Assembly: GCA_934654475.1 (NCBI GenBank)
Contig: CAKUFZ010000002.1
Location: 86 to 64,085, forward strand
Length of the DNA stretch: 64,000 bases
DNA from: an uncultured Coriobacteriales bacterium
GTDB taxonomy: Bacteria > Actinomycetota > Coriobacteriia > Coriobacteriales > UMGS124
Direction of reading: 5' to 3'
Shown here: positions 1-64,000 of the stretch, piece after piece
Layout of the letters: the number at the start of each line of letters is the position of its first letter
Numbering within the stretch: the stretch's first letter is position 1
Notes under the pieces: generated by a model
Told to the model about the DNA's origin: nothing
The model's database searches: none
Seen by the model: the letters and a program-made list of their open reading frames with translations, nothing else
Made by a program: the position numbers and the translations under genes

Positions 1-70
1 CCCATAATATGTCTTATGTAAACCTGTATAAGTGAACATAGGAGCATATCTTCATACTTAAAGCGATGAA

Positions 71-112
71 ACAGCGCCCCGTTCCTTGGGATTTCCAGGA
101 ACGGGGCGCTGT
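71..112. terminator. GC-rich hairpin downstream of iorB, possibly a bidirectional terminator
   Basis: Perfect 15-bp inverted repeat acagcgccccgttcc (71-85) / ggaacggggcgctgt (98-112) with a 12-nt loop, followed by gatttt on the + strand. It lies 45 nt past the iorB stop. Confidence 0.5.
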
Positions 113-156
113 GATTTTACGGCGATGACTTTGCGTGCAAAGTGAGTGGCTTCTGC

Positions 157-768
157 TTACTTCTCCTGAGCCAGTGCAAAGGCCTTTAGATTGGCCGCGA
201 GGGTCTTGGGAGGAACGCGGTTCTCGATGGCCTTGTGCCAGGCCTCTTCTTCGATGGGCAGGTACGAGGCTGCACAGCCCAGAAGCGCCACGTTGGAGCA
301 CTTGCGGTTGCCGGCTTCCTCGGCGAGCTCCTCGGCATCGAAAAGCGTCACGTCGTCGGTGCCGTAAGCCTTAAGCGCGCCATCGATGTTTTCGGGCATC
401 GTGGCCAGGCCGCTCAACACGGGCATGGGGATGATCTGGGTGTCGTTGACGATGACATGGCCGCCCGGCTTGAGGAACTCGAGGTTGCGCAGGGCCTCCA
501 TTGTCTCGAACGAGATAAGCAGGTCGGCGCAGCCCGGGTCGCACACCATCGTGGAGACGTTCTCACCGAAGCGCACCGTCGTGGAGACGGAGCCACCGCG
601 CTGGGCCATGCCGTGAATCTCGGAGACCTTCACGTCGTAGCCGGAGAACATGGCGGCGCCTGCAAGCAGATGAGCTGCGGTGATGGCACCCTGGCCACCC
701 ACGCCGCACAGCACGACCGTGATGGGCTTCGCGGGAAAATCGGGATAGAGCGATGCGTTGTTCGTCAT
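157..768 (-). CDS. iorB: Indolepyruvate:ferredoxin oxidoreductase, beta subunit
   Basis: 203-aa ORF with a pyruvate/ketoisovalerate oxidoreductase gamma-type fold signature (VVLCGVGGQGAITAAHLL, HGMAQRGGSV). It sits 6 nt downstream of iorA. Confidence 0.85.
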   Translation of the reverse strand: MTNNASLYPDFPAKPITVVLCGVGGQGAITAAHLLAGAAMFSGYDVKVSEIHGMAQRGGSVSTTVRFGENVSTMVCDPGCADLLISFETMEALRNLEFLKPGGHVIVNDTQIIPMPVLSGLATMPENIDGALKAYGTDDVTLFDAEELAEEAGNRKCSNVALLGCAASYLPIEEEAWHKAIENRVPPKTLAANLKAFALAQEK

Positions 769-774
769 AGGGTC

Positions 775-2556
775 CTACTCCTCGGTCGAGATTGCACCGA
801 AGGCGCAATATTGTTCGCACTGCGAGCAGCCGTTGCACTGCTTTGCGTCGATCACGGCGCGACCGGCGGCATCGCGGCTAATGGCGGGGCAACCGATGCG
901 CACGCAGGCGCCGCAGCCCCTGCAGGCGTCCTCGTTCACCACGCGCTTGGTGCCGCGGACCTTGTACTCCACGACGCAGGGCGACTGGCAGATGACGACG
1001 GAGAGCATGTCGGTGTGGGAGGCGGCGAGCTTGAGGGCGGCGCGGACCTCCTTCACATCGAGGGCGTTGGCCTGGATGACCTCGCCAACGCCGCATGCCT
1101 TAAGGACGCTCGGCAGGTCGAGCTCGCGAGAGGGCCTCCCCTGCAGCGTGATGCCGCTTACGGGGTTGCCCTGGCCGCCCGTCATGGCGGTGGTGCGGTT
1201 GTCGAGGATCACGACGTTGCCGCAGCCCGCGTTGTACACGGCCGAGATGACGCCCGACAGGCCCGAGTGGGCAAACGTGGAGTCACCGATGACCGAGAAG
1301 ACGGGGCGTGCTCCCCCGGCCACCTGCTCGCAGCCGCGCTCCTTCTCCAGGGCGCGAGCGACCTCGAAGCCGTGGCCCATGGACACCGAGGCGCCCATGT
1401 CGATGGCCGACTCAAGCGTGGCGAGCGGCGGCAGGGCACCGAGCGTGTAGCAGCCGATGTCGCCCAAGACGATGGCGCGCATGCGCTTGAGCTCGAAGAA
1501 CGGCACACGGTGAGGGCAGCCGGCGCACAGTGCCGGAGGACGGCCGGGCAGGTTTGCCTCAGCGGCAAGCTTGCAGGCCTCCTCGTTGCAGGCGACCTCA
1601 AGGCCTAGGGCGCGGCGAATGATGGCGGGCGAGAGCTCGAAGGCGCAGGGCAGCGGGCTTGCCCACGCGGCAGGCACGAGACCCATCGCGCGGACGGCCT
1701 TCTCGTAGTAGTCACAGGCCTCCTCAACCACGTACACCTTGTCCACCGTGCCGAAGAACTCGGCGATCTTGCGTGCGGGCAGCGGATACGAGATGCCGAG
1801 CTTGAGGGTCGACGCCTCGGGCACAGCCTCACGAACGTGCTGGTAGGCAGCACCGGAGCAGATGAAACCGATGGTGGTGTCGCGCAGCTCGATCTTGTTG
1901 AGCGGGCTCGCCTCGGCGTACTCGGTGAGCTTTGCCACGCGCTCGTCGGCCACCAGGCGCTTGGGACGGGCGTTGGCCGGCATCATGACCCAGTCCTTGA
2001 TGCTTGTCTCAAAGGTGATAGGCTCGCAAGTCTGGCGCTCCCCTACCTCGACGGGCGTGCGCGTGTGCGAGATGCGCACGGTGGAGCGCACCATGCAGAT
2101 AGTGGAGAACTCCTCGGAGAGCCTGAAGGCCTCCTTGGTCATCTCGAGGGCCTCGGCGGAGTCGGCGGGCTCGAACATGGGAACGCGGGCAAATGCGGCG
2201 TAATTGCGGCTGTCCTGCTCGTTCTGCGAAGAGAACATGCCGGGGTCGTCGGCTGCGAGCAGCACCAGGCCGCCGCGCACACCCGAATAGGCAAGCGACA
2301 TGAGCGGGTCGGCGGCGACGTTGACGCCGACGTGCTTCATCGTCACGAGCGCGCGGTGCCCTGCCATGGAGAAGCCCAGGGCGTTCTCAAGGGCGACCTT
2401 CTCGTTGATGGCCCACTCCGCATAGACGTCGTCGAGCTTGGCGAACGTCTCGAGCGTCTCGGTCGAAGGGGTGCCCGGATAGCCGAAACCGGCGTCACAG
2501 CCGGCTTCCCACGCTCCCCTGGCTATAGCCTCATTGCCGCTGAGCAGCTGTTTCAT
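775..2556 (-). CDS. iorA: Indolepyruvate:ferredoxin oxidoreductase, alpha subunit (TPP-binding, two 4Fe-4S motifs)
   Basis: 593-aa ORF with a TPP-binding region (GDSTFAHSG, GGQGNP). The C-terminal ferredoxin motifs are CRGCGACVRIGCP and CNGCSQCEQYC. Confidence 0.9.
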   Translation of the reverse strand: MKQLLSGNEAIARGAWEAGCDAGFGYPGTPSTETLETFAKLDDVYAEWAINEKVALENALGFSMAGHRALVTMKHVGVNVAADPLMSLAYSGVRGGLVLLAADDPGMFSSQNEQDSRNYAAFARVPMFEPADSAEALEMTKEAFRLSEEFSTICMVRSTVRISHTRTPVEVGERQTCEPITFETSIKDWVMMPANARPKRLVADERVAKLTEYAEASPLNKIELRDTTIGFICSGAAYQHVREAVPEASTLKLGISYPLPARKIAEFFGTVDKVYVVEEACDYYEKAVRAMGLVPAAWASPLPCAFELSPAIIRRALGLEVACNEEACKLAAEANLPGRPPALCAGCPHRVPFFELKRMRAIVLGDIGCYTLGALPPLATLESAIDMGASVSMGHGFEVARALEKERGCEQVAGGARPVFSVIGDSTFAHSGLSGVISAVYNAGCGNVVILDNRTTAMTGGQGNPVSGITLQGRPSRELDLPSVLKACGVGEVIQANALDVKEVRAALKLAASHTDMLSVVICQSPCVVEYKVRGTKRVVNEDACRGCGACVRIGCPAISRDAAGRAVIDAKQCNGCSQCEQYCAFGAISTEE

Positions 2557-2587
2557 CGTGTCCTCTCAATCCCTGGGTCTTTGGAAC

Positions 2588-3775
2588 TTATATCGGCGAG
2601 CCTCCGCCGATGAAGTCGGTGATGGTGTCGATTCTGATGAAAAGGTTTGGCGAGGGTGCATCGATCATCTGGCCGTTGCCGATGTAGATGCCCACGTGGC
2701 CGTCGTTGGGGAATACCAAGTCGCCCGGTTCAAGCTCGTCGATCGAGGTCTTCCAGTCGCCGGCCGCCTGGATGTCGTCTATCTGGTCCCAGGTGGTGCG
2801 TCCGATGGAATATCCCTCAAGGGCGTAGCAGTGCTGCGCGAAGCCCGAACAGTCGTACCCGAGTAACGTGGCATAGTTCGAGTCGTCGCCACCCCACTCG
2901 TAGGGCATACCCAGGCATGCGTAGGCGTTTTCCGTGACGGAACCTTGGGAGATGCCCACGTTGTACACACCTACCGCCTCGCCTGCGTCTGCCGCGCCTG
3001 CGGCAAGGGCACGGGCCGATGCTGCTGCCGTGAGCTGCTCCTGCTGCGCGGAGAAAAGCTGCTGCACCTGCGTGGACAGCTGAGCCACGATGTCGTCGGA
3101 CTCTTGCTTCTGCTGGGCGAGCTGGGCCTCTTGCTCCTGAAGCTGGTTGAGCAGGTTGGTCTCGGTGGCCTGCTGCTCGGTGAGTTCTTGCTGGAGCTCC
3201 TCGAGCCTGACCTTGAGGTCCTTGATCTCGTTGATTGTCTCGACCTGGGAGTTCTGCACGGCGCTTGCGTAGTACGTGCGCGTCACGAAGTCGTTGAAGT
3301 CCGACGAGGCCAGGATGACGTCGAGAAAGCTCAGGACGCCCGACTTGTAGGTAATCTGCAGGTACGCGGCCAATGCGGCCTGGGCGGTCGCAAGGTCGCT
3401 CGTGGTCTGCGTGATGTCGGCCTTGGTCTGGTCGATCTGGGTGCCGATGCGCTTGAGGTCAGTCTGCGTGGAGTGGATGAGACCTTGTGTCTGCTCGAGC
3501 TGCGCGCCGATCTCCTGCAACTTTGCCTGGGCTTCGTCAAACTGCTGCTGAGCGGCGATGAGCTCGTTGGTGGAAGTCGGCGCGGCGGTCGCAGCCTGGG
3601 TCTCTTGTGCCGATGTGTCCTGCTCGCCGGTGTCTTCGACCGTGTCGGTCTGCTGGGCGCCGGCATCGTCTGCAGGCTCGTCGACCGTGTCGGCCAGGGC
3701 AACAGGGACGCTGAGCGCAAGCGTGAGCGCGCCGAGTGCAATGAGCTTTCGTGCATACATGCCGTTGGTTTCCAT
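2588..3775 (-). CDS. Secreted NlpC/P60 cell-wall hydrolase with a long N-terminal coiled coil (PcsB/RipA-like architecture)
   Basis: 395 aa with a signal-like N-terminus (LIALGALTLALSVPVALA) and a Q/E/L-rich coiled coil. The C-terminal NlpC/P60 motifs are YEWGG..DCSGFAQHCY..GDLVF..GHVGIYIG. Confidence 0.85.
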   Translation of the reverse strand: METNGMYARKLIALGALTLALSVPVALADTVDEPADDAGAQQTDTVEDTGEQDTSAQETQAATAAPTSTNELIAAQQQFDEAQAKLQEIGAQLEQTQGLIHSTQTDLKRIGTQIDQTKADITQTTSDLATAQAALAAYLQITYKSGVLSFLDVILASSDFNDFVTRTYYASAVQNSQVETINEIKDLKVRLEELQQELTEQQATETNLLNQLQEQEAQLAQQKQESDDIVAQLSTQVQQLFSAQQEQLTAAASARALAAGAADAGEAVGVYNVGISQGSVTENAYACLGMPYEWGGDDSNYATLLGYDCSGFAQHCYALEGYSIGRTTWDQIDDIQAAGDWKTSIDELEPGDLVFPNDGHVGIYIGNGQMIDAPSPNLFIRIDTITDFIGGGSPI

Positions 3776-3830
3776 ATCGACCTCCCCTGCTGCGCTTGCC
3801 TGTTACATCAACCTGACTATGGTACGCCTC

Positions 3831-5159
3831 TTAGACCGGGCAACCGCCGAAACAATCGCTGAACCAGCATGAACGGTACTGAACGACCTGGCCTTCGTAC
3901 GGCGCGTCGATGAGGCAGCCGCCGCCCTGGTAGATTCCCACGTGACCGGAGTGCGGGAAGATGAGGTCGCCAGCTTCGAGCTGGCTCATGGAGTAGACCA
4001 TCTGACCGCAGGCAGAGATGTCGGCTGCCTGGGAGTAGGTGTCGCGGCCGATGGAGTAGCCGGCCTGGGCGTAGCAGTACTGCGTGAGACCCGAGCAGTC
4101 AAAGCCGGAGGGATCGGTGCCGCCCCACACGTAGGGCACACCGCAGTAGTTCCAAGCAATGCTGGCAACCGAGTAGATGTGGTTGCCTGAGCCACCGGTG
4201 GAGCCGCCCCAATCGCCGCCGGAAGAACTGCCGCCGTTGCCGGAGTCGCCGCCCCAGTCTCCGCCCGAAGAGCCGCCGCTGTTGTCAGTGGAACCGCTGT
4301 TGTCGGGCGCGCTGGAGCCGTTATCGGTGGTGCCGCCAGTGGTTCCGCCATCGGTGCTGCCGCTGTTGTCGGGCGTGGTACCTGCGTTTCCGTTCGAGGT
4401 GCCGGTGTTGCCTGAGGAAGTGCCGCCGTTGGAGCCTGCGGCCTCTTGGGCCGCGCGCTCGGCTGCGGCGCGCTGCTCGGCTATGGTCTCCTGCTGGGCC
4501 TGTGCGATAAGTGCGGTGACTTCTGAGCTCAGACTGGCCGTGTAGCTGCTGTAATAGCTTTCGGTGTTGGCGAGCTGGTCGGTGTAGTCCTGCTGGTCGG
4601 CAAGCAGCTGCTCCTGGGTGGCGCGCTGCTGCTGCAACTCGGCCTCTTCCGCCTCGAGCTCGGCCTTGAGCGTCTTGACGTTGTTGATGGCCTCGGTGTC
4701 GGCGTCGTTGACCTTGTTGGCGTAATACAGACGGCTTACAAAGTCCTCGAAGTCGGCCGAGTCGAGGAGGACCTCGAGCAGGTTGGAGGTGCCGGCCCTG
4801 TAGCTAGCGCCGAGACGTTCGGCGAGGACATCCTGAGCCTCGAGCAGCTCGGACTGCTTCTGGGCGATGGTTACCTCGAGCTCGGCGATCTGGTCGTTGG
4901 TCTGCTGCAGGTTGGCCTGGCACTCAGCCAGGTTGTACTGGGCGATCTCGAGCTGCTCGGTAATGCTCTGCAGTTCGGCCATAGCCGCCTCATACTCGGC
5001 CTGGGCGCCGGAAAGTGCCGCAAGGGTTGCGTCGGTTGCGGCCTGAGCGCCACGGGGTGCGAGGGCACCTCCCATGATGCATGCAGCACCTGCCATGACG
5101 GCGACCTTGCCGAAGTCGCGTCTGGTGAGCTGTCGTGCTTCTGTATTGTTCATGACCAT
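3831..5159 (-). CDS. Secreted NlpC/P60 hydrolase paralog with a Tat-type signal, coiled coil and G/S/T-rich repeat linker
   Basis: 442 aa with a twin-arginine N-terminus (TRRDFGKVAVMAGAA) and a coiled coil. The low-complexity linker has repeated GGSS(S)GGDWGG units. NlpC/P60 motifs are YVWGG..DCSGLTQYCY..GHVGIYQG. Confidence 0.85.
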   Translation of the reverse strand: MVMNNTEARQLTRRDFGKVAVMAGAACIMGGALAPRGAQAATDATLAALSGAQAEYEAAMAELQSITEQLEIAQYNLAECQANLQQTNDQIAELEVTIAQKQSELLEAQDVLAERLGASYRAGTSNLLEVLLDSADFEDFVSRLYYANKVNDADTEAINNVKTLKAELEAEEAELQQQRATQEQLLADQQDYTDQLANTESYYSSYTASLSSEVTALIAQAQQETIAEQRAAAERAAQEAAGSNGGTSSGNTGTSNGNAGTTPDNSGSTDGGTTGGTTDNGSSAPDNSGSTDNSGGSSGGDWGGDSGNGGSSSGGDWGGSTGGSGNHIYSVASIAWNYCGVPYVWGGTDPSGFDCSGLTQYCYAQAGYSIGRDTYSQAADISACGQMVYSMSQLEAGDLIFPHSGHVGIYQGGGCLIDAPYEGQVVQYRSCWFSDCFGGCPV

Positions 5160-5210
5160 GACACTTCCTTACTGGTCTTTGTTTGCTGAATAGTCCGCCT
5201 GATGAGGGGT

Positions 5211-6419
5211 TTAGAGCGGGCTGCCGCCACCGCAGAAGCCATCGCAGAAGTACAGGGTCCTGACCTGCACGCCTCCCGAGGGGATGGAGTCGATGATGTA
5301 ACCGTCGCCGATGTAGAGACCCACATGGTAGATGGAACCGCCGCGGGCATAGAAAACGAGGTCGCCCGCCACAAGGCCGTCGGCACCCACGAGGTTGCCC
5401 TTGCCTGCGACGATGCTGTACTGCACGCCCGACTGGTGGTAGAGCGAGTAGCCGCACGCCCCATACGCGGCGCTCGTAAGACCCGAGCAGTCAAGCGTGC
5501 CATACGGCGTGCCGATGAGGCTGTAGGCAGCGCTCACCACACTGGAGTCGTGAACGCCGGTGCCACCAGAGCTCGACCCGCCCGTGTCCGAACCACCTGA
5601 ACCTGAGTCGCTCGAACCCGAGTCGCCGGAATCCGAGCTGGAACCCGAGTCGCCCGAGCTTGACCCGCCCTGTGCGGCCTGCTCCTGGCGCTGGCGCTCG
5701 GCCTCCTGCTCGGCTGCGATGCGCGCGGCCTCGGCGGCTGCGGCAATCTCGGCGTCGCGCTGGGCGATGAGTGCCTGGACCTCGGAATCAAGCGATGCGG
5801 CGTAGTCCTGCGCGGCGGCAAGGCGTACCGAGAGCTCGTCGAGCGCGGCTTCCTGCTGGGCTCGAAGGTCCTCAAGTTGTGCCTGATGCTCGTAAAGAGC
5901 CTGCTGGTCGGCCTCAAGGGACGCTTTGATGTCCTTGACGGCCTGGATGGCCTCAGCGTCGGCGTCGGAAGTCTTGTTGGCATAGTACAGGCGACTCACG
6001 AAGTCGTCGAAGTCGGTCGCCTGCAGGAGCACGTCGATGAGCGCGACGTTGCCTGCGCGGTAGCTTGCCGCCACGCGGTCGTACAGGATGTCCTGTGCCT
6101 GCGACAGTTCGGCCTGCTTGGCCTCGATGTCAGCCTGGAGCTGGTCAATCTGGGCCTGGGTGTCGTTGATTTGATCAAGAATGTAGTTGTACTGCGCCTC
6201 GGCGTCGAAGTACTGGTCGTTGAGATAATCAATCTGCGCAAGGGCGTTTTCATAGCGCGTCTGCGCATCGGAAAGCGCCGCCTCGGTCTCGGCGGAGGCG
6301 GAGTAGTCGGCGTATGCCGGGGTACCCAGCAGAGCACCGGTGCCGAGGATGGCCAACATCGAGAAAGCCGACGTGGCAAAGGTTCGTCTTGTGATGCCGT
6401 TCAGACTCATGGAGCACAA
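5211..6419 (-). CDS. Secreted NlpC/P60 hydrolase paralog with an N-terminal coiled coil
   Basis: 402 aa with a signal-like N-terminus (ITRRTFATSAFSMLAILGTGALLG), a coiled coil and an S/G/D-rich linker. The C-terminus carries DCSGLTSAAY..GDLVFY..HVGLYIG. The start could also be the internal Met at 6410. Confidence 0.8.
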   Translation of the reverse strand: MCSMSLNGITRRTFATSAFSMLAILGTGALLGTPAYADYSASAETEAALSDAQTRYENALAQIDYLNDQYFDAEAQYNYILDQINDTQAQIDQLQADIEAKQAELSQAQDILYDRVAASYRAGNVALIDVLLQATDFDDFVSRLYYANKTSDADAEAIQAVKDIKASLEADQQALYEHQAQLEDLRAQQEAALDELSVRLAAAQDYAASLDSEVQALIAQRDAEIAAAAEAARIAAEQEAERQRQEQAAQGGSSSGDSGSSSDSGDSGSSDSGSGGSDTGGSSSGGTGVHDSSVVSAAYSLIGTPYGTLDCSGLTSAAYGACGYSLYHQSGVQYSIVAGKGNLVGADGLVAGDLVFYARGGSIYHVGLYIGDGYIIDSIPSGGVQVRTLYFCDGFCGGGSPL

Positions 6420-6586
6420 ATCCCTTCAATCGCTGAAAGGCTATTTTACCAAGCGCGGGCGGCGCATCGCCAAGGGTTGGCAATGTAGGCATAAACCCCA
6501 AGAATGCTTAAAAGTGTTCAGCTTTGGGGCTTGCCCGTTTGGGCGGAAGGATTTCGCGGTTTGCCTGCATACGCGTGTCGATACCG
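6420..6586 (-). promoter_or_regulatory. Long 5' leader of the NlpC/P60 gene run; candidate cis-regulatory RNA (cyclic-di-AMP ydaO-type riboswitch hypothesis)
   Basis: About 165 nt lie between the upstream terminator (6587-6616) and the ATG at 6419. The minus-strand leader contains gcgaaatcc, acgggcaagcccc, tggggt and gccgcccgcgc segments. I did not verify a match to a covariance model. Confidence 0.25.
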
Positions 6587-6616
6587 AAAAAAAAGGGGCG
6601 GATGCCCGCCCCTTTT
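6587..6616 (-). terminator. Rho-independent terminator after the MerR/FHA gene pair
   Basis: Stem ggggcgg (6595-6601) / ccgcccc (6606-6612) with a 4-nt loop. It is flanked by A8 (6587-6594) on the + strand, which reads as a T8 tail on the minus strand. It lies 38 nt past the MerR stop. Confidence 0.85.
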
Positions 6617-6653
6617 ACCTGGTTGCTTCGAGTTTATGTGCTTGGCAGGCGCG

Positions 6654-7349
6654 TTACAGCTCGGCCATACGCTGCACAAGCGTGGAATAGATGGCGTTGT
6701 TGAGCTCGATGAGATGCGCGAGGGTCTTGTCAGGCTGAGCGTCGGCATCTTTGCGAGCGATGATGGCCAGACCCTGCTTGTAGAACGTCACGTCGCGGTT
6801 GGCGCGCTGAATGTGGCTTTTGAGGGTGCGCGTGTCAAAACCATAGCCGCCCAGCTCAAAGGCGGCCTTGACGAGCTCGAGATCGTGGCCGGACACAGAA
6901 GGACGGCCCATGGTGTCGGCCTTGGCGTCGAGGAAACCGGCCTCAATGAGCTCGCCGACGAATGTGGCAGGAACCTCGGCCTGCGCCGCCATCTCGTCGA
7001 TGGGATGATATGCCTGGGCAAACGCGTCGTCTTTGGACTCGGCGGCCTCCTCTGCGGACTCTTGCGCATCAGCGTCGCCGTCAAGGATGCTCAGATATGC
7101 ATCGGGAGACGCGTCAAGCTTTTCCTTGATGACCGCCAAGGGATAGAACTGCGTCTTCTGCATCTGGAGGATGGCCTCGAGACGCGCAATGTCGTGGTCC
7201 GAGTACATGCGGTAGCCGCTCTTGGTGCGCTGCGGCGTAACAAGGCCCTCGCTCTCCAGGAAACGCACCTTCGACACCGTGATGTCGGGATGGTTGATCT
7301 GGAGCTGTTTGACGACCTTGCCGATAGTGTACTTGGGTTCATCCGTCAT
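6654..7349 (-). CDS. MerR-family transcriptional regulator (actinobacterial FtsR-like position next to an FHA gene)
   Basis: 231 aa with a MerR winged-HTH at the N-terminus (YTIGKVVKQL..VSKVRFLESEGLVTPQRTKSGYRMYSDHDIARLEAIL). Confidence 0.8.
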   Translation of the reverse strand: MTDEPKYTIGKVVKQLQINHPDITVSKVRFLESEGLVTPQRTKSGYRMYSDHDIARLEAILQMQKTQFYPLAVIKEKLDASPDAYLSILDGDADAQESAEEAAESKDDAFAQAYHPIDEMAAQAEVPATFVGELIEAGFLDAKADTMGRPSVSGHDLELVKAAFELGGYGFDTRTLKSHIQRANRDVTFYKQGLAIIARKDADAQPDKTLAHLIELNNAIYSTLVQRMAEL

Positions 7350-7383
7350 CGCGTGTGCTCTCCCACCGGGACTCGAAGGCTGC

Positions 7384-7782
7384 TTAGTGCATGTTGAAGA
7401 TCATCTTGAAGGTGCCGATCTGAATCGTCGAGCCGTTGAAGAGCTCGCTCGAAGAAACGATGGCGGCGTCGACCCAGGTGCCGTTGAGCGAGCCCAGGTC
7501 CTCGATGATGGCGCGGCCGCCCTGAATGCTCAAGTGGGCATGGCGGCGCGACACGGTGCGGTCGTTGAGGAAGACCTCGCAGTTCGGGTCGCGGCCGATG
7601 GTGACCTCGGGGATGTCGAGGATGAAGCGCTCGCCGGTGGAAGGGCCGCGCACGATGGTGAGCTCGGCCAGACCGGAATCCTGGGAGCTCATGTCGATGT
7701 TGGGAAGGGTGATGTCGGGCATGAGGTTGAACGACTGGGTCTGGCCCATGATGCCCGTCAGGTTGTTCATGTTCTCGTTCAT
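7384..7782 (-). CDS. Small FHA-domain protein (OdhI/GarA-like architecture)
   Basis: FHA core is TIGRDPNCEVFLNDRTVSRRHAHL..GSLNGTWV. I chose the ATG at 7782, which is preceded by gagggg, rather than the ORF-track start at 7872, which would overlap the upstream gene. Confidence 0.8.
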   Translation of the reverse strand: MNENMNNLTGIMGQTQSFNLMPDITLPNIDMSSQDSGLAELTIVRGPSTGERFILDIPEVTIGRDPNCEVFLNDRTVSRRHAHLSIQGGRAIIEDLGSLNGTWVDAAIVSSSELFNGSTIQIGTFKMIFNMH

Positions 7783-7825
7783 AGTAACCCCTCGTGTGTC
7801 GTGGGTTCGTTGTATGGTTAACAGT

Positions 7826-8977
7826 TTAATAGAAGAGCTGCGATACAAGCGGGCCAAAGGCATGCGACTCAAAAAGAACCGCTTCGCCCTTCTCCGTGCG
7901 AACGGCGCCTGTGGAGCCGGCGCTGTCCTGCCAGGAGATGGTGGAGGTGACCTCGTCAGGCTCGATCATGCCGGCGTCGCTTTCGCTTACCGACACTGAT
8001 CGCGAGGCGTTGTCGCGAAACAGCACAAGGCCGTTTGCGCCATAGCCGACCGACCAGCTCGCGTTTTCGGCAAAGGGCGCATACAGGGTGACGTTTGTTG
8101 TACCGACTCCCTGTAGCTCGGGATAGTGGCTGAAAGCCCAATCGAGCAGCGTGCGTGCGTCTGACCAGCGTCCCTCGCTCTCCTCGCATCCCAAGACGCT
8201 GATGAACAGGGTCTTGGAGCCTAAGGTCGCGCGGCCCACGAAGCAGTTGCCGGCGTTGTAGGTGAAGCCCGTCTTGATGCCGCGCATGCCGGGGTACGAG
8301 TTGCCAAGGGCATCGGTCGATTCCAGCGTCTTGGATTCTCCCCCCACCTGAACCGTCGTGTAGGCCGAGCCCACGATGGAGCTGAAAAGGGGGATCTGCA
8401 CGGCATGGCGCGCAAGCGTGATGAGGTCGAGCGGGGTGGAATGATGCCCGTCCTCGTCGAGGCCGTGGGGGTTGACGTAGTGGGTGCCCGAAAGGCCAAG
8501 TTCTGCGGCTTTGCTGTTCATCATTTCGACGAAGTTGGCGACCGAGCCGCCCACGCATTCGGCAATGCACACCGCGGCGTCGTTGCCCGAGTAGACAAGC
8601 AGACCGTGAAGCAGCTCGTTGAGCGTTGCCTGGTCGCCGGGGTCATAACCGATGAGCTGGCCGTATACGGTATTGACGATGTCGGAGACGGTGTAGACAG
8701 TATCGAGCGAAACGCCGCTTTCCAGCGCAACGACGGCTGTCATGATCTTGGTCGTCGAGGCCATGGCCATGGAGACGTCGCCGTTGAGCGAGAAAAGGAC
8801 GTTTCCGTCCTCGTCTACCACGGCAGCCTCGCGGGCGAACTGCAAGGCAGGATAGTCGTCACCGAAGGCAGACCAGCGGTTGGTGTCGGCATGGGCAGGG
8901 ACGGCGTGGAAGGCACCGGCGGCGGCAAGACACACAAGTGCGCCCAAGCCCAAGAAATCCCTGCGCGAGAGAGACAT
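7826..8977 (-). CDS. D-alanyl-D-alanine carboxypeptidase (serine-type, PBP5/S11-like) with a Tat-type signal
   Basis: SxxK (ASTTKIM), SxN (YSGND) and KTG (IKTGFT) motifs are present. The start at 8977 gives MSLSRRDFLGLGALV. The ORF track allows starts up to 9019, so the start is uncertain. Confidence 0.8.
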   Translation of the reverse strand: MSLSRRDFLGLGALVCLAAAGAFHAVPAHADTNRWSAFGDDYPALQFAREAAVVDEDGNVLFSLNGDVSMAMASTTKIMTAVVALESGVSLDTVYTVSDIVNTVYGQLIGYDPGDQATLNELLHGLLVYSGNDAAVCIAECVGGSVANFVEMMNSKAAELGLSGTHYVNPHGLDEDGHHSTPLDLITLARHAVQIPLFSSIVGSAYTTVQVGGESKTLESTDALGNSYPGMRGIKTGFTYNAGNCFVGRATLGSKTLFISVLGCEESEGRWSDARTLLDWAFSHYPELQGVGTTNVTLYAPFAENASWSVGYGANGLVLFRDNASRSVSVSESDAGMIEPDEVTSTISWQDSAGSTGAVRTEKGEAVLFESHAFGPLVSQLFY

Positions 8978-8990
8978 GGCGATGCGCGGG

Positions 8991-9683
8991 CTAGGCTGCA
9001 TCGTTGGACTGTTCAGCATCAGGATCGCTCCTCAGGATACGCACGCCCCTCACGACATAGATGAGGGCGGCCGCGACGGAAAGAATGCAACCGACATAGA
9101 CAAGCCAGATACCCATGCTCGTCGTGGCGGCTCCAAAGCCGGGAAGGAAAGAGCATTCGAAAAGGTTGAGACCGGGCATGGGGAAGAGGTCGAAGAGCAG
9201 TACGGAAAAGCCTGCCATGAGAATGAACGTGCAGGCCTTGCCGGTGTAGCACACGTCGGGAATGCGCCCGTGCTTCTTCATGAGAACGGCTCCGCCCACA
9301 AACAGCAGCGCATCGCGCGTCACCAGGTAGCAAACGGTCCAGGCGGGAATGCGTGAGGTGACGAGCAGGGCGATGACGCCGCTGAAGATGAGGACGCGGT
9401 CCATCACCGGGTCGAAGCGCTTACCGAAGAGGCTTACCTGCTTGAGGCGGCGCGCGAGCTTACCGTCGACCCAGTCGGTGCAGGCCGCGATGATGAAGAG
9501 CACCACGGCAAGAGTGTGATATTGCTCCTGGGGATAGAGCACTAGGAAACAGGCGGTGAGCACAAGACGGCACAACGTGATGAGGTTGGGAATCGTTGCC
9601 AACGTATGCAGGGGATTGTCGGGTGTACCGGGTTCTGCCGTTGGGTCGACAAGGCCCAAACCCCGTGTGCGATCTTTTGACAT
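8991..9683 (-). CDS. CDP-alcohol phosphatidyltransferase family membrane protein
   Basis: 230 aa and multi-pass hydrophobic. The family motif is DWVDGKLARRLKQVSLFGKRFDPVMDRV, matching D-x2-DG-x2-AR-x8-G-x3-D-x3-D. Confidence 0.8.
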   Translation of the reverse strand: MSKDRTRGLGLVDPTAEPGTPDNPLHTLATIPNLITLCRLVLTACFLVLYPQEQYHTLAVVLFIIAACTDWVDGKLARRLKQVSLFGKRFDPVMDRVLIFSGVIALLVTSRIPAWTVCYLVTRDALLFVGGAVLMKKHGRIPDVCYTGKACTFILMAGFSVLLFDLFPMPGLNLFECSFLPGFGAATTSMGIWLVYVGCILSVAAALIYVVRGVRILRSDPDAEQSNDAA

Positions 9684-9906
9684 GCTGCTCTCCCCTGCTT
9701 ATGCCTGGTAAAAATTCTTGGGATGCATTATACGAAAGCACCCTGCCCCTTTGGACGGGAACAATGCTGCCCTACGAAGTCAACGTGGGAAAAAATAGTA
9801 TTCTACCTGCGTTGGTGTACACATCCGTATACCAACCTTACGGTAGTGTCATACGCGGCCTACAGGCTTCCCACATTGGCTGGCGATGAGGGTGATGCCA
9901 AGAACC

Positions 9907-9938
9907 AAAAAAGCCTGGGACTTCAAGAAGTCCCAGGC
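9907..9938 (-). terminator. Rho-independent terminator downstream of tRNA-Pro
   Basis: Stem gcctgggac (9913-9921) / gtcccaggc (9930-9938) with an 8-nt loop. The A6 at 9907-9912 reads as a T6 tail on the minus strand. Confidence 0.85.
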
Positions 9939-9950
9939 TCTCAGTAAACA

Positions 9951-10027
<77 letters not shown>

Positions 10028-10144
10028 TGCTCAAGTGCGTAGGTAACTATATGTCATCTCTCCTTGGTTGGGCAAGGAAAAGCTTGCAATGTACCTGTTA
10101 TCCACATTTTTGACACAAGATGTCCGAGGAATGCGTTGGAACGC

Positions 10145-10924
10145 TTATCCGTCGGATGGGTCTTGCGCCTGTGCGACGACCTCTTTGGCGACGCGCAAAG
10201 AAAGCCCCGTAGCGAAGCCGCGCCCCATGAGAAAGCGAGCGATCTTCTCCGTTGGGTTCTTGGACGGTATCGCTCGCCTGCTGGCGGCAGCCAATGCCCG
10301 CTCGTACTCCCGATCCTGTGTGAGGCCGTCTAGGGCTTCTTCACCGGCATCTTCCAGCGAAAGGCCGAACCGTTCCAGTTCGCGAGAGATGCGAGCCTTG
10401 CCCCAGCCAGCCCGGGTTTTGGAATTGACAAAAGCCTGCGCATAGCGAGTGTCGCTAATCACACCACAGCGCCTGGCCTTATCCACCGCGGCTTGCGAAG
10501 CTTCTTTAGAGTACCCCTCTTGCACGAGCAGGTTGAGCACGTCCTTACCAGGGCGTTCCCTTGCGCTCAGCTTGGAACAAGCGCGCTCGAAGGCGGCCTG
10601 CTCCAAGGCCGTGCGGGCATATGCCTCGAAATCAGCCGCGTCTTCAAAGGTTTGGCGACCCGAGGCAAACACGCGTCGCGCGTTCGCGGGGATTTCCAGG
10701 TCATGGGTGGCCGTCGGGGTGGCGGCATCACCGTTGTGCGGCTCGTCGGCGAGCAGTTTGCAAAGAACGCGCCTGCCTTTGCAGGGGGATGAAGCATGTT
10801 CTTCCTCTTGCAGGTGCAGGCGCAAGGGTGCCGCCTGGGTATCAGCGGCACCCTTGCGTTGGCGTTGGTGGCGCTCAAGCTCGTCGAGAAGGCATCGCAC
10901 ACGCTCAACCTCGGTCTGCGCCAT
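10145..10924 (-). CDS. recX: Recombination regulator RecX with an extended N-terminus
   Basis: 259 aa located directly downstream of recA. RecX-type helical repeats are present (RYAQAFVNSKTRAGWGKARISRELERFGL..KIARFLMGRGF). Confidence 0.85.
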   Translation of the reverse strand: MAQTEVERVRCLLDELERHQRQRKGAADTQAAPLRLHLQEEEHASSPCKGRRVLCKLLADEPHNGDAATPTATHDLEIPANARRVFASGRQTFEDAADFEAYARTALEQAAFERACSKLSARERPGKDVLNLLVQEGYSKEASQAAVDKARRCGVISDTRYAQAFVNSKTRAGWGKARISRELERFGLSLEDAGEEALDGLTQDREYERALAAASRRAIPSKNPTEKIARFLMGRGFATGLSLRVAKEVVAQAQDPSDG

Positions 10925-10953
10925 GGCACACCTGTTTCAGGTTGAAAGAAAGC

Positions 10954-12030
10954 CTAAGCGTTCTCAACAGGCTCGCCCACAGGGGCGTCCTCATTGGGAA
11001 GCAGGCCGATGGCCACGCGGACCTTGTGGTCGATCTCGTTGCAAAGCTCGGGATTCTGCTTGAGGAAGTCCTTGGCCGCCTCGCGCCCCTGGCCGATGCG
11101 CTCCTGGCCGTAGGTGTACCACGAACCAGACTTGTTGACGATGTTCTCGTCAACGGCCATGTCAAGCACGCAGCCCTCTTTGGAGATGCCCTCTCCGTAG
11201 AGAATGTCGAACTCCGCCTGACGGAAAGGCGCAGCTACCTTGTTCTTCACGACCTTGACGCGCACGCGGTTGCCGATGACGTCGGTGCCCTTCTTGATGC
11301 TCTCGACGCGGCGGATCTCCAGGCGCACGGAGGCGAAGAACTTAAGCGCGCGGCCACCGGTGGTCGTCTCGGGGTTGCCGAACATGACGCCGATCTTCTC
11401 GCGCAGCTGGTTGATGAAGATGCACGTGGTCTTGGACTTGGAGAGCGAGCCAGCCAGCTTGCGCAAGGCCTGGCTCATGAGGCGAGCCTGAAGGCCCACG
11501 GAGCTGTCGCCGATCTCGCCTTCGATTTCGGCACGGGGCACGAGAGCGGCGACCGAGTCGATGACGATGACGTCGATGGCTCCGGAGCGCACAAGCATGT
11601 CGCAGATCTCAAGCGCGTCCTCGCCGGTGTCGGGCTGGGAGATGAGCACTTCGTCGATGTCGACGCCCAAGCGGGCGGCATAGCCCGGGTCGAGGGCGTG
11701 CTCGGCGTCGATGAACGCCACGACGCCGCCCATGGCCTGAGCCTCGGCGAGAATCTCCAACGACAGTGTCGTCTTGCCGCTCGACTCAGGGCCGTAAATC
11801 TCGATAATGCGGCCGCGCGGAACGCCGCCGATGCCAAGCGCTGCGTCGAGCGCCAAGGCGCCGGTGGGGATGGACTCCACCGACAGGGCGTCGGCCGCAT
11901 CGCCGAACTTCATGATGGATCCCTTGCCGAAGCGCTTCTCAATCTCGCTCGTCGTGAGCTCGATCATCTTGGTGCGCTCGTCGCCCTCGGTACGGGCGTG
12001 AATCTCCTTGGAGACTGAAGACTTTGCCAT
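10954..12030 (-). CDS. recA: Recombinase RecA
   Basis: 358 aa with [11 protein letters not shown], Walker [10 protein letters not shown] and IVIDSVAAL. Confidence 0.97.
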
Positions 12031-12189
12031 GTCGATTCCTTCTCGTTATGGGCCGTGCGGGTTGCGTTCCCGTTCGTCGCCACGCAATTCTGCCACGCAT
12101 CGCTGGCAGGTTCCATCATGGCGACAAGTTTTTGGTCACGCGCGGGCGTGACGATCCTGTGACGTATGTGACGCGCAGGGCGTGCGGTT

Positions 12190-13371
12190 CTAGTTGGCGC
12201 TCCTGCTCATGTGCTCCATGAGCATTTCGAGTGCCTTGTCCACGGCTTGTGCGCGCACCTGGGCGCGGGAACCCTCAAAGATGCAGCGCTGGCTTGTCAC
12301 CGTGCCGTCAGGACAGGCCAAGCCCAGGCAGACGCAGCCCAGGGGAGCCTGCGGAGTTGCCCCGCCAGGTCCGGCGACACCGGTCGCGCTGAGGGCGTAG
12401 TCGGCTCCCAGGCGCTTCTTGGCGCCAAGGGCCATGGCGCGTGCCGTCTCTTCGGAAACGACGCCGTCACGCTCCACCTGCTCGGGGTTGAGGCCCAAGG
12501 CGCGGACCTTTTCGTCCACCGTATAGGTGACGGCGCCACCGCGCACGACCGACGACGAACCGGGCTGCGAGGTGAGGGCTGCGCAGACAAGGCCACCCGT
12601 GCACGATTCAGCCGTGCAAACGCTCAGGCCTTTTTCGGTCAAACCCGCGAGGACCTCTCGGGCAAGCGGATGGTCGCCCTCGACCGTGCCCCAAGCAAAA
12701 GCGAGATTGTTGGAAACCTTCTCAGCCTGCTCCTGCCCTTCAGCCTTGGCCGGGGTCGCCGCAAGCAGCGGCCAAGCCTTGGCGAAGTAATCCACCATCG
12801 AGGCAATGGTGAAGAAGACGGCCACAAGCATCAGGGCCCATGCAAACACGCGAAACCACGTGAGCGCAGCCACGATGGGCGACACCATGAGGATGAACAG
12901 GCAGATGGCAACCATGGTGGTCGCGGTCTTGATCTTGCCGAGAATAGATGCCGAGACGACGACGCCGGCCGAGGCCACAAGCATGCGAAGGCCGCTCACG
13001 AGCATCTCGCGGGCAACGATTACAATGGGGACCCAGCTGCTCAAAAGACCCAGCTGCACAAGGCACAGAAGCGCCGCCACAACGAGGATTTTGTCGGCAA
13101 TGGGGTCGATGAACTTGCCGAAGACGGTCACCTCGTTGCGCGAACGTGCCAGGTAACCGTCGAGCGTGTCCGTCAGGCAGATGAGGCCGAACACGACGAG
13201 GGAGACCACCGCGCGCACGGTGAGGCCCATCGGGTCGGTCCCAAACAGGCATTGCTCCCATGGTGTGAGCAGCGCAATGACGAAGACCGGGATGAACAGT
13301 ATTCGAATGACCGTAACGATGTTGGCCGGCGTCCACTCGATGCCGCCATACACCTTGTTAGGCTTGGACAT
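12190..13371 (-). CDS. Fusion protein: CDP-diacylglycerol--glycerol-3-phosphate phosphatidyltransferase (PgsA) domain plus CinA C-terminal (PncC-type) domain
   Basis: The N-terminal membrane domain carries DTLDGYLARSRNEVTVFGKFIDPIADKI. The C-terminal 160 aa carry the CinA signature TAESCTGGLVCAALTSQPGSSSVVRGGAVTY in the same ORF. Confidence 0.8.
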   Translation of the reverse strand: MSKPNKVYGGIEWTPANIVTVIRILFIPVFVIALLTPWEQCLFGTDPMGLTVRAVVSLVVFGLICLTDTLDGYLARSRNEVTVFGKFIDPIADKILVVAALLCLVQLGLLSSWVPIVIVAREMLVSGLRMLVASAGVVVSASILGKIKTATTMVAICLFILMVSPIVAALTWFRVFAWALMLVAVFFTIASMVDYFAKAWPLLAATPAKAEGQEQAEKVSNNLAFAWGTVEGDHPLAREVLAGLTEKGLSVCTAESCTGGLVCAALTSQPGSSSVVRGGAVTYTVDEKVRALGLNPEQVERDGVVSEETARAMALGAKKRLGADYALSATGVAGPGGATPQAPLGCVCLGLACPDGTVTSQRCIFEGSRAQVRAQAVDKALEMLMEHMSRSAN

Positions 13372-13383
13372 GCTTTGCCTCGC

Positions 13384-14727
13384 TTATCGCACGATGTGAC
13401 CAAAGAGCTCGTAGCACACCGACTCGTCAATCTGCACGTCGACGAACTCGCCCATGGCGACGTCGACGGGTCCGAGATGCACCACGCCGTCGGAGTCGGG
13501 CGCCTGGAAGTAGGTGCGGCCCAGGATGTCGAGCTGGCCCTCGTCGTCTTCCTCGTGGGCGTCGACGAGCACACGGACGACCTGGCCCACATGCTTGGCG
13601 GCGCTGGCAAAGCCGTACGTCTCGGCAATGTCGACCATCTGCTGCTCGCGGTCGTGCTTGACGTCCTCATCGACCTGGTCGGCCATGCCGGCTGCCTCGG
13701 TGCCGTCCTCCTGCGAGTAGGCAAAGACGGAGCAGTAGTCGAACTCGGCCTTCTCGATGAACTCGACGAGCTCTTCGAACTGTTCCTCGGTCTCACCAGG
13801 GAAGCCCACGAGCGCGGTCGTGCGCAGCGTGATGCCGGGCACCTCGCGGCGCAGGCGCGCGACCATCTCGAGGAACTCGGAGGTGCAGCCGGTACGGTTC
13901 ATGTTCTTGAGGACCTCGGCATTGCTGTGCTGCAGCGGGATGTCGATGTACTTGACGACCTCCGGGGTGTCGCGGATGGCCGCGACGAGCTCGTCGGTGA
14001 GGCCCTCGGGCTGAAGGTAGAGCACGCGCACCCAGCCGCCGTAGGGACGTACCTCCTGAGCCACGGCCTGCAAGAGCCACGCCAGGTTGTGGTCGCCGGG
14101 CAGGTCATGGCCCCAGATGCCGGTGTCCTGGCCGATGAGGACGATCTCACGCACACCGCCTTCGAGCAGATGGCGCACCTCGGAGAGGATGACGTCGGCC
14201 TCACGCGAGAAATAGCGGCCGCGAATGTAAGGGATGGCGCAGAAGGAGCAGAACCTGTCGCAGCCATCGGAAATCTTCACGTAGGCGAAGGCGGCCTGAA
14301 CCGTACGAACGACCCCGGGGGCCTCCTGGGTGCACTCCTCCACGCCGAGCACGCGCTTGAGGACCGAGCAGATCTCGTCTTCGCGCTTGCAGGGGACGAA
14401 GGCCGCCACGTCGGGCATCTCATGCTCGATCTCGTCGCCGTAGCGGGCGGGGATGCAGCCGGCCATGACGATGGGACAGGTAATGCCGTCCTCAAGTTTC
14501 TCCGCCACGAGGGAGAGCGTCGTCTCGATGCCCTCCTCCACGGCGCTCATGAGAAACGAGCACGTGTTGACGATGATGACGTCGGCGTTGTCAGGGTCGT
14601 CGATGACCTCGAGCTGAGTGTCGGCGTCGATGAGTGCTCTCATGCGGTCGCTGTCGACCTCGTTCTTGGCGCAGCCCAGCGTGATGAAAGCGACGTTTTT
14701 GGTGGTGTTGGTTTGCATATGTTGCAT
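13384..14727 (-). CDS. rimO: Radical-SAM methylthiotransferase, RimO-like (ribosomal protein S12 methylthiotransferase)
   Basis: 447 aa with an MTTase N-domain (FITLGCAKNEVDS), a radical-SAM cluster motif (CDRFCSFC) and a C-terminal TRAM-like segment. The position upstream of pgsA/cinA/recA is typical for actinobacterial rimO. Confidence 0.7.
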   Translation of the reverse strand: MQHMQTNTTKNVAFITLGCAKNEVDSDRMRALIDADTQLEVIDDPDNADVIIVNTCSFLMSAVEEGIETTLSLVAEKLEDGITCPIVMAGCIPARYGDEIEHEMPDVAAFVPCKREDEICSVLKRVLGVEECTQEAPGVVRTVQAAFAYVKISDGCDRFCSFCAIPYIRGRYFSREADVILSEVRHLLEGGVREIVLIGQDTGIWGHDLPGDHNLAWLLQAVAQEVRPYGGWVRVLYLQPEGLTDELVAAIRDTPEVVKYIDIPLQHSNAEVLKNMNRTGCTSEFLEMVARLRREVPGITLRTTALVGFPGETEEQFEELVEFIEKAEFDYCSVFAYSQEDGTEAAGMADQVDEDVKHDREQQMVDIAETYGFASAAKHVGQVVRVLVDAHEEDDEGQLDILGRTYFQAPDSDGVVHLGPVDVAMGEFVDVQIDESVCYELFGHIVR

Positions 14728-14743
14728 GGCCTTCCGGCGACTC

Positions 14744-15244
14744 TTAGCGATAGTTGGTGAACTGGAGGGGCTGACCGTAGTCCTGCTCGCGCAGGAAGGC
14801 GATGACGGCCTGAAGGGCGTCCTTGCTCGGCGAGGAGACCTTGAGCTTGTCGCCCTCGACGGTCACCTTGACCTTGAACTTCGCGTCGCGCACATCCTTG
14901 CTGATCTTCTTGGCAAGCTCCTGCTCGATGCCCTGCACCACGGTGCCGATGACGCGCACGGTACCGGCGCTTGCAGGCTGGGGGTCGCCAAAGGAGACGG
15001 AGGACAGGTCGACCTTGCGACGGACGAGGCGCGTCTGGAAGACGTCGATGACCTGGGAGGCAACGAACTCGGAGGGTGCCTGCACGGTCACAACGCCCTT
15101 GGCCTTGTCAAGCTCGATGGTGGCGTGGGAGTCCTTGAGGTCGTAGCGCTGCACGAGCTCCTTGGTCGTCTGCTGGTAGGCGTTGTCGACCTCCTGCATG
15201 TCGACTTCGGAAACGACGTCGAAGCTGCTGTCTTTGGATGCCAT
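14744..15244 (-). CDS. yajQ: YajQ-family nucleotide-binding protein (UPF0234)
   Basis: 166 aa with a typical YajQ N-terminus (SSFDVVSEVDMQEVDNA) and size. Confidence 0.85.
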   Translation of the reverse strand: MASKDSSFDVVSEVDMQEVDNAYQQTTKELVQRYDLKDSHATIELDKAKGVVTVQAPSEFVASQVIDVFQTRLVRRKVDLSSVSFGDPQPASAGTVRVIGTVVQGIEQELAKKISKDVRDAKFKVKVTVEGDKLKVSSPSKDALQAVIAFLREQDYGQPLQFTNYR

Positions 15245-15307
15245 GTGTCTCTCCTTGTTTCAGGGGGCCATGCGCCCCAATCGGTCAATCAATAGGATGC
15301 AAAGGCG

Positions 15308-16828
15308 TTAACCCTCGTATGAGTCGTCTTCGCCGTAATAGCCGGAATCGTCGTACGAGCCGTAGTCGCTGTAATCCGTGTCGTCGGTCCACTCGTCTTG
15401 AGACGGATCGTACTCGTCCGACCCGTCCTGCGAAGCGGTGTCGGCGGGAGGATCGGGGGCCCACTGGTCTTCGGGAACCGTGGCATTGAGCACGTACGTA
15501 CCGTTCGAGATGGTAGGCGTGACGGAAGTGCCGTTGATGGCAATCGAGACGCCGGTGGAGTCGCTCAACGTCACGGCAAGGGTGCGTCCAATCGTCCATT
15601 CCTGCGTGGACCCAGCTTCCAGGTTGCCCGCATACACGGCGTTGCCGTCGACGTAGACCTCCGCCCAAACAGAGTTTGCCGCGTCGGCTGCAAAGGCAAG
15701 CGAGACCTTGGAGTTCACGGGAATGGCAGTGAGGTCGATGCCGGAGGGATTGAGCTTCGTCGTGTCGACGATCGTGCCTGGCTGAGCCGTTTGATTCGTG
15801 CCGGCCACGCTCGTGACGGGAATGGAGCTGTTGCCCTGCGACTGGGACGCCTTGTTCGTGCACGACGTGGCAGCCACGGCTATCACCACAACGAGCACGA
15901 TGGCAATGACGCCCACAAGAATGAGCATGACGCGCCTGTCGGCCATGATGGTCTGGAGGATGCCCTGGAGCACTTCCGAAACACTCTGCTGTGTGGCATG
16001 CGTCGTTTGGTTGCGTCCTCCCGACCTGCCGCCGCTGCCTCCCTCATACCCGCTGTCGACGTCGAGCGGCTGGGCAGTCTCGCGAGGACGGGAGCTTGGA
16101 CGCTGGCCCTGATATGAACCGGCTGCGGCAGCGCCCGAACCCGTGCGCCTGCCAGCGGTGCCATAGGAGCCCGGCCTCGCCGTATCCTGTCGCGTTCGAA
16201 AATCGGTATAACGGCCGGGCTCGGACTCAAAGCCGGTGTGACCAGGCTGTCTGTTCCTGCTTGCAGGGGCCTCATAGCGACCAGGGGTCGGCGTGCTTGT
16301 ACGGGCCGGCGAGGTGGGACGGCCATATGTGCCGCGGCTGTCCGTTCCGCGCTGGGCACGCGCCTCTGATGAGGCGGACCTTGTGGGCGTGCGCATGGCC
16401 GAGGAGGCACTTTGCGACCTGGCAGTCTGAGACAGTCGGGTGTCCTGGCGGTAGCCGGCGCGCTGATCGGACCGGGTGTCGCGCCGGCGCTCGTCTTGAC
16501 GTGACGCGTCGCGCGAAGAGGCCTGCTGGAAGCGTTCGTCCTGACGGGCATAGCCCTGCTGGCGTGCCTCATATTCGGCAAGCTGCTCGTCGAAGGCGCG
16601 CAAGACCTCGGAAGTGTTGAGGCCCAGGTAGCGAGCGTACGACCCCATCGAGGCGCGTGCATAGCCCTTGGGGGGCATGGCGTCGAAGTCGGTGTACTCG
16701 AACGCCTCGATGACGTGGCGGCGCAGCTTCGTGGCTTCGGCGGCTTTATCGATTGACAGGCCAAGCTCCTTGCGGCGTTTGGCCAGAAGGTTTCCGATGG
16801 GCTGCATGTTCGGCATCTTCTGCATCAC
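15308..16828 (-). CDS. RodZ-like HTH membrane protein with a long disordered linker
   Basis: 506 aa with an N-terminal XRE-type HTH (IGNLLAKRRKELGLSIDKAAEATKLRRHVIEAFE). A roughly 200-aa R/S/T/G-rich region follows, then one TM segment (VMLILVGVIAIVLVVVIAVA) and an extracellular C-domain. Confidence 0.65.
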   Translation of the reverse strand: MMQKMPNMQPIGNLLAKRRKELGLSIDKAAEATKLRRHVIEAFEYTDFDAMPPKGYARASMGSYARYLGLNTSEVLRAFDEQLAEYEARQQGYARQDERFQQASSRDASRQDERRRDTRSDQRAGYRQDTRLSQTARSQSASSAMRTPTRSASSEARAQRGTDSRGTYGRPTSPARTSTPTPGRYEAPASRNRQPGHTGFESEPGRYTDFRTRQDTARPGSYGTAGRRTGSGAAAAGSYQGQRPSSRPRETAQPLDVDSGYEGGSGGRSGGRNQTTHATQQSVSEVLQGILQTIMADRRVMLILVGVIAIVLVVVIAVAATSCTNKASQSQGNSSIPVTSVAGTNQTAQPGTIVDTTKLNPSGIDLTAIPVNSKVSLAFAADAANSVWAEVYVDGNAVYAGNLEAGSTQEWTIGRTLAVTLSDSTGVSIAINGTSVTPTISNGTYVLNATVPEDQWAPDPPADTASQDGSDEYDPSQDEWTDDTDYSDYGSYDDSGYYGEDDSYEG

Positions 16829-19800
16829 TCTCCAGACGGGATGTCGGCGTTGCGGAGCGTCTCAAGCTCGTCGAGGTCAGACACGAGAACGGTTCGCGGC
16901 TTTGAACCCTGGGCAGGGCCCACCACGCCCATTTCCTCGAGCAAGTCCATGACGCGGCCGGCGCGAGCATAGCCGAGCTTCATGCGACGCTGGAGCATGG
17001 AAGTGGAGCCAAGCTGGTTCTCCACGACAAGTTTAGCAGCCTCCCAGGCCAAGGGGTCGTCGTCGCCCGGTCCTGCCGACCCTCCCCTGCCTGTGGGTCC
17101 GGCGGGTTCGGTGGAGGTGTCGAGCGGCAGCTGACCGCCTGCGCTCGGCATGGGGGCCATGGCGCAGGGACGGGCGGCGGGCTGGGACTTGATGTGGTTG
17201 AGAATCGCTGCCTTCTCCTCGTCGGTGACGTTGCATCCCTGGATACGGCGGGGCATGTCGCCAAAAGACGCCTCGAGGAACAGCATGTCGCCGTGGGGCA
17301 GCAGCTTCTCGGCGCCCATCTGGTCGATGATGATGCGCGAGTCGGTGCCCTTCGAAACGCGCAACGCGATGCGGTTGGCGACGTTTGCGCGGATGAGGCC
17401 CGTGACGATGTCGGCGCGCGGGGTCTGCGTGGCGATGACGAGGTGGATACCAGCGGCACGACCCAGCTGGGCCACGCGCACGATGGATGCCTCAACGTCT
17501 TTCTTGGCGACCATCATGAGGTCAGCAAGCTCGTCGATGACGACGACGACGCACGGAAGGGTCGTGAGGTTCGTTTCCCCTTCGGCGATCCTGGCGACAA
17601 GCGAGTTGTAGGAAGCAAGGTCGCGAACGCCCAAGTTGGAGAAGACACGGTAACGCCTGTCCATCTCGGTGACCGCCCACTGCAGTGCCGCGGCGGCCTG
17701 ACGGGGGTCGGTCACGACGGGCATGGCAAGGTGCGGAATGCCGGCATACTCGCTGAACTCGACCTGCTTGGGGTCGACGATGATGAGGCGCAGCTCCTCG
17801 GGTGTGTCGCGCATGAGCATCGACAGGATGATGGAGTTCACAGTGACGGACTTGCCCGAACCGGTGGTACCGGCGATGAGCAGGTGCGGGAGCTTGCCGA
17901 GGTCGGCATGGACGGGCTTGCCGCCGGCATCGAGGCCAACGGCGAAGTCGAGCGGGCCGCCCGTGACGCAAGGCAGCACGTCGCCGAAGGCGACCTCGCG
18001 GCGGCTCTCGTTGGCAACTTCCACACCCACGTAGCTCGTGCCCGCAACAGGCGAGTAGATACGCACGCTGGGCGCAGCAAGGGTGCGGGCGATGTCGTTC
18101 TCCAGGGCGGAAATCCTGTTTACGCGCACGCCCTTGCCGGGGCAGAGGCGATACGTCGTGAACGTGGGGCCTTCGACCCAGTCGACGACATGGGCGTCCA
18201 CGCCAAACTCCGCAAGCGCCGACTGCAACGCGGCAGCAGTCTCTTGGGCGAGCTCGGAGTGCTCCGCAACGAAGCCCTTGCCGCCGTTGGAGCGCCTGGC
18301 CAGTGCCAGCGGGGGAAGCTCGTAGGGACCCTCGTTGACGGGGGCATCCTGCTGGCTTGCCCCGAAGTTGGCAAGAGCCTCGGCGGCCTCGCCGAAAGAG
18401 GCGCGGCGCATGGGCTCCTGGGCAAAAACGCTTGTGGCGTTGAGGCTCGTGGTAGCACTGCGACGCTGCTGGGGAGCCGGGGGCGCCACGACGGGGGCCA
18501 TGGGTTGCACCACATCCGCCGATGCGTCCCCCGCGGGCTCCTCCCAGGGCAGCTCGCACCCGTCGGAATCCTCGTCGAACACGGTGGAGGCGGGGGTCAC
18601 CTCCGCATATGCGTCGTTGTAGCGAGCAGCTTCGACGGCCGTGATGGCGGAGCTGTCAAGAGAGGCCGAATCGCCCTCCCCTACCTGCTGCGCGGGTTGC
18701 ACGCGCATAGGAGCTGCAGGCACAGACGGACGCTTAGCCTCTCGGGCTGCCTCGAAGTCACTCATCGGCTCAACCGGCAAGGCGGCAGCGGGTGCATCAT
18801 CGCGAGGGGCGCATGCTGCGGTCGCGGCCGTAGTGGCAGCCGTGCTGGGCGCAATGGTGCCCTTCTCGGCAATGTATATGTCGTCAGAAGACGCCATCGA
18901 CTCGTCGTAATAGAGCGGGGCACCTGGAATAACGCCCGGGACGAGGCTGTCGGCCTGACCGTCGCCCAGGTCGTTCGGGTCGAAGGCGTCGCGGTTCCAC
19001 TCGTCGGCCGGGTTCCACCAACCCGAGGAGACACGGCGGGCCTTCTTGTTGATGAGCGACTGAGGGGGCTGGGGCAGCGACTCGTCAAGGGCAAACCGCT
19101 GCTCAGGCATGGAGCGCACCTCGAGCACGCGACGATAGTCATCGGCGGGCCCGTATGCGTCGTCATCCTCATAGTCGGCGTCGTCGCGTTCCTGTGCAAG
19201 CAGGGTCGTCTTGGGAGCAGGCTGCACGTGCTCGTATTCAAGGTCGTCCTCGCCGTCAAGGAGCGTCGTCGAGGCGACGCCTGCAGCCTTTGCGCGGCTG
19301 AGAACCGAAGCGGGGGGCGTTGCATAGTCGCGCAGGTCCACGGCCTCGCGGTCGAACGGTATGACCGTGGTAGCAGAGCGTGCGCGGCTCGTGGGCGCGG
19401 CAGTCATGCCAGACTGCGGACGACAGCGGTCGTCAGGGTTGAACAACACGGTGGGCGTGTAGCCTTCAGGCAGCTCATCCTCGTAGAAATCGTTCTCGTA
19501 GCGCGACGCACGGCGCTCGCGAGAGGCACGCCTCTCCGCGCTGCGGGCAAGCGACTGCTGGTGGCGCATGCGCACTTGGGCGACTGCAGAGGAGACATCG
19601 AGGCCGATGATCACAAGGCCTGCGATGGCGATGCCGACGATCACGACAAAGCCGACAATCTGGCCAAAGAGCGAAAGAAGCACCCAGGCGAGGCCGTTGC
19701 CGACATAGCCGCCCCGCGCACGGAGGCTTTCAACGCTGAACAGGATGTTCGCGTCTGCGGTGCAGCCTGCGGTGGTGATGCCGAAGCCGGCCATCACGGC

Positions 19801-20250
19801 AAGGGCCACAAGCAGCAGGCCCACAATGACCCTGCTTGCAACAAGGCCGGCACGCTGGGTGAAAATGGTGACCGACCATGCGACAAGCGCAAGGGGCACA
19901 AGAATGGCCCCGACGCCGAAGAGCGTATGCAGGAAAGCGCTGAGCCCCTGGGTGAGCACGCCGGTTGTGGGGGCAAGCATCGCGATGAACAGAGCCGCGC
20001 CGATGACGGCCACCACGACGCCCGCGATTTGCTGACGCGTCTCATAGTCGAGCAGCGGCGTGCGAGGCTCCGCGGGCATGGCTGGGCTCGGTGCGGGCTC
20101 CACCCGGCGCTGAGCAGACTGGTTCGAGAAGGCAGCCTGCCCGGAGCGAGCCTTGGCGGTCGCCTTCTGCGGGGTCGCCTTCTTGGTGCGCCCTCCGGAC
20201 TTTTCTTTGGTTGTCTTCTGCGAGCTGGCCTCGCTCTTCGGACGACTCAC
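16825..20250 (-). CDS. ftsK: DNA translocase FtsK
   Basis: 1141 aa with N-terminal TM helices, a long low-complexity linker and an FtsK/SpoIIIE motor (GTTGSGKSV, VVVIDELADL). The gamma domain is at the C-terminus. Confidence 0.93.
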   Translation of the reverse strand: MSRPKSEASSQKTTKEKSGGRTKKATPQKATAKARSGQAAFSNQSAQRRVEPAPSPAMPAEPRTPLLDYETRQQIAGVVVAVIGAALFIAMLAPTTGVLTQGLSAFLHTLFGVGAILVPLALVAWSVTIFTQRAGLVASRVIVGLLLVALAVMAGFGITTAGCTADANILFSVESLRARGGYVGNGLAWVLLSLFGQIVGFVVIVGIAIAGLVIIGLDVSSAVAQVRMRHQQSLARSAERRASRERRASRYENDFYEDELPEGYTPTVLFNPDDRCRPQSGMTAAPTSRARSATTVIPFDREAVDLRDYATPPASVLSRAKAAGVASTTLLDGEDDLEYEHVQPAPKTTLLAQERDDADYEDDDAYGPADDYRRVLEVRSMPEQRFALDESLPQPPQSLINKKARRVSSGWWNPADEWNRDAFDPNDLGDGQADSLVPGVIPGAPLYYDESMASSDDIYIAEKGTIAPSTAATTAATAACAPRDDAPAAALPVEPMSDFEAAREAKRPSVPAAPMRVQPAQQVGEGDSASLDSSAITAVEAARYNDAYAEVTPASTVFDEDSDGCELPWEEPAGDASADVVQPMAPVVAPPAPQQRRSATTSLNATSVFAQEPMRRASFGEAAEALANFGASQQDAPVNEGPYELPPLALARRSNGGKGFVAEHSELAQETAAALQSALAEFGVDAHVVDWVEGPTFTTYRLCPGKGVRVNRISALENDIARTLAAPSVRIYSPVAGTSYVGVEVANESRREVAFGDVLPCVTGGPLDFAVGLDAGGKPVHADLGKLPHLLIAGTTGSGKSVTVNSIILSMLMRDTPEELRLIIVDPKQVEFSEYAGIPHLAMPVVTDPRQAAAALQWAVTEMDRRYRVFSNLGVRDLASYNSLVARIAEGETNLTTLPCVVVVIDELADLMMVAKKDVEASIVRVAQLGRAAGIHLVIATQTPRADIVTGLIRANVANRIALRVSKGTDSRIIIDQMGAEKLLPHGDMLFLEASFGDMPRRIQGCNVTDEEKAAILNHIKSQPAARPCAMAPMPSAGGQLPLDTSTEPAGPTGRGGSAGPGDDDPLAWEAAKLVVENQLGSTSMLQRRMKLGYARAGRVMDLLEEMGVVGPAQGSKPRTVLVSDLDELETLRNADIPSGE

Positions 20251-20265
20251 GCGCTGGAACCTGCC

Positions 20266-21948
20266 TTACACTTCCACGACGAACGAAACAATGACCGGGC
20301 GGCTGTGCCAGGTCTCCCAAAGGTGGCTTGAAACGGTGTCGCGCACAACCTTGTCCACGGCCTCGCGGCTCTCAAGCGAGGCGCTGCGCTTGGCAATGGC
20401 CTTCTTCACGCGCTCAGTGAGCAGTGTGACGCAACCAGGAGCCTCGGCGTCAAACGATACACCCTTGGCAGAAAGCTGAAGGCCAACCAAGGTGGATGTG
20501 CGGCGGGAGAACGTGGCGACGACGCTTACCAGGCCGTCTTCCGACAGGCGCTTGCGGTCGGCGAGGACCATCTGGTCGGTGTCGGCGATGCGTAGGCCGT
20601 CGACGTAGATGACGCCCGACTCGACCGTCTTGCCGCGCGTGACGCGATGGTCGCGCATCTCGAGCGACTCGCCGTTGTCGAGGATGAAGATGTTGTCCTC
20701 GTCGACGCCCATGTCCTGGGCGAGCCTTGCATGAGCGCGCAGGTGCGTGGCCTCGCCGTGGACGGGCATGAAGTGCTTGGGGCGCGTGAGCGCCATGAGC
20801 ATCTTCAGCTCCTCTTGGGAGGCGTGGCCGGAGACGTGGACCATGCCGCGGCTCTTGTCGTACACGTCGGCGCCGATCTTGGCGAGGGTGTTGATGATTT
20901 GGGTCACAGCCTTCTCGTTGCCCGGGACCGGCGTGGCCGAGATGATGACCGTGTCGCCCTCTTGAATCTGCAGCGTCTTGTGCTCGCCCGTGGCCATGCG
21001 CGCAAGAGCAGAGAGGGGCTCGCCCTGAGAGCCGGTGCACAGCACGACGACGCGGTTCTCGGGGTACTTGTCGATGTCGAAGGCATCGATGATGTCCTCT
21101 TCATCGATTTTGAGGTAGCCGAGCTCGCGGGCAACGCGGGTGTTGGTGAGCATCGAACGACCGGTCACGACCACCTTGCGGCCCGATGCGATCGCGGCGT
21201 CGCACACCTGCTGGAGGCGATGGATGTGGCTCGAGAACGAGGCAACGAACACGCGGCCCTTGGCGTTGGAGATGACATCGCGCAGGAAGGGGCCGACGGC
21301 GGCCTCGCTGGGGGTGTACCCAGGGCGGTTTGCGTTGGTCGAGTCGCTCATCAGCAGGTCGACGCCCTCGTCTGCGAACCTGGTGAGGGCCGCAAAATCG
21401 GTGCGAACACCGTCGATGGGGGTCTGGTCGAGCTTGAAGTCGCCCGTGTGCAGGACATTGCCGGCGGGGCTCTGGATAAACGCGCCCATGGCTGCAGGGA
21501 TGGAGTGGTTCACCGAGAAGAACTCAACACCGAGCTTGCCGAGCTGCACCCCGTCGCCCGACTTAACTTCCTTGAAGTTGGGGTTCTTGATGCGATGCTC
21601 TTCGAGCCTGCCAGCGATCATGCCGAGCGTGAGCTTCGAAGAGTAGATGGGCACCTTGGGGTTGAGATCCTGCAGCAGGTACGGCAAGGCGCCGATGTGG
21701 TCCTCGTGGCCGTGCGTGATGATGATGCCGCGCAGCTTGTCCTCGTTCTCAAGGACATAGGTGTAATCCGGCAGGATAAGGTCCACGCCGGGATGATTGT
21801 CATCAGGGAACATGAGACCGGCGTCGTCCAAAATCATGTCGTCACCGTACTCGATGACCGTCATGTTCTTGCCGATGCCGTCGAGACCGCCCAAAGGAAT
21901 GACCTTCAGCGCGGGCCCCTTTGCCTGAGTGCTCTTCCGTTTTGCCAT
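20266..21948 (-). CDS. rnj: Ribonuclease J
   Basis: 560 aa with the metallo-beta-lactamase/beta-CASP motif HGHEDHIG and typical RNase J length. Confidence 0.92.
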   Translation of the reverse strand: MAKRKSTQAKGPALKVIPLGGLDGIGKNMTVIEYGDDMILDDAGLMFPDDNHPGVDLILPDYTYVLENEDKLRGIIITHGHEDHIGALPYLLQDLNPKVPIYSSKLTLGMIAGRLEEHRIKNPNFKEVKSGDGVQLGKLGVEFFSVNHSIPAAMGAFIQSPAGNVLHTGDFKLDQTPIDGVRTDFAALTRFADEGVDLLMSDSTNANRPGYTPSEAAVGPFLRDVISNAKGRVFVASFSSHIHRLQQVCDAAIASGRKVVVTGRSMLTNTRVARELGYLKIDEEDIIDAFDIDKYPENRVVVLCTGSQGEPLSALARMATGEHKTLQIQEGDTVIISATPVPGNEKAVTQIINTLAKIGADVYDKSRGMVHVSGHASQEELKMLMALTRPKHFMPVHGEATHLRAHARLAQDMGVDEDNIFILDNGESLEMRDHRVTRGKTVESGVIYVDGLRIADTDQMVLADRKRLSEDGLVSVVATFSRRTSTLVGLQLSAKGVSFDAEAPGCVTLLTERVKKAIAKRSASLESREAVDKVVRDTVSSHLWETWHSRPVIVSFVVEV

Positions 21949-22158
21949 ATACGAACATTTCCTCCTTTATGTCGTTAGCTTATACAAACTGTTCCATAAC
22001 AAAACGCGGCGCTTCAGACGAGTCAGGCTCATCCTTCAGCGCCGCGCAAGCAATCAAATGTGTGTCGATGCCTCTTGCGAGTGGTGTAAGAGCCATCCAT
22101 CATGGTACCCCAGACGGGGCGGGCCCCCTTTGTATGTGGGGGCAAAAACGCAATTTGC

Positions 22159-22956
22159 CTAGAGGCCCATGAGGCACTCGAGACCCACCGTGAAGGGTTC
22201 CGGCAGGCTGGCGACATTGCGAATCGCGAGCAAGACGCCGGGCATGTAGGCCTCGCGCAGCGTGGAGTCGTGGCGGATGGTGAGCGTCTGGCCGGCCGCG
22301 GACATGATGACCTCCTGAGAGGCCATGTATCCGTCGCCGCGGATGGCATGAATGCGCACACCGTCGACCTCGGCGCCGCGGGCGCCCTCGCAACCCGCAA
22401 TCTCGGTCTCGCTGCCGGGGCCGGCGTTGCGCACGCCTCCCCTGCCCTCGGCGATCATGTGAGCGGTGGTGACCGCGGTGCCGGAAGGGGCGTCCTTCTT
22501 GCCGTCGTGGTGCATCTCGACGATCTCGACGTCGGGGAAGAACTTGCCGGCAACCTTGGCGAACTGCATCATGAGGACGGCGCCGGTGGTGAAGTTCGGG
22601 GCAAAGAAGAGCTTGCCGCCCTTGTCTGCGTACTTCAGGGCGAGGGCCTCCATGTCCTGACGGGCAACGCCGGTCGTGCCCACAACGGCGTGCGCACCAT
22701 GGGACAGCACGCACTCGACGTTGGCAAGCACGGCGCCAGGCTGGGTGAAGTCGACCACGACGTCGGCGCCGGTGGCGTCAATGAGCGCGCCCAAATCGTC
22801 GGAGCAGGCAAAATCACCGTCGGCGCAGGACACAACCTGCCCAGCACAATGGGGATCGAAGCAGCCGACAAGCTTGAGGTCTTCAGCTGCGGCCACGGCG
22901 TTGACGATGCAGGTGCCCATGCGGCCCTTGGCGCCAGAAACGATAACCTTAACCAT
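22159..22956 (-). CDS. dapB: 4-hydroxy-tetrahydrodipicolinate reductase
   Basis: 265 aa with an N-terminal NAD(P)-binding motif (VIVSGAKGRMG) and the DapB core HHDGKKDAPSGTA. Confidence 0.92.
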   Translation of the reverse strand: MVKVIVSGAKGRMGTCIVNAVAAAEDLKLVGCFDPHCAGQVVSCADGDFACSDDLGALIDATGADVVVDFTQPGAVLANVECVLSHGAHAVVGTTGVARQDMEALALKYADKGGKLFFAPNFTTGAVLMMQFAKVAGKFFPDVEIVEMHHDGKKDAPSGTAVTTAHMIAEGRGGVRNAGPGSETEIAGCEGARGAEVDGVRIHAIRGDGYMASQEVIMSAAGQTLTIRHDSTLREAYMPGVLLAIRNVASLPEPFTVGLECLMGL

Positions 22957-22973
22957 AAAGTTCCTCCTTAAGG

Positions 22974-23008
22974 AAAAGGGACGTCAGCCCGATAAGTGCT
23001 GACGTCCC
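22974..23008 (-). terminator. Rho-independent terminator between pnp and dapB
   Basis: 11-bp stem gggacgtcagc (22978-22988) / gctgacgtccc (22998-23008) with a 9-nt loop, followed on the minus strand by tttt and then the dapB RBS aaggagg. Confidence 0.8.
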
Positions 23009-23038
23009 CCAACAATAACGCTTAAGTAAAGCTAGAAC

Positions 23039-25297
23039 TTAGCCCTCGTGATGACGGCGGGGCTGACGACGCTCGCCGCCCTCGTTTCCACCCTCGGACT
23101 TGTGGTGGCCACCGTCGCCGGGACGACGACGCTCGCGGGGCTTGCGCTCAGAACGCTCGGAGCGCTCGCCGCGGTCCTCAGAGGACTTGCCGGAGCCGGC
23201 GGGAGCCTCGGGCTTGTCGATGCGGTCGAGAGAGACCTTGCCCTTCTCGTCGACCTCAATAACCTTGACGTGAACCTCATCGCCAACGTTAAGAACGTCC
23301 TCGACCTTCTCCACGCGGCCCTGGGCCATACGGGAGATGTGCAGCAGGCCGTCCTTGCCGGGAAGCAGCTCGACGAAGGCGCCGAAGGGCTGGACGCCCA
23401 CAACGCGGCCGAAGTACTCCTCGCCCACCTCGGGCACCTTGACGATGGCCTCGATGCGAGCACGGGCCTCCTCGCCGCCGGCATCGCAGGAGCCGATGAA
23501 GACGGTGCCGTCCTCCTGGATGTCGATGGTGGCGCCGGTGTCCTCCTGGATGGAGCGGATGGTCTTGCCGCCCGAGCCGATGACCTCGCGGATCTTGTCG
23601 GTCGGGATGTGGATGGTGATGATGTGCGGGGCGTTCTCACGGACGCTCTCGCGAGGAGCGGCAATCTCGGCAAGCATGGCGTCGAGGATGAAGGCACGGC
23701 CTTCCTTGGCCTGCTGGAGAGCCTTGCGCAGAATCTCGAACGTGAGGCCGGTGGCCTTGTTGTCCATCTGCATGGCGGTGATGCCCTCGGAGGTACCCGT
23801 CACCTTGAAGTCCATGTCGCCGAGGAAGTCCTCAAGACCCTGGATGTCGGAGAGAACGACGGTCTTGCCGTTCTCCTGGATGAGGCCCATGGCGATACCG
23901 GAGACCGGGCGCTTCAGGGGCACGCCACCGTCCATGAGGGCAAGACAGCTGCCGCAGGTCGACGCCATGGACGAGGAGCCGTTGGACTCCATGACCTCGG
24001 AGACGACGCGGATGGTGTAGGGGAACTCTTCCTCGGAAGGAATGACGGGCAGAAGGGCGCGCTCAGCCAGGGCGCCGTGGCCGATCTCGCGACGCTTGGG
24101 CGAGCCCATGCGGCCGGTCTCACCGGTGCAGTAAGGCGGGAAGTTGTACTGGTGGATGTAACGCTTGCCATCGATGGGCTCGATGGTGTCGAGACGCTGC
24201 CAGTCGTTGAGCATACCGAGCGTCAGCACGGAGAGGACCTGGGTCTGGCCGCGCTGGAAGAGGCCGGAGCCGTGCACGAGGGGCAGGTAGCCAGGCTTGA
24301 TCATGAGCGGACGGATTTCGTCGGCACGACGGCCGTCAACACGCTCGCCGGTCTCGACGACCATGACGCGCATGGCATGCTTCTCGAGGCTCTTGAGCTC
24401 AACGGGGATCTCGCGGTCGAACTCGGCCTGCTCCTCCTCGGTGAACTCAGCCTTGATGGCGCTCTTGAGCTCGTCGACCTTGGCCATACGGGCCTGCTTG
24501 TCGGCGTCCTTGAGGGCGGCGCTCATCTCGTCGTAGTGGGCGAAGATCTTGTCGTGCACGTAGGAGTTCGGCTCGTCGAGCGGGTACTCCTTCATGACGA
24601 TGGGGCCGTTGACCTCGGCGACCTTCTCGAAGAAGATCTTCTGCTGGTCGCAGAACGCACCGAGGGCCTCCTGGCCGAACTGCATGGCGGCCAGCATGTC
24701 CTCCTCGGTGATCTCCTCGGCGCCGGCCTCGAGCATGCTCACGAAGTCGCGGGTACCGCCGAGCTCGAGGTCGAGGTCGGAGTTGTCGCGCTCTTCGTAG
24801 GTGGGGTTGACGATGAACTCATGGGTGTCGCGGTCGCGGCCGATGCGCACGCAGGCCAGCGGGCCCTCGAAGGGCACGCCGCCCACGGTGAGGGCAGCGG
24901 AGGCACCCATGGTGCAGATGACGTCGAAGGGGTTGATCTGGTCGCACACGAGCGAGGTAGCAACGATCTGCACCTCGTTGCGGAAGCCGTCGGGGAAGCT
25001 CGGGCGGATGGGGCGGTCGATCATGCGGGCAGTGAGGGTCGCCTTGTCGGTGGGGCGGGTCTCACGCTTGAGGTAGCCACCGGGCAGGCGGCCGACCGAG
25101 TACATGCGCTCCACGAAGTCAACCGTCAACGGGAAGAAGTCGTAGTTCTTGCGCTCCTTGGAGACGACGGCGGTCATGAGGACCGTGGTGTCGCCCTGCT
25201 TGACCAGGACGGCGCCCGTCGTCTGCTTCGCGAGTTCGCCAGTCTCGAGGGTGTAATGCTTGCCATAGAGGTCGAACTCGTGTGTAACCTTTGCCAT
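23039..25297 (-). CDS. pnp: Polyribonucleotide nucleotidyltransferase (PNPase)
   Basis: 752 aa with two RNase PH domains, KH and S1 (GRVVGVQPFGAFVELLPGKDGLLHIS), and a basic C-terminal tail. Confidence 0.97.
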   Translation of the reverse strand: MAKVTHEFDLYGKHYTLETGELAKQTTGAVLVKQGDTTVLMTAVVSKERKNYDFFPLTVDFVERMYSVGRLPGGYLKRETRPTDKATLTARMIDRPIRPSFPDGFRNEVQIVATSLVCDQINPFDVICTMGASAALTVGGVPFEGPLACVRIGRDRDTHEFIVNPTYEERDNSDLDLELGGTRDFVSMLEAGAEEITEEDMLAAMQFGQEALGAFCDQQKIFFEKVAEVNGPIVMKEYPLDEPNSYVHDKIFAHYDEMSAALKDADKQARMAKVDELKSAIKAEFTEEEQAEFDREIPVELKSLEKHAMRVMVVETGERVDGRRADEIRPLMIKPGYLPLVHGSGLFQRGQTQVLSVLTLGMLNDWQRLDTIEPIDGKRYIHQYNFPPYCTGETGRMGSPKRREIGHGALAERALLPVIPSEEEFPYTIRVVSEVMESNGSSSMASTCGSCLALMDGGVPLKRPVSGIAMGLIQENGKTVVLSDIQGLEDFLGDMDFKVTGTSEGITAMQMDNKATGLTFEILRKALQQAKEGRAFILDAMLAEIAAPRESVRENAPHIITIHIPTDKIREVIGSGGKTIRSIQEDTGATIDIQEDGTVFIGSCDAGGEEARARIEAIVKVPEVGEEYFGRVVGVQPFGAFVELLPGKDGLLHISRMAQGRVEKVEDVLNVGDEVHVKVIEVDEKGKVSLDRIDKPEAPAGSGKSSEDRGERSERSERKPRERRRPGDGGHHKSEGGNEGGERRQPRRHHEG

Positions 25298-25382
25298 TCT
25301 GCAATCTCCTTCAACTCCGCTCGCCCCATTGCGAGCGGGACCTATGCGCCTGCGCCCTGGCTATCGAGCCTTATGTGGACGC

Positions 25383-25411
25383 AAAACGAAAAGGGGCGCT
25401 AGTGCGCCCCT
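25383..25411 (-). terminator. Hairpin/attenuator between rpsO and pnp
   Basis: Stem aggggcgc (25392-25399) / gcgcccct (25404-25411) with a 4-nt loop, followed on the minus strand by tttcgtttt. It lies 11 nt after the rpsO stop. Confidence 0.75.
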
Positions 25412-25421
25412 AAAAGACAAC

Positions 25422-25697
25422 TTACTGGATGTTGTCGCGAAGCTCGAGCTTAGCGATGAGCTCACGATACTCGTTGATATCGTTGGAGCGGATGTAGCGA
25501 AGCAGCGAGCGACGGTGGCCGACGAGCATCAGCAGACCACGGCGGCTGTGGAAGTCGTGGGGGTGCTGCTTGCAGTGCTCGGTGAGCTCACGGATGCGAG
25601 CGGTGAGAAGAGCGACCTGAACGCGGGGGGTGCCGGTGTCGTTGGCATCCTTGCCGAACTCAGCGACGATAGCGGCCTTCTGCTCCTTGGTGACCAT
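25422..25697 (-). CDS. rpsO: 30S ribosomal protein S15
   Basis: 91 aa from MVTKEQKAAIVAEFG..HSRRGLLMLVGHRRSLLRYI. The ORF-track frame extends to 25817, but the internal Met is preceded by ggaaagga. The start coordinate is derived from the ORF-track frame. Confidence 0.93.
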   Translation of the reverse strand: MVTKEQKAAIVAEFGKDANDTGTPRVQVALLTARIRELTEHCKQHPHDFHSRRGLLMLVGHRRSLLRYIRSNDINEYRELIAKLELRDNIQ

Positions 25698-25958
25698 TGT
25701 GGTTCCTTTCCATCTAACCTGATAAAGACGCCCCTGTCTCAGATGCAATCCGATGGAGGTTGCAACCGGGGCAAGGGTCAAACGCAAGTAAGATACACCA
25801 TCCGCGTTTACTTTCACCTTTCATGCTCCCAAACAGCCCCGTCCACACGAAATCTGCGCTGGATTGAAGGCTCTTCGACTCTGAAAGTTTATCCTGGCGA
25901 AGTCTGTCTCGCGCAAAATCCCACGAGACGAAGCCGACGAGATACGCAAGGGGCGCAC

Positions 25959-26894
25959 ATGGTCACATTCATCTTTGACTTGCTCGGCAATATCCCCAAT
26001 GCCGCGCTCATCTATGCGCAAACGCGCCTGCTGCCCATGAAACACAAGTGGTGGTTTGCGCTCATCGAGGCAGTCCTGGCCGTGTCGGGAATGGTCTTCA
26101 AGCGCACGATAGGCACGCCGGGCTCTCCTGTCAGCCTCATTATCATTCTGCTCAATATATTTGTTGTACCGCCGCTCTTCTACGACAGAAAAATCCCCCT
26201 GGCACGCCGTCTCGTGGCATGTGCCGTCGCCCTGGGACTTCTGTGGTTCGGCGAGATGGCGTGCGGGCTCATCCTCGTTGCATGCGGCTTGCAGTACGGA
26301 GTCGACGACAACGTTGCCGAGGCAATCCCGCTCTACCTTTTCGTCGAGCTGCTTTTTGGCGCAATCATCTTGATCGGTCACAAGCCCCTCCGGGGACTTC
26401 TTGCACGGTGGAACAAGACATACGGTATGTCGCCCATGAGCGAGTCAGATGCAAAACGAGAGCTGATTTTCTCGGCTGTACCCATCTTCCAGGTCTTTTT
26501 CATGTGGGGGATGCTTCTTTTGCTCATGAACGCAAGCGACAAGGAGGGCCAGCTTCCCCTGTTGCTTGTCTCGGTTGCCCTGTTGTTGCTCTGCCTGGTG
26601 GTAGACGCGTTGCTTATCGTTGTGGCACGGCGCTGGAAGCGCACGTTGGAGCGGCAGGCCGAGGCGGAGGCGCTCTCTCACCAGCTTGACGAAGAGCTTC
26701 GCATGTACACGGACTTGAAGCGTCAGCTGGAGAAAACCGCGCACGCCCGCCATGACATGAACAACCACCTGCAGGTTCTCGCCATACTCGCAAAGCAGGG
26801 AGAGCCCGACCGCGCCGTTGAGTATGGCAAGCAGGTTCTTGCGAAGCTGGATGGTATCGAAGCGATGGATGCTGAGAAGGGGGCGGTTCAATAA
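25959..26894 (+). CDS. AgrC/HPK10-like sensor membrane protein with an H-box but no ATPase domain (truncated histidine kinase)
   Basis: About 311 aa from the ATG at 25959 (MVTFIFDLLG), which is preceded by aagggg. About 6 hydrophobic helices are followed by a coiled coil and the H-box HARHDMNNHLQVL. The ORF ends about 40 aa later with no N/G boxes. The upstream part of ORF 25329-26894 is antisense to rpsO and is ignored. Confidence 0.6.
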   Translation: MVTFIFDLLGNIPNAALIYAQTRLLPMKHKWWFALIEAVLAVSGMVFKRTIGTPGSPVSLIIILLNIFVVPPLFYDRKIPLARRLVACAVALGLLWFGEMACGLILVACGLQYGVDDNVAEAIPLYLFVELLFGAIILIGHKPLRGLLARWNKTYGMSPMSESDAKRELIFSAVPIFQVFFMWGMLLLLMNASDKEGQLPLLLVSVALLLLCLVVDALLIVVARRWKRTLERQAEAEALSHQLDEELRMYTDLKRQLEKTAHARHDMNNHLQVLAILAKQGEPDRAVEYGKQVLAKLDGIEAMDAEKGAVQ

Positions 26895-27838
26895 TGGATG
26901 CCGAGACGATCCGGACTGTCGCGTTTGTCTATGCCGCACTCGCCAGCGCCTCTCTGGCGGTGGCGTGCGTTGTCCTTTGGAGACGGCTGCGAACGTCTGC
27001 CCTCTACCGCAGGCTTGTCAACGTCCTCTTCCCCTTGAGTCAGCTGATTCTCTCGCTCTATGCGATATGGGCCGAGTCCGCATATGACCTGTCGGTCGGC
27101 GTGGTCTTTGTCACCGCGACGTTGGGCCTGGCATGTACGGCCTACGACGTCTTCTTCTTTCGCAGGCTTTTTACGGCTGAGGAAGAAGACATCGCCATCT
27201 ACAAGTCGCTTCTGCTGACGAGGCAGCTAAAGGCGATGATGCAGCATGGCGACTATCTTGACGAGCAGGCAGACAATGCGCGTGAAACGCGAGCCCGGCT
27301 GCGCCGTTGCATCGAGGATGCCCTCGAAGGTTTGCAGGGCGGCGATGACGATGCGGCTCAGGCTGCACTTGCGGAAGCAGCGCGCGTGAACACGCCGCCG
27401 GTCAAGTCCCTGTGCGACTCGCCCGTGCTCGACGCCTTGCTCAACGCGAAGTTAAACCATGCCCATGAGCTGGGGGTACCCTTGGAGGTCAAGGTAGATG
27501 TGCCAGAAAAGTCGACCGTGCCCGATGTCGAGCTTTGCGCCGTCTTCGCCAACCTCATCGACAACGCCCTCGATGCGGCGGCGCCCCTTGGTGAGAAAGC
27601 CTTCGTGGATGTGCGGGCCATACCCCGCGCTGGCTGGCTCTTCATTGACGTCCGCAACGCCTGCACCCCGGACACCCTGCCGTACAGCAGCAATGACATC
27701 AGTCCCAAAACCTTCTCGAAGGAACACGGATGGGGTCGCCAAATCGTGGACAAGCTGGCGCAGCGAAACGACGGCACCTTCAAAACCGAAGTCGCCGACG
27801 GCGTCTACAGCGCCCAGGTAACGATGAAGGTGGGGTGA
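26894..27838 (+). CDS. AgrC/HPK10-like sensor histidine kinase (GHKL ATPase domain)
   Basis: 314 aa with three N-terminal hydrophobic helices and a helical linker holding a possible degenerate H-box (MQHGDYLDEQ). The N-box is FANLIDNALDAA and the G-box region is KEHGWGRQIV. Its ATG overlaps the stop of the previous ORF (TAATG). Confidence 0.7.
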   Translation: MDAETIRTVAFVYAALASASLAVACVVLWRRLRTSALYRRLVNVLFPLSQLILSLYAIWAESAYDLSVGVVFVTATLGLACTAYDVFFFRRLFTAEEEDIAIYKSLLLTRQLKAMMQHGDYLDEQADNARETRARLRRCIEDALEGLQGGDDDAAQAALAEAARVNTPPVKSLCDSPVLDALLNAKLNHAHELGVPLEVKVDVPEKSTVPDVELCAVFANLIDNALDAAAPLGEKAFVDVRAIPRAGWLFIDVRNACTPDTLPYSSNDISPKTFSKEHGWGRQIVDKLAQRNDGTFKTEVADGVYSAQVTMKVG

Positions 27839-27944
27839 GGGCGGCCTCAACGCTTTGCCCGTGGACGGGGCGAGGAATCCACCATTCACTCGACCCGTCC
27901 GCGTATACTAGACCCGAAAGCAAGCAGCCCAAAGGAGGACGGAC

Positions 27945-29525
27945 ATGGACAACGCACAAGAGCAGCGCAGGCGCTATCCCGTTGGCATCCAGACGTTCTC
28001 CAAGATTCGACAGGGCAACTATGTATATGTTGACAAGACGGCGCTTGTATACCGTCTAGCCAATGAGTCCGATGGGGCCTTCTTTCTGAGCCGTCCGAGA
28101 CGGTTTGGCAAATCGCTCCTCGTCTCGACGCTTCAGGCGTATTTTGAAGGCCGTCGTGACCTGTTTGGCGGGCTAGCGATTGAGCAGCTAGAGGGCGCTT
28201 GGGAGAGGTACCCGGTTATTCGCCTGGATTTGAGCACGGTCAAGACGCGCGACCCCGAGATTCTGCTCGACCTCCTTGACGCCGCCCTCTCATTCGAAGA
28301 GGCGCAGTGGGGCCGGGACAATTCGATGAAGACGCCCGGATCTCGTCTCATGGGGCTGATTCGCCGCGCCTATGCACAAACGGGCAGGCCCGTCGTCGTG
28401 CTCGTGGACGAATACGACGCCCCCTTGCTCAATGCGGTTGACGACCCGCAGAAGCTTCCTGTTTTCCAGGATGTCATGCGCGAGTTCTTTGCCCCGCTCA
28501 AGGCGTGCGATGAGTACTTGCGTTTCGTCTTCATCACAGGCATCACCAAGTTCGCCCAGCTCAGCATCTTCAGTGAGCTTAACAACCTCACAAACATCAG
28601 TATGCAACCCGAGTATGCAGCCATCTGTGGCATCACCGAAGAGGAGCTGGTCACACAGCTATCTCAAGACGTAGATGGACTGTCTGAGGCGCTGGAGATG
28701 GACAGTGCCGGAACCCTAGCTGCACTTAAACGCCAATACGACGGCTATCACTTCTGCGACCCGTCTCCCGACATCTACAATCCCTATAGCCTTCTCGGTG
28801 CCTTCCGAGACAACAAGATTGGTGACTATTGGTTTGTGACGGGAACGCCGACCTTCTTGGTCGACCTGCTAAAGAAGCAAGAATGGGATATCTCCACCCT
28901 CGAGAGCTGTCAGGCACGGGAGGAAGAGTTTGACGTTCCCGCCCAAAGAATGAGAACCCCTCTTCCCATGCTGTACCAAGGCGGCTACCTAACCATCAAG
29001 AGCTACGACGCTCTCACGCATACGTTTACTCTTGGCATCCCCAACGAGGAAGTCAGCCGTGGTCTCTCGAAAAGCCTGGTAGAGCACGCCTCACCCGGTG
29101 CCTTGCGTGAGCACTACAGTTTCCTTGATGCGTTTTCTACCGACCTGCGCACAGGTAACATCGACCACGCCCTAAAGGGAATGCGAGCATATCTTTCAAG
29201 CATCCCCTATCACCTGGGCTCACGCGATGAGCGGGGTTTCCAAACGAAGTTCTATCTCATCTTTGACTTGCTCGGCATCCAAATCGAGACCGAGTTCAAA
29301 ACGGCGACGGGCCGCATCGACGCCATAGTCAAGACCGACGACATCGTCTACGTCATGGAGTTCAAGTACAACAAGACGCCCGAAGAAGCCCTGGCGCAGA
29401 TTGATGCCAAAGGCTACGCGCTCCCCTTCTCCGCCGATGGCCGACAACTCGTGAAAGTCGGCGTCAACTTCTCCGAGAAAGAGCAGACCATCGATGGGTG
29501 GGTTGTTGGCAAAGAACAAAACTGA
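27945..29525 (+). CDS. AAA-ATPase-like N-domain plus PD-(D/E)XK nuclease C-domain protein (AAA-ATPase_like/PDDEXK_9 architecture)
   Basis: 526 aa with N-terminal YPVGIQTFSKIRQGNYVYVDKT..FFLSRPRRFGKSL and C-terminal GRIDAIVKTDDIVYVMEFKYNK. This pairing is characteristic of the family. Confidence 0.75.
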   Translation: MDNAQEQRRRYPVGIQTFSKIRQGNYVYVDKTALVYRLANESDGAFFLSRPRRFGKSLLVSTLQAYFEGRRDLFGGLAIEQLEGAWERYPVIRLDLSTVKTRDPEILLDLLDAALSFEEAQWGRDNSMKTPGSRLMGLIRRAYAQTGRPVVVLVDEYDAPLLNAVDDPQKLPVFQDVMREFFAPLKACDEYLRFVFITGITKFAQLSIFSELNNLTNISMQPEYAAICGITEEELVTQLSQDVDGLSEALEMDSAGTLAALKRQYDGYHFCDPSPDIYNPYSLLGAFRDNKIGDYWFVTGTPTFLVDLLKKQEWDISTLESCQAREEEFDVPAQRMRTPLPMLYQGGYLTIKSYDALTHTFTLGIPNEEVSRGLSKSLVEHASPGALREHYSFLDAFSTDLRTGNIDHALKGMRAYLSSIPYHLGSRDERGFQTKFYLIFDLLGIQIETEFKTATGRIDAIVKTDDIVYVMEFKYNKTPEEALAQIDAKGYALPFSADGRQLVKVGVNFSEKEQTIDGWVVGKEQN

Positions 29526-29734
29526 TTGCATACAACCCACTTGGCCTTGATATTGTTGTGCTCAAAGCGCGAACCCGCAATGTCCCCGATGATTACACAG
29601 ATTATGTACCAGCTTGCCTCTTTATCAATCCAACTCTATTCGATTTGCCGATGTGACCAAGGCGAAGTGATAGGGGATGGGGGCGCGGCACGCAGAGGAG
29701 GCAACCCCCGCATGGTGCCGCGCCTGCAACCTAG

Positions 29735-31630
29735 CTACCTGTACTTTAAGCCTCCAAGCAAACCCTTCTTGAAGCGCTTGACCTCATTCATGAAGGGCTC
29801 GTACCCATGCTCTACGCCCAGTTTTGCCATCTCGTAGCCTCGCTCGATAGCCCCGTCGCCGGGATTGCGCATTGTTTCGTCGTATTCAAGCAAGAGAGTC
29901 ATCTGAGCAAGGTCGAGATTGTCCGAATCCCCTTGTTCGATTTGTTTGAGACTTGCATTGGCATCTGAACCCAACGCTCGGCGCGCCCACTGGCGAGAAG
30001 CGCTCTCGTTTTCACATACAAGAACAAGCATGGCAGCAGTCACGGGGTCGGGACGCATGGACCAAGATTCCTCCAGGAACCGCACTGACCTCCTCTTGTA
30101 TTCTGCCGACAACGAGGAATCTTCTCGAGACAGTTGGGCGCTGAGGCGAAAGTAGCAGTAGCCTTTTGTAAACGCGCATGCAGCAAGGGTATCGTCCAGC
30201 CCGTCAAGATCTTCGGACTTCAAAGTGTGCTGCAAATCACCGATGTTGTCGTTCTTGATTCGCTTAATCCAGCTTGTCAGCTCGTTGGCACGCACAATGG
30301 CGGGTTCATCTGCTCCGATGCCCTTTTCTGCAAGAAGCAGTATCTTCGACGCGCCCATGAATATCCTGAATAATGACGGGTCGAGCGTGCCACCACGACG
30401 GAAAGCAACGTCGAGCCAGAATGACATTGGGTCGTACTGCTCTGCGCCATCCATATTAGAGGTATACTGCATTACTGCCTTGCTTATCCTGTCTCCTTGG
30501 CCGTTGTATGCCTCAAACCACAAATCTTCATCGATATCAGTATGTCTGACGGGGGCCAAATCAAGACGAGCAAGCTTGTACATAACCTTCGATGTGAAAT
30601 TATCCGAAAGGCCGAACATTGCGCCGTGCGCGAGCAGCCTACCCATCACGATGCTGGCCTTTGTGTCACTCCGAGGCACACCGACACCGAACAGATAGAT
30701 TGCAGCAACGCGAACGTATTCTTGCCAGTCCACGGTATCTTCTGTTGTCTCAAGGTCGATTGGTGCTTCAAGCAGGGCCTGATATCGCGCATTGGCACCT
30801 CGAAGAAACCTTGCATCTTCCAGAAGACCCTGGTCATCTCCTCCATTTGCGACGGCTTTGCGAAGCAACTCAACACCCTGTTGGCACTCGCTTTCATTTG
30901 CCTGCCTGTTGATGAGACAGCAGCCGTATTCAATCATGGCATCGACGTTGCCCGCGTCGGCGGCTTGCCGGAACCAGTTTTCGGCAAGGATGTACGACGA
31001 TGTTATGTCTTCACCCGGTTTGGCATAGTTACCGGATTGGTAATGAGCCCCCAAGCCGAGCATGGCCAGACCCCTTGAGCCGTTTTCGTCCTCCATAGTC
31101 GCGGCCTTCATGAGCAGCTCGTAGCCACGCTCCATGTCTGGCTCGACGGGATAGGGACTTTGGCTCGTTAGAATCATGCCATACTTGTAGCAAGCCCAAA
31201 CGCTGCCCATCTCAACGCCGCGCTCCAACAGGCGGCAGCCCTCGTCCGGGTTTCGCTCAACGCCCCAACCGTCAAAATAGCATAGGGCGAGGTAGTAGCA
31301 TGCCGCACCGACGTGCCAGCGCTCATTTTCGGATGCAGGCTCAGCCTCGCTGGCTCGGCGCAAATGCGTTATATAGGCGTTCTTATCAACGGGAATCTCT
31401 GAGTAAAACCCGTCGAACATAAATGCATACCTGTAGTTGCCCTCAATCGATCCCTTCTGCGCAGCAAGGCCCAACAAGCAACGAACTTTTGCCAAATCTT
31501 GCCCAATCAAGCCCTCGTCGTATTGGCTCTTTATGGAGCGCGCCTCAGAGAGCAGCTTGTCTGGTTCCATGTTTTCATGTTCGGCCTTAAACCCATGCAG
31601 GTTGTATACGTCGAGGTATGAGTCATCCAT
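29735..31630 (-). CDS. Sel1-like (TPR-class) repeat protein; candidate immunity or adaptor protein of the upstream toxin
   Basis: 631 aa with several Sel1-type repeats (AACYYLALCYFDGWGVERNPDEGCRLLERGVEMGSVWACYKYG; AENWFRQAADAGNVDAMIEYGCCL; AAIYLFGVGVPRS). It starts 11 nt after the toxin-like gene. Confidence 0.7.
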   Translation of the reverse strand: MDDSYLDVYNLHGFKAEHENMEPDKLLSEARSIKSQYDEGLIGQDLAKVRCLLGLAAQKGSIEGNYRYAFMFDGFYSEIPVDKNAYITHLRRASEAEPASENERWHVGAACYYLALCYFDGWGVERNPDEGCRLLERGVEMGSVWACYKYGMILTSQSPYPVEPDMERGYELLMKAATMEDENGSRGLAMLGLGAHYQSGNYAKPGEDITSSYILAENWFRQAADAGNVDAMIEYGCCLINRQANESECQQGVELLRKAVANGGDDQGLLEDARFLRGANARYQALLEAPIDLETTEDTVDWQEYVRVAAIYLFGVGVPRSDTKASIVMGRLLAHGAMFGLSDNFTSKVMYKLARLDLAPVRHTDIDEDLWFEAYNGQGDRISKAVMQYTSNMDGAEQYDPMSFWLDVAFRRGGTLDPSLFRIFMGASKILLLAEKGIGADEPAIVRANELTSWIKRIKNDNIGDLQHTLKSEDLDGLDDTLAACAFTKGYCYFRLSAQLSREDSSLSAEYKRRSVRFLEESWSMRPDPVTAAMLVLVCENESASRQWARRALGSDANASLKQIEQGDSDNLDLAQMTLLLEYDETMRNPGDGAIERGYEMAKLGVEHGYEPFMNEVKRFKKGLLGGLKYR

Positions 31631-31641
31631 AGCATGCTCCT

Positions 31642-33252
31642 TTACAATTTGGACCCGAGGCTTATCTGACCGGGGAAAGAGATAATGCTTACTATCTTGC
31701 TATCGGGCAACATAATGTGGACTTTCGGGACAGGTTCGCCGGCCATGGCAACGCCAAGCACCTTGTTCGTTGGGACTTCGATGATGTGTGGCGTGCCTTC
31801 GCGCATGACCTTCCACGGTCCGGGGCACAAGTTGGTGAGTCCGATGTTCCCGCGCCCGTCGCCCACGCATCGAGCTATCACTTTTGCTGGGTCGCCTGGC
31901 GAGGTCAAAACGCCACCCTTCCCGAGGGGAAGGATGCGGTTGCCAATCATGGTGTCGAGGATGATGTCGTGTTTCTGCGCTACATCTGATAACTTCTTGA
32001 TGATCTCGTCGCGCGTCCCTTCCGCAGAGATGAGATCGCTATGGGGAATATTGCCGTGAATAATAGACGGTATAAGCTGCATGGTCCCGTTGTGACAATC
32101 GTGCGGCGTCAATCCCTCGGCTTTCAGAAACTCTTTAACATCGCTTTGAGTCTGGAACCAATCGTACCCCCTATCCTGCATGAATGCCACAGCACGCGCT
32201 GCAAGGTCTGGCGACAGGCAGGATTTCCCAGAAGAGGAATCAAGCATCTGTTTGTATAGCTGCCTATAGTTCTCCCCACGGTCGCCTGTTACCTTGTCAA
32301 GCTTGAACTCACCTTTAGCAAGGTTCCCCGAGAATACAAGGTACCCGTCTTGAAACCGTATGTCTATCGGGCCGTACTGTTGCTCGATTTGCCCCCAGGT
32401 AAGACCCTCAGGGTTGGACTGCGAGGGCACAAAGTTACGGTCGGGTGACCACGTTCCGCTATACGTTGAGTCTGGGCTGTCGCAAGGGTTGCCGGAAGGA
32501 TCAATCCATGTTCCACCCGTTTTGGGCATGTGCGGCGTGATTCCCAAAGACGCGCGAACAAGGTCGAGTTCCTGCGAAGACATGGATGCAATCTGGTCGG
32601 CATAGCCTTGAATGACGCCGCCCACACGCAGCTTGTCCACATCGCTTATATTGCTTGAGATAGCCGGCGACGACACACCGGCCATCTCAAGCGCCGCGCT
32701 CCCCAGACCCCCGGGATGGTTGAGGGCCGAGGTAAGCGGGCTGACTAGGGAGAGCTGCAATGGAGTTCCATCGCGAGAAGCCTCTTGGGTGATTCCAGAA
32801 GAGGGTGTCTCGCCCATCCTAATCGCTGGGGTGTCCATCAATCCGGCGCCCTCGCGAATTTTCTCAACTGCGTGCTCAAGCGTCGCGCACCCTTCACTGC
32901 GCAAGGACTCGCACCGAGATTTCAAAGAAGACATATTGCTTTCATATGTATGGGAAGCACCACTAAGAGAAGCGATTTCATTGTAGAGCTGCCTCGATGA
33001 GGAGCGAAGGCCATCGATCTGCCCTCTAATCTTGTCTCGCTCGTCTGCATCATCGGCCTTATCAAGCTTTCTTTCTAGCTCACGACATGCCGTCTCAGCG
33101 CTTTCGATCCTCTTCTCTAGTCCATCGATTGCCAATTGGGCCTCATGAAGAAGCTCTTTATTGGGTTGCAAGGGCGAGAAGTCAACGCCCCTCAATCCCT
33201 TCGCAAGCTCCTCCATCGCATCAAGACCGTCGAATACAATCGTTGTCCCCAT
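31642..33252 (-). CDS. Polymorphic-toxin-like protein: N-terminal coiled coil, central HNH/EndoVII WHH-like nuclease module (variant), extra C-terminal domain
   Basis: 536 aa. Residues 1-140 are helical/coiled. The segment IRFQDGYLVFSGNLAKGEFKLDKVTGDRGENY...GLTPHDCHNGTMQLIPSIIHGNIPHSD resembles the gyPdF...tgdR..D(F/Y)...tWHH...tMqLVp..iH....H layout of WHH-type toxin nucleases, with PHD in place of WHH. About 115 uncharacterised residues follow. Confidence 0.45.
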   Translation of the reverse strand: MGTTIVFDGLDAMEELAKGLRGVDFSPLQPNKELLHEAQLAIDGLEKRIESAETACRELERKLDKADDADERDKIRGQIDGLRSSSRQLYNEIASLSGASHTYESNMSSLKSRCESLRSEGCATLEHAVEKIREGAGLMDTPAIRMGETPSSGITQEASRDGTPLQLSLVSPLTSALNHPGGLGSAALEMAGVSSPAISSNISDVDKLRVGGVIQGYADQIASMSSQELDLVRASLGITPHMPKTGGTWIDPSGNPCDSPDSTYSGTWSPDRNFVPSQSNPEGLTWGQIEQQYGPIDIRFQDGYLVFSGNLAKGEFKLDKVTGDRGENYRQLYKQMLDSSSGKSCLSPDLAARAVAFMQDRGYDWFQTQSDVKEFLKAEGLTPHDCHNGTMQLIPSIIHGNIPHSDLISAEGTRDEIIKKLSDVAQKHDIILDTMIGNRILPLGKGGVLTSPGDPAKVIARCVGDGRGNIGLTNLCPGPWKVMREGTPHIIEVPTNKVLGVAMAGEPVPKVHIMLPDSKIVSIISFPGQISLGSKL

Positions 33253-33283
33253 GGCGCTCTCCCACGTCGAATCCTAAAAGCTG

Positions 33284-33562
33284 TTAGCAGCTTTCCAGAA
33301 TGTGTCCTCCTTCTTCAAAGCAATCGGCGGAATAGAGCAGTTGCTTCTCGACTGAACCCGCATCGGGAAGTGCGTTCATAATGTTATCGAGGTAGTTTTT
33401 AAGAGCAGCAAGTGCGACAAGACCTTCCCTAAAAGGCATTACAGTCTCCGCGGCATCCACAAGCCCTTTTGCAACACTACAGGTTGATTCGAGATCCTTG
33501 GCGAATTTGTCTACGGTTTGGGCGACCTCACGGATACCTTCGACATCCCACGTTATGCTCAT
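33284..33562 (-). CDS. Small (92 aa) predicted helical protein, unknown family
   Basis: The ATG at 33562 is preceded by a strong RBS, aaggagg, 6 nt upstream. The sequence MSITWDVEGIREVAQTVDKFAKDLES... has helix-favouring composition. No WxG motif is present. Confidence 0.6.
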   Translation of the reverse strand: MSITWDVEGIREVAQTVDKFAKDLESTCSVAKGLVDAAETVMPFREGLVALAALKNYLDNIMNALPDAGSVEKQLLYSADCFEEGGHILESC

Positions 33563-33601
33563 ATCAATCCTCCTTGAAATCCGATTTTTGCCTTGCAATG
33601 T

Positions 33602-33871
33602 CTATGCGATGCCGGCACCCGCCTCCAGAGCGTCGGCTGCCTTGTTCAAATTCACGCACGCCGCCTCTGTCAAATCGGTTGACGACTTAATGGTGAGGTC
33701 GATTTGGTCGCAGACTTCTAGAATTTTGTCATAAGCAGGACATTCAAACATGTCCCCCAACCCCTCGGCAGCTTGCTTGAAATTTTTTGCCATATCGGAA
33801 ATCTCGGGCATTATCGTCGAGAGTGCCGAGGCAAGGTCGCGTATTTCTTGCGGCTCAACTGTAGCTGGCAT
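33602..33871 (-). CDS. Small (89 aa) helical protein, WXG100-superfamily/EspC-like by size and composition
   Basis: The ATG at 33871 is preceded by ggag. The sequence is MPATVEPQEIRDLASALSTIMPEISDMAKNFKQAAEGLGD...LNKAADALEAGAGIA. It resembles a helix-turn-helix hairpin with a central G-rich turn. The family call is inference. Confidence 0.5.
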   Translation of the reverse strand: MPATVEPQEIRDLASALSTIMPEISDMAKNFKQAAEGLGDMFECPAYDKILEVCDQIDLTIKSSTDLTEAACVNLNKAADALEAGAGIA

Positions 33872-34094
33872 ATTGATGCTCCGTTCTATCGTCAACGCCT
33901 GTTCCGTAACGTTCCAAAATCTGGCAGAACCCCTCGGTCTGTTCTCTTGCCTCCTCAATCAACTCAAGCATCGGCTTCACCTTGTTTTCTTGGAATTGCT
34001 CCGCATACCTATCCTGCCAAGCTGCTTCCGCTTTACCCCAAATGTTTCGGATGTCCCCCTCCAGGCCCAAAAGCTCTTCACCTACCAAAGCCAT
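33855..34094 (-). CDS. Small (79 aa) helical protein overlapping both neighbours
   Basis: The ATG at 34094 lies 10 nt upstream of the stop of the FtsK-like ATPase gene, and the gene end overlaps the next start by 17 nt. The sequence is LGLEGDIRNIWGKAEAAWQDRYAEQF.... Confidence 0.5.
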   Translation of the reverse strand: MALVGEELLGLEGDIRNIWGKAEAAWQDRYAEQFQENKVKPMLELIEEAREQTEGFCQILERYGTGVDDRTEHQYASYS

Positions 34095-37000
34095 TCCGAC
34101 CCATCCCTTTCGTCTTGACCGGTTGGTGAAAAGCTGCCCGGGAGTGCGGCAGATTCTTTGGAATCCGGCTCAGTCTCTAAGGGTTTTGCCACCTCGAGAG
34201 GTATGGTCTTGGCCACAGTCTCAACTACGTAAGGTCTGAAGAAAAACTCATGGCCGCTTGGGGTGTGATACACCATCTTGATTTTTGCCTCTTCGGGTTG
34301 GAGCGACGACGCGTTTGATTGCATGCCGATGCTCACCAGCTTCATTCGATCGGCATGCGTCGCAAAACGATGAGCAAAAAGTTCCGCCATATCCAATCCC
34401 CTTGCACCGAGAACTTTGTTGAGGTTTGGAACGGACGTAGAGAGCAAGCATATATGGACGTTGTTCAATGGCCCCCATTGAATCACACGGGCTATCAGCT
34501 CGCGTGCATCATCGGGCGAAGTCTTCGCTTCTTCGCTCTGACCTTTCTGGTGGTTTTCATATCGCACCATTGCCGCGCTTAAGGTGCTAACGCTGCTCGG
34601 CTGTTTTTTCTGCATTGACCTCTCAAACTCATACTGTGCCCTACTCATTTGCTGGCTCAGCTGCTCAAGACCCAAAACAACGATGAGCACGGGTGTTGAG
34701 GAGGCGAGATTACCCTCTTCAGCCCGACGGAAGAGATTGGCAATGGATGTTAAGTCGGTCATCTCTTCATAGTTGGGGAATACATCTCGAAGCGTCTGCC
34801 ATTTTGTTTGCGCAAAGCGCCAAGTCGGGTCGTTCTCAGGGGCAACGACAACGACACGATATCCAAGGCCCTGCTTCGAACAGGCTCCGATGATGGTCGT
34901 CTCCACCAAGTCGAAGGCAAGGTTCATCTCCGGATCAAGCACAAAGATGTTTTGTCCAATATTGCTGTTCAACGCGATTCGCAGGGTGGGATCAACAAAA
35001 CTCGACTTTGATCCTATAGGAACAAGACGAGAGCCCATGATATCAGTAGTCATTCGCTGACAATACTCGGTCCATGTAGGAGCGTCACGGCGAGTCGCAT
35101 CAAGATATTCAAATCTTTCATCCCAAGCTTTGCATGCATCGCCCAAACTTGCCCTGATCCTTTCGTTCGATGCGCACATCGCTTTGTCTTCCACGCATCT
35201 GGTGACACAGCGTATAGGCTTATGCCCGCCATGTTGGATGTAAGCATCGCCCTTCCCTAGAATCTCGAGGTCGGAAGAGTAAGTGGACGAAACCATCGCA
35301 CAAGGCTCTTGCCCGTTGGTGCCCCATGCCAAAAGCACGCGATTCGTCATGTTCGTCTGTACTGTCTTTTCGCCAAGCGCTTGAAGATTTGGGCCGTCTG
35401 TAAGACTCTGGTCGGCGATAAGGACATGCATGCCGTAAGCGCGGCATTCCTTAATCAGGTTCTGAAACTTGCGACTGTAGTTTGAGCTGTCATCTTTATT
35501 TAAGCGTGTGGCAGCCATAACGGCAGCCTGAGCATGAAACTCGTCAATTACCACCAAGAGGTACCGCATGTGCTCCAAGCCCAATTCGGGGTGCTTGGCA
35601 ACATAATAGTTGTATTCATTGATATCCCTGGCACTGGGGACGTTCTCCACCATGAGGGTCTGGCGATTTTTCATCTCGACATCATAAAGACGGTCGATGG
35701 CCACCTTTATGAAGTCCTCGGATGTATCGATTGCGACAAGTCCTATATGCGGGAAGCGCTGGTCAACATCCCTCAGACCCGCAAAATCGCTGCGCTTGTA
35801 ATCAATAATCCAGATTTCAAGGTCATCTGGAGAGTAGTGCGTGCAGGCAGCCTCGATGGCATTACGCAAGAAATACGTCTTACCGGACCCCGTCGTTCCC
35901 GTCACAATGCCATGTACATTCCCGCCCAGGTCAAAGCGCAACATGACGGCATTACCAAGCTCGTCGACAGCCACGGGCAGCTCTATGGCCTCTTCGATCT
36001 TGCTTACCTGCACATGAGCCAAATCAACAACTTCCGTCGGGTTGGCGGCATCACGCTTTTCCTGCGCCTTCTGCACGCTCAGCACAAGCTCGTCTGAAGT
36101 AAGGGCGGAATTGATGGGGTTGATGGGCTTGCAGCCACGGCCGGGGATATCGATGAGGTATCGTGCGCGTCCAGCTTGCGGATCCCAGCTCTCTGTGATG
36201 TTCGTCATGCTTTCGCGCAAAGCTCGCAGTCTTTCGTCAAACTTCTCGTCACCTCGCAGAGCGCTGCCGCACGAGACGAGCACCTGCACTCCGAGCCGCT
36301 TGCCGTCTCTGACGAACGATTCGATGAGGTCGAGGGTCCTAGTTCCAAAATGCTTGTTGGATAAGTCGTTTATCACAACAATCGTCTGCGGAATCGCCTT
36401 CACTGCATTGGCCCGCGCGTTGTATTTTCGCAGGCTTCCAAAAGACGCAATGGCAGGGCCAAGGTCTCCTGTGCGGTTCTCGAGAACGGTATTCATCCTT
36501 CCCGTATCTTGCTCAGTCGAGGCGACCTTAATGATGGTGTCCTCCCGGCGCTCGATACGGGATGACAGGTCGGCAAGCTTTCCCAAAGAGAGGCCGGCGT
36601 TTGTGGGGTCAAGCCAGTAAACCTCGAGGCCGCCCAAGGGCGTGCAACGGATGGCCGTGGACACAATGGCTCGCATCCAGGCGAGTGCCGCCTCTTTGTC
36701 GTTGTCTACCGTGAACCAGCATCCCTGGAGGTTGTCCCAATCAAACGAATAGGGTACGTAAAGGTCGACCCCAGCACCTTTTGCCTCGACCATGCCTATC
36801 GGGGTATACCGAGGAAACTCTGTGACTTGCCTGATTGCACCGAAGTCGGCGTTGCCCAGCACTTGCACGCGATTGGCAATCTCGGCACGACATTGATAAC
36901 CTATACGCTCGGACTCAGTATTTGATTCCAACCGCGCCCTAAGGTGTCGCCTGTCCTCCTCATACTTTGTCTCCAGGTTGCGAAGCTCCCTTGCAATGGC

Positions 37001-37675
37001 CTGAGATGCCGATGTGTCAATCGCTTGGGCATCCGCACGCCGCCGCGCGTCCCTCTCCGCCTCGGCATGCTTTGCGCTCCATTCGTTTTGCAGCACACGT
37101 TGGCGCTTCTCCGCATCGGCTTGCATCGAACGCTCATCTCGATCGATGCGTTTCTGCTCATCTTGCACCATAGCCTTCAGCAAAGAGCACGCCTCATCAC
37201 GCTGCATTGTCCCTTTGAGGTGGAAGAGGCGCTTGAGCCACGTCAAAAAAGATATGTCAGCCATTTGAGCCAGAAGGACTTCAAGCTCTGAATCGGAGGT
37301 GTTTCTTGCGTCTTGAATATGTTTCGGCCATATGGGGGTGTTCGCAAGGTCACCCGGGATGCGTGCAAGGACCCTGGAACAGCGGTCTCGACGATCTTGC
37401 ACGGCACGACGCTCACTCTCAATCTCTGTTGAGAGTACTTGGAGACGAGCGTTGTATTCCCTATCAATCTCGGCAACGCCCTCAACCTGAGGATGCGCCA
37501 GCCGAGCGGCAAGGCTCGCCTCGATGCACTCTGCCTCGCGCTTGCGTCTCATGCAGTCGCTGCGCCTCTCCTCGTATTCCCTTGTGAGGCAATCGAGCCT
37601 TAACTGTCCGTCGTCTGACGCCGTTGCAAAGCCATCGATGCGCGAGGCAATCATCTCGTAGAACTCATCGACCAT
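34082..37675 (-). CDS. Atypical FtsK/SpoIIIE-family ATPase: coiled-coil N-terminus, three P-loop-like modules with only the middle one intact, no TM segment
   Basis: 1197 aa. The middle module has Walker A GIVTGTTGSGKTYF, Walker B YLLVVIDEFH and an FtsK-type RAYGMHVLIADQS. The flanking modules keep beta-strand/Walker-B-like strings (TIVVINDLS; VLIVVLGLEQL) but have no GxxGxGK[ST]. The first roughly 300 aa are E/R/A-rich coiled coil. I saw no hydrophobic helix. Confidence 0.75.
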   Translation of the reverse strand: MVDEFYEMIASRIDGFATASDDGQLRLDCLTREYEERRSDCMRRKREAECIEASLAARLAHPQVEGVAEIDREYNARLQVLSTEIESERRAVQDRRDRCSRVLARIPGDLANTPIWPKHIQDARNTSDSELEVLLAQMADISFLTWLKRLFHLKGTMQRDEACSLLKAMVQDEQKRIDRDERSMQADAEKRQRVLQNEWSAKHAEAERDARRRADAQAIDTSASQAIARELRNLETKYEEDRRHLRARLESNTESERIGYQCRAEIANRVQVLGNADFGAIRQVTEFPRYTPIGMVEAKGAGVDLYVPYSFDWDNLQGCWFTVDNDKEAALAWMRAIVSTAIRCTPLGGLEVYWLDPTNAGLSLGKLADLSSRIERREDTIIKVASTEQDTGRMNTVLENRTGDLGPAIASFGSLRKYNARANAVKAIPQTIVVINDLSNKHFGTRTLDLIESFVRDGKRLGVQVLVSCGSALRGDEKFDERLRALRESMTNITESWDPQAGRARYLIDIPGRGCKPINPINSALTSDELVLSVQKAQEKRDAANPTEVVDLAHVQVSKIEEAIELPVAVDELGNAVMLRFDLGGNVHGIVTGTTGSGKTYFLRNAIEAACTHYSPDDLEIWIIDYKRSDFAGLRDVDQRFPHIGLVAIDTSEDFIKVAIDRLYDVEMKNRQTLMVENVPSARDINEYNYYVAKHPELGLEHMRYLLVVIDEFHAQAAVMAATRLNKDDSSNYSRKFQNLIKECRAYGMHVLIADQSLTDGPNLQALGEKTVQTNMTNRVLLAWGTNGQEPCAMVSSTYSSDLEILGKGDAYIQHGGHKPIRCVTRCVEDKAMCASNERIRASLGDACKAWDERFEYLDATRRDAPTWTEYCQRMTTDIMGSRLVPIGSKSSFVDPTLRIALNSNIGQNIFVLDPEMNLAFDLVETTIIGACSKQGLGYRVVVVAPENDPTWRFAQTKWQTLRDVFPNYEEMTDLTSIANLFRRAEEGNLASSTPVLIVVLGLEQLSQQMSRAQYEFERSMQKKQPSSVSTLSAAMVRYENHQKGQSEEAKTSPDDARELIARVIQWGPLNNVHICLLSTSVPNLNKVLGARGLDMAELFAHRFATHADRMKLVSIGMQSNASSLQPEEAKIKMVYHTPSGHEFFFRPYVVETVAKTIPLEVAKPLETEPDSKESAALPGSFSPTGQDERDGSEWLW

Positions 37676-37708
37676 GACAGCATCACCTTTCCCTTGTACT
37701 AGTGTGCC

Positions 37709-38317
37709 TTAAAGCTCGAGTCCAAGCACGTCGAAGCCACCGTTTGCCAGAAAGACCAGGAGAAGCATTTTTGCGATCTTGGCAAGAACGGCACCCGCTA
37801 TGAATGCAAGCGGAGACTTGCTGAGCCTTCCGCAAACAAGGCCGATGGCATCGGACGCATTGCCTGAGATGAACGATCCGGCAAAGGCGCACGTGAAGAC
37901 GCCGAGACCCCCGCATCCTTCAAGTCGCGCAAGCCAACGCATGTCCGGGCGCACGATCCGCGTCGCTTTGCCGGCCCAATAGCTCGTCACTTCGCCCAGG
38001 CCCGCCCCCAGCCCCGCCGCAAGCGAAACGAAGACAGGGTCAAGAACCAACGACATTTGCACGGTGACAGCCCCGGAAGGCGACAACCCGAACACGCCGC
38101 TGTTCAAAACAAAGCAAGCGACTGCCGTAGCCACATAGCCCAGCGAGGCAAACTGCGCAATCTCATCGCGATAAACAAAGGCGAGAACGGAGGCCACGAC
38201 CATCAGGACAAGAGTGGCGATTCCAAGCAGCACTGGACGATGGCGCTCGATTCTCGTACCTTCATGCTGAATGTCACCATGTGAGTGATTGTTCTGGCCG
38301 GCGCACATCATCTCCAT
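37709..38317 (-). CDS. YqaA/VTT (DedA-related) family membrane protein
   Basis: 202 aa and multi-pass. The segment LAAGLGAGLGEVTSYWAGK resembles the G-x-x-x-G-x-x-x-Y-x-x-G[KR] signature of YqaA-like proteins. Confidence 0.45.
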   Translation of the reverse strand: MEMMCAGQNNHSHGDIQHEGTRIERHRPVLLGIATLVLMVVASVLAFVYRDEIAQFASLGYVATAVACFVLNSGVFGLSPSGAVTVQMSLVLDPVFVSLAAGLGAGLGEVTSYWAGKATRIVRPDMRWLARLEGCGGLGVFTCAFAGSFISGNASDAIGLVCGRLSKSPLAFIAGAVLAKIAKMLLLVFLANGGFDVLGLEL

Positions 38318-38952
38318 CCATGCTCCTGAGAGTAGATGACGAGCAGGTCTAGGTTGGCGCGCTCCACGTCGGTGAAGTTGGGCTCGGTCACGCCCTCGAT
38401 GGGTTGATACCAGGGTCGAGCGTCAAAATACGCGCGATACTTGCCGCCTGCGAAGGGATACCCATATCGTGCATACAGCTCGTTGATTGCCAGGGTTGTC
38501 GTGCGCTCGTCGAAACCCTCAATGTCGGCCCTGTCGAGATACACCCAGTTGGACGGTAGGATGTACCCTTCGGCCTGCGCCTGTGCAATCGCGTCACCAT
38601 TGGGCGTTGAGGTACTGACAATAGGAAGGGACGTATCTGCATTGGCATACTCGTCGGACACGTCTGAATACTGCGCGGTCTCATCCGAATAGGTCGGCTC
38701 TTCTTGAGTGCTTGAAACATCCGATTCGACCGACTCGCTCGAAACAGGTTCGTAACTGCCGTCTAAAAGGATGGAACCCAATACTTCGCTTGAAGCAAAC
38801 TGGTTGGACATGGGCGACAACAGAAACGCCAAAAACACCGCCCCGCCAAGAAGCCCGCCGAAAATCGCCAATCCCCCACTCGGAGTTTTGGGCACGTTGA
38901 AACTGTTCGCGTTGCCAGCCATAGTGGAGCCTCCATTGTTTGTGCGTGACAT
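38308..38952 (-). CDS. Membrane-anchored YARHG-domain protein
   Basis: 214 aa with one TM segment (LAIFGGLLGGAVFLAFLL) and an acidic S/E/T-rich linker. The C-terminal YARHG signature is YILPSNWVYLDRADIEGFDERTTTLAINELYARYGYPFAGGKYRAYFDARPWYQP. Confidence 0.7.
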   Translation of the reverse strand: MSRTNNGGSTMAGNANSFNVPKTPSGGLAIFGGLLGGAVFLAFLLSPMSNQFASSEVLGSILLDGSYEPVSSESVESDVSSTQEEPTYSDETAQYSDVSDEYANADTSLPIVSTSTPNGDAIAQAQAEGYILPSNWVYLDRADIEGFDERTTTLAINELYARYGYPFAGGKYRAYFDARPWYQPIEGVTEPNFTDVERANLDLLVIYSQEHGWR

Positions 38953-38963
38953 ATGTCCTCTCC

Positions 38964-41900
38964 CTATGAATCAAGCAAGCTCACGATGACGACGATTCCC
39001 AGTACCAGCGCGAGAATGCCGGCTGCAATGGTAAGAATGCCCCCGACGATAAGGATGACGAATACGGCAGCAAGGCAAAAAACAGGTGGCAAAAGAACCA
39101 TGGCGAGCCAGAAGTGGGGCCCACACCATGATTTGCTGTTGGCATACCAGAGCCCGACAAGCCAAAGCAAAAAACCGATTACCATACCAGTTGCAAATCG
39201 GTTTGAATAGCTGGTGCTTGTCTCAATCCACTCCCAGACACCCAGTGCAATGAGCCCACCGGCAAGCATCATCGGCAAGATGGTGGACATACCCCACATG
39301 GCCCAATGGCCCGAATTATGCAATCCTTGACTCTCATGGAGATTCTTGTCAAGCAACGCCACAGTGGAACTGTACCCATAAGAGACGACAGGCAGAGAGG
39401 CATTTTGGTCGGCCAGACGCATATAGAATGGCGACGTTTTCTCTCCGTAGGCCCTGATATCCTCATTATATGTTTGACTGAGTTGTTTGAGATCCTTGTC
39501 CAACCCCCTGTATTTGCCGGAAAGGCGTTGCCTGCCAAGGTAATAAAAACTCGCATAGGCAAAGTATGTCACAGCTGACACGAACGTACCAAATGCAAGG
39601 ACATAATCGAAGCCCTCGGGCAAACCAAGCAAGACAAGGAACTCAAAGAGCGAGGGGGCCATAACCGTCCCGCATACGGCAAACGCCACCAAAAGCAAAA
39701 TGCTACCGAGCAGGTACCCCGCCTTGGACTCGCACTGCTCCCTCATGCGCATCTGGAGCTCCATGATGATCTTCTCAAAGTTCTTGTCCCGAGAATCGCC
39801 TTGCGAAGCCTCAACGAGACACACGCCATCCCATTCCGCCGTGCCAGTCATATCCCTCCTGGAGGCGGTGAAGATATCGCGGACGAAGCCACGGGGGACG
39901 GTCTCCCCATAGAATCGCGCACAGAAAAACCCGTCGTCCTCGCTCACGGTGACGTTCTTCTCCGAAGAAACGCCGTAATAGTGCCGCAGAGGAAGTTCTT
40001 CCAAATTGGCTTCGATTCTTTGTACGCATGTATGGGCCGTCTGCTCAAACCCGTCATGCGCCATTTGGGCCACGGATGAGCCGAGGCCCTTGGTTATGGT
40101 GTCGCAACTCCAGTGAAGCCTTGTGGGTGCGGAGGAACCTTCTGCCATCCTGAGATACATGTCAGCATGGCGGGCAGTCCAGACCCAGGGTCCAATGGGG
40201 CCATAATTGATGTAGAACTCCCGCACGACGTCCTTGCTCTCGACAAGCCCCTCAAAGAAGCACAGCGCCTCGGTGGCAAGTACGAGCAGTTCGTGTCCGC
40301 GCGTCAAATCGTCGCTTGGAGCAGAATCGTTAGGGTAGGCTTTGAGCATCCCGAGGAGGGAATCGGCGTCGGTGAACCTGTACGCCACGGACAGCATTGA
40401 CCTGTAAGCATCTTTAGACGCGATGGTTTGATAGAACCTGTACGGCGTGCTGGAGCAAAGCTCAAAGAGCTTGTTTGCATTCTGGCACATCGTTAGCGAA
40501 TCCGTGTAGTTGGCGCTAAAAGTATTCTTGAACAGTAGGCGCGCAAACGAGGCGTCACCGCCATCATCCAGCTGGGCGGCGACCTTCTCAATGCCCCGCA
40601 GCTTCTCGATTACATACCTTTTGCCATCCGAAAGCTGGTCTTCAGTTTGCCAAGGAGAGAGGATCGCCTCGACGCCTGAGCCTTGCTGTTCGGCCGCCCA
40701 AGAGAGCAACCCACTTGCGAGCAGGTCTTTTGCGAGCAGCTCTTTAGACACTTCAGGGTTGTCGATGTTTGCTATAAGGTTTGTGAAAGAAACGTCCTTG
40801 CCTTCCCAACAGAGCAGGTATCTGTTACCGGACAGGTACCAAATGGATTTTGCCAAACCCAAATTTGAGGACTCGCTGCTGTTACGATAAGTGTCCAATG
40901 CATCGGCGGCATCGATTTGCCCGTCGCCGACAAAACTTTGTGAAATATAACCTCGTGAAAACTGCCTGAGAGCGACGGACCAATTGTTCGACAAGGCCTC
41001 TGCAAGCTCTGCGAAGTTCGTATACGTCTTTCCCTCGAACTGATAAGACCATCCCGTTTCCCCATCGTCCGGGTCGACCCATGTAATGGATTCCGGCTTA
41101 TCAACCCAGCTCATAACGGCTTCGAATCCAAGGCGCTTCTTATGATCCCTATACGTCAGACCATATATGAGGCGCCCAAGATACTTGTCTTCGTCGCTGG
41201 TCGGCTGAAAAGGCACGTCACGAGAACCGCTCAGGGCAATACGCTGAAGTGCGAGTTGGTCGTTGGCCTCAATAAGACTTTGATAAGGATGTTTGCCATC
41301 GTTGTAGAGCGTCCAAATCGTATAGCCAAACGCATACCAATCGCTTTCCGGCTGAACTGGCACACCGGGAATGGAGTATCCCACTGTCGCACGCTGCGTT
41401 GTCGTATAGCCGAACTTCTGTCCCTCGGCGCCACCTTCGACAAAGGAAGAGATGTTGAAATCGCCCAGAACAACGCAACCGTCGTACACGAAAAGGTTTG
41501 ACGGTTTTACGTCACGGTGCACAATATTGCGCTCGTGCAAAAAATGCAGAGCGGTTGCCGCGTCTGAGATGACGCAACGCTTGAGATAGCCCTTCTCAAG
41601 GGGCTTTTCATCGAGTCTGCTACATATTGGCATGACTGCGACGTATGCCAGCTCCTCATGCCATCCTGGTCTATCGCTTGTTTGGACGTTGATGGCCTTG
41701 CTCTCAAACGCATAGATCGGCATGAGGTGTGTGGACTGGCACCCGCCGTTTGACGGGTCGCCGGTTATGTCGAGAAGCTCCTTGATGACGCGTTGGTAAT
41801 CTGAGTTATGCCTGGCGTCTCGATCTCTAAGGGAGATTTTAGCCGCATACTCATTGCCTTCGTTGTCTCTTGCGCCAAAGACGCGAGCATAGCCGCCCGA

Positions 41901-42098
41901 ACCGATTGATGTATCGAAATCAATCGTATAGCTCATCTGTGTTGAAGCATTACTCACAACAACGGTTTGATTGGGGTCGGCCTCAAAACAAAAGCCCTCG
42001 TCTGCCAAGGCGGCCGTCTGGTTTGACTGCGCCGCAGTTGCTGAATAGCGCATCGCCGAGGTGCCAGACTGAACCATTGGGACGGTCTCAGATGCCAT
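38964..42098 (-). CDS. Giant Ser/Thr protein kinase with a large middle region and a polytopic C-terminal membrane domain
   Basis: The start is taken at the ATG at 42098, 8 nt after aaggag and 1 nt after the PP2C stop (the ORF track starts at 42140). The Hanks kinase motifs are IGSGGYARVFGA, YAAKI, HRDVKPSN, DFN (in place of DFG) and QPESDWYAFG. The C-terminal roughly 300 aa hold about 7-8 hydrophobic helices. Confidence 0.85.
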   Translation of the reverse strand: MASETVPMVQSGTSAMRYSATAAQSNQTAALADEGFCFEADPNQTVVVSNASTQMSYTIDFDTSIGSGGYARVFGARDNEGNEYAAKISLRDRDARHNSDYQRVIKELLDITGDPSNGGCQSTHLMPIYAFESKAINVQTSDRPGWHEELAYVAVMPICSRLDEKPLEKGYLKRCVISDAATALHFLHERNIVHRDVKPSNLFVYDGCVVLGDFNISSFVEGGAEGQKFGYTTTQRATVGYSIPGVPVQPESDWYAFGYTIWTLYNDGKHPYQSLIEANDQLALQRIALSGSRDVPFQPTSDEDKYLGRLIYGLTYRDHKKRLGFEAVMSWVDKPESITWVDPDDGETGWSYQFEGKTYTNFAELAEALSNNWSVALRQFSRGYISQSFVGDGQIDAADALDTYRNSSESSNLGLAKSIWYLSGNRYLLCWEGKDVSFTNLIANIDNPEVSKELLAKDLLASGLLSWAAEQQGSGVEAILSPWQTEDQLSDGKRYVIEKLRGIEKVAAQLDDGGDASFARLLFKNTFSANYTDSLTMCQNANKLFELCSSTPYRFYQTIASKDAYRSMLSVAYRFTDADSLLGMLKAYPNDSAPSDDLTRGHELLVLATEALCFFEGLVESKDVVREFYINYGPIGPWVWTARHADMYLRMAEGSSAPTRLHWSCDTITKGLGSSVAQMAHDGFEQTAHTCVQRIEANLEELPLRHYYGVSSEKNVTVSEDDGFFCARFYGETVPRGFVRDIFTASRRDMTGTAEWDGVCLVEASQGDSRDKNFEKIIMELQMRMREQCESKAGYLLGSILLLVAFAVCGTVMAPSLFEFLVLLGLPEGFDYVLAFGTFVSAVTYFAYASFYYLGRQRLSGKYRGLDKDLKQLSQTYNEDIRAYGEKTSPFYMRLADQNASLPVVSYGYSSTVALLDKNLHESQGLHNSGHWAMWGMSTILPMMLAGGLIALGVWEWIETSTSYSNRFATGMVIGFLLWLVGLWYANSKSWCGPHFWLAMVLLPPVFCLAAVFVILIVGGILTIAAGILALVLGIVVIVSLLDS

Positions 42099-42099
42099 C

Positions 42100-42900
42100 C
42101 TATGACTCCTTTTCATCGATTGGGGTCGAAATCTCGACAAGCATCACACTTATGTTGTCATCTGAACCGCCAACCAAAGCAGCATTAAACAGACTTACCG
42201 CCTTAGTCTGCAGGTCGACGTCGGCACCTTTGAGCATCTCTTCAATCAGCTGATCAGGCACGCCCTCGGTCAGACCGTCTGAGCAGAGGAGAAAGATGTC
42301 GTTTTCAAACACAGGCCATGCCTTTGAAATATCGACGATGTCCCACCCCGGGCCAAGTCCGAGTGCGCGCAGGATAACATGAGCTTGATTGGTTTGCGCC
42401 CACTCAATCTGCTCTTGAGGCGCATGGATGCTTTCGAGCTGTTGCACAACTGAATGGTCGCCCGTCTGCCGCGCAAGGAAACCGTTACGCATCCGATACA
42501 CGCGTGAATCCCCGGCGTGGAATGTAACGAATTCTCCCTTGGCAATCGCAATTCCAGCCGTGGTCGTTGCCATGGATGTCCCACACCTCCATGACGCGGA
42601 TGTCGCACTCATCTCGCGACTCGTCTGAGAGAGCACCGCGCAAGCCGCCTCGGCCAGACCCCGCGCATCACACCCGGCGTCGACTTCAAACCCCGCGAGA
42701 GCCTGAGCAGCGAGAGAAGATGCCTCGGCACCATGCCCTCCCGCGCTCACCCCGTCGAACACGGCCAGAAGGGTGGGTTCCTCGACCTCGATGCAGCACG
42801 ACCCTGAGGCAAGAACTCCCCCGCCTATGAAAAGCCTGTCTTCGTTCGTTGACTTCACCGCGCCTTTGTCGGTAACGGCGGCGACCTGTATCACAGCCAT
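42100..42900 (-). CDS. PP2C-family Ser/Thr protein phosphatase
   Basis: 266 aa with TDKGAVKSTNEDR, LAVFDGVSAGGHGAEAS, LCSDGLTEGV and GGSDDNISVMLVE. Confidence 0.88.
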   Translation of the reverse strand: MAVIQVAAVTDKGAVKSTNEDRLFIGGGVLASGSCCIEVEEPTLLAVFDGVSAGGHGAEASSLAAQALAGFEVDAGCDARGLAEAACAVLSQTSREMSATSASWRCGTSMATTTAGIAIAKGEFVTFHAGDSRVYRMRNGFLARQTGDHSVVQQLESIHAPQEQIEWAQTNQAHVILRALGLGPGWDIVDISKAWPVFENDIFLLCSDGLTEGVPDQLIEEMLKGADVDLQTKAVSLFNAALVGGSDDNISVMLVEISTPIDEKES

Positions 42901-44873
42901 GCGGAAGCTCCCGTCTCCGTGGAATACACAATATGCCCTCCCTGAGCAGAGGCGTAAATCGTCGCGCCCTGCGGCACTCGCATATCAAATAGGTACTCGG
43001 CAAGCGTGTTGAGGTATTCGGACTCGATGTAGTTGGCGATGCCTCGACCGCCCTTCTCTTTGACATCGGTGGAAAGCGAGGCCTGAACGATTTGGTCGAA
43101 GCAGGTCTGGTCAACCTCGACATGTACACCCTGCTGCTTGAATACGGCATGGTTGACCTGGTCGACTTTTTGGCGGGCAATGAGGGCAGCAGAGGCGTCG
43201 TCGATGTAGTCGAACACAACGACGTTGTTGCCGATGCGACCCAGAAACTCCGGCTTAAACGTCGCCTTCATCGCGGCCATTACTTTGTCGCGCACCGCAT
43301 CGTATGGCTCACCGGGACCGATAAGCGTCTGGTGGTCCACCACATGGCGACCCGACGCGTCATATACCTCGCGTGAGAAACCGATATTGCTCGTAAAGAA
43401 AATGAGCGTCTCGCTGAAATAGACCGTTGTGCCCTGCCCGTCGGTCATACGCCCGTCTTCCAATATTTGCAGGAACTTGTCCATGATGCTGGGAGAAGCC
43501 TTCTCCACCTCATCGAACAGCACGACTGAGAAGGGGTTTGCACGCACGGCGTTGGTCAGTTGACCGCCTTGCGAGTAGCCCACATACCCCGGCGGTGCAC
43601 CGAACAGCTTTTGGTCGGAATTGTCCCCCTGATACTCAGACATGTCGAAACGCAGACAGCTCCGCTCGTCGCCAAAAAGCATCTCAGTGACTGCTTTCAC
43701 TATCTCGGTCTTGCCGGTACCTGTTGGACCGCTGAGGAAGACGACGCCTTTAGGCTTGCCGCCGCCAGAATGCGTGGCCCCCGACAAACCCAAGACGGAT
43801 CGCTTGAGAACCGACACGACGGCATCGACGGCCTGGTCTTGCCCTTTGACTCGTCTACGAATGACATCTCCGGGGTCATGCTCGAGCTTCTCGAGCATCG
43901 TAGCCCACTTGTTTTCCTTGAGACCGTATTTATACACGTCAACCAGTGCAGCGAGATCGGAGGAACCCTGGGTATCGCGGCCGTGCATGCGCCTAAGCTC
44001 GTCAAGCTCCCGCAAGGTCATGGCGTCGGTCATGTCGACGAAACGCTCCGTTTCCGACTTCTCCCCTACGACGAAACCCTCGGTTGGCAGGCTGGGCGGA
44101 ATCATCGTCTGCACATAGAGCTCGCGCGTCGCCCTGTCAGGGTTGGGCACTGTGACAACACGCATGTTGGGATTGCCGTTTACAAACCAATCAGGCAGGT
44201 CATTGCGGCGGCTTGCAACCAGAATGAGGGTATTGCGATCGCTGGACGACCCATCGGGCGAACATACGCGCAAGGCATCGCTTGCCGCAACAAACAGGTT
44301 AGTGAAGAACGCCGTTTCGTCTGGGTCGAGATGCGAAGGCGAGGTGAGAACGCGCGACGCCATGTCGACGACAACGGCAACAGGTTTAGCGACCGGGTGG
44401 CCCGGCTTGTTTCCTCCCAGACGAGGGCCGCCTCCCCCGTCGAGCTGCAACGGGCTTGCAAGGAGCGCACGTATGAGGCGTGAGTCTTGAACAAGGTCGC
44501 TCACCTGGCTGGATTGCGTCTGACGGGCATGCCCAAACGAGTTGACCCTGTCGGATTCCGCCTGCATATCAGCCGCCGCACGGCCTGCTGCCGCAAGATA
44601 GCGCTCGACATCAGATTCCTGGAACATATTGGTGAAACGACGCAACGGGTCGTAATACACGAGCTGATACTCGCCCGATGCGGCATCCTCCGAAAAGACC
44701 GCATGGAGCAGCTCGTTGAGTGTCAAGAAGCCTGCCTGTGCCACGTCGTCAATCGCGTCGCCACCGTCCCAAACAGGATACAGGTCGTTGACGTTGCCCT
44801 CAAAGAGAAAGAGGCTCTTGATGCCCTTGAAGTTGCGCAGCTCGCGCTGCCACTGTTGCCTCTGAATGCTCAC
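42891..44873 (-). CDS. AAA+ ATPase with a ClpA/ClpB D2-like module and a degenerate N-terminal module
   Basis: 660 aa. The C-terminal half carries VKGQDQAV..FLSGPTGTGKTE (Walker A), VVLFDEVEKA (Walker B), PPGYVGY and FTSN. The N-terminal roughly 300 aa lack a P-loop. The GTG start overlaps the upstream stop (GTGA) and is preceded by gggagg. Confidence 0.75.
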   Translation of the reverse strand: MSIQRQQWQRELRNFKGIKSLFLFEGNVNDLYPVWDGGDAIDDVAQAGFLTLNELLHAVFSEDAASGEYQLVYYDPLRRFTNMFQESDVERYLAAAGRAAADMQAESDRVNSFGHARQTQSSQVSDLVQDSRLIRALLASPLQLDGGGGPRLGGNKPGHPVAKPVAVVVDMASRVLTSPSHLDPDETAFFTNLFVAASDALRVCSPDGSSSDRNTLILVASRRNDLPDWFVNGNPNMRVVTVPNPDRATRELYVQTMIPPSLPTEGFVVGEKSETERFVDMTDAMTLRELDELRRMHGRDTQGSSDLAALVDVYKYGLKENKWATMLEKLEHDPGDVIRRRVKGQDQAVDAVVSVLKRSVLGLSGATHSGGGKPKGVVFLSGPTGTGKTEIVKAVTEMLFGDERSCLRFDMSEYQGDNSDQKLFGAPPGYVGYSQGGQLTNAVRANPFSVVLFDEVEKASPSIMDKFLQILEDGRMTDGQGTTVYFSETLIFFTSNIGFSREVYDASGRHVVDHQTLIGPGEPYDAVRDKVMAAMKATFKPEFLGRIGNNVVVFDYIDDASAALIARQKVDQVNHAVFKQQGVHVEVDQTCFDQIVQASLSTDVKEKGGRGIANYIESEYLNTLAEYLFDMRVPQGATIYASAQGGHIVYSTETGASAWL

Positions 44874-45472
44874 ACTGCCTCCCTCGCATGCATGTCCGAC
44901 GGGCGGTCGTGGATTCCGACCGAGATTGCACGGTTCTCAAACACGAAGTTTTGGACCCATCGCCCCTGTCTCATGTACTCCGCATACTTCCGCCGCATCT
45001 TCTCGTTGAGGAAGTTGACGCGTTGGTTATCTGAACCGCGCAAGGCAAGCCCAGCCACGTTGCGCGCGGCGATATAGGGCCCGTCTATAAGAACGTCAAC
45101 GCATGTTCGCAGGCGTAGCCAATTCGCATGGGACAGACAGCGTTGAGCTTCTTCGAGCGTGTAGCCCGTATACAAAAGGACATCGTCATAGACGCTGCGG
45201 ACGGCCTCCAGGCAATCGAGGAGCTCGTCGGGTTGCTCAAGGGGGTCTCCGCCGGTGAGCGTAAGCTCGTGGCAACCATAGGACTCGCCGACATCCAGCA
45301 GGTAGCGAGCGAGGCCGCCCGGTGGCATTTCCTGCGCCTCGGTAGATGTCCACAGCTCGGGATTTGCGCACTCCGCACAACGCTTGGAACAGCCCGCCGT
45401 CCATATCACGGCGCGCCTCCCCGGCCCCAACGTCTCGACAGGGTAGAGAATCCTATCCACGCGCATCGTCAA
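44870..45472 (-). CDS. NrdG/PflA-like radical-SAM activating-enzyme homolog (orphan)
   Basis: 200 aa with ETLGPGRRAVIWTAGCSKRCAECANPELW (CX3CX2C directly before N-P-E-x-W) and LTLTGGDPLEQ, as in anaerobic RNR or glycyl-radical activases. No NrdD or glycyl-radical enzyme is in the window. Confidence 0.65.
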   Translation of the reverse strand: MTMRVDRILYPVETLGPGRRAVIWTAGCSKRCAECANPELWTSTEAQEMPPGGLARYLLDVGESYGCHELTLTGGDPLEQPDELLDCLEAVRSVYDDVLLYTGYTLEEAQRCLSHANWLRLRTCVDVLIDGPYIAARNVAGLALRGSDNQRVNFLNEKMRRKYAEYMRQGRWVQNFVFENRAISVGIHDRPSDMHAREAV

Positions 45473-46490
45473 ACTCTCCTTTGCGCCGCACGCCCCACAC
45501 GGGGCGCACGCGGGCTATGCGCCTCTTGTCCATAATGTCCACGCAACATGGGCAGGAAGCGAGCCGCGAGGACTCGCCCTCCACGAGAAAGCTGTGACCG
45601 CAGCCACCAGGTGGGCAATCGATGAACCAGCCTTCCACCAAATCCGACGCATCGGATTCAGAACCGCCGGAACAGGCCTCGACAGAAGACGGGTCCACAT
45701 TTGAACAAGCGGTTAGACCTTCATCAAAAGACGAGCCTGCACACGTAGCCAGTGCCGGAGCGTCGGACGCTTGTTCCCCATCGCCAGGTACAACCCGCTT
45801 TGAGGAAGAAGCATTGGCGGCCACACCCAAAGGCTGGATATGAATTCGAAACGAAATGTCGGCCATGCGGAGTGTATCGCCATCATGGATGGGAGAATCG
45901 AAGTCGCGACCAAGGTTGATGCTGCCGTTTGGTGTAAACAAGACGGAGGGGTTGCTGCCGGCATGCATGGCAGACCAGCCGGCGCCATAGGGCTTGAACA
46001 GCACATGGGTTCGGCTGATGTGCGCACAATCGGCAAGAACGTCAGACCCGAAGTCGCCTTCACGCCCGACAAAGCCGCCATGAGGACCGATTTCGATAAC
46101 AGCCCCTGTACTCAGCATTTCGAGAAAGAGCCTGGTCGGAGCATCGCTAGCACGCCCTTGGATCGAAGGCGAAGGCATCGGGCTGGAGGGCGAGAGCACT
46201 TGCCCAGCGCAAGGCGAGGGACGGGATGCCGGCTGAGGCGCCTCATGGGCTCCAGATGACGGGCTTTGGCAGGAAGCCAATGGTGGGCAATCCCAAACAG
46301 GTTCCAATGCCTCGGGCTTATATGGTTGAGACTGAAAACGAGGCTGGGATTGGCACTGGGAAACGGAACCCGGTCCAGATGGTTGCCCCGTGCCAGACGG
46401 GCTTTCTACCTGACGTTCGTTGGAACATACCAGGCAGATGTCTGCCCCATCCGGGTTTTCAGTACCGCAAAAAATGCACGTCCACGCCAT
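45453..46490 (-). CDS. FHA-domain protein flanked by N- and C-terminal zinc-ribbon-like motifs
   Basis: 345 aa with N-terminal WTCIFCGTENPDGADICLVCSNE and a P/S/Q-rich linker. The FHA core is FVGREGDFGSDVL..ISRTHVLF..GSNPSVLF. The C-terminus carries CPPGGCGHSF...CPCCVDIMD. Confidence 0.7.
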   Translation of the reverse strand: MAWTCIFCGTENPDGADICLVCSNERQVESPSGTGQPSGPGSVSQCQSQPRFQSQPYKPEALEPVWDCPPLASCQSPSSGAHEAPQPASRPSPCAGQVLSPSSPMPSPSIQGRASDAPTRLFLEMLSTGAVIEIGPHGGFVGREGDFGSDVLADCAHISRTHVLFKPYGAGWSAMHAGSNPSVLFTPNGSINLGRDFDSPIHDGDTLRMADISFRIHIQPLGVAANASSSKRVVPGDGEQASDAPALATCAGSSFDEGLTACSNVDPSSVEACSGGSESDASDLVEGWFIDCPPGGCGHSFLVEGESSRLASCPCCVDIMDKRRIARVRPVWGVRRKGEFDDARG

Positions 46491-46493
46491 GCC

Positions 46494-47915
46494 TTACTCC
46501 GCCTGCCTCTCGACAAGGTTTTCGTCTTCGTAAAAACCAGTCCTGCGACGGCCCCGTGCTGCCTGTGACGGAACAGTCGACTGACCGCAAGTTTGGAAAG
46601 ACACCGAGTTGGACTCGGAAGCGGGCTTATCAGCCGTCTTATTGAGAACAACTCCGTATTCGGCCAGCTCCTGTGACAGCTGCCCAAAGAGGGTGCAGAA
46701 CTGTTGCTGTTGCATCACAAGCTGACGTCTCTCCCACTCGCCTTGCGCAGCGACTCGTTCGATGACCATACCGTCGGGTCCCTCTGCCAAGCCTGGCCCA
46801 TACGAGGCGGTTTCCATCATCACGGCTCCTTGCTGTGGCGAGACGGCAACGTGAATCGCCGTGCCCTGGCTCTCATCGAGATATAGGGAGTGAGGAAATG
46901 CCCCCTGCGAATTAGCAAGGGAGGCAAGCTGAACCGAGCGTTTGACGTTATAGCCATGACGTGCCATCACCTCGTCGATTGCATGGGCGATATAGGCGTT
47001 TCGTGCCGCGCAATCCGCCTCTTTATACAAGGCGTCGCGAAGCTGAGAAAGCATATCGGCGTCTGTCATTTGCCAAAGAGGAGGCAGGTCCGTCGATTGC
47101 ATGTCGAGGGCGTCGCACCGAGCCTTCAAAGCACGGCACTCGTTGTATAGGTCCTCAACCAGCGCGACCTCTTTACTGAAATGGCTGATGAGGCTTTCCC
47201 CGATATTCAGCCTGCCTCGCATCTCTAGGAGGCGTTCCTCGGGATGGGCCGCATAAGCGTCAGCCGTCGCCTTGAGGTCGTCGACATATTTCATGAGAGC
47301 GGCAAGGTGACGCTCCGAAAGCGCGCCGCTCAAAGCAAGTTGTTGAAACGCCGCCCTCTGCTTGGATGCCCGATCGAGCAAGTCATTCAGTGGCTGCACA
47401 TCACCGGCCGATTCTTTGAGGTCCTGAAGACGCCGAAGGACGAGGTCGACGCTGCTCAGAAGTGGTGTGCATGGCTTAGTTTGCTTGACATCGAGGTTTT
47501 CGACGAACTCCATGGCCCTTTTTGTTCGGTCCTCCTGGCGCAAGTAAGCGCCCTCCGCATCGCGCATTCCAAAGGAGATGTCATCCACGCGCCGCCGAAA
47601 GTCGTCAAGCTCCCCGTTCAGCTTCTTTTCGAGCCAATCGTTGTACTCCACAGCCTCCATGACCTCATCGGGATACTTCTCTGATGCAAGACGCGCGAAC
47701 CGCGCCTCAAGTTGACTTGTCATAGAAACGCATCTTTGAAGTTCATTTTCTCCCCAAGCACCCATTGCCCCAGCACGGCGCATCACACCGTCCGCAATGT
47801 CATGAGCCTTGCGGCATGCGCCTTTGACAATCTTGGTATTGCGGTCACGTTGGGCCTGCAGCTGTGCCAGCCTGTATGACTCAATCTTCATCAACCCAGA
47901 TTTAGGACCGCTCAT
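46494..47915 (-). CDS. Hypothetical protein, first gene of the operon (helical N-terminal half, unknown family)
   Basis: 473-aa ORF that ends 3 nt before the next start. About 380 nt of non-coding DNA and a terminator lie upstream. I recognised no motif. Confidence 0.6.
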   Translation of the reverse strand: MSGPKSGLMKIESYRLAQLQAQRDRNTKIVKGACRKAHDIADGVMRRAGAMGAWGENELQRCVSMTSQLEARFARLASEKYPDEVMEAVEYNDWLEKKLNGELDDFRRRVDDISFGMRDAEGAYLRQEDRTKRAMEFVENLDVKQTKPCTPLLSSVDLVLRRLQDLKESAGDVQPLNDLLDRASKQRAAFQQLALSGALSERHLAALMKYVDDLKATADAYAAHPEERLLEMRGRLNIGESLISHFSKEVALVEDLYNECRALKARCDALDMQSTDLPPLWQMTDADMLSQLRDALYKEADCAARNAYIAHAIDEVMARHGYNVKRSVQLASLANSQGAFPHSLYLDESQGTAIHVAVSPQQGAVMMETASYGPGLAEGPDGMVIERVAAQGEWERRQLVMQQQQFCTLFGQLSQELAEYGVVLNKTADKPASESNSVSFQTCGQSTVPSQAARGRRRTGFYEDENLVERQAE

Positions 47916-48295
47916 GACAAGACCCTTTCATCAAACGGGCGCATCAGCAAAACTTCGTTGCCGTGCCCTTTTGTTTGCCAGGTGAATTGTCGTAGATGCG
48001 ACACGCATCAGAGTCTTACTTGCACAACAGGCATCCCAGATGTTCCAACCAGTCTAATCAAACCAGTTGCCGGAGAAACAAACACTTACACATGCTAACA
48101 GTCCTCAAAGAGACGCCAACTCTTCCAGACTTCTCACCGCCGCAACCTGAAGCTTATGTCCATAGCTCATCTACGGCCTACCGCCATATCCAACCACACG
48201 AGCACCAGGAATGGTACCTTGGGAGTCGGGCTGCATACATGTAATGAAGTCAGCAAAATGAGAGGCCCAATTACCCCGATGTCTTGGAATCAGGA

Positions 48296-48333
48296 AGAAA
48301 AAGGTTCCCCACGACGAAATCATAGGGAACCTT
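48296..48333 (-). terminator. Rho-independent terminator closing the radical-SAM peptide operon
   Basis: Stem aaggttccc (48301-48309) / gggaacctt (48325-48333) with a 15-nt loop. An A-run on the + strand (48298-48302) reads as a T-run after the hairpin on the minus strand. It lies about 75 nt past the 71-aa ORF stop. Confidence 0.65.
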
Positions 48334-48408
48334 TCAGATGGTTCCGCCACTCAGAATGAGCAAGAGTGACTGAGAACCGGCCGGACTGTCACCTAAAGCT
48401 TTGCGCCT

Positions 48409-48624
48409 TTAGTAAAACTTCAGATACTCCTGAATCTTTCTTGCAGCGGAGGCTTCTCCCTTACTCAGGGCGACAGAGATTGCGTCTTCAAGTGCCCGAC
48501 GGGCCACTGTGTCGCCTCTGGAATCATCACCGCATTCATCCGCCTTCAGGATGTAGTGCGAAACAAGATTCCATTCATCAGAGGTCAGCTTTCGTTCAAG
48601 CTCACTAGCAAGGCGCGAGTACAT
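48409..48624 (-). CDS. Small (71 aa) helical protein of unknown function, last gene of the peptide operon
   Basis: The ATG at 48624 is preceded by ggtgga, 6 nt upstream. The sequence is MYSRLASELERKLTSDEWNLVSHYILKADECGDD.... Confidence 0.5.
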   Translation of the reverse strand: MYSRLASELERKLTSDEWNLVSHYILKADECGDDSRGDTVARRALEDAISVALSKGEASAARKIQEYLKFY

Positions 48625-48659
48625 GTTTATCCACCGACCCTCTTCAATCTTGTCTGAGC

Positions 48660-48842
48660 TTATTTACCGACGCAATAGAGCATGCACTTGCTACCGCACG
48701 GCGTTCCGCCACCGGGAACAGAATAAGGCTGACAAATGGTGCTGCACGAGGCGAAACCACTCATTCCAAGCTGGCTAACCATTCCGTAGAAATGCCCAGC
48801 AGAGCCACACGTGCCGTAGGAAGCTTCACGAACGATTTCCAT
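48660..48842 (-). CDS. Candidate RiPP precursor peptide with six cysteines
   Basis: 60 aa from the ATG at 48842 (the ORF track uses the GTG at 48851); aggtg lies 6 nt upstream of the ATG. The sequence is MEIVREASYGTCGSAGHFYGMVSQLGMSGFASCSTICQPYSVPGGGTPCGSKCMLYCVGK. It starts 51 nt downstream of the SPASM maturase stop. Confidence 0.6.
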   Translation of the reverse strand: MEIVREASYGTCGSAGHFYGMVSQLGMSGFASCSTICQPYSVPGGGTPCGSKCMLYCVGK

Positions 48843-48893
48843 AATTTTCACCTTTCGAGCATGCCTTCGAATAAGACTTCTTTGCCGACCCGC

Positions 48894-50180
48894 TTATTCA
48901 CTCCTTTCATTGTGTCGCAGGTTGTCCATATATGAAACGGCATCAAAAACCGCATCATAGGTATAGCGAATGTAAGGACAACGACCATATCCAAAGCCCA
49001 TCGCTAGACCCGCATAGCATCCAGCTTGGCACGACGGAAGATACGAGCACTCCTCACATTCTTGTGGAAGGGCCGGATTTGCCCAGAAATCCATTGCGTC
49101 ATTGAACTCAACGCCTGTTTCCAGTGTCCCCACCAGGTCTCGTTTATCTCCAAGAAAATGATCGCATTTCGAAACGAAACCATCGGGGCCAATACAAAAG
49201 TTATTCAATCCTCTGGCACAGCATGAGGCGTTGTTAAAGTTTAAAGGCAAATCATTGACGCTTGTAATTAGGCCCGAATCAATCATGGCATGGAAAATAG
49301 ATTTGTATACCTCAGTCAATTCCTCTTTTTCAAAACAGGACTTGTCTCCAAGCGTACTGTACAGCGGGGCCACATGTGCCGAGAAAAGCTGCGAGTTGGC
49401 AAATCGTTTGCCGAGCATATGGATGAGTCGAAGAACAGAGGAGTGATTGTTTTTATCCGCGTTTATACGCACAGAAACCGCGATGCCTGCGTCAAGAAGG
49501 CAGTCTATACTGTCAAAAATAGAAGAGAGTGTGTAATCTCCACTCACATAGTTTTTTCGCTTCCCGTACTCACTCTCATCGCCGTCGAGAGAAATCTGTG
49601 CATTGCCCACATGGCATCTTTTGAGTAAATGCGCGATATCATCTGTTACAAGCGAGCCATTACTTATTATATCCGCCGTATAGCCAACTTCTCGTTGTTC
49701 CGCATTCTCAATTAGAGCCTCGGAGATTCGTTCGATAAAATCTGGTCGAAGCAGCGGTTCGCCGCCAAACCAAGTCACGTGTATATGCTTTGCGATTCCC
49801 ATATAACTGGAAATAAACTCGACGAGCTTCGGTTCCAAACTTTCAGGAAACGATTGGGACACAAAATCTTGCTCATAACAATAGGGGCACCGCGCATTGC
49901 AGGCAGTGGTGGGCAAAATCTGAAATGCAGCATTGTCCGTAGAGTAGTTATTCACATACCTAAGCGCTTTGACCTTGCCGAGTTCATTTGTTTCAACCGG
50001 AACAAGAAAGCCATTTTGAACAAAAGCCCCCGCTTCCTCTTGGGTCCACTGTCCTTTCTCAAAGCGTTCATAGCAAGCCGAGTCCAACTTGACAACAGCA
50101 GAAGACACCAGATTGAACATCAGGACTTGGTTTTCATTAATCCGACCAACATGGTTATAAAACGAGCGCTTGTAGTCCAT
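48894..50180 (-). CDS. Radical-SAM/SPASM-domain peptide maturase
   Basis: The radical-SAM cluster motif is TTACNARCPYCYEQ. The C-terminal SPASM-type cysteine pattern is CCARG..FCIGPDGFVSKCDH..CEECSYLPSCQAGCYAG..GRCPY. The start is taken at the ATG at 50180, preceded by gggaga; the ORF track uses the TTG at 50207. Confidence 0.8.
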   Translation of the reverse strand: MDYKRSFYNHVGRINENQVLMFNLVSSAVVKLDSACYERFEKGQWTQEEAGAFVQNGFLVPVETNELGKVKALRYVNNYSTDNAAFQILPTTACNARCPYCYEQDFVSQSFPESLEPKLVEFISSYMGIAKHIHVTWFGGEPLLRPDFIERISEALIENAEQREVGYTADIISNGSLVTDDIAHLLKRCHVGNAQISLDGDESEYGKRKNYVSGDYTLSSIFDSIDCLLDAGIAVSVRINADKNNHSSVLRLIHMLGKRFANSQLFSAHVAPLYSTLGDKSCFEKEELTEVYKSIFHAMIDSGLITSVNDLPLNFNNASCCARGLNNFCIGPDGFVSKCDHFLGDKRDLVGTLETGVEFNDAMDFWANPALPQECEECSYLPSCQAGCYAGLAMGFGYGRCPYIRYTYDAVFDAVSYMDNLRHNERSE

Positions 50181-50329
50181 TCTCTCTCCCGAAAACCATT
50201 CGGACAATTTTTCAAATATAGATTAGGCATTGTCAAACCCTTGCAACACCTCGCAACCGAAATGTCGCGTTTATGTTCCAAGTCGTTGGACATTGAAACT
50301 CGCGCACAATATGGCAATCAGGGACCTCA

Positions 50330-50364
50330 ACAAAAACGCCCTCTTCCAGATTGAGGAAGAGGGC
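50330..50364 (-). terminator. Rho-independent terminator after the 169-aa gene
   Basis: 10-bp stem gccctcttcc (50338-50347) / ggaagagggc (50355-50364) with a 7-nt loop, followed on the minus strand by gtttttgtt. Confidence 0.8.
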
Positions 50365-50438
50365 ATAACTTACAGACCCGACTTTGCAGCTTCTCGTTCC
50401 AAAATTGCCGTCCTTGCGACAGGACAACCCATGAGAAC

Positions 50439-50948
50439 CTATTCCCCACCCAAAAGTTCATCAATGGTCTCGTCGACGCACTGTCTTAGGCTGTCGTAGT
50501 ACATCTGCTCTTCTTCAACTTTTCCAGAATCCGTAGTGAGCCCAGTCACAGCTTTGCGAATCATGCCGCTAAGGCTAAAGCCGTCGGATTGATCCGCAAG
50601 GCGCGTACGTTGCATCCCCTTTGAAACGGCGCCGAGGCCAATACCATTGATTTCTACAACAGCAGCAATTTTGTTGAAACCTACGAGGAACCACGCATAG
50701 TCTGTACCCGGAAACGTGAACTTGACACCAGCCTGTTCCTTCTTTGACAGAAGACCCCCAGTCTCAATCAAGCCATACTCCGCCGCCACTTCGATGCCAC
50801 AGCCATCGCGCATTGCAGAGACTACTGCTTCACCCACCTCCTTGGCAACCATGCTCGGCTGGATGTTTGCTGCTCCCCTATAGCGCCTGGTAAGGAAAAG
50901 ATTGGGATGTTTCGAAAGCTGATCTTTGTAGGAAAATAGTACCGCCAT
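50439..50948 (-). CDS. Hypothetical 169-aa protein (monocistronic)
   Basis: The ORF has ggag 9 nt upstream of its ATG and its own terminator. I recognised no motif. Confidence 0.55.
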   Translation of the reverse strand: MAVLFSYKDQLSKHPNLFLTRRYRGAANIQPSMVAKEVGEAVVSAMRDGCGIEVAAEYGLIETGGLLSKKEQAGVKFTFPGTDYAWFLVGFNKIAAVVEINGIGLGAVSKGMQRTRLADQSDGFSLSGMIRKAVTGLTTDSGKVEEEQMYYDSLRQCVDETIDELLGGE

Positions 50949-51392
50949 TAGAGAACTCCAATCTTTAAACGTCCGATATTAGACTCCGCAAGTGTAGATA
51001 ACTTGAGTACCATCGTGTCATCTCCTTACCAAACGGTAGCTTTGATGTTCCAACCTGAAATTGCATGAATACGCCGCTTGAGACGTTGGATGATATGGAA
51101 GGCAATGAACAAGTCACTGGGACGGCCGGGTGGGGTCAGGGTATTGAGCGAAGTAATTGTTCCTCGTCAGCAGAAAACACAATGAATGACGGTCTACCTG
51201 CTATTATGATAAAAAGTTCATCATCTGCTAGGCAATTCAGGAACTCAAGCGGCACCCGTGCCGCCCATATTCTCAAACCCAGAAGTGTCCTCAGATCGCG
51301 TCACATGGATTTCCGGACAGGACACGGCAAAATATCCTGACGGCTCTTCCTGGCCAGTCTATTACCAGTATGAGAGAAATCGCAACGATGTG

Positions 51393-52124
51393 CTACCTGT
51401 CCATCGTTTGGGACAACCTGTTACGCCAGAAATTGTTGAATGAATCTTGTACTTGATGTCGGCGGCCTCGAGCAACCGGGATGACTGTTCCAGAGCTGAG
51501 ATGTACTGTATCTGAATTGAGGCCGACCACATGGCGAACATTGACGATAAAGCTTTTGTGGCATTGGACGAAAGAAGAGGGGAGCATCTTTACCGTGTCA
51601 GAGAGGCGCATGTATGAGCGGACAGTTTCACCGTTAATGAGATGGAACTCCACAATACGCTTCCAGCTTTCAACATATAGGATGTCAGTTGGTTTAACGA
51701 TACGATCTCCTTGGATGCTGTGAATCAGGAGAGGGCCGATACAGCGTTTCGCTGCATTATAAATCGCCTGGTCAATAATATGAAACAGCTCGTCATCACG
51801 AATGGGTTTCATGAGAAAGAACGAGTCCACGATGTTGCGAACGCGGCCGTACATGCCGCTATGACCTGTAACGTAAACAATCTGAGTGCCATGCTCAGAA
51901 AGCCGAGATTCTTTGACAATCGAAACACCATCGGCGTCGTCTTGCCCGAGACAGATGTCGCAAAAAAGGATATCGATTCCCGAAACACTTCTCAGGGAGT
52001 TCAGTTCCTCGGCACTCGCACATGTTGCGATTTCGAAATCATCGGCTTGAGGATGGCGCGATATGCGCTGCTTTAAATCTTCCGCCTGAAGAGAGTTGTC
52101 ATCGAGTATTGCCAGGCGGTACAA
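51393..52124 (-). CDS. LytTR-family response regulator (REC + LytTR DNA-binding domain)
   Basis: REC features are ILDDNS, ILFCDICL, VYVTGH and LMKPI. The LytTR domain is HLINGETVRSYMRLSDTVKMLPSSFVQCHKSFIVNVRHV. I prefer the TTG start at 52124, with gaagggga 7 nt upstream, which gives a typical 243-aa protein. The ORF-track ATG at 52271 would add 49 atypical residues. Confidence 0.8.
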   Translation of the reverse strand: MYRLAILDDNSLQAEDLKQRISRHPQADDFEIATCASAEELNSLRSVSGIDILFCDICLGQDDADGVSIVKESRLSEHGTQIVYVTGHSGMYGRVRNIVDSFFLMKPIRDDELFHIIDQAIYNAAKRCIGPLLIHSIQGDRIVKPTDILYVESWKRIVEFHLINGETVRSYMRLSDTVKMLPSSFVQCHKSFIVNVRHVVGLNSDTVHLSSGTVIPVARGRRHQVQDSFNNFWRNRLSQTMDR

Positions 52125-52214
52125 AACAGCATCCCCTTCATACGGAAACAGAATCAGAACAGAGCTAAAAAACTGCTGTAGTATAAGGATACTAGAGCAG
52201 GATTCGCCTTTTTC

Positions 52215-52225
52215 GGGGGGGGGGG
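52215..52225. repeat. G11 (C11 on the coding strand) homopolymer upstream of the LytTR regulator
   Basis: Counted directly: tttcgggggg gggggatttg gives 11 consecutive G at 52215-52225. Confidence 0.9.
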
Positions 52226-52229
52226 ATTT

Positions 52230-52259
52230 GTTCCGAACTGTAAGTTTGAGGTTCCGAAC
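52230..52259 (-). promoter_or_regulatory. Candidate LytTR-regulator binding site: two perfect 9-bp direct repeats with a 12-bp spacer
   Basis: gttccgaac occurs at 52230-52238 and again at 52251-52259 (GTTCGGAAC on the minus strand). The 21-bp periodicity places the pair immediately upstream of the C11 tract and the regulator gene. Confidence 0.5.
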
Positions 52260-52322
52260 AGCCATCAACAAGACTCATACCGTACAGAACTTCACGTCAC
52301 GCACATAAAAAGTCAACCAGCA

Positions 52323-53816
52323 CTATACCCTACTGATAAGAGCACCATTAGGCCGAACGCCCATAATGACAGCCTGAACAAGGCTTGGGCCATCGATTTG
52401 GTGCTCCCCCACCGGGATGACCACCTCGTGGTGGCTAGCCGTGGTGCCGCAGGCGTTGCCAGTGGCGTCGATCTGCTCAATAAGAACGGGCTCGACGGTC
52501 CCGATGCGGTGAGCAGCGTCGGCACGGCGCAGACGGTCGGCTAGGATGCGCAGGCGCTCAGAACGCTCGCGAATGACCTCGGGGGCGATTTGATCGGGCA
52601 TGCCGGCCGCCGGCGTGTCGGGGCGAGCCGAGAAGCGGAAGGCATGGATTTTGGAGAAAGCAGCCTTCTCGGAAAGCGCTAGGGTCTCCTGAAAGTCTTC
52701 CTCAGTCTCGCCGGGGAAGCCCACGATGATGTCAGTAGAAATGGCCGCTGAAGGCAGGGCTTCGCGGATGAGCGCCACCTTTTCCAGGAACTGTTCAGCA
52801 TTGTAACGGCGCCCCATGCGATGGAGCACACGGGTGGAACCAGCCTGCAGTGGCAGGTGGAAATGCGGCGCCACGCAGTCGGCATTGCGCGCGAACGCAG
52901 CCACAAGCTCAGGTGTGACCTCGGGCGGTTCGATGCTCGACGCACGCAGCAGTGCCCCGTGCTCACGAATAAGCGGCACCAGGCGCTCGATAAGGCCTGC
53001 CAGGTCAAGCGGCGCGCCCTGCTCGTCGACCGAGCAGTATCGTCCCAGGTTGATGCCCGTGAGATCCACTTCGAGCGCACCCTCGCTCAAAACCTGGCGC
53101 ACCTGCTTCTCTATGAGACTGTAGGGGGTTGAAAGCGACTTACCGCGAGCCCTCCACACGATGCAATACGTGCACTTGTTGTCACAGCCGTCCTGCACCT
53201 TCACACCTCGACGGGCGCGAAAGACAGCATGACCACCTGGGGTCGAGAGTGTGTCCTCAGTGCTCAGACAGTCCTCGGCGCTACGCGCCTGCGGAACTGC
53301 GCCTGAGGAAACACTCTCGACCCTTGCAAGGTCATCTTGCTGCATATATTGGAGAGACTCCTGCTGGGAGGGCGAGGATGCCTCATCGCGAGTTCCGCAG
53401 CCGCAAAGCGGCGAGGACTGTTTGAGCAGGGAGGTACCTAGGGGTTCCTTGGTTGCGCTCGCGTTCAATCTGCCCCATTCGCCCAGCGCGTCCTCCACCA
53501 GCACAAGCTTCGCGGGAAGCACGCGCACGTTGTCGCCAATCGCTTCGAGCTCGGCGGGGAACAGGTTTGCCACGCATCCCGTCACGGCAACAAGCGGGTG
53601 CTTGGGAAGGCTTGCGGCGCGGCGCACGGCTTTGCGCGTCTTGGCCTGGGCCTCGCCCGTTACAGCGCAGGTGTTGATGGCAATGATGTCGGCCTCGTCC
53701 TCAGCACACAAAACAGCGCCCGACTGGACGAAGGAGCTCTCCATCCAGTCGGACTCCACGCGATTGACGCGACAGCCTAGGTTGACGACGCAAACGTGCG
53801 GGGCAGTGCGCTCCAT
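52323..53816 (-). CDS. MiaB-like radical-SAM methylthiotransferase (MtaB-like) with an internal insertion
   Basis: 497 aa with an MTTase N-domain (VCVVNLGCRVNRVESD), a radical-SAM motif (CDNKCTYC) and a TRAM-like C-terminus. A roughly 90-aa S/Q/E-rich insert separates the N-domain from the radical-SAM core. Confidence 0.7.
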   Translation of the reverse strand: MERTAPHVCVVNLGCRVNRVESDWMESSFVQSGAVLCAEDEADIIAINTCAVTGEAQAKTRKAVRRAASLPKHPLVAVTGCVANLFPAELEAIGDNVRVLPAKLVLVEDALGEWGRLNASATKEPLGTSLLKQSSPLCGCGTRDEASSPSQQESLQYMQQDDLARVESVSSGAVPQARSAEDCLSTEDTLSTPGGHAVFRARRGVKVQDGCDNKCTYCIVWRARGKSLSTPYSLIEKQVRQVLSEGALEVDLTGINLGRYCSVDEQGAPLDLAGLIERLVPLIREHGALLRASSIEPPEVTPELVAAFARNADCVAPHFHLPLQAGSTRVLHRMGRRYNAEQFLEKVALIREALPSAAISTDIIVGFPGETEEDFQETLALSEKAAFSKIHAFRFSARPDTPAAGMPDQIAPEVIRERSERLRILADRLRRADAAHRIGTVEPVLIEQIDATGNACGTTASHHEVVIPVGEHQIDGPSLVQAVIMGVRPNGALISRV

Positions 53817-54937
53817 TAGGACAGAGCGTCCTTGATGCGCTGCCAGGGCGTGCGCTTCTTGTCTACCGTCTCATCCATGGTGTGAGCGAGCTTCTCGAGC
53901 AGTTCGCGCTGCTCGTCGGTCAGCGAGGTGGGCACGATGACGTCGACGTGGGCGATGAGGTCACCGCGGCCATCGCGACGCATGCGGGGCATACCCTTGC
54001 CGGAAACGCGCACGGTGTCGTCGAACTGGCAGCCCGCGGGCACCACGATCTCGACTTCCTCGTCGGGCATGACGCCGTCGACAACGACGGTGGTGCCCAG
54101 AGCGGCCTGGGCGATGCCGACCTCGACGCGCACGTGCAGGTCGTCGCCGGAGCGCTGGAAGGCCTCGTCGTCGGCCACGCGGACCGACACGATGAGGTCG
54201 CCGGAATGGGCGCCGCGAACGCCCGCCTCGCCAAAGCCGGGCACGCGCAGCTGCTGGCCGTCGGCGATGCCGGCGGGAACCTTCACGCTGACGCGCTCGC
54301 GATCGGGTGAGCGGCCCTGGCCGTCGCACTCAGGGCAGGGCTTGTCGATGGTCTTGCCTGAACCGTTGCAGTCGGGACACACCGAGCGGCTCTGCATATT
54401 GCCGAAGAACGTGCGCTGCTGCGTCACGACCTGGCCGGTACCATGGCAGTTGGGGCAGGTGGTTTCCTTGCCGCCCTCGGCGCAGCCCGAACCATTGCAC
54501 GACTTGCACGGCGACAGGCGGTTGTAGGAAATCTCCTTGGTGCAGCCAGTGGCCGCCTCCTGCAGGGTAATCAGAATAGAGGCACCCATGTCGCGGCCAT
54601 CGAGACGCACGCCGCGGCCCGACGCAGCAGAGCCCCCGAAGAAGGAGCTGAACAGGTCGGACATGTCGAAGCCGCCGCCAAAGATGTCGCTCATGTCGGG
54701 GCCGCCCTGGCCGTAGCCATCGACCGTGCCGTAGCGATCGTAGAACGCGCGCTTGTCGGAGTCGGACAGGACCGCGTAGGCCTCGTTGACCTCCTTGAAG
54801 CGAACCTCGGCATCGGGAGCCTTGTTGACGTCGGGGTGCATGGTGCGGGCCTTCTTGTGGAAGGCCTTGCGAATCGTCGCGTCGTCTGCGTCTCGGTCAA
54901 CACCGAGGATCGCGTAGTAGTCTTTGGTATCAGCCAT
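53816..54937 (-). CDS. dnaJ: Molecular chaperone DnaJ
   Basis: 373 aa with a J-domain ([15 protein letters not shown]), a G/F region and four CxxCxGxG repeats ([32 protein letters not shown]). Confidence 0.93.
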
Positions 54938-55012
54938 GAAAAAGCCTCTTCAACAATTACGAAATCTGAACGCGTGCCTTACAAACAAACCTGAAAACTA
55001 TACCGCCGTGCC

Positions 55013-56101
55013 TCACCACATGCGACCGCATGAGACGAGCGGTACAAATATAACGTAGAGGAAAAGGCCCATGAGGAAGCCCACCAGGAAACGCTTGCCT
55101 GCGCGCTTGGCAAAGCTGCCACCCGTGCCCCTGGCAAACAGCGTGGGCGAGGCAAAGAACGCCACGAAGAGCAGCGGGAATGCCAAGAGGGACAGCACAT
55201 GCATGATGAGCTGCGAGAACAACGTGCATACGAGCACCGCGCACACCACGCCCAAGCCGGTGAAGAGCGCCTCCTGCTGCTGGGTGAGATGCTCGGAAGG
55301 CACCACAAACGAGGCCTTGAGGTCACCGGAGGCACCGCCGCACTTACCGGCATCGCCGGCGCCCGGCACGCGCACCTCGTCGCCGTCATGCGAGGCGGCA
55401 GGCACCTTGACCTCCACGGTGGAGCGGCCCTGACGCGTGCCCGTGCCATGGCACGAATGACAGGCATTCTTGATGATCTTGCCCGAACCCTGGCACACCG
55501 GGCACTGCATCGCGGTGGTGAAGAGACCCATCATGTCGACCTCGGCCTGACCCGAGCCATGGCAGGTGGGGCAAGTGATGGGCTCAGATCCAGCCTCGTA
55601 GCCCCTGCCGTGGCACTCCGGACAGCTCTCGAGATGCGAGTAGGCCACGCGCTTGGTGCAGCCCTTGCGGGCCTCGTCGCGGGTGAGTTCGAGCTGGATG
55701 GAACGCGTGGCACCCTGCTTGCGCGCATAAGGGGTGCCCTGCGGTGCGCGGCCTGCAGAGCTGTAGCCCGCGCCATAGGGGCCGCCCCACGACGTCCAGC
55801 CGCCGAAGGGGCTGTAGCCGCCCGACCAGGAACCCGCACCAGCGGGGCCCGACGCATACGGGTTCTGCGTGGTGAAACCACCGGCCTTCACGGCATCGTA
55901 GCGGGCCTTCTTGTCGGGATCCGACAGGGTGTCGTAAGCCTCGGAAACCTCTTTGAATCGCTCCTCGGCACCAGGCTCCTTGCACACGTCGGGGTGCATC
56001 GTGCGGGCCTTGGCGCGAAACGCCTTTTTGATGTCCTCGGGCGTAGCGTCCTTCGAAACGCCGAGTATGTCGTAGTAGTCCTTGTTGGAGGGGGTTGCCA
56101 A
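55013..56101 (-). CDS. DnaJ paralog with J-domain and zinc-finger repeats but a hydrophobic, membrane-anchor-like C-terminus
   Basis: 362 aa with a J-domain (DYYDILGV..MHPDV) and four zinc-finger repeats (CPECHGRG, CPTCHGSG, CPVCQGSG, CHSCHGTG). The last roughly 90 aa form three hydrophobic stretches (GLGVVCAVLVCTLFSQLIMHVLSLLAFPLLFVAFF..FLVGFLMGLFLYVIFVPLV) instead of the usual CTD II/dimerisation region. Confidence 0.75.
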   Translation of the reverse strand: MATPSNKDYYDILGVSKDATPEDIKKAFRAKARTMHPDVCKEPGAEERFKEVSEAYDTLSDPDKKARYDAVKAGGFTTQNPYASGPAGAGSWSGGYSPFGGWTSWGGPYGAGYSSAGRAPQGTPYARKQGATRSIQLELTRDEARKGCTKRVAYSHLESCPECHGRGYEAGSEPITCPTCHGSGQAEVDMMGLFTTAMQCPVCQGSGKIIKNACHSCHGTGTRQGRSTVEVKVPAASHDGDEVRVPGAGDAGKCGGASGDLKASFVVPSEHLTQQQEALFTGLGVVCAVLVCTLFSQLIMHVLSLLAFPLLFVAFFASPTLFARGTGGSFAKRAGKRFLVGFLMGLFLYVIFVPLVSCGRMW

Positions 56102-56246
56102 AACGACCTAACTCCTCAAGTAGCAGGTAAAGAAAAAACGCTCGCTTTATTCTACCCACGCCGGGCGGCATACATATAAAGCCCAGATACTGGCAGAGGG
56201 GCTGAAAAGAGCCCCAAGGCGAGCCTGACATGCACAAACGGCCTCG

Positions 56247-57575
56247 TCAATCACCTGCCGTGTCCCACATGATGCCGAAAAGCTCGTTACCCAGCAGCCA
56301 ACCTTTCTGCGTGGGACAAAGCGACCCTGCGGCATCAAGCGCAGCCAGCTCGTCTTTGCAGGCAAGTTTGACGGCAGCGTCGAGCTTGTTGCGCGGGATT
56401 CCACGCTCGACAGCACTCTCGAGCACCTCACGGTTAGCGCCCCGCACCATGCGCATGGTCAGCATGAGGTCCTCAGCGGCCGCCTCGCGCGAGGTGAGTG
56501 TCTCCAAAAAAACGCAAGGCCCCGTCGCAGCGCCCATAGCGCGCACGAAAGCTTCCACGTCATCCGGAAACGAGAGGCGCACGCGGGCGGCATCGATCTG
56601 GCAGGCAAGCGCATCGGCCAACTTTTGCGCCGTGGCTGCACCGTCTCCACCCGCGCGAAGGCCAAGCACCTCGCTCACCTCACAAGCAAGGCCAGGCGTG
56701 AGCATCGAAGCCGCCGCAGCTCCCAGGCCCAGGTAGCATGCGCCCGTCCAATAGGCGATGTTGTGCCGGCAAGCGTGTCCCGGCCGTGCATAGCTGGCAA
56801 CCTCGTAGCGCTGCAGGCCCGCCTCCTCCAACATGCAAGCAGCTTCAAGCATCATGTCGGCCTGCAGGTCGGCATCGGGCAACTGCATGGCACCGGCCAG
56901 GACCGCATCGTCGAAGGGTGTGCCCTCCTCAATGGAAAGCGGATAGCAGCTCACATGGTCAACACCTGCAGCGAGTACACCCGAAAGGCTTTCTCGCCAG
57001 CTGGCGGGCGTCTGACCAGGGATGCCGCACATGAGATCGCACGAGAGATCGAACCCGGCCGCTTTCACAACCCGTGCAGCTACCAGGGCCTGCTGGGACG
57101 TATGCGCCCTGCCCAAGCCACGCAACTCCGCATCGCTGAGCGATTGCACCCCCAGGCTCACGCGCGTGATGCCGGCACGGCGCAACCCCAACGCCAAAGA
57201 CTCGCTCAAAGAATCGGGGTTGGCCTCGGAGGTGAACTCGACCAGCTCAGGGCACTGCCGACTGACCTCCCGAGCCAGCCCCACCAGCCACTCCCCTGCC
57301 AACGTGGGCGTGCCGCCGCCGATGTAGGCCGTCTTGACATGGCGGAGCATGCCGGCCGACCCAAGGCGCACGACAAGGTCGCGCAGGCACACAACGTACT
57401 CGGCAATGCGAGCGTCGCCGGCACACGTGGCCTGCGAATAGAACCCGCAGTATGCGCAGCGGCTCACACAGAAGGGAACATGCAGGTAGAGGGCCTCAAT
57501 GACCCCACGCTCCCCTGTAAGGGGGGCATGGGAGGCCTCACCGCCCTCCTCTGCAGGCACGCAATACACAGCCAT
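56247..57575 (-). CDS. hemW: Radical-SAM family heme chaperone HemW (HemN-like, oxygen-independent coproporphyrinogen oxidase family)
   Basis: 442 aa with LYLHVPFCVSRCAYCGFY and GGGTPT. The position next to lepA is typical for hemW. Confidence 0.8.
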   Translation of the reverse strand: MAVYCVPAEEGGEASHAPLTGERGVIEALYLHVPFCVSRCAYCGFYSQATCAGDARIAEYVVCLRDLVVRLGSAGMLRHVKTAYIGGGTPTLAGEWLVGLAREVSRQCPELVEFTSEANPDSLSESLALGLRRAGITRVSLGVQSLSDAELRGLGRAHTSQQALVAARVVKAAGFDLSCDLMCGIPGQTPASWRESLSGVLAAGVDHVSCYPLSIEEGTPFDDAVLAGAMQLPDADLQADMMLEAACMLEEAGLQRYEVASYARPGHACRHNIAYWTGACYLGLGAAAASMLTPGLACEVSEVLGLRAGGDGAATAQKLADALACQIDAARVRLSFPDDVEAFVRAMGAATGPCVFLETLTSREAAAEDLMLTMRMVRGANREVLESAVERGIPRNKLDAAVKLACKDELAALDAAGSLCPTQKGWLLGNELFGIMWDTAGD

Positions 57576-57581
57576 CCTCGC

Positions 57582-58622
57582 CTACTCCATGCCGTGCTCG
57601 CGGACCGCGGCGCGCATATCGTCGATCAAGGACAGGTAGTCGTCGAACGTCGAACAGGACATGGTGCGGCCGCGCCACTGGGCAGCCGAAGGAAGCCCCT
57701 TGATATACCAGCAGGTGACAGGGCGCAGGCGCACCATGTGAATCGCGCTTGCCGCAGCCCTGCGCACATGGAGCTCAAGCGTGTCGAGGCGCTCCATGAC
57801 GCTCGGGGGCTCGGGCAGCACGCCGTCGCGCCACAGGCTGTAGGCGGCGTCGAAGATCCAAGGGTTGCCATAGCTGCCGCGGGCCACAAAGACTCCCTGG
57901 GCACCCGTCTCGCGCAACATCGCGACGCAGCGCTCGGCGCTCATGACGTCGCCCGAACCGATGACGGGCACCTCCACCGCCTCGGCCACGCGCTGCACCA
58001 CGCCCCAGTCGGCCGTGCCCGTGTAGAACTGCTTGGCAGCACGGCCATGCACGGCGATGCCGCAGGCGCCCACATCTTCCAGGCGACGTGCAAACTCGGG
58101 GGCAATCTCGTTGGCCATGTAGACGCCGGCACGAATCTTGCAGGTGACGGGCACAGCGCCGGCCGCCCCGCGCAGCGTCTCCATCACGATGTCACAGGCG
58201 CGCTCAGGGTCTTCCATGAGAGCGCTGCCCTCGCCTTTCTTGAAGACCTTGGGCACCGGGCATGCCATGTTGATGTCGATGAGGGCAAGGCGGTCGCCCA
58301 AACGCTCAAGCACGGCGTGGGCCGCGGGGGCAAACTGCTCAGGCTTGCTACCGAAAAGCTGTACGGCAATCTGCGGCTCGGCATCACCGGGATCAACGAG
58401 TTCCCAGGTCTTCTGGCCACCGTGGGCCAAGCCTGCAACCGACACCATCTCGGTGTAGCAAAGCGGGCACCCATGCTCGACGGCCATCTGGCGGTAGACC
58501 GGGTCGGTCACGCCCGCCATGGGGGCAAGCATGAAAGGGTGCGCGGCCAGGCGGGCACGCAAGGCCTCGCGCTGGTCGCGCACGTCGGATTCTTTTGCGG
58601 GGGTAAATGAAGCCACCGTCAT
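57582..58622 (-). CDS. tRNA-dihydrouridine synthase
   Basis: 346 aa with FMLAPMAGVTDPVYR and a TIM-barrel Dus signature (IDINMACP). Confidence 0.85.
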   Translation of the reverse strand: MTVASFTPAKESDVRDQREALRARLAAHPFMLAPMAGVTDPVYRQMAVEHGCPLCYTEMVSVAGLAHGGQKTWELVDPGDAEPQIAVQLFGSKPEQFAPAAHAVLERLGDRLALIDINMACPVPKVFKKGEGSALMEDPERACDIVMETLRGAAGAVPVTCKIRAGVYMANEIAPEFARRLEDVGACGIAVHGRAAKQFYTGTADWGVVQRVAEAVEVPVIGSGDVMSAERCVAMLRETGAQGVFVARGSYGNPWIFDAAYSLWRDGVLPEPPSVMERLDTLELHVRRAAASAIHMVRLRPVTCWYIKGLPSAAQWRGRTMSCSTFDDYLSLIDDMRAAVREHGME

Positions 58623-58625
58623 CCC

Positions 58626-60434
58626 CTAGTCATCCACCTTGAGGATTGCCATGAAGGCCTCCTGCGGCACGTCGACGCTGCCGATGGCCTTCATGCGCTT
58701 CTTGCCCTCCTTCTGCTTCTCGAGCAGCTTGCGCTTACGCGAGATGTCGCCGCCGTAGCACTTGGCCAGAACGTCCTTGCGCAGCGCGCGCACGGTCTCG
58801 CGGGCGATAATCCTGCCGCCCACGGCTGCCTGGATGGGCACCTCGAACTGCTGGCGAGGAATGATCTCCTTGAGCTTCTCGCACAGCACGCGACCGCGGG
58901 TGTAGGCCTTGTCCTTGTGCACGATGAAGCTCAGGGCGTCGATGGTCTCGCCAGAAAGGAGGATGTCGAGCTTCTGGAGGTTGCTCGCCTGGTAGCCCTT
59001 GTACTCGTAGTCAAGCGACGCATAACCGCGCGTACGGCTCTTGAGCTGGTCGAAGTAATCCATGATGAGCTCGGAGAGCGGCATTTCCCAGTGCATCTCC
59101 ACCGTGGTGGGAGACAGGTACACCATGTTGAGGAAGGTGCCTCGGTGGTCGATGGTGAGGTCCATGACCGCGCCCACGTAGTCCGGCGGCACGAGCACCT
59201 TGACCGTGAGGTACGGCTCCTCGATGCGGTCGATGCGCGAAGGCTCGGGCATGTCCTGCGGCGAGGTGATCTCGAGCATCTCGCGGTTGGTGAGGTACAC
59301 GTTGTACTCTACCGAGGGTGCCGTGGCGATGAGGTCGAGGTTGAACTCGCGCTCAAGGCGCTCCTTGACGACCTCCATGTGCAGAAGGCCCAAGAAACCC
59401 ACGCGGAAGCCGAAGCCCAGGGCCACGGAGGTCTCGGGCGTGTAGACAACGGCCGGGTCGTTGAGGCGCAGCTTGTCGAGTGCATCGCGCAGGTTCTCGA
59501 AGTCCTCGGTGTCGATGGGGAAAAGGCCAGCGTACACCATGGGCTTGACCTCGCGGTAGCCAGGCAGCGCCTCGTCGGCCGGATGCGCGGCGTCGGTCAC
59601 CGTGTCGCCCACGCGCACGTCGAGCGGGTCCTTGAGGCCCGTCACCATGTAGCCGACCTCGCCGACACCCAGGTCGGGCAGAGGCGTCTCGGCTGGGCGG
59701 CGCACGCCGACCTCCTCTGTCTCGAAGACCAGGCCGCTCGACATGAGACGCACGCGCTGGTGGCCGCGCAGGGCACCGTCAACGATACGCACAAGCGCCA
59801 CGACGCCGCGATAGGGGTCGAAATAGGAGTCGAAGATCAGCGCCTTGAGGGGCGCGTCGGGGTCGCCGACGGGAGCGGGGATGTCCGAGACAATGGTCTC
59901 GAGCAGCTCATGGATGCCGTCGCCCGTTTTGCCCGAGACGTTCACGGCGTCATCGCAGGGAATGGCGAGGCCTTCCTCAATCTCGGTCTTGGTGCGCTCG
60001 ACATCGGAAGACGGCAGGTCGATCTTGTTGATCGCGGGGAGGATCTCGAGGCCGGCGTTCATGGCGAGAAGGGCGTTGGACACCGTCTGCGCCTCGACGC
60101 CCTGCGTGGCGTCGACCACGAGCACCGCGCCCTCGCATGCGGCGAGCGAACGGGACACCTCGTAGGTGAAGTCAACGTGACCAGGGGTGTCGATGAGGTT
60201 GAACTGGTAGCGCTCGCCATTGTCGGCCATGTACTCCACGCGCACGGCCTGACTCTTGATAGTGATGCCGCGCTCGCGCTCGATGTCCATCGAGTCGAGC
60301 AGCTGAGCCTCCATGTCGCGATGCGCCACAGTGTTCGTCTGCTCGAGGATGCGGTCGGCCACGGTCGATTTGCCATGGTCGATATGGGCGATGATGGAGA
60401 AGTTTCTGATGTGGGAAGTGTCGTCGGTAGCCAT
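58626..60434 (-). CDS. lepA: Elongation factor 4 (LepA)
   Basis: 602 aa with [24 protein letters not shown] and a LepA-specific C-terminal domain. Confidence 0.96.
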
Positions 60435-60464
60435 ACAACCCGTTTCACGTCTCGGCTCAGGTAT

Positions 60465-60500
60465 AAAAAAAGGGCGCCGGGCACAAAGCCAGACGCCCTT
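60465..60500 (-). terminator. Rho-independent terminator after rpsT
   Basis: Stem agggcg (60471-60476) / cgccct (60494-60499). The A7 on the + strand (60465-60471) reads as a T7 tail on the minus strand. Confidence 0.6.
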
Positions 60501-60522
60501 TCAACACGCTTGTTCTTAAGAA

Positions 60523-60789
60523 CTAGGCAGAAATCTTGTTGACAAGCTTGGCAACGCCGGACTTGCGGTTGGAAGCCTGGTTCTTGTGGATGACGCCCTT
60601 GGCGACAGCCTTGTCCATCTTGTGGTAGCAGACCTTGACGGCGTCGTTAGCGGCCTCGACGTTGCCGGCAGCAACGGCCTCCTGGACCCTGCGAACAGCG
60701 GTCTTGAGCTCGGAACGAACGGCGCGGTTACGGAGACGAGCCTTGGCGGCCTGCTTGTCACGCTTGATCTGAGACTTGATGTTAGGCAC
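60523..60789 (-). CDS. rpsT: 30S ribosomal protein S20
   Basis: 88 aa from the GTG at 60789 (VPNIKSQIKRDKQAAKARLRN...), preceded by gaaggga. The ORF-track frame extends to 60846. Confidence 0.9.
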   Translation of the reverse strand: MPNIKSQIKRDKQAAKARLRNRAVRSELKTAVRRVQEAVAAGNVEAANDAVKVCYHKMDKAVAKGVIHKNQASNRKSGVAKLVNKISA

Positions 60790-60920
60790 TGAAGTAGATC
60801 CCTTCAAATCATAACTATACGGCAGGTTCCGCCTGCCTATCTGCAACTCGTCTAGTATATGCGCTAGCGCTCAAAGATGCCAGTGTTCCCGACAATCTAC
60901 GCAAACACACCGCACGCACA

Positions 60921-62315
60921 CTACATAAACGCTTTGGCACGAGCCCGAAGCGCATCGGGCGTGTTGGGCAAGACGTCGTCAACGACCTCCCGCACGAGGC
61001 GCTTGAGGATATAGCCCACAAGCGGGCCGCGCTCCACGCCCATCTCAAGCAAGTCGGCCCCTCCAATGGCAAGGTCAGCCACGCAGAAGGCGCACCCGCG
61101 CTCGAGCTCCTCCTCGTACTGGGCCTGCACACGGTCAAGCTCCCTCATGCGCTTGTGGATGGCGCGATGGGCATGGGCGAGCGTGTCGGCACGCTTGAGG
61201 CACAGCAGCAGCGAAAAAGCCTCGCGTGCGCCGTCGGCCCCCGTGTTGAGGACCCTGTTGGCACGCGCAAGGGCGCGGCGAATCCCTCGCGGGCTGTCCT
61301 CGATGGGTCGGTCGTGATAATGCACGAGGTACTCCATGAGGCGAACCTCTCCCACCGGCCAGCGTAGGCGCGTGTAGTCCTCCACCAGAAGGCGCGCTCC
61401 CGCCTCTTCATGCCCGTAGAAGTGGCCGCGGCCGTCTTCGCCCAAAACGAAGCACGAAGGTTTGCCGATATCGTGGAGCAGCGTGGCGTGACACAGGGCA
61501 GAAGGCGCATCGGCGGACAAAAAGCCCAGCGCATGCAGGCAATGCTCCCATACGTCATAGCAGTGCCAGCGGCTCTTCTGGTCGAAGCCGACCATGGGGG
61601 CCACATGGGGAACGGCCATTGCGACCACGTCGGGAAACGCGCGCAGCGCATCGACGGCAAAGGGAGCCTCGACGATCTTGCCGTATTCCTGGGCGATGCG
61701 CTCGACTGCCACAGAGGACAGGGAGGGCGCCGTGGCATGGATGGCCGCCGCCGTTGCGGCATCGACCGCAAAGGAGAGCTGCGCTGAGAAACGCACGCCA
61801 CGCATGATACGCAGGGCGTCCTCGTCGAAGCGCCCAAAAGGCTCGCCGACGCAGCGGATGAGCCCGCGAGCCATGTCGGATACGCCGTCGAAGGGATCCA
61901 CCAGGCCACGCGTCGGGTTCCAAGCCACGGCATTGACCGTGAAGTCGCGCCGTGCCAGGTCTTCTTCGATGTTCTTCACGAAGCGCACCGAATCGGGCCT
62001 GCGGTGGTCGGTGTAGGTCCCGTCGGTGCGATACGTGGTGATCTCGATAGGGTCGCCGTCGATGAGAACGGTGACGGTGCCATGGGCCGAGCCCGTCTCG
62101 ATCACCCGGTAGCCGGCTTCAAGAAAATGCTCGCGCGTGTGATACCAGAGCGCGTCGGTGGCGATGTCGACGTCATGGCAGGAACGGCCCAAGATGGCAT
62201 CGCGCACGAAACCGCCCACCACGTAGGCCTGCTTGCCCGCGTGCTCCAAGACCTCGATGGCCTTTTTCGCACTGGACGGCAGCGTTTCCGCCAACCGATC
62301 CTCACATGTCATCAT
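60921..62315 (-). CDS. cca: CCA-adding tRNA nucleotidyltransferase / poly(A) polymerase family protein with HD domain
   Basis: The nucleotidyltransferase motif is AYVVGGFVRDAILGRSCHDVDIAT and the HD motif is LLHDIGKP. The start is taken at the ATG at 62315, with aaggggg 7 nt upstream; the ORF track starts at 62375. Confidence 0.8.
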   Translation of the reverse strand: MMTCEDRLAETLPSSAKKAIEVLEHAGKQAYVVGGFVRDAILGRSCHDVDIATDALWYHTREHFLEAGYRVIETGSAHGTVTVLIDGDPIEITTYRTDGTYTDHRRPDSVRFVKNIEEDLARRDFTVNAVAWNPTRGLVDPFDGVSDMARGLIRCVGEPFGRFDEDALRIMRGVRFSAQLSFAVDAATAAAIHATAPSLSSVAVERIAQEYGKIVEAPFAVDALRAFPDVVAMAVPHVAPMVGFDQKSRWHCYDVWEHCLHALGFLSADAPSALCHATLLHDIGKPSCFVLGEDGRGHFYGHEEAGARLLVEDYTRLRWPVGEVRLMEYLVHYHDRPIEDSPRGIRRALARANRVLNTGADGAREAFSLLLCLKRADTLAHAHRAIHKRMRELDRVQAQYEEELERGCAFCVADLAIGGADLLEMGVERGPLVGYILKRLVREVVDDVLPNTPDALRARAKAFM

Positions 62316-62406
62316 CACGTCGCCCCCTTTCAGCTTTGATTGTCCCATCTTCCCACAACCTGACGTCCTATGCACTAGGAAGCCTCGATTATTATGGTCA
62401 TGCTAG

Positions 62407-63546
62407 ATGAAGGTTCAACTGGGAGGGCTCATGGGCCATATGGAAACAGCGTTCAAGAACATTACAACCCTGAGGGTCGGCGGTCCCATCGCCGATTTCC
62501 GCAGCGCATCCTCCCCCGCCGAGCTTGCGCAGATTGTCACGCAGGCCGACGCACAGTCGACGCCTTTGGTTGTCGTGGGCTGCGGCTCAAACCTGCTGGC
62601 TGGCGACGGCCTCTTTGAGGGCACCGTCGTGCGTGCCTGCGACACCGCGGGACCCGTGGCTTTGGCCAACGCCGCCGGCGACGAGGGCGTCCGCGTCAAG
62701 GTGAACGTGGGATGTGTGTGGGACGACTTCGTGCGCTGGTGCGTGGAGCGCGACCTGGCAGGGCTTGAGGCGCTGAGCGGCATCCCAGGCCAGATCGGCA
62801 GCGCCGTCATGCAAAACCTGGGCGCCTACGGACAGGAAATCGGCACGTGCCTCACGAGCGCCACGCTGCTCGACCGCACCACAGGCGTCGTGGATGTCGT
62901 GGGCCGCGACCGGCTCGGCCTGGGATATCGCACGAGCATGCTGCGCCGAAGCATGGACGAGGGCCAAGACGGCGGCCGCTGGGCGGCCACTCCGCGCTGG
63001 GTTGTTCTCGACGCCGAATTCACTTTGCACAAGCAGGCCCGCAACCACGTGGACCACGCACAGCTCGCCCGTGCCTTGGGCTGCGAGACGGGATGCGAGA
63101 TGGAGCTCGGGGCGATTCGCGACTCGGTGTATGAGGTGCGCGCAAGCAAGGGCATGGTCGCAGACCCCGACCCCGAGGGTCCCTCCCCCATCTATGACCG
63201 CTGGTCAAGCGGCTCGTTCTTCACCAACCCCGTCTTGACGCGCGAGCAAGCCGCCGCACAGCTGCCCGAGGGCGCGCCCCTCTATCCCGCGCATGACGAC
63301 GCGCATGTGAAGACCTCCGCCGCCTGGCTCATCGACCAGGCAGGCTTCCACAAGGGCTGGGGCGTGCACGGCGAAGCTTCGAAGGCCACGTTGAGCACCC
63401 TGCACACGCTTGCGATGACCAACAGGGGCCATGCCACAAGCGCCGACGTCGTCGAGCTTGCACAGGCAGTGAAGGACGGCGTGTACGACAGGTTCGGCGT
63501 GACCCTGCGCCCCGAGACCGTGTTCGTAGGCACCTCGCTGCACTAA
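62407..63546 (+). CDS. murB: UDP-N-acetylenolpyruvoylglucosamine reductase
   Basis: 379 aa with an FAD-binding N-terminus (TTLRVGGPIADF, VVVGCGSNLL) and SGSFFTNP. The start is uncertain, with alternative ATGs at 62431 and 62440. Confidence 0.9.
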   Translation: MKVQLGGLMGHMETAFKNITTLRVGGPIADFRSASSPAELAQIVTQADAQSTPLVVVGCGSNLLAGDGLFEGTVVRACDTAGPVALANAAGDEGVRVKVNVGCVWDDFVRWCVERDLAGLEALSGIPGQIGSAVMQNLGAYGQEIGTCLTSATLLDRTTGVVDVVGRDRLGLGYRTSMLRRSMDEGQDGGRWAATPRWVVLDAEFTLHKQARNHVDHAQLARALGCETGCEMELGAIRDSVYEVRASKGMVADPDPEGPSPIYDRWSSGSFFTNPVLTREQAAAQLPEGAPLYPAHDDAHVKTSAAWLIDQAGFHKGWGVHGEASKATLSTLHTLAMTNRGHATSADVVELAQAVKDGVYDRFGVTLRPETVFVGTSLH

Positions 63547-63604
63547 CAAGGGACCGCGCTCGCCAGGTGGCTCGACCCTTCGCTTCCCAGGTGCGCCAAA
63601 CACG

Positions 63605-63642
63605 AAAAGCCCCCGCTTGCTTCAATGCAAACGGGGGCTTCT
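63605..63642. terminator. Bidirectional hairpin terminator between convergent murB and efp
   Basis: Stem gcccccg (63609-63615) / cgggggc (63632-63638) plus an inner ttgc/gcaa pairing. It is flanked by aaaa on the left and ttcttt on the right. Confidence 0.75.
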
Positions 63643-63681
63643 TTGCAAGCCTCAGATGGGAAGGAATCCCAGCTCGGAAGA

Positions 63682-64000
63682 CTAGACGCGGGAGATGTAC
63701 TTGGCCTCGCGGGTGTCAACCTTGATGCGGTCGCCCACGTTGACGAACATGGGGACCTGAACGGTGGCGCCGGTCTCAACGACAGCGGGCTTGGTGCCGG
63801 ACTGGACGGTGTCGCCCTTGAAGCCAGGCTCGGTCTCGGTGATCTCGACCTCGATGAACATGGGGGGCTGGACAGCGTAGAGCACGCCGTTGGCGTACTG
63901 CATCAGGCAGACGTCGTTCTCCTTGAGCCACTTGGCGTCGTCGCCCACGGTAGCGGTCTCAACGGGAATCTGCTCGTAGGAGTCGTTGTCCATGAACCAG
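63682..64000 (-). CDS. efp: Elongation factor P, C-terminal part (gene runs off the window end)
   Basis: The translation ...MDNDSYEQIPV..GDTVQSGTKPAVVETGATVQVPMFVNVGDRIKVDTREAKYISRV matches EF-P domains II-III. The Met at 63993 is internal. Confidence 0.9.
   Translation of the reverse strand, partial: WFMDNDSYEQIPVETATVGDDAKWLKENDVCLMQYANGVLYAVQPPMFIEVEITETEPGFKGDTVQSGTKPAVVETGATVQVPMFVNVGDRIKVDTREAKYISRV

Follow-up and report, generated by a model that had tools for sequence, protein, structure and literature searches.

A membrane-anchored Hanks-type kinase with a new all-alpha domain and a six-helix membrane module as the possible hub of a conserved phospho-threonine cassette

Type VII secretion variants T7SSc-j encode active membrane kinases (TscD/TsdD/TseD/TsjD) along with PPM phosphatases (TsxF) and FHA proteins (TsxJ), and one of them, T7SSd, is found in Olsenella, a member of the Coriobacteriia (Garrett, Higginson and Palmer 2024, PMC11217815). 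Their kinases have one (or ‘at least one’) transmembrane (TM) helix, followed by a helical/TPR region for which a location in the cell envelope is predicted (PMC11217815). In T7SSb, whose locus encodes an FtsK-family ATPase, the kinase-fold cytoplasmic domain of EssB/YukC is held at the membrane by one TM helix, with a C-terminal domain on the outside of the cell; EssB is a pseudokinase, and its binding to the FHA domains of EssC involves no phosphorylation. In type VI secretion, a membrane Hanks kinase (PpkA, which has one TM helix and, in the periplasm, a vWA domain), a PP2C phosphatase (PppA), an FHA adaptor (Fha1) and a ClpB-family AAA+ protein (ClpV) are found together. Furthermore, the bitopic or membrane-bound kinases PknB/Stk1/PrkC form adjacent, co-transcribed pairs with a PP2C (Stp1) and act via FHA proteins in Actinomycetota.

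Here, we compare with these systems a kinase locus from an uncultured gut Coriobacteriales bacterium, in a 64,000-nucleotide stretch of DNA (the window, meaning the whole stretch; all operon features below lie on its minus strand). Our favored reading, to which we give a probability of roughly 55%, is that a membrane-anchored Hanks kinase acts as the hub of a phospho-Thr switch, within a conserved and hitherto undescribed signaling cassette of coiled-coil, FHA, radical-SAM, AAA+, PP2C and kinase genes. Kinase/PPM/FHA sets in type VII variants are already published (PMC11217815), which makes the present set a further variation on a known theme. As in T7SSc-j, compared by description, an N-terminal cytoplasmic kinase domain with an intact active site is anchored in the membrane, and the genes for a PPM/PP2C phosphatase and for a stand-alone FHA protein lie beside those for an FtsK-family ATPase, for WXG-like proteins and for LXG-type toxins. 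Unlike the T7SSc-j kinases as described, the protein has a cytoplasmic 435-aa domain, then six TM helices and no ectodomain. Moreover, no ubiquitin-like TsxB was seen here, and the radical-SAM, ClpB-like, YARHG and VTT genes belong to no described T7SS subtype.

The kinase gene is complete (38964–42098; 1044 aa plus stop), as supported by the open reading frame list, the upstream junction and homologue N-termini. Its Hanks-type Ser/Thr kinase domain spans residues 56–335 (41094–41933), with GSGGYARVFG at residue 66, AAK containing K87, HRDVKPSN at 194 (H194-R195-D196, N201) and DFN at 213. Pfam Pkinase matches residues 62–329 (E 7e-20), and a Foldseek search with the AF2 kinase model returned protein kinases only, with target-normalised TM-scores up to 0.80. 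An earlier note on this DNA had read the motifs as intact except for DFN in place of DFG, which agrees with both the sequence and the Pfam match. Across a 10-sequence alignment (26–61% identity), K87, HRD196, N201 and D213 never vary, the catalytic residues remaining unchanged down to about 26% overall identity, so the membrane kinase does look catalytically intact, as proposed. These residues are under purifying selection, unlike those of the EssB pseudokinase, and the kinase is probably active. Catalysis may be reduced or atypical, judging from the replacement of the DFG glycine by Asn in the window clade, its relatives having DFG or DYG, and from an alpha-C glutamate that is not clearly conserved in the 10-sequence alignment. 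The same genome encodes further, more canonical Hanks kinases.

Following the kinase domain, the approximately 430 residues originally listed as unassigned (about 336–770) proved to be a conserved domain rather than a linker. This ‘middle’ domain (residues 336–770; 39789–41093) is cytoplasmic, all-alpha and new, has a length of about 435 aa and is modeled by AF2 at pLDDT 80–95, with signatures that include W-x-G-x-DVS, LSW, YGPxxPWxW and FYGExVPRGFVR. All of its 138 representative matches lie C-terminal to a kinase domain, and no match was found in Pfam, the PDB (by sequence) or Foldseek.

The remainder of the protein forms a membrane module (residues 771–1044; 38967–39788), defined by hydropathy, charge distribution and AF2 helices. 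Hydropathy segments at 793–826, 833–851, 934–958, 968–986 and 992–1044 agree with the AF2 secondary structure, and because the last is long enough for two helices, the total is six TM helices in a 2+4 pattern; the 7–8 first estimated was an over-count. An amphipathic pre-TM helix precedes TM1–TM2, and a cytoplasmic helical hairpin of about 80 aa (855–933) separates this pair from TM3–TM6. The 2+4 pattern recurs in about 40 family members. Hydropathy and charge distribution point to an N-in, C-in topology with no ectodomain, and each extracellular loop is only a few residues long. Such a multi-pass C-terminus is indeed unusual among Hanks kinases, and, as claimed, no other membrane component encoded in the operon is as large as the kinase, the VTT/DedA-like protein having about 4–5 TM helices, the YARHG protein one and the FtsK-like ATPase none. 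In L012, the module is a separate 300-aa gene beside a soluble kinase, indicating that it is separable. It is also the least conserved region (10–27% identity), compared with 39–51% for the kinase domain, the best-conserved part of the protein.

Short loops bear on one very improbable reading, in which the kinase serves a peptide-pheromone or RiPP circuit, radical-SAM-modified peptides and AgrC-like/LytTR regulators controlling the system or the peptides being exported, with the module as peptide receptor or exporter. Modules of a radical-SAM maturase and short peptides do recur beside the operon (window 48409–50207; L007 18387–19881; L013 1062–2634, with PqqD), and in the window, L001 and G094 the operon has LytTR regulators on its flanks, accompanied by AgrC-like or other sensor genes. 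However, this peptide module switches side and type among loci and is missing from L003, L010, L012 and L014, and besides having such short loops, the membrane module resembles no known peptide exporter or receptor in Foldseek or Pfam.

Downstream of the kinase, an FtsK/SpoIIIE-family ATPase (34082–37675; 1197 aa) has a coiled-coil head, one Walker A (593), one Walker B (707) and no TM helix. With this neighbor in mind, and along the lines of the earlier note, which cited EssB as precedent for a kinase-fold membrane scaffold, the protein could instead serve mainly as a structural part, scaffold or channel subunit, of a type VII-like secretion machine of non-canonical make; in the role of EssB, EccD or EsaA, it would dock the ATPase on the membrane. 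An ATPase without a TM helix needs a membrane partner, and at family level this one matches EccCa, EssC and EccCb best. Its gene is the genome's only non-chromosomal member of the FtsK family, and its orthologue follows the TM-bearing kinase in L003, L006, L007, L010, L013 and G094 as in the window. WXG-like small proteins and a toxin/Sel1 pair are encoded downstream, although the small proteins resemble WXG100 only weakly: Pfam gives E 0.0031, below cutoff, and a profile comparison with S. aureus EsxA gives E 0.13. EssB (excerpts of PMC3694306 and PMC9600267) and TsxD (PMC11217815) furnish precedents, the active T7SSc-j kinases making the type VII case for a kinase-fold membrane component stronger than first claimed.

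We nevertheless regard the scaffold role as unlikely. No ATPase orthologue exists anywhere in 8 of the 9 other kinase-bearing Coriobacteriia genomes, nor at loci L009 and L014, so that the module appears not to be a dedicated type VII channel and the ATPase is an accessory, non-universal partner. The ATPase, with one P-loop and no TM helix, is unlike every described EssC/EccC/TsxC, the TsxC proteins all being membrane-bound with several NTPase domains (PMC11217815). The kinase itself differs from EssB in its invariant catalytic residues, six TM helices, lack of an ectodomain and an FHA domain placed on a separate zinc-ribbon protein, while the membrane module is the variable part. A Foldseek search of the 338–1044 model against the PDB gave no match (best E 0.32), whether to EccD, EssB, EsaA or any other membrane protein, including a known transporter family; this is weak negative evidence because the membrane part is modeled at pLDDT 50–60 only. 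A cassette of the FtsK-like ATPase and WXG-like genes often adjoins the kinase cassette, as it does in this gut actinobacterium, and we infer the link to secretion from that adjacency.

In the favored reading of a phospho-Thr switch, the opposing enzyme is a PP2C/PPM Ser/Thr phosphatase of 266 aa (42100–42900), identified, in line with the earlier note, by Pfam PP2C_2 (E 1.4e-7, above its cutoff), by a full-length NCBIfam NF033484 (Stp1/IreP) match with E 5.5e-35, yet under the curated cutoff, and by the metal-binding motifs NED, DGxxG, GDSR, SDG and DDN, all present by eye. Its stop codon TAG (42102–42100) is separated from the kinase ATG (42098–42096) by the single base 42099, and an aaggag ribosome-binding site (42106–42111) lies in the last codons of the phosphatase gene with a 7-nt spacer to that ATG; both had been correctly noted. 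An alternative TTG start at 42140 (an open reading frame of 1058 aa) was rejected because the MA-x-E-T start of all homologues aligns with the ATG. The adjacency is kept in relatives, with overlaps of 11 and 8 nt or gaps of 0 and 27–30 nt, and this layout supports the predicted co-expression of kinase and phosphatase, from an operon in which an FHA protein is encoded as well. The pair recalls PknB/Stk1/PrkC with Stp1, unlike which the kinase has no PASTA repeats or ectodomain (NF033483, 37 bits versus a cutoff of 450).

The kinase family comprises about 138 cluster representatives; a single named member was found, Arabiibacter massiliensis WP_172623423.1, which carries the annotation "protein kinase family protein". 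Its constant companions are four, the PP2C being usual rather than constant, and synteny is conserved in L001, L003, L007, L010, L012, L013, L014, L016 and G094. The first gene encodes a coiled-coil protein (46494–47915; 473 aa) with no Pfam match. Next comes a zinc-ribbon/FHA/zinc-ribbon protein (45453–46490; 345 aa), a predicted phospho-Thr reader that is homologous to a 215-aa L012 protein carrying Pfam FHA and Zn_ribbon (E 5e-14) and in which the pThr-binding residues GR, SxxH and NG are visible. An NrdG-like radical-SAM activase follows (44870–45472; 200 aa; Fer4_12 E 2.8e-28; TIGR02491 E 5.7e-26, below cutoff), and then a ClpB/ClpV-D2-like AAA+ ATPase (42891–44873; 660 aa; AAA_2 E 6.6e-50, ClpB_D2-small). 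ClpB and ClpV1 models (TIGR03345, E 3.6e-66) match only the D2 part of the latter, whose N-terminal region of about 335 aa is family-specific. The membrane Hanks kinase, PP2C, FHA adaptor and ClpB-family AAA+ ATPase found together here correspond to the four players of the type VI pathway, and as in type VI, a reversible pThr switch is proposed to gate a secretion or toxin-delivery machine; unlike type VI, the host is Gram-positive, the annotated operon genes include no T6SS structural genes, the AAA+ protein joins just one ATPase ring domain to a novel N-terminal region, and a radical-SAM enzyme is added.

Candidate targets of the switch lie in the disordered N-terminal tail of the kinase (residues 1–55; 41934–42098; pLDDT below 50 for residues 1–36), which carries two T-x-x-M motifs, T5-V-P-M8 (42075–42086) and T13-S-A-M16 (42051–42062), as possible autophosphorylation and FHA-docking sites. 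Tails across the family have Thr-specific T-x-x-M/L/V/D motifs. TxxM occurs in 34 of 90 representatives (shuffled mean 7.5, maximum 14) and T..[ML] in 52 of 90 (18.8 expected), whereas SxxM occurs in 0 of 90 (5 expected); since the representatives are mutually related, the shuffle test overstates significance. The g19 orthologue has ten tandem ETVTV repeats, and other subfamilies have ET[VIL][VI]D repeats. From these motif statistics, the tail motifs can be read as phospho-dependent docking sites for the FHA protein. In the proposed mechanism, the kinase would autophosphorylate T5 and T13, on which the zinc-ribbon FHA protein would dock, so that the AAA+ unfoldase is assembled or activated at the membrane. 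Docking may, in this organism, also act on the FtsK-like ATPase, the proposed exporter of the WXG-like proteins and of the nuclease-like toxin whose genes lie downstream; the co-translated PP2C would reset the switch, and the six-helix module would tether the complex. Such a switch would functionally resemble the type VI PpkA/PppA/Fha1/ClpV pathway and TsxD/TsxF/TsxJ of T7SSc-j.

Several lineages have the cassette alone, without the export ATPase, which would also suit an anti-phage or conflict system of the abortive-infection type. The kinase would then sense infection or envelope damage, the six-helix module, AAA+ ATPase or radical-SAM enzyme would be the effector, and the type-VII-like genes would be mere neighbors in a defense or antagonism island. 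Low GC of the island (0.48–0.59 versus 0.62–0.66) and patchy spread (found in 1 of 61 close relatives and in 4 of the class's 125 genera) fit this picture, as do weak EAD9 and WHH nuclease matches of the downstream toxin. The best PADLOC matches are MADS mad6 for the kinase (1.7e-23) and mad8 for the FtsK-like ATPase (8.6e-18), PD-T4-6 kinases matching too, and the AAA+ ATPase matches DolB and PDC-M37B. However, these matches are all domain-level and far under family cutoffs (MAD6, 52.6 bits versus 460), the MADS methyltransferase or nuclease partner is absent, and no relatives occur in phage, plasmid or IMG/VR collections. Moreover, the combination of an unfoldase with a reversible kinase/PP2C/FHA switch typifies regulated assembly more than it does one-shot suicide. 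We consider a defense role quite improbable.

Returning to the phospho-Thr switch, input to the six-helix module may come from the adjoining YARHG protein (38308–38952; 214 aa; YARHG E 1.2e-9), a single-pass membrane protein with its TM helix at 25–49. The YARHG domain is extracellular and often fused to kinases, according to excerpts of PMC3355149, and the protein is a candidate in-trans, split extracellular sensor for the kinase. Beside it, a VTT/DedA-like polytopic membrane protein is encoded (37709–38317; 202 aa; VTT_dom E 2.3e-7, below cutoff, and TM segments), whose gene keeps its position in L003, L006, L007 and L010.

The 1044-residue kinase encoded at 38964-42098 on the minus strand has at its N-terminus a Hanks-type (eukaryote-like) serine/threonine protein kinase domain, as judged by a Pfam score above the gathering threshold (Pkinase PF00069, residues 62-329, 71.9 bits against a cutoff of 31.7, E 7e-20) and a bilobal kinase fold. 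The top Foldseek matches of the AF2 model are all protein kinases, with target-normalised TM-scores of up to 0.80, as are all sequence matches of the kinase in the PDB. The catalytic motifs listed by an earlier note on this DNA were found at residues 66, 85-87, 194 and 213 (DFN at 213). Moreover, G66-x-G68-G69, K87, H194-R195-D196, K198, N201 and D213 are invariant across 10 aligned sequences, and K87, H194-R195-D196, N201 and D213 remain so in an alignment whose members share as little as 26% identity. The window kinase departs from the canonical pattern at the DFG glycine and apparently at the alpha-C glutamate, neither of which is strictly needed for kinase activity: DFN is confined to its own clade, the remaining family members having DFG or DYG, and the alignment shows no invariant glutamate around alpha-C. 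By region, identity falls from 39-51% in the kinase domain to 25-32% in the middle domain and 10-27% in the membrane module. With invariant catalytic residues, a kinase domain that is the best-conserved part of the protein and a DFN limited to one clade, this pattern reads as the signature of an enzyme rather than of a pseudokinase scaffold.

The kinase is closely tied to a phosphatase gene. The PP2C gene (266 aa; 42100-42900, minus strand) ends with a TAG at 42102-42100, and the kinase ORF opens one base past this stop, with its ATG at 42098 and its end at 38964. A ribosome-binding site (aaggag, 42111-42106, minus strand) lies inside the PP2C gene, 7 nt upstream of the kinase ATG, so that the abutting arrangement described earlier, a 1-nt gap with an internal RBS, is borne out by reading the sequence. 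A longer ORF beginning with TTG at 42140 was dismissed as a mechanical extension, because all homologues begin with MA-x-E-T in register with the ATG. The phosphatase itself is Stp1/IreP-like along its whole length and keeps its metal-binding motifs.

Beyond the catalytic domain, Pfam gave no match to the non-kinase part (336-1044) in any of 12 family members, a PDB sequence profile search with this part returned low-complexity helical noise and no relative, and Foldseek with residues 338-1044 found nothing in the PDB (best E 0.32) or BFVD (best E 0.46). In the AF2 model, residues 336-770 form a compact all-alpha domain (pLDDT 80-95), suggesting that this middle domain of about 435 residues, conserved, confidently modelled and without a known relative, is new. 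The membrane part is modelled at a pLDDT of only 50-60, and structural negatives for it are therefore weak. Hydropathy and AF2 secondary structure place six transmembrane (TM) helices there in a 2+4 arrangement, instead of the roughly 7-8 hydrophobic helices first counted; this is the only point of the earlier observation to correct, the rest being confirmed. TM1 spans about 793-823 and TM2 about 828-851, followed by a helical hairpin rich in Lys/Arg on the cytoplasmic side (855-933), TM3 at 934-958, TM4 at 966-987, and TM5 and TM6 within 992-1044. The predicted topology, based on hydropathy and charge only, has both termini in the cytoplasm and outside loops of at most 12 residues; every non-membrane part precedes TM1 or falls in the positively charged 855-933 loop, leaving the protein without an ectodomain.

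The membrane module need not be part of the kinase polypeptide. At L012, the locus of a relative, a soluble kinase of 689 aa is directly followed by a 300-aa protein (7926-8828) with the same layout as the window module: a pre-TM helix, two TM helices, a loop of about 75 residues, four TM helices and a C-terminal ...NS. BLASTP of the window membrane module against this protein gave no match, and profile comparison gave a weak, collinear one (probability 57%, E 1e-4), so that the two are probably equivalent. Because the module is encoded beside a soluble kinase at L012, it appears to be a separable unit, fused to the kinase or carried by an adjacent gene, which would imply repeated fusion or splitting in evolution.

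At the opposite end of the protein, the disordered N-terminal tail of the window kinase contains E-T5-V-P-M8 and G-T13-S-A-M16. Within residues 2-25 of 90 family representatives, T-x-x-M occurs in 34 (shuffled sequences: mean 7.5, maximum 14), T-x-x-[ML] in 52 of the 90 (mean 18.8, maximum 29) and S-x-x-M in none (mean 5, maximum 12), statistics that overstate the independence of the representatives because these are related to one another. In a second carrier genus (g19), the 1166-aa orthologue (L025:8691-12191, genome G113; also G329, G380 and G435) carries ten tandem ETVTV repeats ahead of the kinase domain, with a period of about 14 aa, and a repeated ET[VIL][VI]D is found in the tails of other kinase subfamilies. 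FHA domains bind phosphothreonine, not phosphoserine, with selectivity at the +3 position, and actinobacterial Hanks kinases favour threonines preceded by an acidic residue and followed, at +3, by a large hydrophobic one. Given this selectivity and preference, the tail motifs are best explained as predicted autophosphorylation sites recruiting the operon's zinc-ribbon FHA protein. The family would thus offer a candidate FHA-docking motif, E-T-[VI]-x-[MLV/D], which one gut-bacterial lineage has amplified to ten copies.

The kinase gene closes a recurring series: a coiled-coil protein (~470 aa), the zinc-ribbon FHA protein, an NrdG-like radical-SAM enzyme (~200 aa), a ClpB-D2-like AAA+ protein (~650 aa), PP2C and the kinase. 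We found this order in the window, in L001, L003, L007, L010, L012, L013 and L016, and in Arabiibacter massiliensis; L014 keeps it, but without a called PP2C gene. Pfam alone made no FHA call on the 345-aa window protein, which is homologous (E 5e-14) to an L012 protein bearing Pfam FHA and retains the residues GR, SxxH and NG that bind phosphothreonine. Some loci show variants. At L016, an 859-aa ORF (L016:4377-6956) occupies the radical-SAM and AAA+ gene position, perhaps as a fusion of both or with a mis-called start, and at L011 a second kinase-domain protein of 955 aa (L011:5681-8548) directly follows the family kinase.

Downstream of the kinase in the window lie a single-pass YARHG protein and a VTT/DedA-like membrane protein, and further on an FtsK-family ATPase of 1197 aa, which has a coiled-coil head and a single P-loop and lacks TM helices, together with three small helical proteins, a candidate nuclease-like toxin of 536 aa and a protein with Sel1 repeats. 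An orthologue of the ATPase is located 3' of the kinase in L003, L006, L007, L010, L013 and A. massiliensis. None was found downstream in L009 or L014, the g19 cassette lacks it, and it is absent genome-wide in eight of the nine other kinase-bearing Coriobacteriia, A. massiliensis (G094) being the sole exception. Because the export ATPase is often missing, the kinase belongs primarily to the FHA/radical-SAM/AAA+/PP2C cassette, with the type-VII-like export genes as a frequent but dispensable neighbour. The L012 ATPase (831 aa) is of the DUF87/HerA type, not FtsK/SpoIIIE, and the gene next to it (L012:12063-13019) encodes an HExxH-like HETMH motif, possibly marking a metalloprotease-type effector.

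The closest published parallel to the window locus is T7SSc-j, in which membrane kinases whose active sites are intact (TsxD) occur with PPM phosphatases (TsxF) and separately encoded FHA proteins (TsxJ) (PMC11217815). The same work reports T7SSd in Coriobacteriia and draws an analogy to type VI secretion (PMC11217815); apart from it, our literature search on type VII secretion in genera of this class turned up nothing specific. Several features set the window apart. The T7SSc-j ATPase TsxC is membrane-bound with several NTPase domains, whereas the window ATPase has a single Walker A and Walker B and no TM segment, and it scores only 59-74 bits against the EccCa, EssC and EccCb models (cutoffs 347-778). 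Unlike in T7SSc-j, no ubiquitin-like protein was seen at the window locus, which adds radical-SAM, ClpB-like, YARHG and VTT genes. The evidence for WXG100 proteins is weak: the small window proteins have no conserved W-x-G motif, reach 18.2 bits (E 0.0031) on WXG100 PF06013, below its cutoff of 27.3, and their profile aligns with Staphylococcus aureus EsxA over its full length at an E of only 0.13. Furthermore, the kinase does not depend on the presence of the export ATPase gene, an orthologue of which accompanies it in G094 only among the nine other kinase-bearing Coriobacteriia genomes. The TsxD C-terminal regions share little similarity with each other (PMC11217815) and, as described, lie in the cell envelope, whereas the non-catalytic parts of the window kinase are predicted to be cytoplasmic or intramembrane.

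These type-VII-like neighbours bear on the proposal of the earlier note that the polytopic C-terminus is a structural scaffold of the EssB/EccD/EsaA kind. EssB/YukC has a degenerate active site, a single TM helix and an extracellular C-terminal domain, and EccD has about 11 TM helices and an N-terminal ubiquitin-like domain. The conserved active site, six TM helices and missing ectodomain led us to reject an assignment to EssB/YukC, and the six helices with a kinase N-terminus an assignment to EccD. No EssB chain is among the best 50 Foldseek matches, and residues 338-1044 found no EccD match in the PDB, a weak negative for the low-confidence membrane part. A purely structural type VII role for the kinase is thus unlikely in our estimate; from the earlier interpretation, the phospho-regulatory logic and its precedent stand and the secretion-scaffold reading is not upheld.

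Type VI secretion offers a second comparison, since PpkA, PppA, Fha1 and ClpV there and the window cassette alike encode a kinase, a PP2C, an FHA protein and a ClpV-like ATPase together. The likeness is one of function: the cassette would work like the T6SS threonine-phosphorylation module but is not a member of T6SS, and the operon proteins scanned included none of its structural components. Our main reading, to which we give a probability of roughly 55%, is that of an active, membrane-tethered kinase working as a reversible phosphothreonine switch. The kinase would autophosphorylate its tail, the FHA adaptor would bind the phosphorylated motifs, and the ClpB-like unfoldase would then be recruited or activated; in the window organism the TM-less FtsK-like ATPase would be engaged likewise, leading to export of the WXG-like proteins and the toxin, and the translationally coupled PP2C would reset the switch. 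The adjacent YARHG protein, with one TM helix and an extracellular domain, is a plausible in-trans sensor for a kinase that has no ectodomain. In other bacteria, YARHG domains are fused to kinases and have been proposed as peptidoglycan binders (PMC3355149).

A broader reading would make the whole cassette a machine in its own right, associated with the membrane of Gram-positive gut bacteria and not described before, a joint proposal that we put forward tentatively and hold to be doubtful. Here the T-x-x-hydrophobic array, in one to ten or more copies, would form a tunable multivalent FHA landing pad; the all-alpha domain and 2+4 TM module would together serve as output, in the form of a gated pore or of an unfoldase docking ring; the radical-SAM enzyme would modify a protein substrate presented by the unfoldase; and type-VII-like export would be merely one of several attached outputs. 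An anti-phage or other conflict function of the cassette is distinctly unlikely: PADLOC does report mad6 and mad8, and these matches are domain-level. The MADS MAD6 model NF047741 reaches 52.6 bits where its cutoff is 460, the operon proteins scanned include neither a methyltransferase nor an OLD-type nuclease partner, and the MADS and PD-T4-6 kinase assignments were rejected because their matches are only domain-level. Membership in the PASTA kinases (PknB/Stk1) was likewise dropped (NF033483, 37.1 bits against a cutoff of 450, kinase core only).

Type VI secretion is gated by reversible threonine phosphorylation that FHA domains read, a mechanism lately proposed for several variants of type VII as well, and we know of no type VII variant in which the signal route from phosphothreonine and FHA to the machine is established. 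A membrane kinase/PP2C/FHA switch beside a type-VII-like cassette, as the window presents, is of a kind already known from T7SSc-j. What appears new is the kinase family on which it is built, with its new domain, its separable 2+4 TM module and its amplified motif for candidate FHA docking, and the surrounding radical-SAM and unfoldase cassette is undescribed. Placing the kinase primarily in that cassette changes which experiments are sensible: the family offers a testable docking motif, a confidently modelled domain and a membrane module that can be fused or split.

An exhaustive HMMER profile search with the non-kinase region identified 138 family proteins among 1.84 billion cluster representatives. 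About 40 combine kinase, middle domain and 2+4 TM module in a total of about 1000 aa, and some 60 others are soluble, about 700 aa long, and end exactly where the middle domain ends. Word-index homology searches had yielded only three close relatives, to which their profile version added none, and a degenerate nucleotide pattern encoding FYGxxVPRGF[VA]R matched only two metagenome contigs, of which L016 carries the same operon. Two alignments had diverged too far to serve as a basis for such patterns. Pattern-based scans of the species-genome collection found no relatives, suggesting a metagenome-only family, yet a sensitive profile search of the class overturned this by recovering the kinase family from 10 of 401 genomes, spread over 4 of 125 genera, so that pattern negatives are not to be read as absence. 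The g19 orthologue belongs to a 90%-identity cluster of 807 members. One carrier genome is complete, that of Arabiibacter massiliensis (Coriobacteriia, Eggerthellaceae; WP_172623423.1, annotated 'protein kinase family protein'), and with a named species and a complete genome, genetics and biochemistry should be feasible.

Among close relatives of the window genome (about 2 Mb, about 64% GC), 1 of 61 carries the kinase gene. The whole operon sits in a stretch of about 24 kb (28000-52000) with a GC content of 0.48-0.59, against 0.62-0.66 in the flanks; its borders carry no tRNA gene, the sole tRNA of the window being at 9951-10027, and no relatives turned up in the plasmid, phage and IMG/VR collections. 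RiPP-like modules of a radical-SAM maturase and a short peptide adjoin the operon in the window (48409-50207), L007 (L007:18387-19881) and L013 (L013:1062-2634). A role for the kinase in a RiPP or pheromone circuit, which this proximity might evoke, is highly improbable, the modules of these three divergent loci lying on differing sides and being of differing types (SPASM-like; PqqD with radical SAM). Additionally, LytTR response regulator genes and genes for AgrC-like or other membrane sensors flank the operon in the window (51393-52271 and 25959-27838), L001 (L001:123-2352) and Arabiibacter massiliensis (L024:7925-10524), which suggests quorum- or peptide-controlled transcription of the operon.

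Follow-up and report, generated by a model that had tools for sequence, protein, structure and literature searches.

A rare five-cysteine peptide next to a radical-SAM/SPASM enzyme as a probable RiPP operon on a low-GC island of an uncultured Coriobacteriales bacterium

A radical-SAM/SPASM enzyme paired with a Cys-rich peptide is a familiar kind of system in RiPP biology. The best known case in terms of likeness to the present locus is the ranthipeptide system CteB/SCIFF-thermocellin (PDB 5WGG/5WHY), whose peptides are about 45 aa long with six C-terminal Cys; SCIFF is broadly conserved in Clostridia and, to our knowledge, its loci are also without a dedicated transporter. In Clo7bot loci (CtpM maturase), many tandem precursors precede the maturase gene and an ABC transporter follows it; these precursors measure 40–55 aa, have a basic leader at the N-terminus and show repeated CxxxC spacing. 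TIGR04463-family enzymes and CefB (Cys-every-fifth) also partner Cys-rich substrates; in the example examined, the substrate is a protein of 680 aa that ends in a long Cys-every-fifth tail, and the locus has a C-methyltransferase in addition. PapB/freyrasin and QhpD make Cys-to-Asp/Glu thioethers, and the sactipeptides of the thuricin CD type have a hairpin-like core with CxxxC/CxxxCxxxC spacing. SPASM enzymes also make C–C and C–O links, epimers and cyclopropanes.

Here, we analyzed a minus-strand operon of a gut Coriobacteriaceae genome in which a maturase, a 60-aa ORF, a 71-aa ORF and a terminator follow each other in that order. It lies at the GC minimum of the window, i.e. the whole 64-kb stretch of DNA under study (0.462 for positions 49001–50000), which agrees with the low GC content noted in the first-pass annotation. 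The operon comprises the following features:

50207..50236, minus strand: sigma-70-like promoter candidate of the maturase operon (TTGACA-18-AAAAAT, 10/12 consensus positions), a consensus match only; the regional count of such sites does not exceed that in shuffles
48894..50180, minus strand: radical-SAM/SPASM peptide maturase, 428 aa from MDYKR (Pfam Radical_SAM and Fer4_12)
49941-50180, minus strand: predicted N-terminal RRE-like domain of the maturase, about aa 1-80 (AF2 model)
48978-49223, minus strand: SPASM seven-Cys region of the maturase, aa 320-401 (invariant Cys spacing)
48660..48842, minus strand: probable precursor peptide, 60 aa (homologues, alignments, adjacency to the maturase, codon bias)
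48409..48624, minus strand: 71-aa predicted helical non-membrane protein, the last operon gene and a lineage-limited accessory
48300..48334, minus strand: intrinsic terminator at the operon end (15–16 bp stem followed by a U-rich tract, inverted repeat I1; fold z = -3.71, 0/200 shuffles as stable)

The peptide gene starts with an ATG at 48842, preceded by AAGGTG, exactly 51 nt downstream of the maturase gene as annotated before, and encodes the peptide quoted there; another 35 nt separate it from the 71-aa gene, which is indeed followed by a terminator. The earlier annotation had also placed a 7-bp hairpin between enzyme and peptide and proposed that it tunes their stoichiometry. The inverted repeat exists, but its true site is 48869–48875/48893–48899, where it overlaps the enzyme stop codon. 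As a stoichiometry device it was ruled out, since it is missing from the minimum-energy fold and at chance level against shuffles (z = 0.03). An Rfam search of 47800–52400 gave no match.

The maturase start is preceded by the ribosome-binding site GGGAGAG, and a TTG-extended ORF reaches 50207. Its membership in the Radical SAM superfamily is evident from the CX3CX2C motif CNARCPYC (aa 94–101, nt 49878–49901), with C94, C98 and C101 invariant in 41 homologues, and from the Pfam match to PF04055 (E = 4e-17). The first-pass annotation had pointed to this motif and to at least seven C-terminal Cys, and the alignment upholds both: the C-terminal region contains nine Cys, seven of which (C320, C339, C375, C378, C384, C388 and C401) are invariant in the 41 homologues. 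They form the SPASM motif C320-x13-G334-x4-C339 ... C375-x2-C378-x5-C384-x3-C388 ... C401, in line with the subfamily consensus for two auxiliary clusters (C-x9-15-G-x4-C ... C-x2-C-x5-C-x3-C ... C) and invariant in the close family, while an eighth invariant SPASM-region Cys is absent from the aligned homologues. The Pfam SPASM profile gave no match at E <= 0.01, only Radical_SAM and Fer4_12 being reported; the alignments of NCBIfam SPASM maturase models and of CteB extend across this region. In the AF2 model (pLDDT 92.9), beta strands followed by three helices occupy aa 3–78 (pLDDT > 89), and this N-terminal domain is predicted to be a peptide-recognition (RRE-like) fold. The PqqD HMM had no match in the maturase.

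Structure and sequence comparisons both placed CteB, the thioether synthase of SCIFF/thermocellin, first (Foldseek TM 0.71, with an alignment that spans the whole enzyme and its N-terminal domain; PDB sequence-profile search, E = 7e-33). Other good Foldseek matches were TigE (cyclopropylglycine), SuiB (Lys-Trp link) and ChlB. The best NCBIfam matches are all RiPP maturases, each scoring far under its own curated cutoff: TIGR04463 (161.6 vs 525 bits), Clo7bot (159.9 vs 600), geopeptide (149.3 vs 400), CefB (144.6 vs 600) and PapB (100 vs 340), followed by QhpD (78.5 vs 453), the anaerobic sulfatase maturase (64.7 vs 349) and the SCIFF maturase ScfB (52.8 vs 425). The ranthipeptide maturase family scores (PapB, ScfB, QhpD) are thus not reached, and because every family score is far below its cutoff, function can be transferred only loosely. 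The clade of anaerobic sulfatase-maturating enzymes, raised in the first-pass annotation as another possible home of the enzyme, ranks tenth and below the top RiPP maturase models, so that this check did not refute the earlier proposal; unlike those enzymes, the maturase carries an additional N-terminal domain and adjoins a conserved peptide of its own.

Comparison with the individual systems gives a similar picture of partial likeness. With CteB/SCIFF, the locus shares a radical-SAM and SPASM enzyme paired with a short Cys-rich C-terminal core, but the enzymes are only about 16% identical, and the peptide differs by its five conserved Cys, another spacing and the lack of a SCIFF model match; moreover, the family is rare, patchy and island-borne. 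Clo7bot is matched over nearly the full length of the maturase and its precursors share the repeated CxxxC spacing, yet the identity is 28%, the core sequences are unrelated, and here a single precursor lies downstream and no transporter is present. TIGR04463 and CefB, the first and fourth NCBIfam matches, score a third or less of their cutoffs, and the Cys spacing of the substrate examined is unlike the one found here. The precursor matches no cognate peptide model of TIGR04463, Clo7bot, geopeptide or CefB. The nearest biochemically characterised maturase models are PapB and QhpD, but an Asp/Glu acceptor is missing from the core of most family members. Finally, sactipeptide systems (SkfB, AlbA, TrnC/D) have a comparable hairpin-like core and Cys spacing, and SkfB is a weak match in sequence and structure. 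In contrast to these systems, the Cys are found on both hairpin arms instead of one, transporter and protease are absent, and the similarity to sactisynthase models is weak. In the searchable literature, the terms "CFI-box" and "TIGR04463" had no match, and the names OhkG/FlmE led to unrelated papers only.

The 60-aa peptide had been described as a six-cysteine peptide, and six Cys are present at positions 12, 33, 37, 49, 53 and 57. Only five of them are conserved in the family (C33, C37, C49, C53 and C57), whereas Cys12 belongs to the variable leader. This leader (about aa 1–30) follows the pattern M-x-[VIL]-[VIL]-R ... F ... Q, in which M1, R5 and F18 are conserved and a Gln at about position 24–25 is almost invariant. 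The conserved core (aa 33–60, nt 48663–48746), CSTICQPYSVPGGGTPCGSKCMLYCVGK, follows the near-invariant C-terminal pattern C-x3-C-x2-Y-loop-TPCG-x2-C-x2-Y-C-x-G-K. Differences between core codons fall mostly on the third position (675, against 151 on the first and 120 on the second) and are mainly synonymous (541 vs 170 non-synonymous). This bias rules out a chance ORF and, as judged from the alignments, indicates that the peptide is under purifying selection and a genuine gene. The peptide thus has the marks of a RiPP precursor, namely a short ORF by a maturase, a variable leader, a conserved core and selection at the level of translation.

The first-pass annotation had proposed a search for precursor homologues beside SPASM genes. 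The pairing recurs in about 14 lineages: wherever the flank of a related locus is long enough, the peptide gene comes directly after a maturase gene (38–96% maturase identity). The hosts include Coriobacteriaceae, a Clostridia MAG and a Succinivibrio MAG; one further homologue, P0018 from an uncultured Adlercreutzia, was not placed on a contig. Among 1.84 billion representative proteins, the peptide family amounts to about 12 clusters (50% identity), and only two matches were found among 185,579 species genomes. Viral contigs contained no family member, and plasmids carried maturase relatives at <= 28% identity only. None of 11 family members matched a Pfam or NCBIfam model at E <= 10, and the core-motif strings had no match in the searchable literature. 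The family is rare and undescribed.

Comparative genomics, purifying selection and domain architecture together support the original proposal that the maturase and the adjacent Cys-rich peptide form a RiPP cluster, and the two are very probably a precursor/maturase pair. A different reading would make the small protein a Cys-rich metal- or Fe-S-binding mini-protein or a redox-cofactor precursor, with the radical-SAM enzyme acting on another target or excising a cofactor, as with PQQ and mycofactocin. A metal might be bound by the CxxxC pairs, the cassette repeatedly has small DnaJ-type zinc-finger proteins nearby, and RRE-SPASM enzymes such as PqqE and MftC make peptide-derived cofactors. However, leader and core are conserved in the manner of a RiPP precursor, the related loci share no peptidase, oxidase or further cofactor-tailoring enzyme, and the mycofactocin and PQQ models are outside the top NCBIfam matches, which leaves this reading very improbable.

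For the precursor/maturase pair, we propose the following route. The 60-aa product would serve as precursor, and its variable leader of ~30 aa would be bound by the RRE-like domain of the maturase. The radical-SAM core would cleave SAM to a 5'-deoxyadenosyl radical, which would abstract hydrogen from residues of the 28-aa C-terminal core. Located on two arms of a Pro/Gly-rich turn, C33, C37, C49, C53 and C57 would then be joined to carbons of other core residues as sacti-/ranthipeptide-type thioethers, with two SPASM auxiliary Fe-S clusters assisting the cross-linking; both the bonds and their positions are predictions. The end product would be a compact polycyclic hairpin. On the evidence of similarity, we lean slightly towards thioether cross-links in the product.

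The same pair might instead perform another chemistry, such as C–C or C–O cross-links, epimerisation or a different radical modification, for example cyclophanes on Tyr40 and Tyr56 as in three-residue cyclophane RiPPs, and the five Cys might form disulfides or bind metal. Both Tyr are invariant, in CxxY and Y-x-V/A contexts with x-(V/A) after each, the structural matches SuiB, TigE and ChlB belong here, the cyclophane maturase models AmcB (44.6 bits) and GrrM/OscB (42.7 bits) do match, and a second radical-SAM enzyme adjoins the peptide in loci L009, L021 and L032. Against this, models of thioether or Cys-rich-peptide maturases score two to four times higher than the cyclophane models, CteB is the best match in structure and sequence, and Cys are the most strictly conserved residues of the core. 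We consider another chemistry of the pair rather unlikely.

As a next step, we looked at the genes around the operon. The recurrent neighbours of the cassette are a ~165-aa protein (169 aa here), Sel1-repeat proteins, small zinc-finger proteins, LytTR regulators and FtsK-like ATPases. In the present island, the following features were found:

50336..50366, minus strand: hairpin resembling a terminator that separates the 169-aa gene from the maturase operon (12-bp stem with 7 GC pairs, T run; contains the 10-nt perfect inverted repeat I3)
50439..50948, minus strand: 169-aa protein, the most widely shared cassette accessory, predicted cytoplasmic, no TM segment
51393..52271, minus strand: LytTR-family response regulator (Pfam Response_reg and LytTR), likely true start near 52124, the listed ORF being TTG-extended
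25329-26894, plus strand: first gene of a split AgrC-like histidine kinase, 6 TM segments and SpoOB-type H-box domain (Pfam, TM scan)
26894-27838, plus strand: second gene of this kinase, 3 TM segments and GHKL ATPase (Pfam, TM scan)
29735..31630, minus strand: Sel1-repeat protein, 631 aa (Pfam Sel1)
34082..37675, minus strand: FtsK/SpoIIIE-like ATPase, 1197 aa, no TM segment (Pfam, NCBIfam)

Two of these, the better-conserved upstream 169-aa gene and the LytTR regulator, were missing from the first-pass annotation. Homologues of the 169-aa protein (36–44% identical) adjoin the maturase in L008, L013, L024/25 and L026-28, and a remoter form of 172–174 aa is present in L009/L020/L029. It has no Pfam, NCBIfam, PADLOC or PDB match, a word-indexed homology search found only the protein itself, and its single-sequence AF2 model is unusable (pLDDT 47.5). 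The 71-aa protein is 33% identical to a 73-aa protein beside the cassette in L004-L007, and reciprocal jackhmmer recovery was limited to these two lineages; it matched no family and a scan found no TM segment. The LytTR regulator has no adjoining kinase. In L026-28/L035 the cassette is accompanied by a regulator 35% identical to it, and in L034 by a different LytTR regulator.

On weaker evidence, some genes further away are possibly linked to the cassette. The split kinase at the far end of the low-GC island is 31% identical over 286 aa to a kinase pair between regulator and cassette in L026-28. The 631-aa Sel1 protein shares 23% identity over 575 aa with a 710-aa Sel1 protein of L026-28, which sits between the 169-aa homologue and the maturase, and at least seven lineages have Sel1 proteins at the flanks of the cassette. 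In L009/L020, L029 and L032, homologues of the FtsK-like ATPase precede the cassette at a distance of a few genes. The idea that this ATPase is an EssC/EccC-type secretion motor for the peptide is weakened by hydropathy, with no TM segment in it or its homologues; its scores against T7SS models are far below cutoff.

Neither a transporter nor a peptidase, of the C39 type or otherwise, was found in the 27-kb island or in any related locus (about 14 lineages), so the lack of an exporter and leader protease noted in the first-pass annotation extends to the whole family. Likewise, the ABC exporter, leader peptidase and double-glycine leader of classical bacteriocin loci are absent from the island and the related loci, the family alignment showing no conserved GG in the leader, and no signal peptide was found in about 14 lineages. 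Active RiPPs seldom lack a path for export or cleavage, and this absence counts against the explanation as an active RiPP.

In an alternative reading, the modified peptide would be a classical bacteriocin or an autoinducing signal, for which general machinery encoded elsewhere provides export and cleavage; it would act by killing competitors or through sensing by the AgrC-like kinase/LytTR pair. Three lineages, this island among them, have LytTR regulators with AgrC-like (HPK10-type) kinases next to the cassette, and since such regulators usually accompany and control secreted peptides, their presence argues against an intracellular role. In addition, the cassette is patchy, low in GC and adjoins recombinases or transposases, as is often the case for competition genes, and the small downstream proteins could be immunity factors. 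However, besides the missing export and processing functions, the recurrent accessory proteins have no TM segments, and direct-repeat LytTR boxes were found neither upstream of the operon nor upstream of the 169-aa gene. We regard a secreted peptide as a doubtful but serious candidate.

The best explanation is a RiPP operon on a horizontally acquired cassette within the 27-kb low-GC island, which, taken as a whole, we hold to be reasonably probable. Whether its product has a non-classical role without dedicated export appears evenly balanced. Because no dedicated exporter or protease is present and the recurrent neighbours are cytoplasmic, the product appears more likely to be cell-associated or intracellular than an exported bacteriocin. 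It may tentatively be seen as a factor of a mobile competition/conflict or signalling module, which might be under the control of a LytTR two-component system in some lineages. Radical-SAM-modified peptide effectors have been predicted for NTPase-centred conflict systems (Kaur et al. 2020, PMC7159879). The more specific proposal, in which the cross-linked five-Cys peptide, instead of being an exported antibiotic, would act in the cytoplasm or at the cell as effector or signal within a mobile conflict/defence-type module, with the ~165-aa protein, Sel1-repeat adaptors, DnaJ-type zinc-finger mini-proteins and TM-less FtsK-like ATPases as partners, is speculative and on balance improbable.

New peptide chemistry and narrow-spectrum antimicrobials have repeatedly come from the radical-SAM/SPASM RiPPs of gut anaerobes, and with its exceptionally conserved 28-residue core the present family is well suited to heterologous co-expression. 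Since exporter and protease are missing throughout the family and its recurring partners are cytoplasmic, the question arises, as for SCIFF, which role such a peptide plays inside or on its producer. If the link to the FtsK-like ATPase/Sel1 module is functional, it would tie RiPP chemistry to bacterial conflict systems, and if the reading as a conflict module is true, the family would provide an experimentally tractable example of a radical-SAM-modified peptide effector.

The genes relevant to the cassette all lie on the minus strand, with the maturase, the precursor and a further small ORF in close succession.

Features of the cassette and its upstream region
51393-52271, minus: LytTR response regulator
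50439-50948, minus: 169-aa gene, separate from and upstream of the enzyme gene
50366-50336, minus: terminator-like hairpin ending the separate 169-aa gene, ahead of the promoter-like site
50236-50207, minus: promoter-like site TTGACA-18-AAAAAT upstream of the enzyme gene
48894-50180, minus: radical-SAM protein, 428 aa; GGGAGAG ahead of ATG; homologues begin with the same M-x-YK-x-S-x-YNH
48660-48842, minus: 60-aa ORF, 51 nt after the radical-SAM gene; AAGGTG ahead of ATG
48409-48624, minus: 71-aa ORF, 35 nt after the 60-aa ORF
48300-48334, minus: 16-bp stem, then a U-rich tract, ~75 nt past the 71-aa ORF; fold versus shuffles z = -3.7

Only a single further lineage encodes a homologue of the 71-aa protein. 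The first-pass annotation had assigned the lowest GC content of the window to this region, in agreement with the 1-kb bin 49001-50000 (0.462 versus ~0.64 in the flanks). It had also suggested that a 7-bp inverted repeat could tune the stoichiometry of enzyme and precursor. The repeat exists (48869-48875/48893-48899), but a regulatory hairpin was dismissed: it falls outside the minimum-energy fold, and the region gives z = 0.03 against shuffles.

Four lines of comparative evidence indicate that the 60-aa small ORF is a genuine gene. Eight related peptides were found in a search of 5.8 billion proteins; among 1.84 billion cluster representatives, profile searching recovered about a dozen relatives of peptide size. 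Species genomes yielded two peptide loci and metagenomes 16, and enzyme-side look-ups added further ones; judged by the species-genome scan and the cluster representatives, the family is very rare. Neither Pfam nor NCBIfam has a model that matched the peptide, even with hits up to E <= 10 allowed, and its core motifs were absent from the searchable literature. In every related locus with enough flanking sequence, the peptide lies directly 3' of a homologous enzyme (38-96% identity), also where gene callers had overlooked the ORF, which establishes the pairing of a radical-SAM/SPASM maturase with an adjacent Cys-rich precursor first proposed from the window. The N-terminal part is variable (invariance is limited to M1, R5 and F18, with a nearly invariant Gln at ~24-25), followed by a near-invariant core, C-x-(T/H)-I-C-x-x-Y-x-[4-6 residue Pro/Gly-rich loop]-T-P-C-G-x-x-C-x-x-Y-C-x-G-K. 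The peptide had been described by its six cysteines; five are conserved (C33, C37, C49, C53 and C57, the last missing from one outlier), but Cys12, in the variable leader, is specific to the window's lineage. Across ten distinct 28-codon cores, 675 differences fall at third versus 151 at first and 120 at second codon positions (541 synonymous versus 170 non-synonymous). At 32% enzyme identity, the related locus L033 carries an unrelated Cys-rich peptide, which places the limit of the family between 38% and 32%. This L033 pair (8001-9442; precursor ending in CSDCSDCSDNCFCGWGG), flanked by transposases, may represent a sister RiPP family.

Pfam recognizes Radical_SAM and Fer4_12 in the enzyme. 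Across 41 aligned homologues, the cysteines of CX3CX2C never vary; the same is true of exactly seven C-terminal ones, spaced as in SPASM domains, and of no eighth. The confident AlphaFold model (pLDDT 92.9) comprises N-terminal beta strands with three helices, the radical-SAM barrel and the SPASM region. Its top Foldseek matches, full length at a TM of about 0.7, are to CteB, the thioether-forming maturase of the SCIFF/thermocellin system, ahead of an anaerobic sulfatase maturase, TigE, SuiB, ChlB and SkfB; CteB also ranked first in a PDB sequence-profile search (E = 7e-33). Among NCBIfam models, the top ranks are RiPP maturases of Cys-rich substrates (TIGR04463, 161.6 bits; Clo7bot, 159.9; geopeptide, 149.3; CefB, 144.6; PapB, 100). 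For the two best-scoring families, example loci confirm that the substrates are Cys-rich, and Clo7bot precursors share the CxxxC spacing of the cassette peptide. With 64.7 bits for the sulfatase maturase model versus 100-161.6 for the RiPP models, the enzyme ranks closer to RiPP maturases than to the sulfatase-maturating clade; grouping with the latter had been named in the first-pass annotation as a refutation, and the comparison does not refute the RiPP reading. As it scores far below every curated cutoff and has CteB as best structural and PDB match, it is a new subfamily within the peptide-modifying SPASM group.

A RiPP is the best-supported reading of the cassette. The leader would be held by the predicted N-terminal recognition domain of the maturase, the radical-SAM core would take hydrogen from the core peptide, and the five cysteines, on both arms of the Pro/Gly turn, would form thioether cross-links assisted by the SPASM clusters. 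We infer this thioether chemistry from the related family and structure ranking and the strict cysteine conservation; other radical chemistry, for instance on the invariant Tyr40 and Tyr56, is possible. In CteB, the substrate thiolate is reportedly bound at an open iron site of an auxiliary cluster, and seven, not eight, conserved auxiliary-cluster cysteines would fit such a site.

The window belongs to a Coriobacteriaceae genome, judging by the name on members of its DnaJ cluster. The low-GC island spans ~27 kb (25.3-52.3 kb; 0.46-0.60 GC versus ~0.64 in the flanks).

Further genes of the window
9951-10027, minus: tRNA-Pro (GGG), sole tRNA in the window, away from the island boundary
23039-25297: pnp, island border
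27945-29525, plus: predicted AAA-ATPase_like protein with PD-(D/E)XK nuclease (PDDEXK_9) domain, on the strand opposite to most of the island
Within 29735-42140, minus (gene set resembling a conflict system):
Sel1 protein, 631 aa
EAD9 effector-associated-domain protein, 536 aa
FtsK/SpoIIIE-like ATPase, 1197 aa, without TM; weak nSTAND, EccC and SspH-like matches
DedA/VTT membrane protein
YARHG-domain protein
Ser/Thr kinase, 1058 aa, C-terminal TM segments
Within 42100-47915, minus (operon of overlapping genes; synteny limited to the 96%-identical locus L010):
PP2C phosphatase
ClpB-like AAA+ protein, 660 aa, single ATPase module; weak PADLOC PDC-M37B matches
NrdG-like radical-SAM activase, 200 aa; no glycyl-radical enzyme nearby
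zinc-ribbon protein, 345 aa; central region FHA-like by eye, no FHA profile match
473-aa protein without assigned family
52323-53816: mtaB/miaB-like gene, other island border
53816-56101, minus: two tandem DnaJ paralogues (373 and 362 aa), just outside the island

The cassette (48.4-52.3 kb) forms the lowest-GC end of the island and may have been acquired separately from the rest. Since 13 contigs carry the identical maturase sequence, against 143 for the neighbouring DnaJ, the cassette is probably strain-variable. Serine recombinases or transposases adjoin the cassette in other lineages; viral contigs yielded no member of the peptide family, and plasmid relatives of the maturase are distant (28% identity or less).

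Several accessory genes recur across related loci of other genomes or metagenomes (L numbers). A ~165-aa cytoplasmic protein of no known family occurs in the window (50439-50948), L008, L013, L024/25 and L026-28, and in a distant form in L009/L020/L029. Sel1-repeat proteins, some fused to a CFI-box-CTERM domain, lie near the cassette in at least seven lineages, and DnaJ-type zinc-finger mini-proteins also recur. Others are a second radical-SAM enzyme (L009/L020, L021, L032, L011), LytTR regulators accompanied by an AgrC-like kinase split in two (L026-28/L035 and L034) and FtsK-like ATPases without TM (L009/L020, L029, L032). In the window, the counterparts of the split AgrC-like histidine kinase (25329-27838), of the Sel1-repeat proteins (29735-31630) and of the FtsK-like ATPases (34082-37675) sit elsewhere in the same island, so that their linkage to the cassette is only suggestive. 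The plus-strand kinase pair, at one island end, encodes six TM segments with a SpoOB-type H-box domain in one gene and three TM segments with a GHKL ATPase in the other; the orphan LytTR regulator lies at the opposite end. In L026-28/L035, the same kinase and regulator stand side by side, adjoining the cassette.

CFI-box-CTERM (NF041770) proteins, for which no literature was found on the domain, are encoded in L009 (11567-12046), L011 (2459-3505), L001 (1423-3063), L004 (1613-2872) and L021 (about 4483-4749), in neighbourhoods without the window-type (36-44% identical) 169-aa protein; L009/L020 also hold the distant 174-aa form. In L009 and L011 the gene is directly 3' of the second radical-SAM gene, which hints at the CFI-box domain as a possible target of this enzyme. 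Upstream of the cassette, L032 (1-4565) encodes an FtsK-like ATPase, two ~100-aa helical proteins (WXG100-type by eye only), a 287-aa protein with an HExxH motif and two DUF6273 proteins. In L009, a Clostridia MAG, the cassette is flanked (3523-4719 and 12849-15629) by a papain-fold glutamine deamidase toxin domain, a reverse transcriptase and a Macro-domain protein, as in typical defence or conflict islands.

As noted in the first-pass annotation, transporter and protease are lacking: no ABC exporter, peptidase or double-glycine leader occurs in the window island or any related locus. Regulators of the LytTR/AgrC type are a hint of a secreted signal or bacteriocin; the family-wide absence of export and cleavage genes and the cytoplasmic partners are a hint of a cell-associated product. 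Parallels for the latter would be the unexplained SCIFF peptides or the peptide effectors, modified by radical-SAM enzymes, that are predicted within conflict systems (PMC7159879). The cassette remains another radical-SAM/SPASM enzyme with a Cys-rich precursor, a kind with many uncharacterised families, and its interest would grow should the association with cytoplasmic conflict-type partners prove functional.

Follow-up and report, generated by a model that had tools for sequence, protein, structure and literature searches.

Comparison of 16 assemblies of one lineage shows a homopolymeric C tract upstream of a LytTR-type response-regulator gene to be genuinely hypermutable DNA of a putative promoter, lying between a candidate LytTR-type box and the predicted core promoter. 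Judged from its sequence and setting, the tract is likely to work as a slippage switch or dial for the regulator and for the adjoining peptide-modification genes. The locus lies in a 64-kb stretch of DNA, referred to below as the window.

All elements upstream of the regulator gene lie on the minus strand (Table 1). A first-pass annotation of this DNA had listed two 9-bp repeats, a C11 tract, -10-like hexamers, a Shine-Dalgarno (SD) sequence, and a TTG start codon, and direct reading confirmed the coordinates and the order of every one of them. The three -10-like hexamers fall in a single block (52180-52194) in which TAGTAT and TATCCT overlap, and 90 nt separate the C11 tract from the TTG at 52124. 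The encoded regulator matches PF00072 (8.8e-9) and PF04397 (4.2e-16), and gene callers return the same length of 243 aa in other assemblies. No histidine kinase partner was found among the Pfam-scanned neighboring genes on either side; PF14501 kinases adjoin distant homologs. The product of the first downstream gene has no Pfam or NCBIfam match, and this gene accompanies the regulator in all lineage-A contigs. The radical SAM/SPASM product matches NCBIfam RiPP maturase families at an E of about 1e-47, under the family cut-offs. Rfam and tRNA scans returned nothing near the locus, the only hit being a tRNA-Pro at 9951-10027. The host is named as an uncultured gut Coriobacteriaceae bacterium.

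Table 1. Features of the regulator locus, listed in the direction of transcription of the regulator gene
Feature	Position	Strand	Remark
Distal 9-bp repeat GTTCGGAAC, candidate LytTR half-site	52259-52251	-	Direct reading
12-nt spacer CTCAAACTTACA	52250-52239	-	Direct reading
Proximal 9-bp repeat GTTCGGAAC, candidate LytTR half-site	52238-52230	-	Direct reading
AAAT between proximal repeat and C tract		-	Direct reading
Homopolymeric C tract, C11 in the window	52225-52215	-	Direct reading
-10-like hexamer TAGTAT	52194-52189	-	35 nt from proximal repeat at C11
-10-like hexamer TATCCT	52191-52186	-	38 nt from proximal repeat at C11
-10-like hexamer TATACT	52185-52180	-	44 nt from proximal repeat at C11
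Shine-Dalgarno GAAGGGGA	52139-52132	-	7 nt ahead of start codon
Regulator start codon TTG	52124-52122	-	Direct reading
Orphan REC+LytTR response-regulator gene, 243 aa, TTG start	51393..52124	-	Pfam
Candidate second box GGTTGGAAC-N12-GTTTGGTAA	51026..51055	-	Low confidence
169-aa protein gene, first gene downstream of regulator	50439..50948	-	
Candidate third box ACTTGGAAC-N12-TTTCGGTTG, upstream of radical SAM/SPASM gene	50254..50283	-	Low confidence
Radical SAM/SPASM peptide-maturase-like gene, 428 aa from ATG 50180	48894..50180	-	Pfam Radical_SAM

Published LytTR sites consist of two imperfect 9-bp direct repeats, 12-13 bp apart and upstream of the -35, with the consensus [TA][AC][CA]GTTN[AG][TG] (PMC5600425). 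The 9+12+9 geometry for which the first-pass annotation had proposed a LytTR-type site fits this architecture, as do the half-sites with their GTT, and the pair is conserved upstream of orthologs. In the window, GTTCGGAAC is repeated perfectly; the spacer is 12 nt long there and in all four orthologous lineages, while its sequence varies. With the register shifted by 3 nt, the proximal ACAGTTCGG matches all of the specified consensus positions (8/8) and the distal GCTGTTCGG matches 6/8, and the window holds only 20 consensus matches, both strands counted. Orthologous sites fit the consensus moderately, at about 5-6/8 in a reading by eye. The family-specific half-site core is YGGAAC, and a pair with a 21-bp period stands upstream of every ortholog found: GTTCGGAAC-N12-ACTTGGAAC in L004, CGTTGGAAC-N12-CGTTGGAAC in L003 and L170, CTTTGGAAC-N12-CGTTGGAAC in L088, and GTTTGGAAC-N12-ATACGGAAC in L171. 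It is retained at regulator identities of 74%, 59%, 57% and 56%, where the surrounding sequence has diverged.

The GTTCGGAAC 9-mer occurs at two sites in the 64-kb window, both in the candidate box, and the pair is the window's sole case of perfect 9-mer direct repeats with a 21-bp period. Since 25% of Markov-1 simulated windows hold at least one such repeat (mean 0.38), the pair is not significant alone; its weight comes from its place upstream of the window's only LytTR gene and from its conservation in orthologs. In all lineages mtaB is followed by the box and the regulator. Genes downstream of the regulator vary between lineages, and the 21-bp-period pair always travels with the LytTR gene. 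We rejected an island integration boundary as the explanation of the repeats and tract, given this constant position after mtaB; the boundary reading is also contradicted by the SNP-free exchanged segment, which runs past the box into mtaB, to about 53064. In haplotype L073, the distal repeat is mutated to GTTCGGACC while TATACT is changed to TATAAT, a combination that would be expected if dependence on an activator had been traded for a stronger -10. From the architecture and its conservation, we infer that the repeats are the regulator's own LytTR-type binding site, and that the regulator gene is therefore probably positively autoregulated.

The C tract itself stands out from the rest of the window. 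Apart from C11/G11, no G/C run in the 64 kb exceeds 6: we counted 39 G5 runs, 5 G6 runs, and none at G7-10. A Markov-1 model tolerates longer runs (mean maximum 8.2); set against the real counts, this indicates that the genome avoids long G/C runs and that C11, a slippable homopolymer unusual for this genome, is an outlier.

The first-pass annotation had suggested that the tract is prone to slippage and could be checked for its length in related isolates. We ran this check on strain-level copies of the locus gathered by exact-protein look-ups. In these short-read metagenome assemblies, some at 4-8x coverage and several from samples that share studies and may not be fully independent, we read C9 (n = 3; L175-L177), C10 (n = 2; L082 and L085), C11 (n = 6; the window, L073, L076, L077, L081, and L173), C12 (n = 3; L001, L002, and L075), and C14 (n = 2 read; L168 and L174, with further contigs implied by cluster members P0019 and P0021). 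Seven sequences that are free of SNPs for up to about 6 kb around the tract carry three tract lengths: C11 in the window, L076, L077, and L081, C12 in L002, and C10 in L082 and L085. The tract is the sole variable site in this set. An invariant tract, which the annotation had named as evidence against its proposal, was thus not what we found: length is polymorphic between close strains and varies even at 0 SNPs over kilobases. An exact-pattern scan of metagenome contigs with flexible tract length gave no match.

Three independent samples gave C9 for one haplotype, an indication that assemblers call the tract reproducibly. Some haplotypes also seem to be stable, with C9 recurring in 3 samples and C14 in at least 4 contigs; the switching rate may be modest. 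In sample ERR7738550, contigs L074 and L083 end on opposite sides of the tract, a hint of length heterogeneity inside one sample. The equivalent of the tract in L004 is the interrupted CCAACCCCCCCTC, with C7, and the proximal repeat lies 24 nt from GAATCCTG, a distance identical to that of the window at C11. The pure tract therefore arose without altered spacing. No C tract is present in the orthologs of 56-59% identity, and so the tract is not required for regulator function.

By its position between the conserved repeats and the -10 candidates, the tract lies where its length could affect expression. A scan with the sigma-70 consensus returned no promoter in the interval from the repeats to the regulator start codon, so that the -10 candidates are defined by TAnnnT-type matches only; none of the three has a recognizable -35. 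TATCCT aligns with TATCAT in L004. The repeat-to-(-10) distance is inconsistent across lineages, at about 31-44 nt, and does not fix one -10.

Further candidate boxes lie within the island. The second precedes TAATAT (50981-50976) by 44 nt and the start codon (ATG) of the 169-aa gene by 78 nt, and is conserved in L168 and L169. The third is a conserved block inside an otherwise 82%-identical intergenic region; its core score is only 11/14, and conservation is lacking for a 12/14 pair close by, which starts at 50402. Across the window, no more than five period-21 pairs reach 12/14 or better on the core; three of the five are minus-strand pairs located in the three intergenic regions of the island, against an expectation of 0.016 per 900 nt. 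We hold the second and third boxes at low confidence; they are weak, one is not conserved, and we counted them against the explanation that follows.

As the best explanation of the whole, we favor, at somewhat better than even confidence, a hypermutable C spacer that separates a LytTR autoregulatory box from the core promoter and tunes the regulator. The regulator would bind its own repeat pair and activate its own gene, as architecture and conservation suggest. Replication slippage would add C's to the tract or remove them, and each C gained or lost would shift the bound activator relative to RNA polymerase by 1 bp in distance and correspondingly in helical phase. By analogy with the C-stretch of the Bordetella fim promoters, altered spacing would then reset the firing strength of the regulator gene. 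With such feedback of the gene on itself, a slight shift in promoter geometry could grow into a high or a low state of the regulator, and the weaker boxes of the same type could pass these states on to the 169-aa gene and the radical SAM/SPASM peptide-maturase cassette. Our best guess for the fully active state is C11, the most frequent allele and the one that keeps the ancestral spacing. Intact repeats and an intact gene are found with tract lengths that differ by as much as 5 bp, roughly half a turn of the helix, so a strict on/off phasing model may be too simple.

Several other readings were weighed against a tunable promoter spacer. The first-pass annotation had allowed that the tract might be in-frame coding (SPPPE) within a long ORF starting at an ATG at 52271; the codon there is TTG, and the first ATG is at 52265. 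A longer isoform from ATG 52265, in which the tract would act as a translational on/off frameshift switch, would suit an ORF that is open from 52271 at both C11 and C14 (C14 being C11 plus 3) and products of 290, 291, and 308 aa returned by gene callers. We consider it highly improbable, however, because L003 and L004 have in-frame stops 24 nt and 60 nt, respectively, ahead of the conserved start, and because the 243-aa start is marked in all lineages by a conserved SD, AAAGGGG(A/T) at the same place in all orthologs, and by the N-terminus MYRLAILDD, which is kept across lineages. The lengths 9, 10, 11, 12, and 14 moreover occupy all three frames. Evolution of the region is non-coding-like: all four substitutions in the extension would be non-synonymous (4/4), whereas the variable codons of the gene comprise 33 synonymous and 10 non-synonymous ones (Fisher p = 0.006). 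Among five haplotypes, the 133 nt around the repeats and tract hold 4 variable sites versus 43 variable codons in the regulator gene, and the upstream region is therefore under constraint. Taken at the level of sequence comparison, this resolves the tract as promoter rather than coding DNA. A still slimmer chance attaches to a tract within an mRNA leader, produced by read-through from mtaB or from an upstream promoter, whose C's would pair with the G-rich SD and mask it. The SD is indeed GGGG-rich, and no clear intrinsic terminator was found after mtaB, where the sole terminator-like match is a spurious one to the plus-strand G run. We rejected this reading, since the fold predicted for the 158-nt leader shows no greater stability than those of shuffled sequences (z = -1.19), the MFE and centroid structures both leave the tract unpaired, and tract-less orthologs keep the same SD.

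Of greater weight, although we judge it unlikely, is the possibility that the repeats are a real regulator-binding site while the tract is a neutral mutational hot spot in a promoter that tolerates plus or minus 2-3 bp. Such neutrality would explain why C9-C14 all occur in strains with intact repeats and gene, why the more distant orthologs lack the tract, and why the repeat-to-(-10) distance seems to vary by lineage. It fits less well with the rarity of long G/C runs, which are evidently purged as a rule, since no other exceeds 6 in 64 kb, or with the persistence of a pure, uninterrupted tract across haplotypes whose regulator genes differ by 2-3%. Flanking non-coding DNA also varies less than synonymous sites do, L004 has precisely the spacing found at C11, and comparable tracts occur independently at related regulators. 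If the true length were invariant, errors in the sequencing or assembly of a long homopolymer could also produce length differences, given that homopolymers of 10 or more are error-prone, that several contigs have low coverage (3.9x and 7.6x), and that PCR stutter is a known artifact, noted for the Bordetella tracts (PMC1891110). We give this reading very little credence, because the calls are reproducible and track haplotype (C9 as above, and C14 for another haplotype in several contigs), lengths differ by up to 5 nt, much more than stutter of plus or minus 1 would give, and C7 in L004 and the lack of a tract in L003 are real evolutionary changes at the site. The identity of the box raises another doubt: each 9-mer matches its own reverse complement at 8/9 positions, and a near-self-complementary GTTC-G-GAAC would suit a dimeric helix-turn-helix protein, so that the repeats could be bound by another factor or not be this regulator's site. 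The moderate consensus fit of the orthologous sites points the same way. Orthologs, however, lose the palindromy (TTGGAAC, ACGGAAC) and keep the direct orientation and 21-bp period, both typical of LytTR sites (PMC5600425), and the pair stays with the LytTR gene while the downstream genes differ. Binding by some other protein is thus improbable.

A hypermutable spacer beside a LytTR box may have counterparts elsewhere. In a survey of LytTR modules that covered plus or minus 6 kb, poly-G tracts of variable length turned up repeatedly and independently ahead of distant LytTR regulators of Coriobacteriia. They are positioned in the promoter spacer, at the ribosome-binding site/5' end, in the interior of the kinase gene, or in adjacent surface-protein genes. 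This recurrence across Eggerthellaceae suggests that the phenomenon is wider than the present locus. We tentatively raise the possibility, with rather less than even confidence, that in Coriobacteriia the control regions of AgrA-like LytTR signaling modules have repeatedly been given hypermutable G/C tracts, as a lineage-wide "phase-variable regulator" strategy. If so, quorum-sensing-type circuits and their cargo (RiPP-like cassettes and large surface proteins) would be switched stochastically in gut populations, and the window locus would be one instance, an autoregulatory LytTR box coupled to a tract. No such lineage-wide strategy is described in the searchable literature: searches for homopolymeric tracts or phase variation in connection with LytTR regulators, Coriobacteriia, Collinsella, or Eggerthella found nothing relevant. 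Knowledge of phase variation is good for mucosal pathogens such as Neisseria, Campylobacter, Haemophilus, and Bordetella but scant for the abundant, mostly uncultured gut Actinobacteria. Here, sequence alone defines a testable candidate switch that combines a conserved box, a variable tract, and a small cassette possibly under its control. If tract length sets regulator level, SNP-identical strains could differ in peptide production or signaling, which would matter for the strain-level reading of metagenomes, and the 243, 290, 291, 294, and 308-aa calls would record tract states as artefactual protein variants.

In the Bordetella fim promoters, the C-stretch sits between the activator site and the -10. 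The fim2, fim3, and fimX genes of Bordetella pertussis and B. bronchiseptica have poly-C (about 10-18 nt) in a promoter activated by a response regulator, as is proposed for our locus, and by its geometry the tract here also lies between a putative response-regulator site and the -10 candidates. Among isolates, the tract varies from 10 to 15 in fim2 and from 13 to 18 in fim3, its length correlating with transcript level (PMC1891110), and a single C deletion in the fim3 promoter is described as switching a phenotype (PMC10172299). The activator differs, since fim promoters have a fim box and are activated by BvgA, a helix-turn-helix protein of the NarL/FixJ type (NarL family), whereas the regulator here is of the LytTR type. 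The targets of BvgA are fimbrial subunit genes rather than the regulator's own gene, and Bordetella is a Gram-negative pathogen whereas our host is an uncultured gut actinobacterium. Function is demonstrated for fim and would be predicted here. The comparison is an analogy of mechanism, not one of membership. Closer in habitat is Bifidobacterium breve UCC2003, a gut-commensal actinobacterium in which replication slippage at a G/C homopolymer is described as giving ON/OFF subpopulations for sortase-pilus clusters (PMC9187656). That switch acts on pilus clusters, and the abstract of the study mentions no regulator-promoter tract or LytTR box.

LytTR boxes often precede the regulator's own operon. 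Those of AgrA (agr P2/P3), ComE, PlnC/PlnD, BlpR, VirR, and FsrA share with the candidate box 9-bp direct repeats 12-13 bp apart. No homopolymer is described for AgrA/ComE-type promoters, whereas a C tract is present here; AgrA/ComE-type regulators adjoin AgrC/ComD-type kinases, whereas ours is an orphan; and in this lineage the half-site, nnTYGGAAC, comes close to a palindrome. Phase-variable regulator genes with coding tracts include flgS/flgR of Campylobacter and agrA/agrC of S. aureus. To these can be added Bordetella bvgS, with a coding homopolymer tract (PMC1891110), and Klebsiella rmpA, with a coding poly-G (10.1101/2025.09.12.675794). In these cases a homopolymer makes a master regulator, and hence a whole regulon, stochastic, and the tract at our locus would do likewise. 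Those tracts are in frame and act by frameshift, whereas the tract described here is non-coding and would act on transcription initiation.

The minus strand upstream of the LytTR response-regulator gene was read directly, from the stop codon of the mtaB-like gene to the TTG that opens a 243-aa protein. The repeats, C11 tract, hexamers, ribosome-binding site and TTG all lie where the first-pass annotation had placed them, with the tract between the repeats and three overlapping -10-like hexamers. Its claimed ATG at 52271 is a TTG, however, and the first ATG of the long upstream ORF is at 52265. The 243-aa product has a receiver domain and a LytTR DNA-binding domain (Pfam), and the receiver sequence keeps the usual acidic pocket, the phospho-acceptor Asp (in ILFCD), the Thr and the Lys-Pro. 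The only two occurrences of the exact 9-mer GTTCGGAAC in the 64 kb are the two repeat sites, which form the sole perfect 9-mer repeat of 21-bp period in the window, and no G/C run other than the tract exceeds 6. Because a quarter of simulated windows hold at least one such repeat somewhere, the pair is unconvincing on its own, and the real weight of the case for repeats and tract beyond chance is in the comparison with related sequences.

Features of the regulator upstream region and their counterparts at related loci
Feature	Sequence	Position	Strand	Remark
mtaB-like methylthiotransferase stop codon	window	52325-52323	-	direct reading
Distal repeat GTTCGGAAC	window	52259-52251	-	direct reading
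12-nt spacer CTCAAACTTACA	window	52250-52239	-	direct reading
Proximal repeat GTTCGGAAC	window	52238-52230	-	direct reading
AAAT	window	52229-52226	-	direct reading
C11	window	52225-52215	-	direct reading
20 nt of further sequence	window	52214-52195	-	direct reading
TAGTAT, -10-like	window	52194-52189	-	direct reading
TATCCT, -10-like	window	52191-52186	-	direct reading
TATACT, -10-like	window	52185-52180	-	direct reading
Shine-Dalgarno GAAGGGGA	window	52139-52132	-	direct reading
TTG start	window	52124	-	opens 243-aa protein
Second pair GGTTGGAAC-N12-GTTTGGTAA	window	51055-51026	-	conserved in L168, L169
Adjacent block ACTTGGAAC-N12-TTTCGGTTG	window	50283-50254	-	conserved
Repeat pair GTTCGGAAC-N12-ACTTGGAAC	L004
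Repeat pair CGTTGGAAC-N12-CGTTGGAAC	L003, L170
Repeat pair CGTTGGAAC-N12-GGTTGGAAC	L169
Repeat pair CTTTGGAAC-N12-CGTTGGAAC	L088
Repeat pair GTTTGGAAC-N12-ATACGGAAC	L171
Tract C9	L175, L176, L177
Tract C10	L082, L085
Tract C11	window, L073, L076, L077, L081, L173
Tract C12	L001, L002, L075
Tract C14	L168, L174
Downstream cargo	window	48894-51393		169-aa gene + rSAM/SPASM
Downstream cargo	L003	6937-9911		604 aa + LRR/Big_2 protein
Downstream cargo	L170	2055-4662		1964-aa M23/Fn3-associated surface protein
Downstream cargo	L171	2294-2956		220-aa unknown
Poly-G	L010	5934-5944
Poly-G	L005	4951-4962, 7015-7028
Poly-G	L018	7777-7786
Poly-G	L015	2894-2902, 5737-5746, 8689-8698
Poly-G	L023, L017; L026-L030; L112-L118, L121, L122, L125, L126, L130

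Regulator orthologues form a small family of three lineages, namely the window's own (95-100% identity), one at 73-74% and a diverse one at 56-59%. Each orthologue examined sits immediately after mtaB, with a direct repeat of 12-nt spacer ahead of it; the intergenic DNA around the repeats is mostly unalignable across lineages, and the cargo downstream varies by lineage. By this comparison, the repeats are a conserved element. Published LytTR sites are two imperfect direct repeats of consensus [TA][AC][CA]GTTN[AG][TG], 12-13 bp apart and upstream of the -35 (PMC5600425). The LytTR-type 9+12+9 geometry recognized in the first pass agrees with this rule and is kept in the orthologues; after a 3-nt shift of register, the proximal site, then ACAGTTCGG, fits 8 of the 8 specified consensus positions and the distal site 6 of 8. 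We infer that the box is a binding site of its own regulator. L004 (the 74% orthologue) has the motif a third time, as GTTCCGAAC in complement-strand form, at 2276-2284; this copy begins 32 bp upstream of where the distal repeat begins.

Exact-protein look-ups via the regulator and its neighbors yielded 15 further same-lineage assemblies, from gut metagenomes that include Hadza, Nepal and other cohorts. Phase variation had been suggested, and five tract lengths (C9, C10, C11, C12 and C14) were found among these related strains, with more C14 contigs implied by protein cluster members P0019 and P0021. Seven sequences (window, L002, L076, L077, L081, L082 and L085) have no SNP across up to ~6 kb around the tract, which is their sole variable position (C11, C12, C11, C11, C11, C10 and C10, respectively). 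Judged from these alignments, tract length is genuinely variable. One haplotype is C9 in 3 independent samples and other haplotypes are consistently C14, which argues against random assembly error and suggests switching too slow to erase the haplotype signal. In sample ERR7738550, contigs end on either side of the tract. L004 has an interrupted CCAACCCCCCCTC within a 24-nt interval from the proximal repeat to a conserved GAATCCTG; since this interval equals that of the C11 allele, C11 keeps the ancestral spacing, and the pure tract arose as interruptions were lost. C11 is also the commonest allele. The tract is absent from the 56-59% orthologues.

Alternatively, as the first-pass annotation had proposed, the tract could be in-frame coding sequence (SPPPE) that acts as a translational switch. 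Public collections list the regulator as 243, 290, 291, 294 and 308 aa (cluster P0001, P0016-P0023). The four longer "proteins" are artefacts of gene calling: whenever the tract brings the upstream ORF into frame, callers include it in the gene, so product length serves as a proxy for tract state. In-frame stops 24 nt (L003) and 60 nt (L004) before the conserved start close the upstream ORF, the lengths seen across assemblies occupy all three frames, and substitutions in the would-be extension are non-synonymous in 4 of 4 cases, whereas 33 of the gene's variable codons differ only synonymously and 10 alter the amino acid (Fisher p = 0.006); these stops, frames and substitutions refute the coding switch. 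A Shine-Dalgarno and the N terminus MYRLAILDD, conserved everywhere, mark the 243-aa start. An RNA leader is likewise unsupported, with a fold z of -1.19 that leaves the tract unpaired.

Because the tract separates the conserved box from every candidate -10, each slipped C would move the box 1 bp closer to or further from the promoter; in the C11 allele, the box is 35, 38 or 44 nt from TAGTAT, TATCCT and TATACT, respectively. Among five haplotypes, only 4 sites vary in the 133 nt surrounding the repeats and tract, versus 43 variable codons in the regulator genes. In haplotype L073 (ERZ28614096), two changes, both derived, turn the distal repeat into GTTCGGACC and TATACT into the consensus TATAAT; this haplotype may have traded activator dependence for a stronger -10. 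The low variation, the paired changes in L073 and the prevalence of C11 fit a functional promoter element. C9 and C14 are half a helical turn apart, yet intact genes lie behind both; an effect of tract length may be on/off or graded. As far as sequence comparison reaches, a slippage-tuned promoter is supported, and the element is best classed as a putative homopolymer-tuned, activator-dependent promoter.

The window was scanned for the core TYGGAAC at a period of exactly 21, and only five pairs reach 12/14 or more. Of these, one repeats a site already counted, on the opposite strand, and another is unrelated; the remaining three, all on the minus strand, occupy the three intergenic regions of a low-GC island, upstream of the genes for the regulator, the 169-aa protein and the rSAM/SPASM enzyme, respectively (0.016 pairs expected per 900 nt; 0 of 3000 simulations reached 2). 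The second pair is 44 nt upstream of TAATAT, the repeat-to-TATACT distance at C11. The third pair, in the rSAM/SPASM intergenic region, is not conserved, but the adjacent block at 50283-50254 is. We regard the second and third boxes as leads to possible regulon sites, not findings. The enzyme encoded by the rSAM gene is similar to RiPP maturases of the rSAM/SPASM type (NCBIfam, E ~1e-47, below family cut-offs). A 21-aa ORF, MVLKLSTLAESNIGRLKIGVL (window 50948-51013, minus strand), has a strong AAGGAG Shine-Dalgarno, and its stop codon overlaps the start codon (ATG) of the 169-aa gene; the ORF may be non-coding, since its stop is lost in L168 and its substitutions are non-synonymous. The DNA block is still highly conserved.

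The regulator gene sits at the edge of this island (46-49% GC, in a backbone of 62-65%) and adjoins lepA-dus-hemW-like-dnaJ-dnaJ-mtaB. The two tandem DnaJ paralogues occupy 53816-54937 and 55013-56101 (minus strand), and the second, by its translation, has a long hydrophobic C-terminal extension. The island and the 3' 740 nt of mtaB (~47200-53064) are 100% identical to contig L001 (0 SNPs in 5042 nt); further upstream, L001 has 59 SNPs in 5400 nt, the nearest at 53064, and its genes differ by 1-2%. Such identity indicates recent horizontal exchange or a sweep between strains. L169 is a hybrid, with an L003-like upstream region and a window-like 169-aa gene downstream. No histidine kinase was found among the neighboring genes scanned; the only kinase found in the scan is a 1058-aa Ser/Thr kinase. 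This kinase belongs to a lower-GC block (34082-47915, minus strand) that also encodes a 1197-aa FtsK/SpoIIIE-family protein, DedA/VTT and YARHG-domain proteins, a PP2C phosphatase, a ClpB-like AAA protein, a small radical-SAM activase-like protein and two proteins of unknown function, one of 345 aa with just a weak, sub-threshold DUF7577 match and one of 473 aa with no match; the block may be a secretion or conflict system.

Around distant regulator homologues, 43 genome loci hold 21 G/C runs of at least 8, all in Coriobacteriia (0 near Firmicutes homologues) and all poly-G on the regulator's sense strand, versus poly-C in the window. Eleven of the 21 lie within 300 bp upstream of the regulator (2.9% of bases; binomial 4e-12), as do 13 of 14 runs in 62 metagenome loci; this enrichment is provisional, the loci being phylogenetically non-independent and drawn from around homologues. 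The G9-G14 tracts that neighbor distant LytTR homologues in Eggerthellaceae and other Coriobacteriia differ in length from one orthologous locus to another. Cryptobacterium-like genomes have the tract 4-6 nt ahead of the ATG (ctaaatttttgc[Gn]cactATG), with n = 9 to 12 between samples; Eggerthella sinensis has G11 10 nt upstream of TATAAT, and L023 has a 21-bp-period repeat, 14 nt, G9, 9 nt and then TATATA. Elsewhere, tracts occur within the ORF of an AgrC-type kinase or at the 5' end of the gene for a large LRR/SLH surface protein. In L044 (5349-5407), a 46-bp unit (tgcagccttattttgccaggccagtaggttttgttct) is tandemly duplicated ahead of a LytTR-domain gene, each copy preceded by a G tract (G9, G13). 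We found no description of poly-G tracts at Coriobacteriia LytTR regulators in the literature searched.

What would be new is the setting, a putative autoregulatory box of LytTR type in a commensal actinobacterium of the gut, with a hint of a class-wide habit of tracts at Coriobacteriia LytTR regulators. Among documented systems, the tract comes closest to the C-stretch in the Bordetella fim2, fim3 and fimX promoters; the length of that stretch differs from isolate to isolate (10-15 in fim2, 13-18 in fim3) and correlates with the amount of transcript (PMC1891110; PMC10172299).
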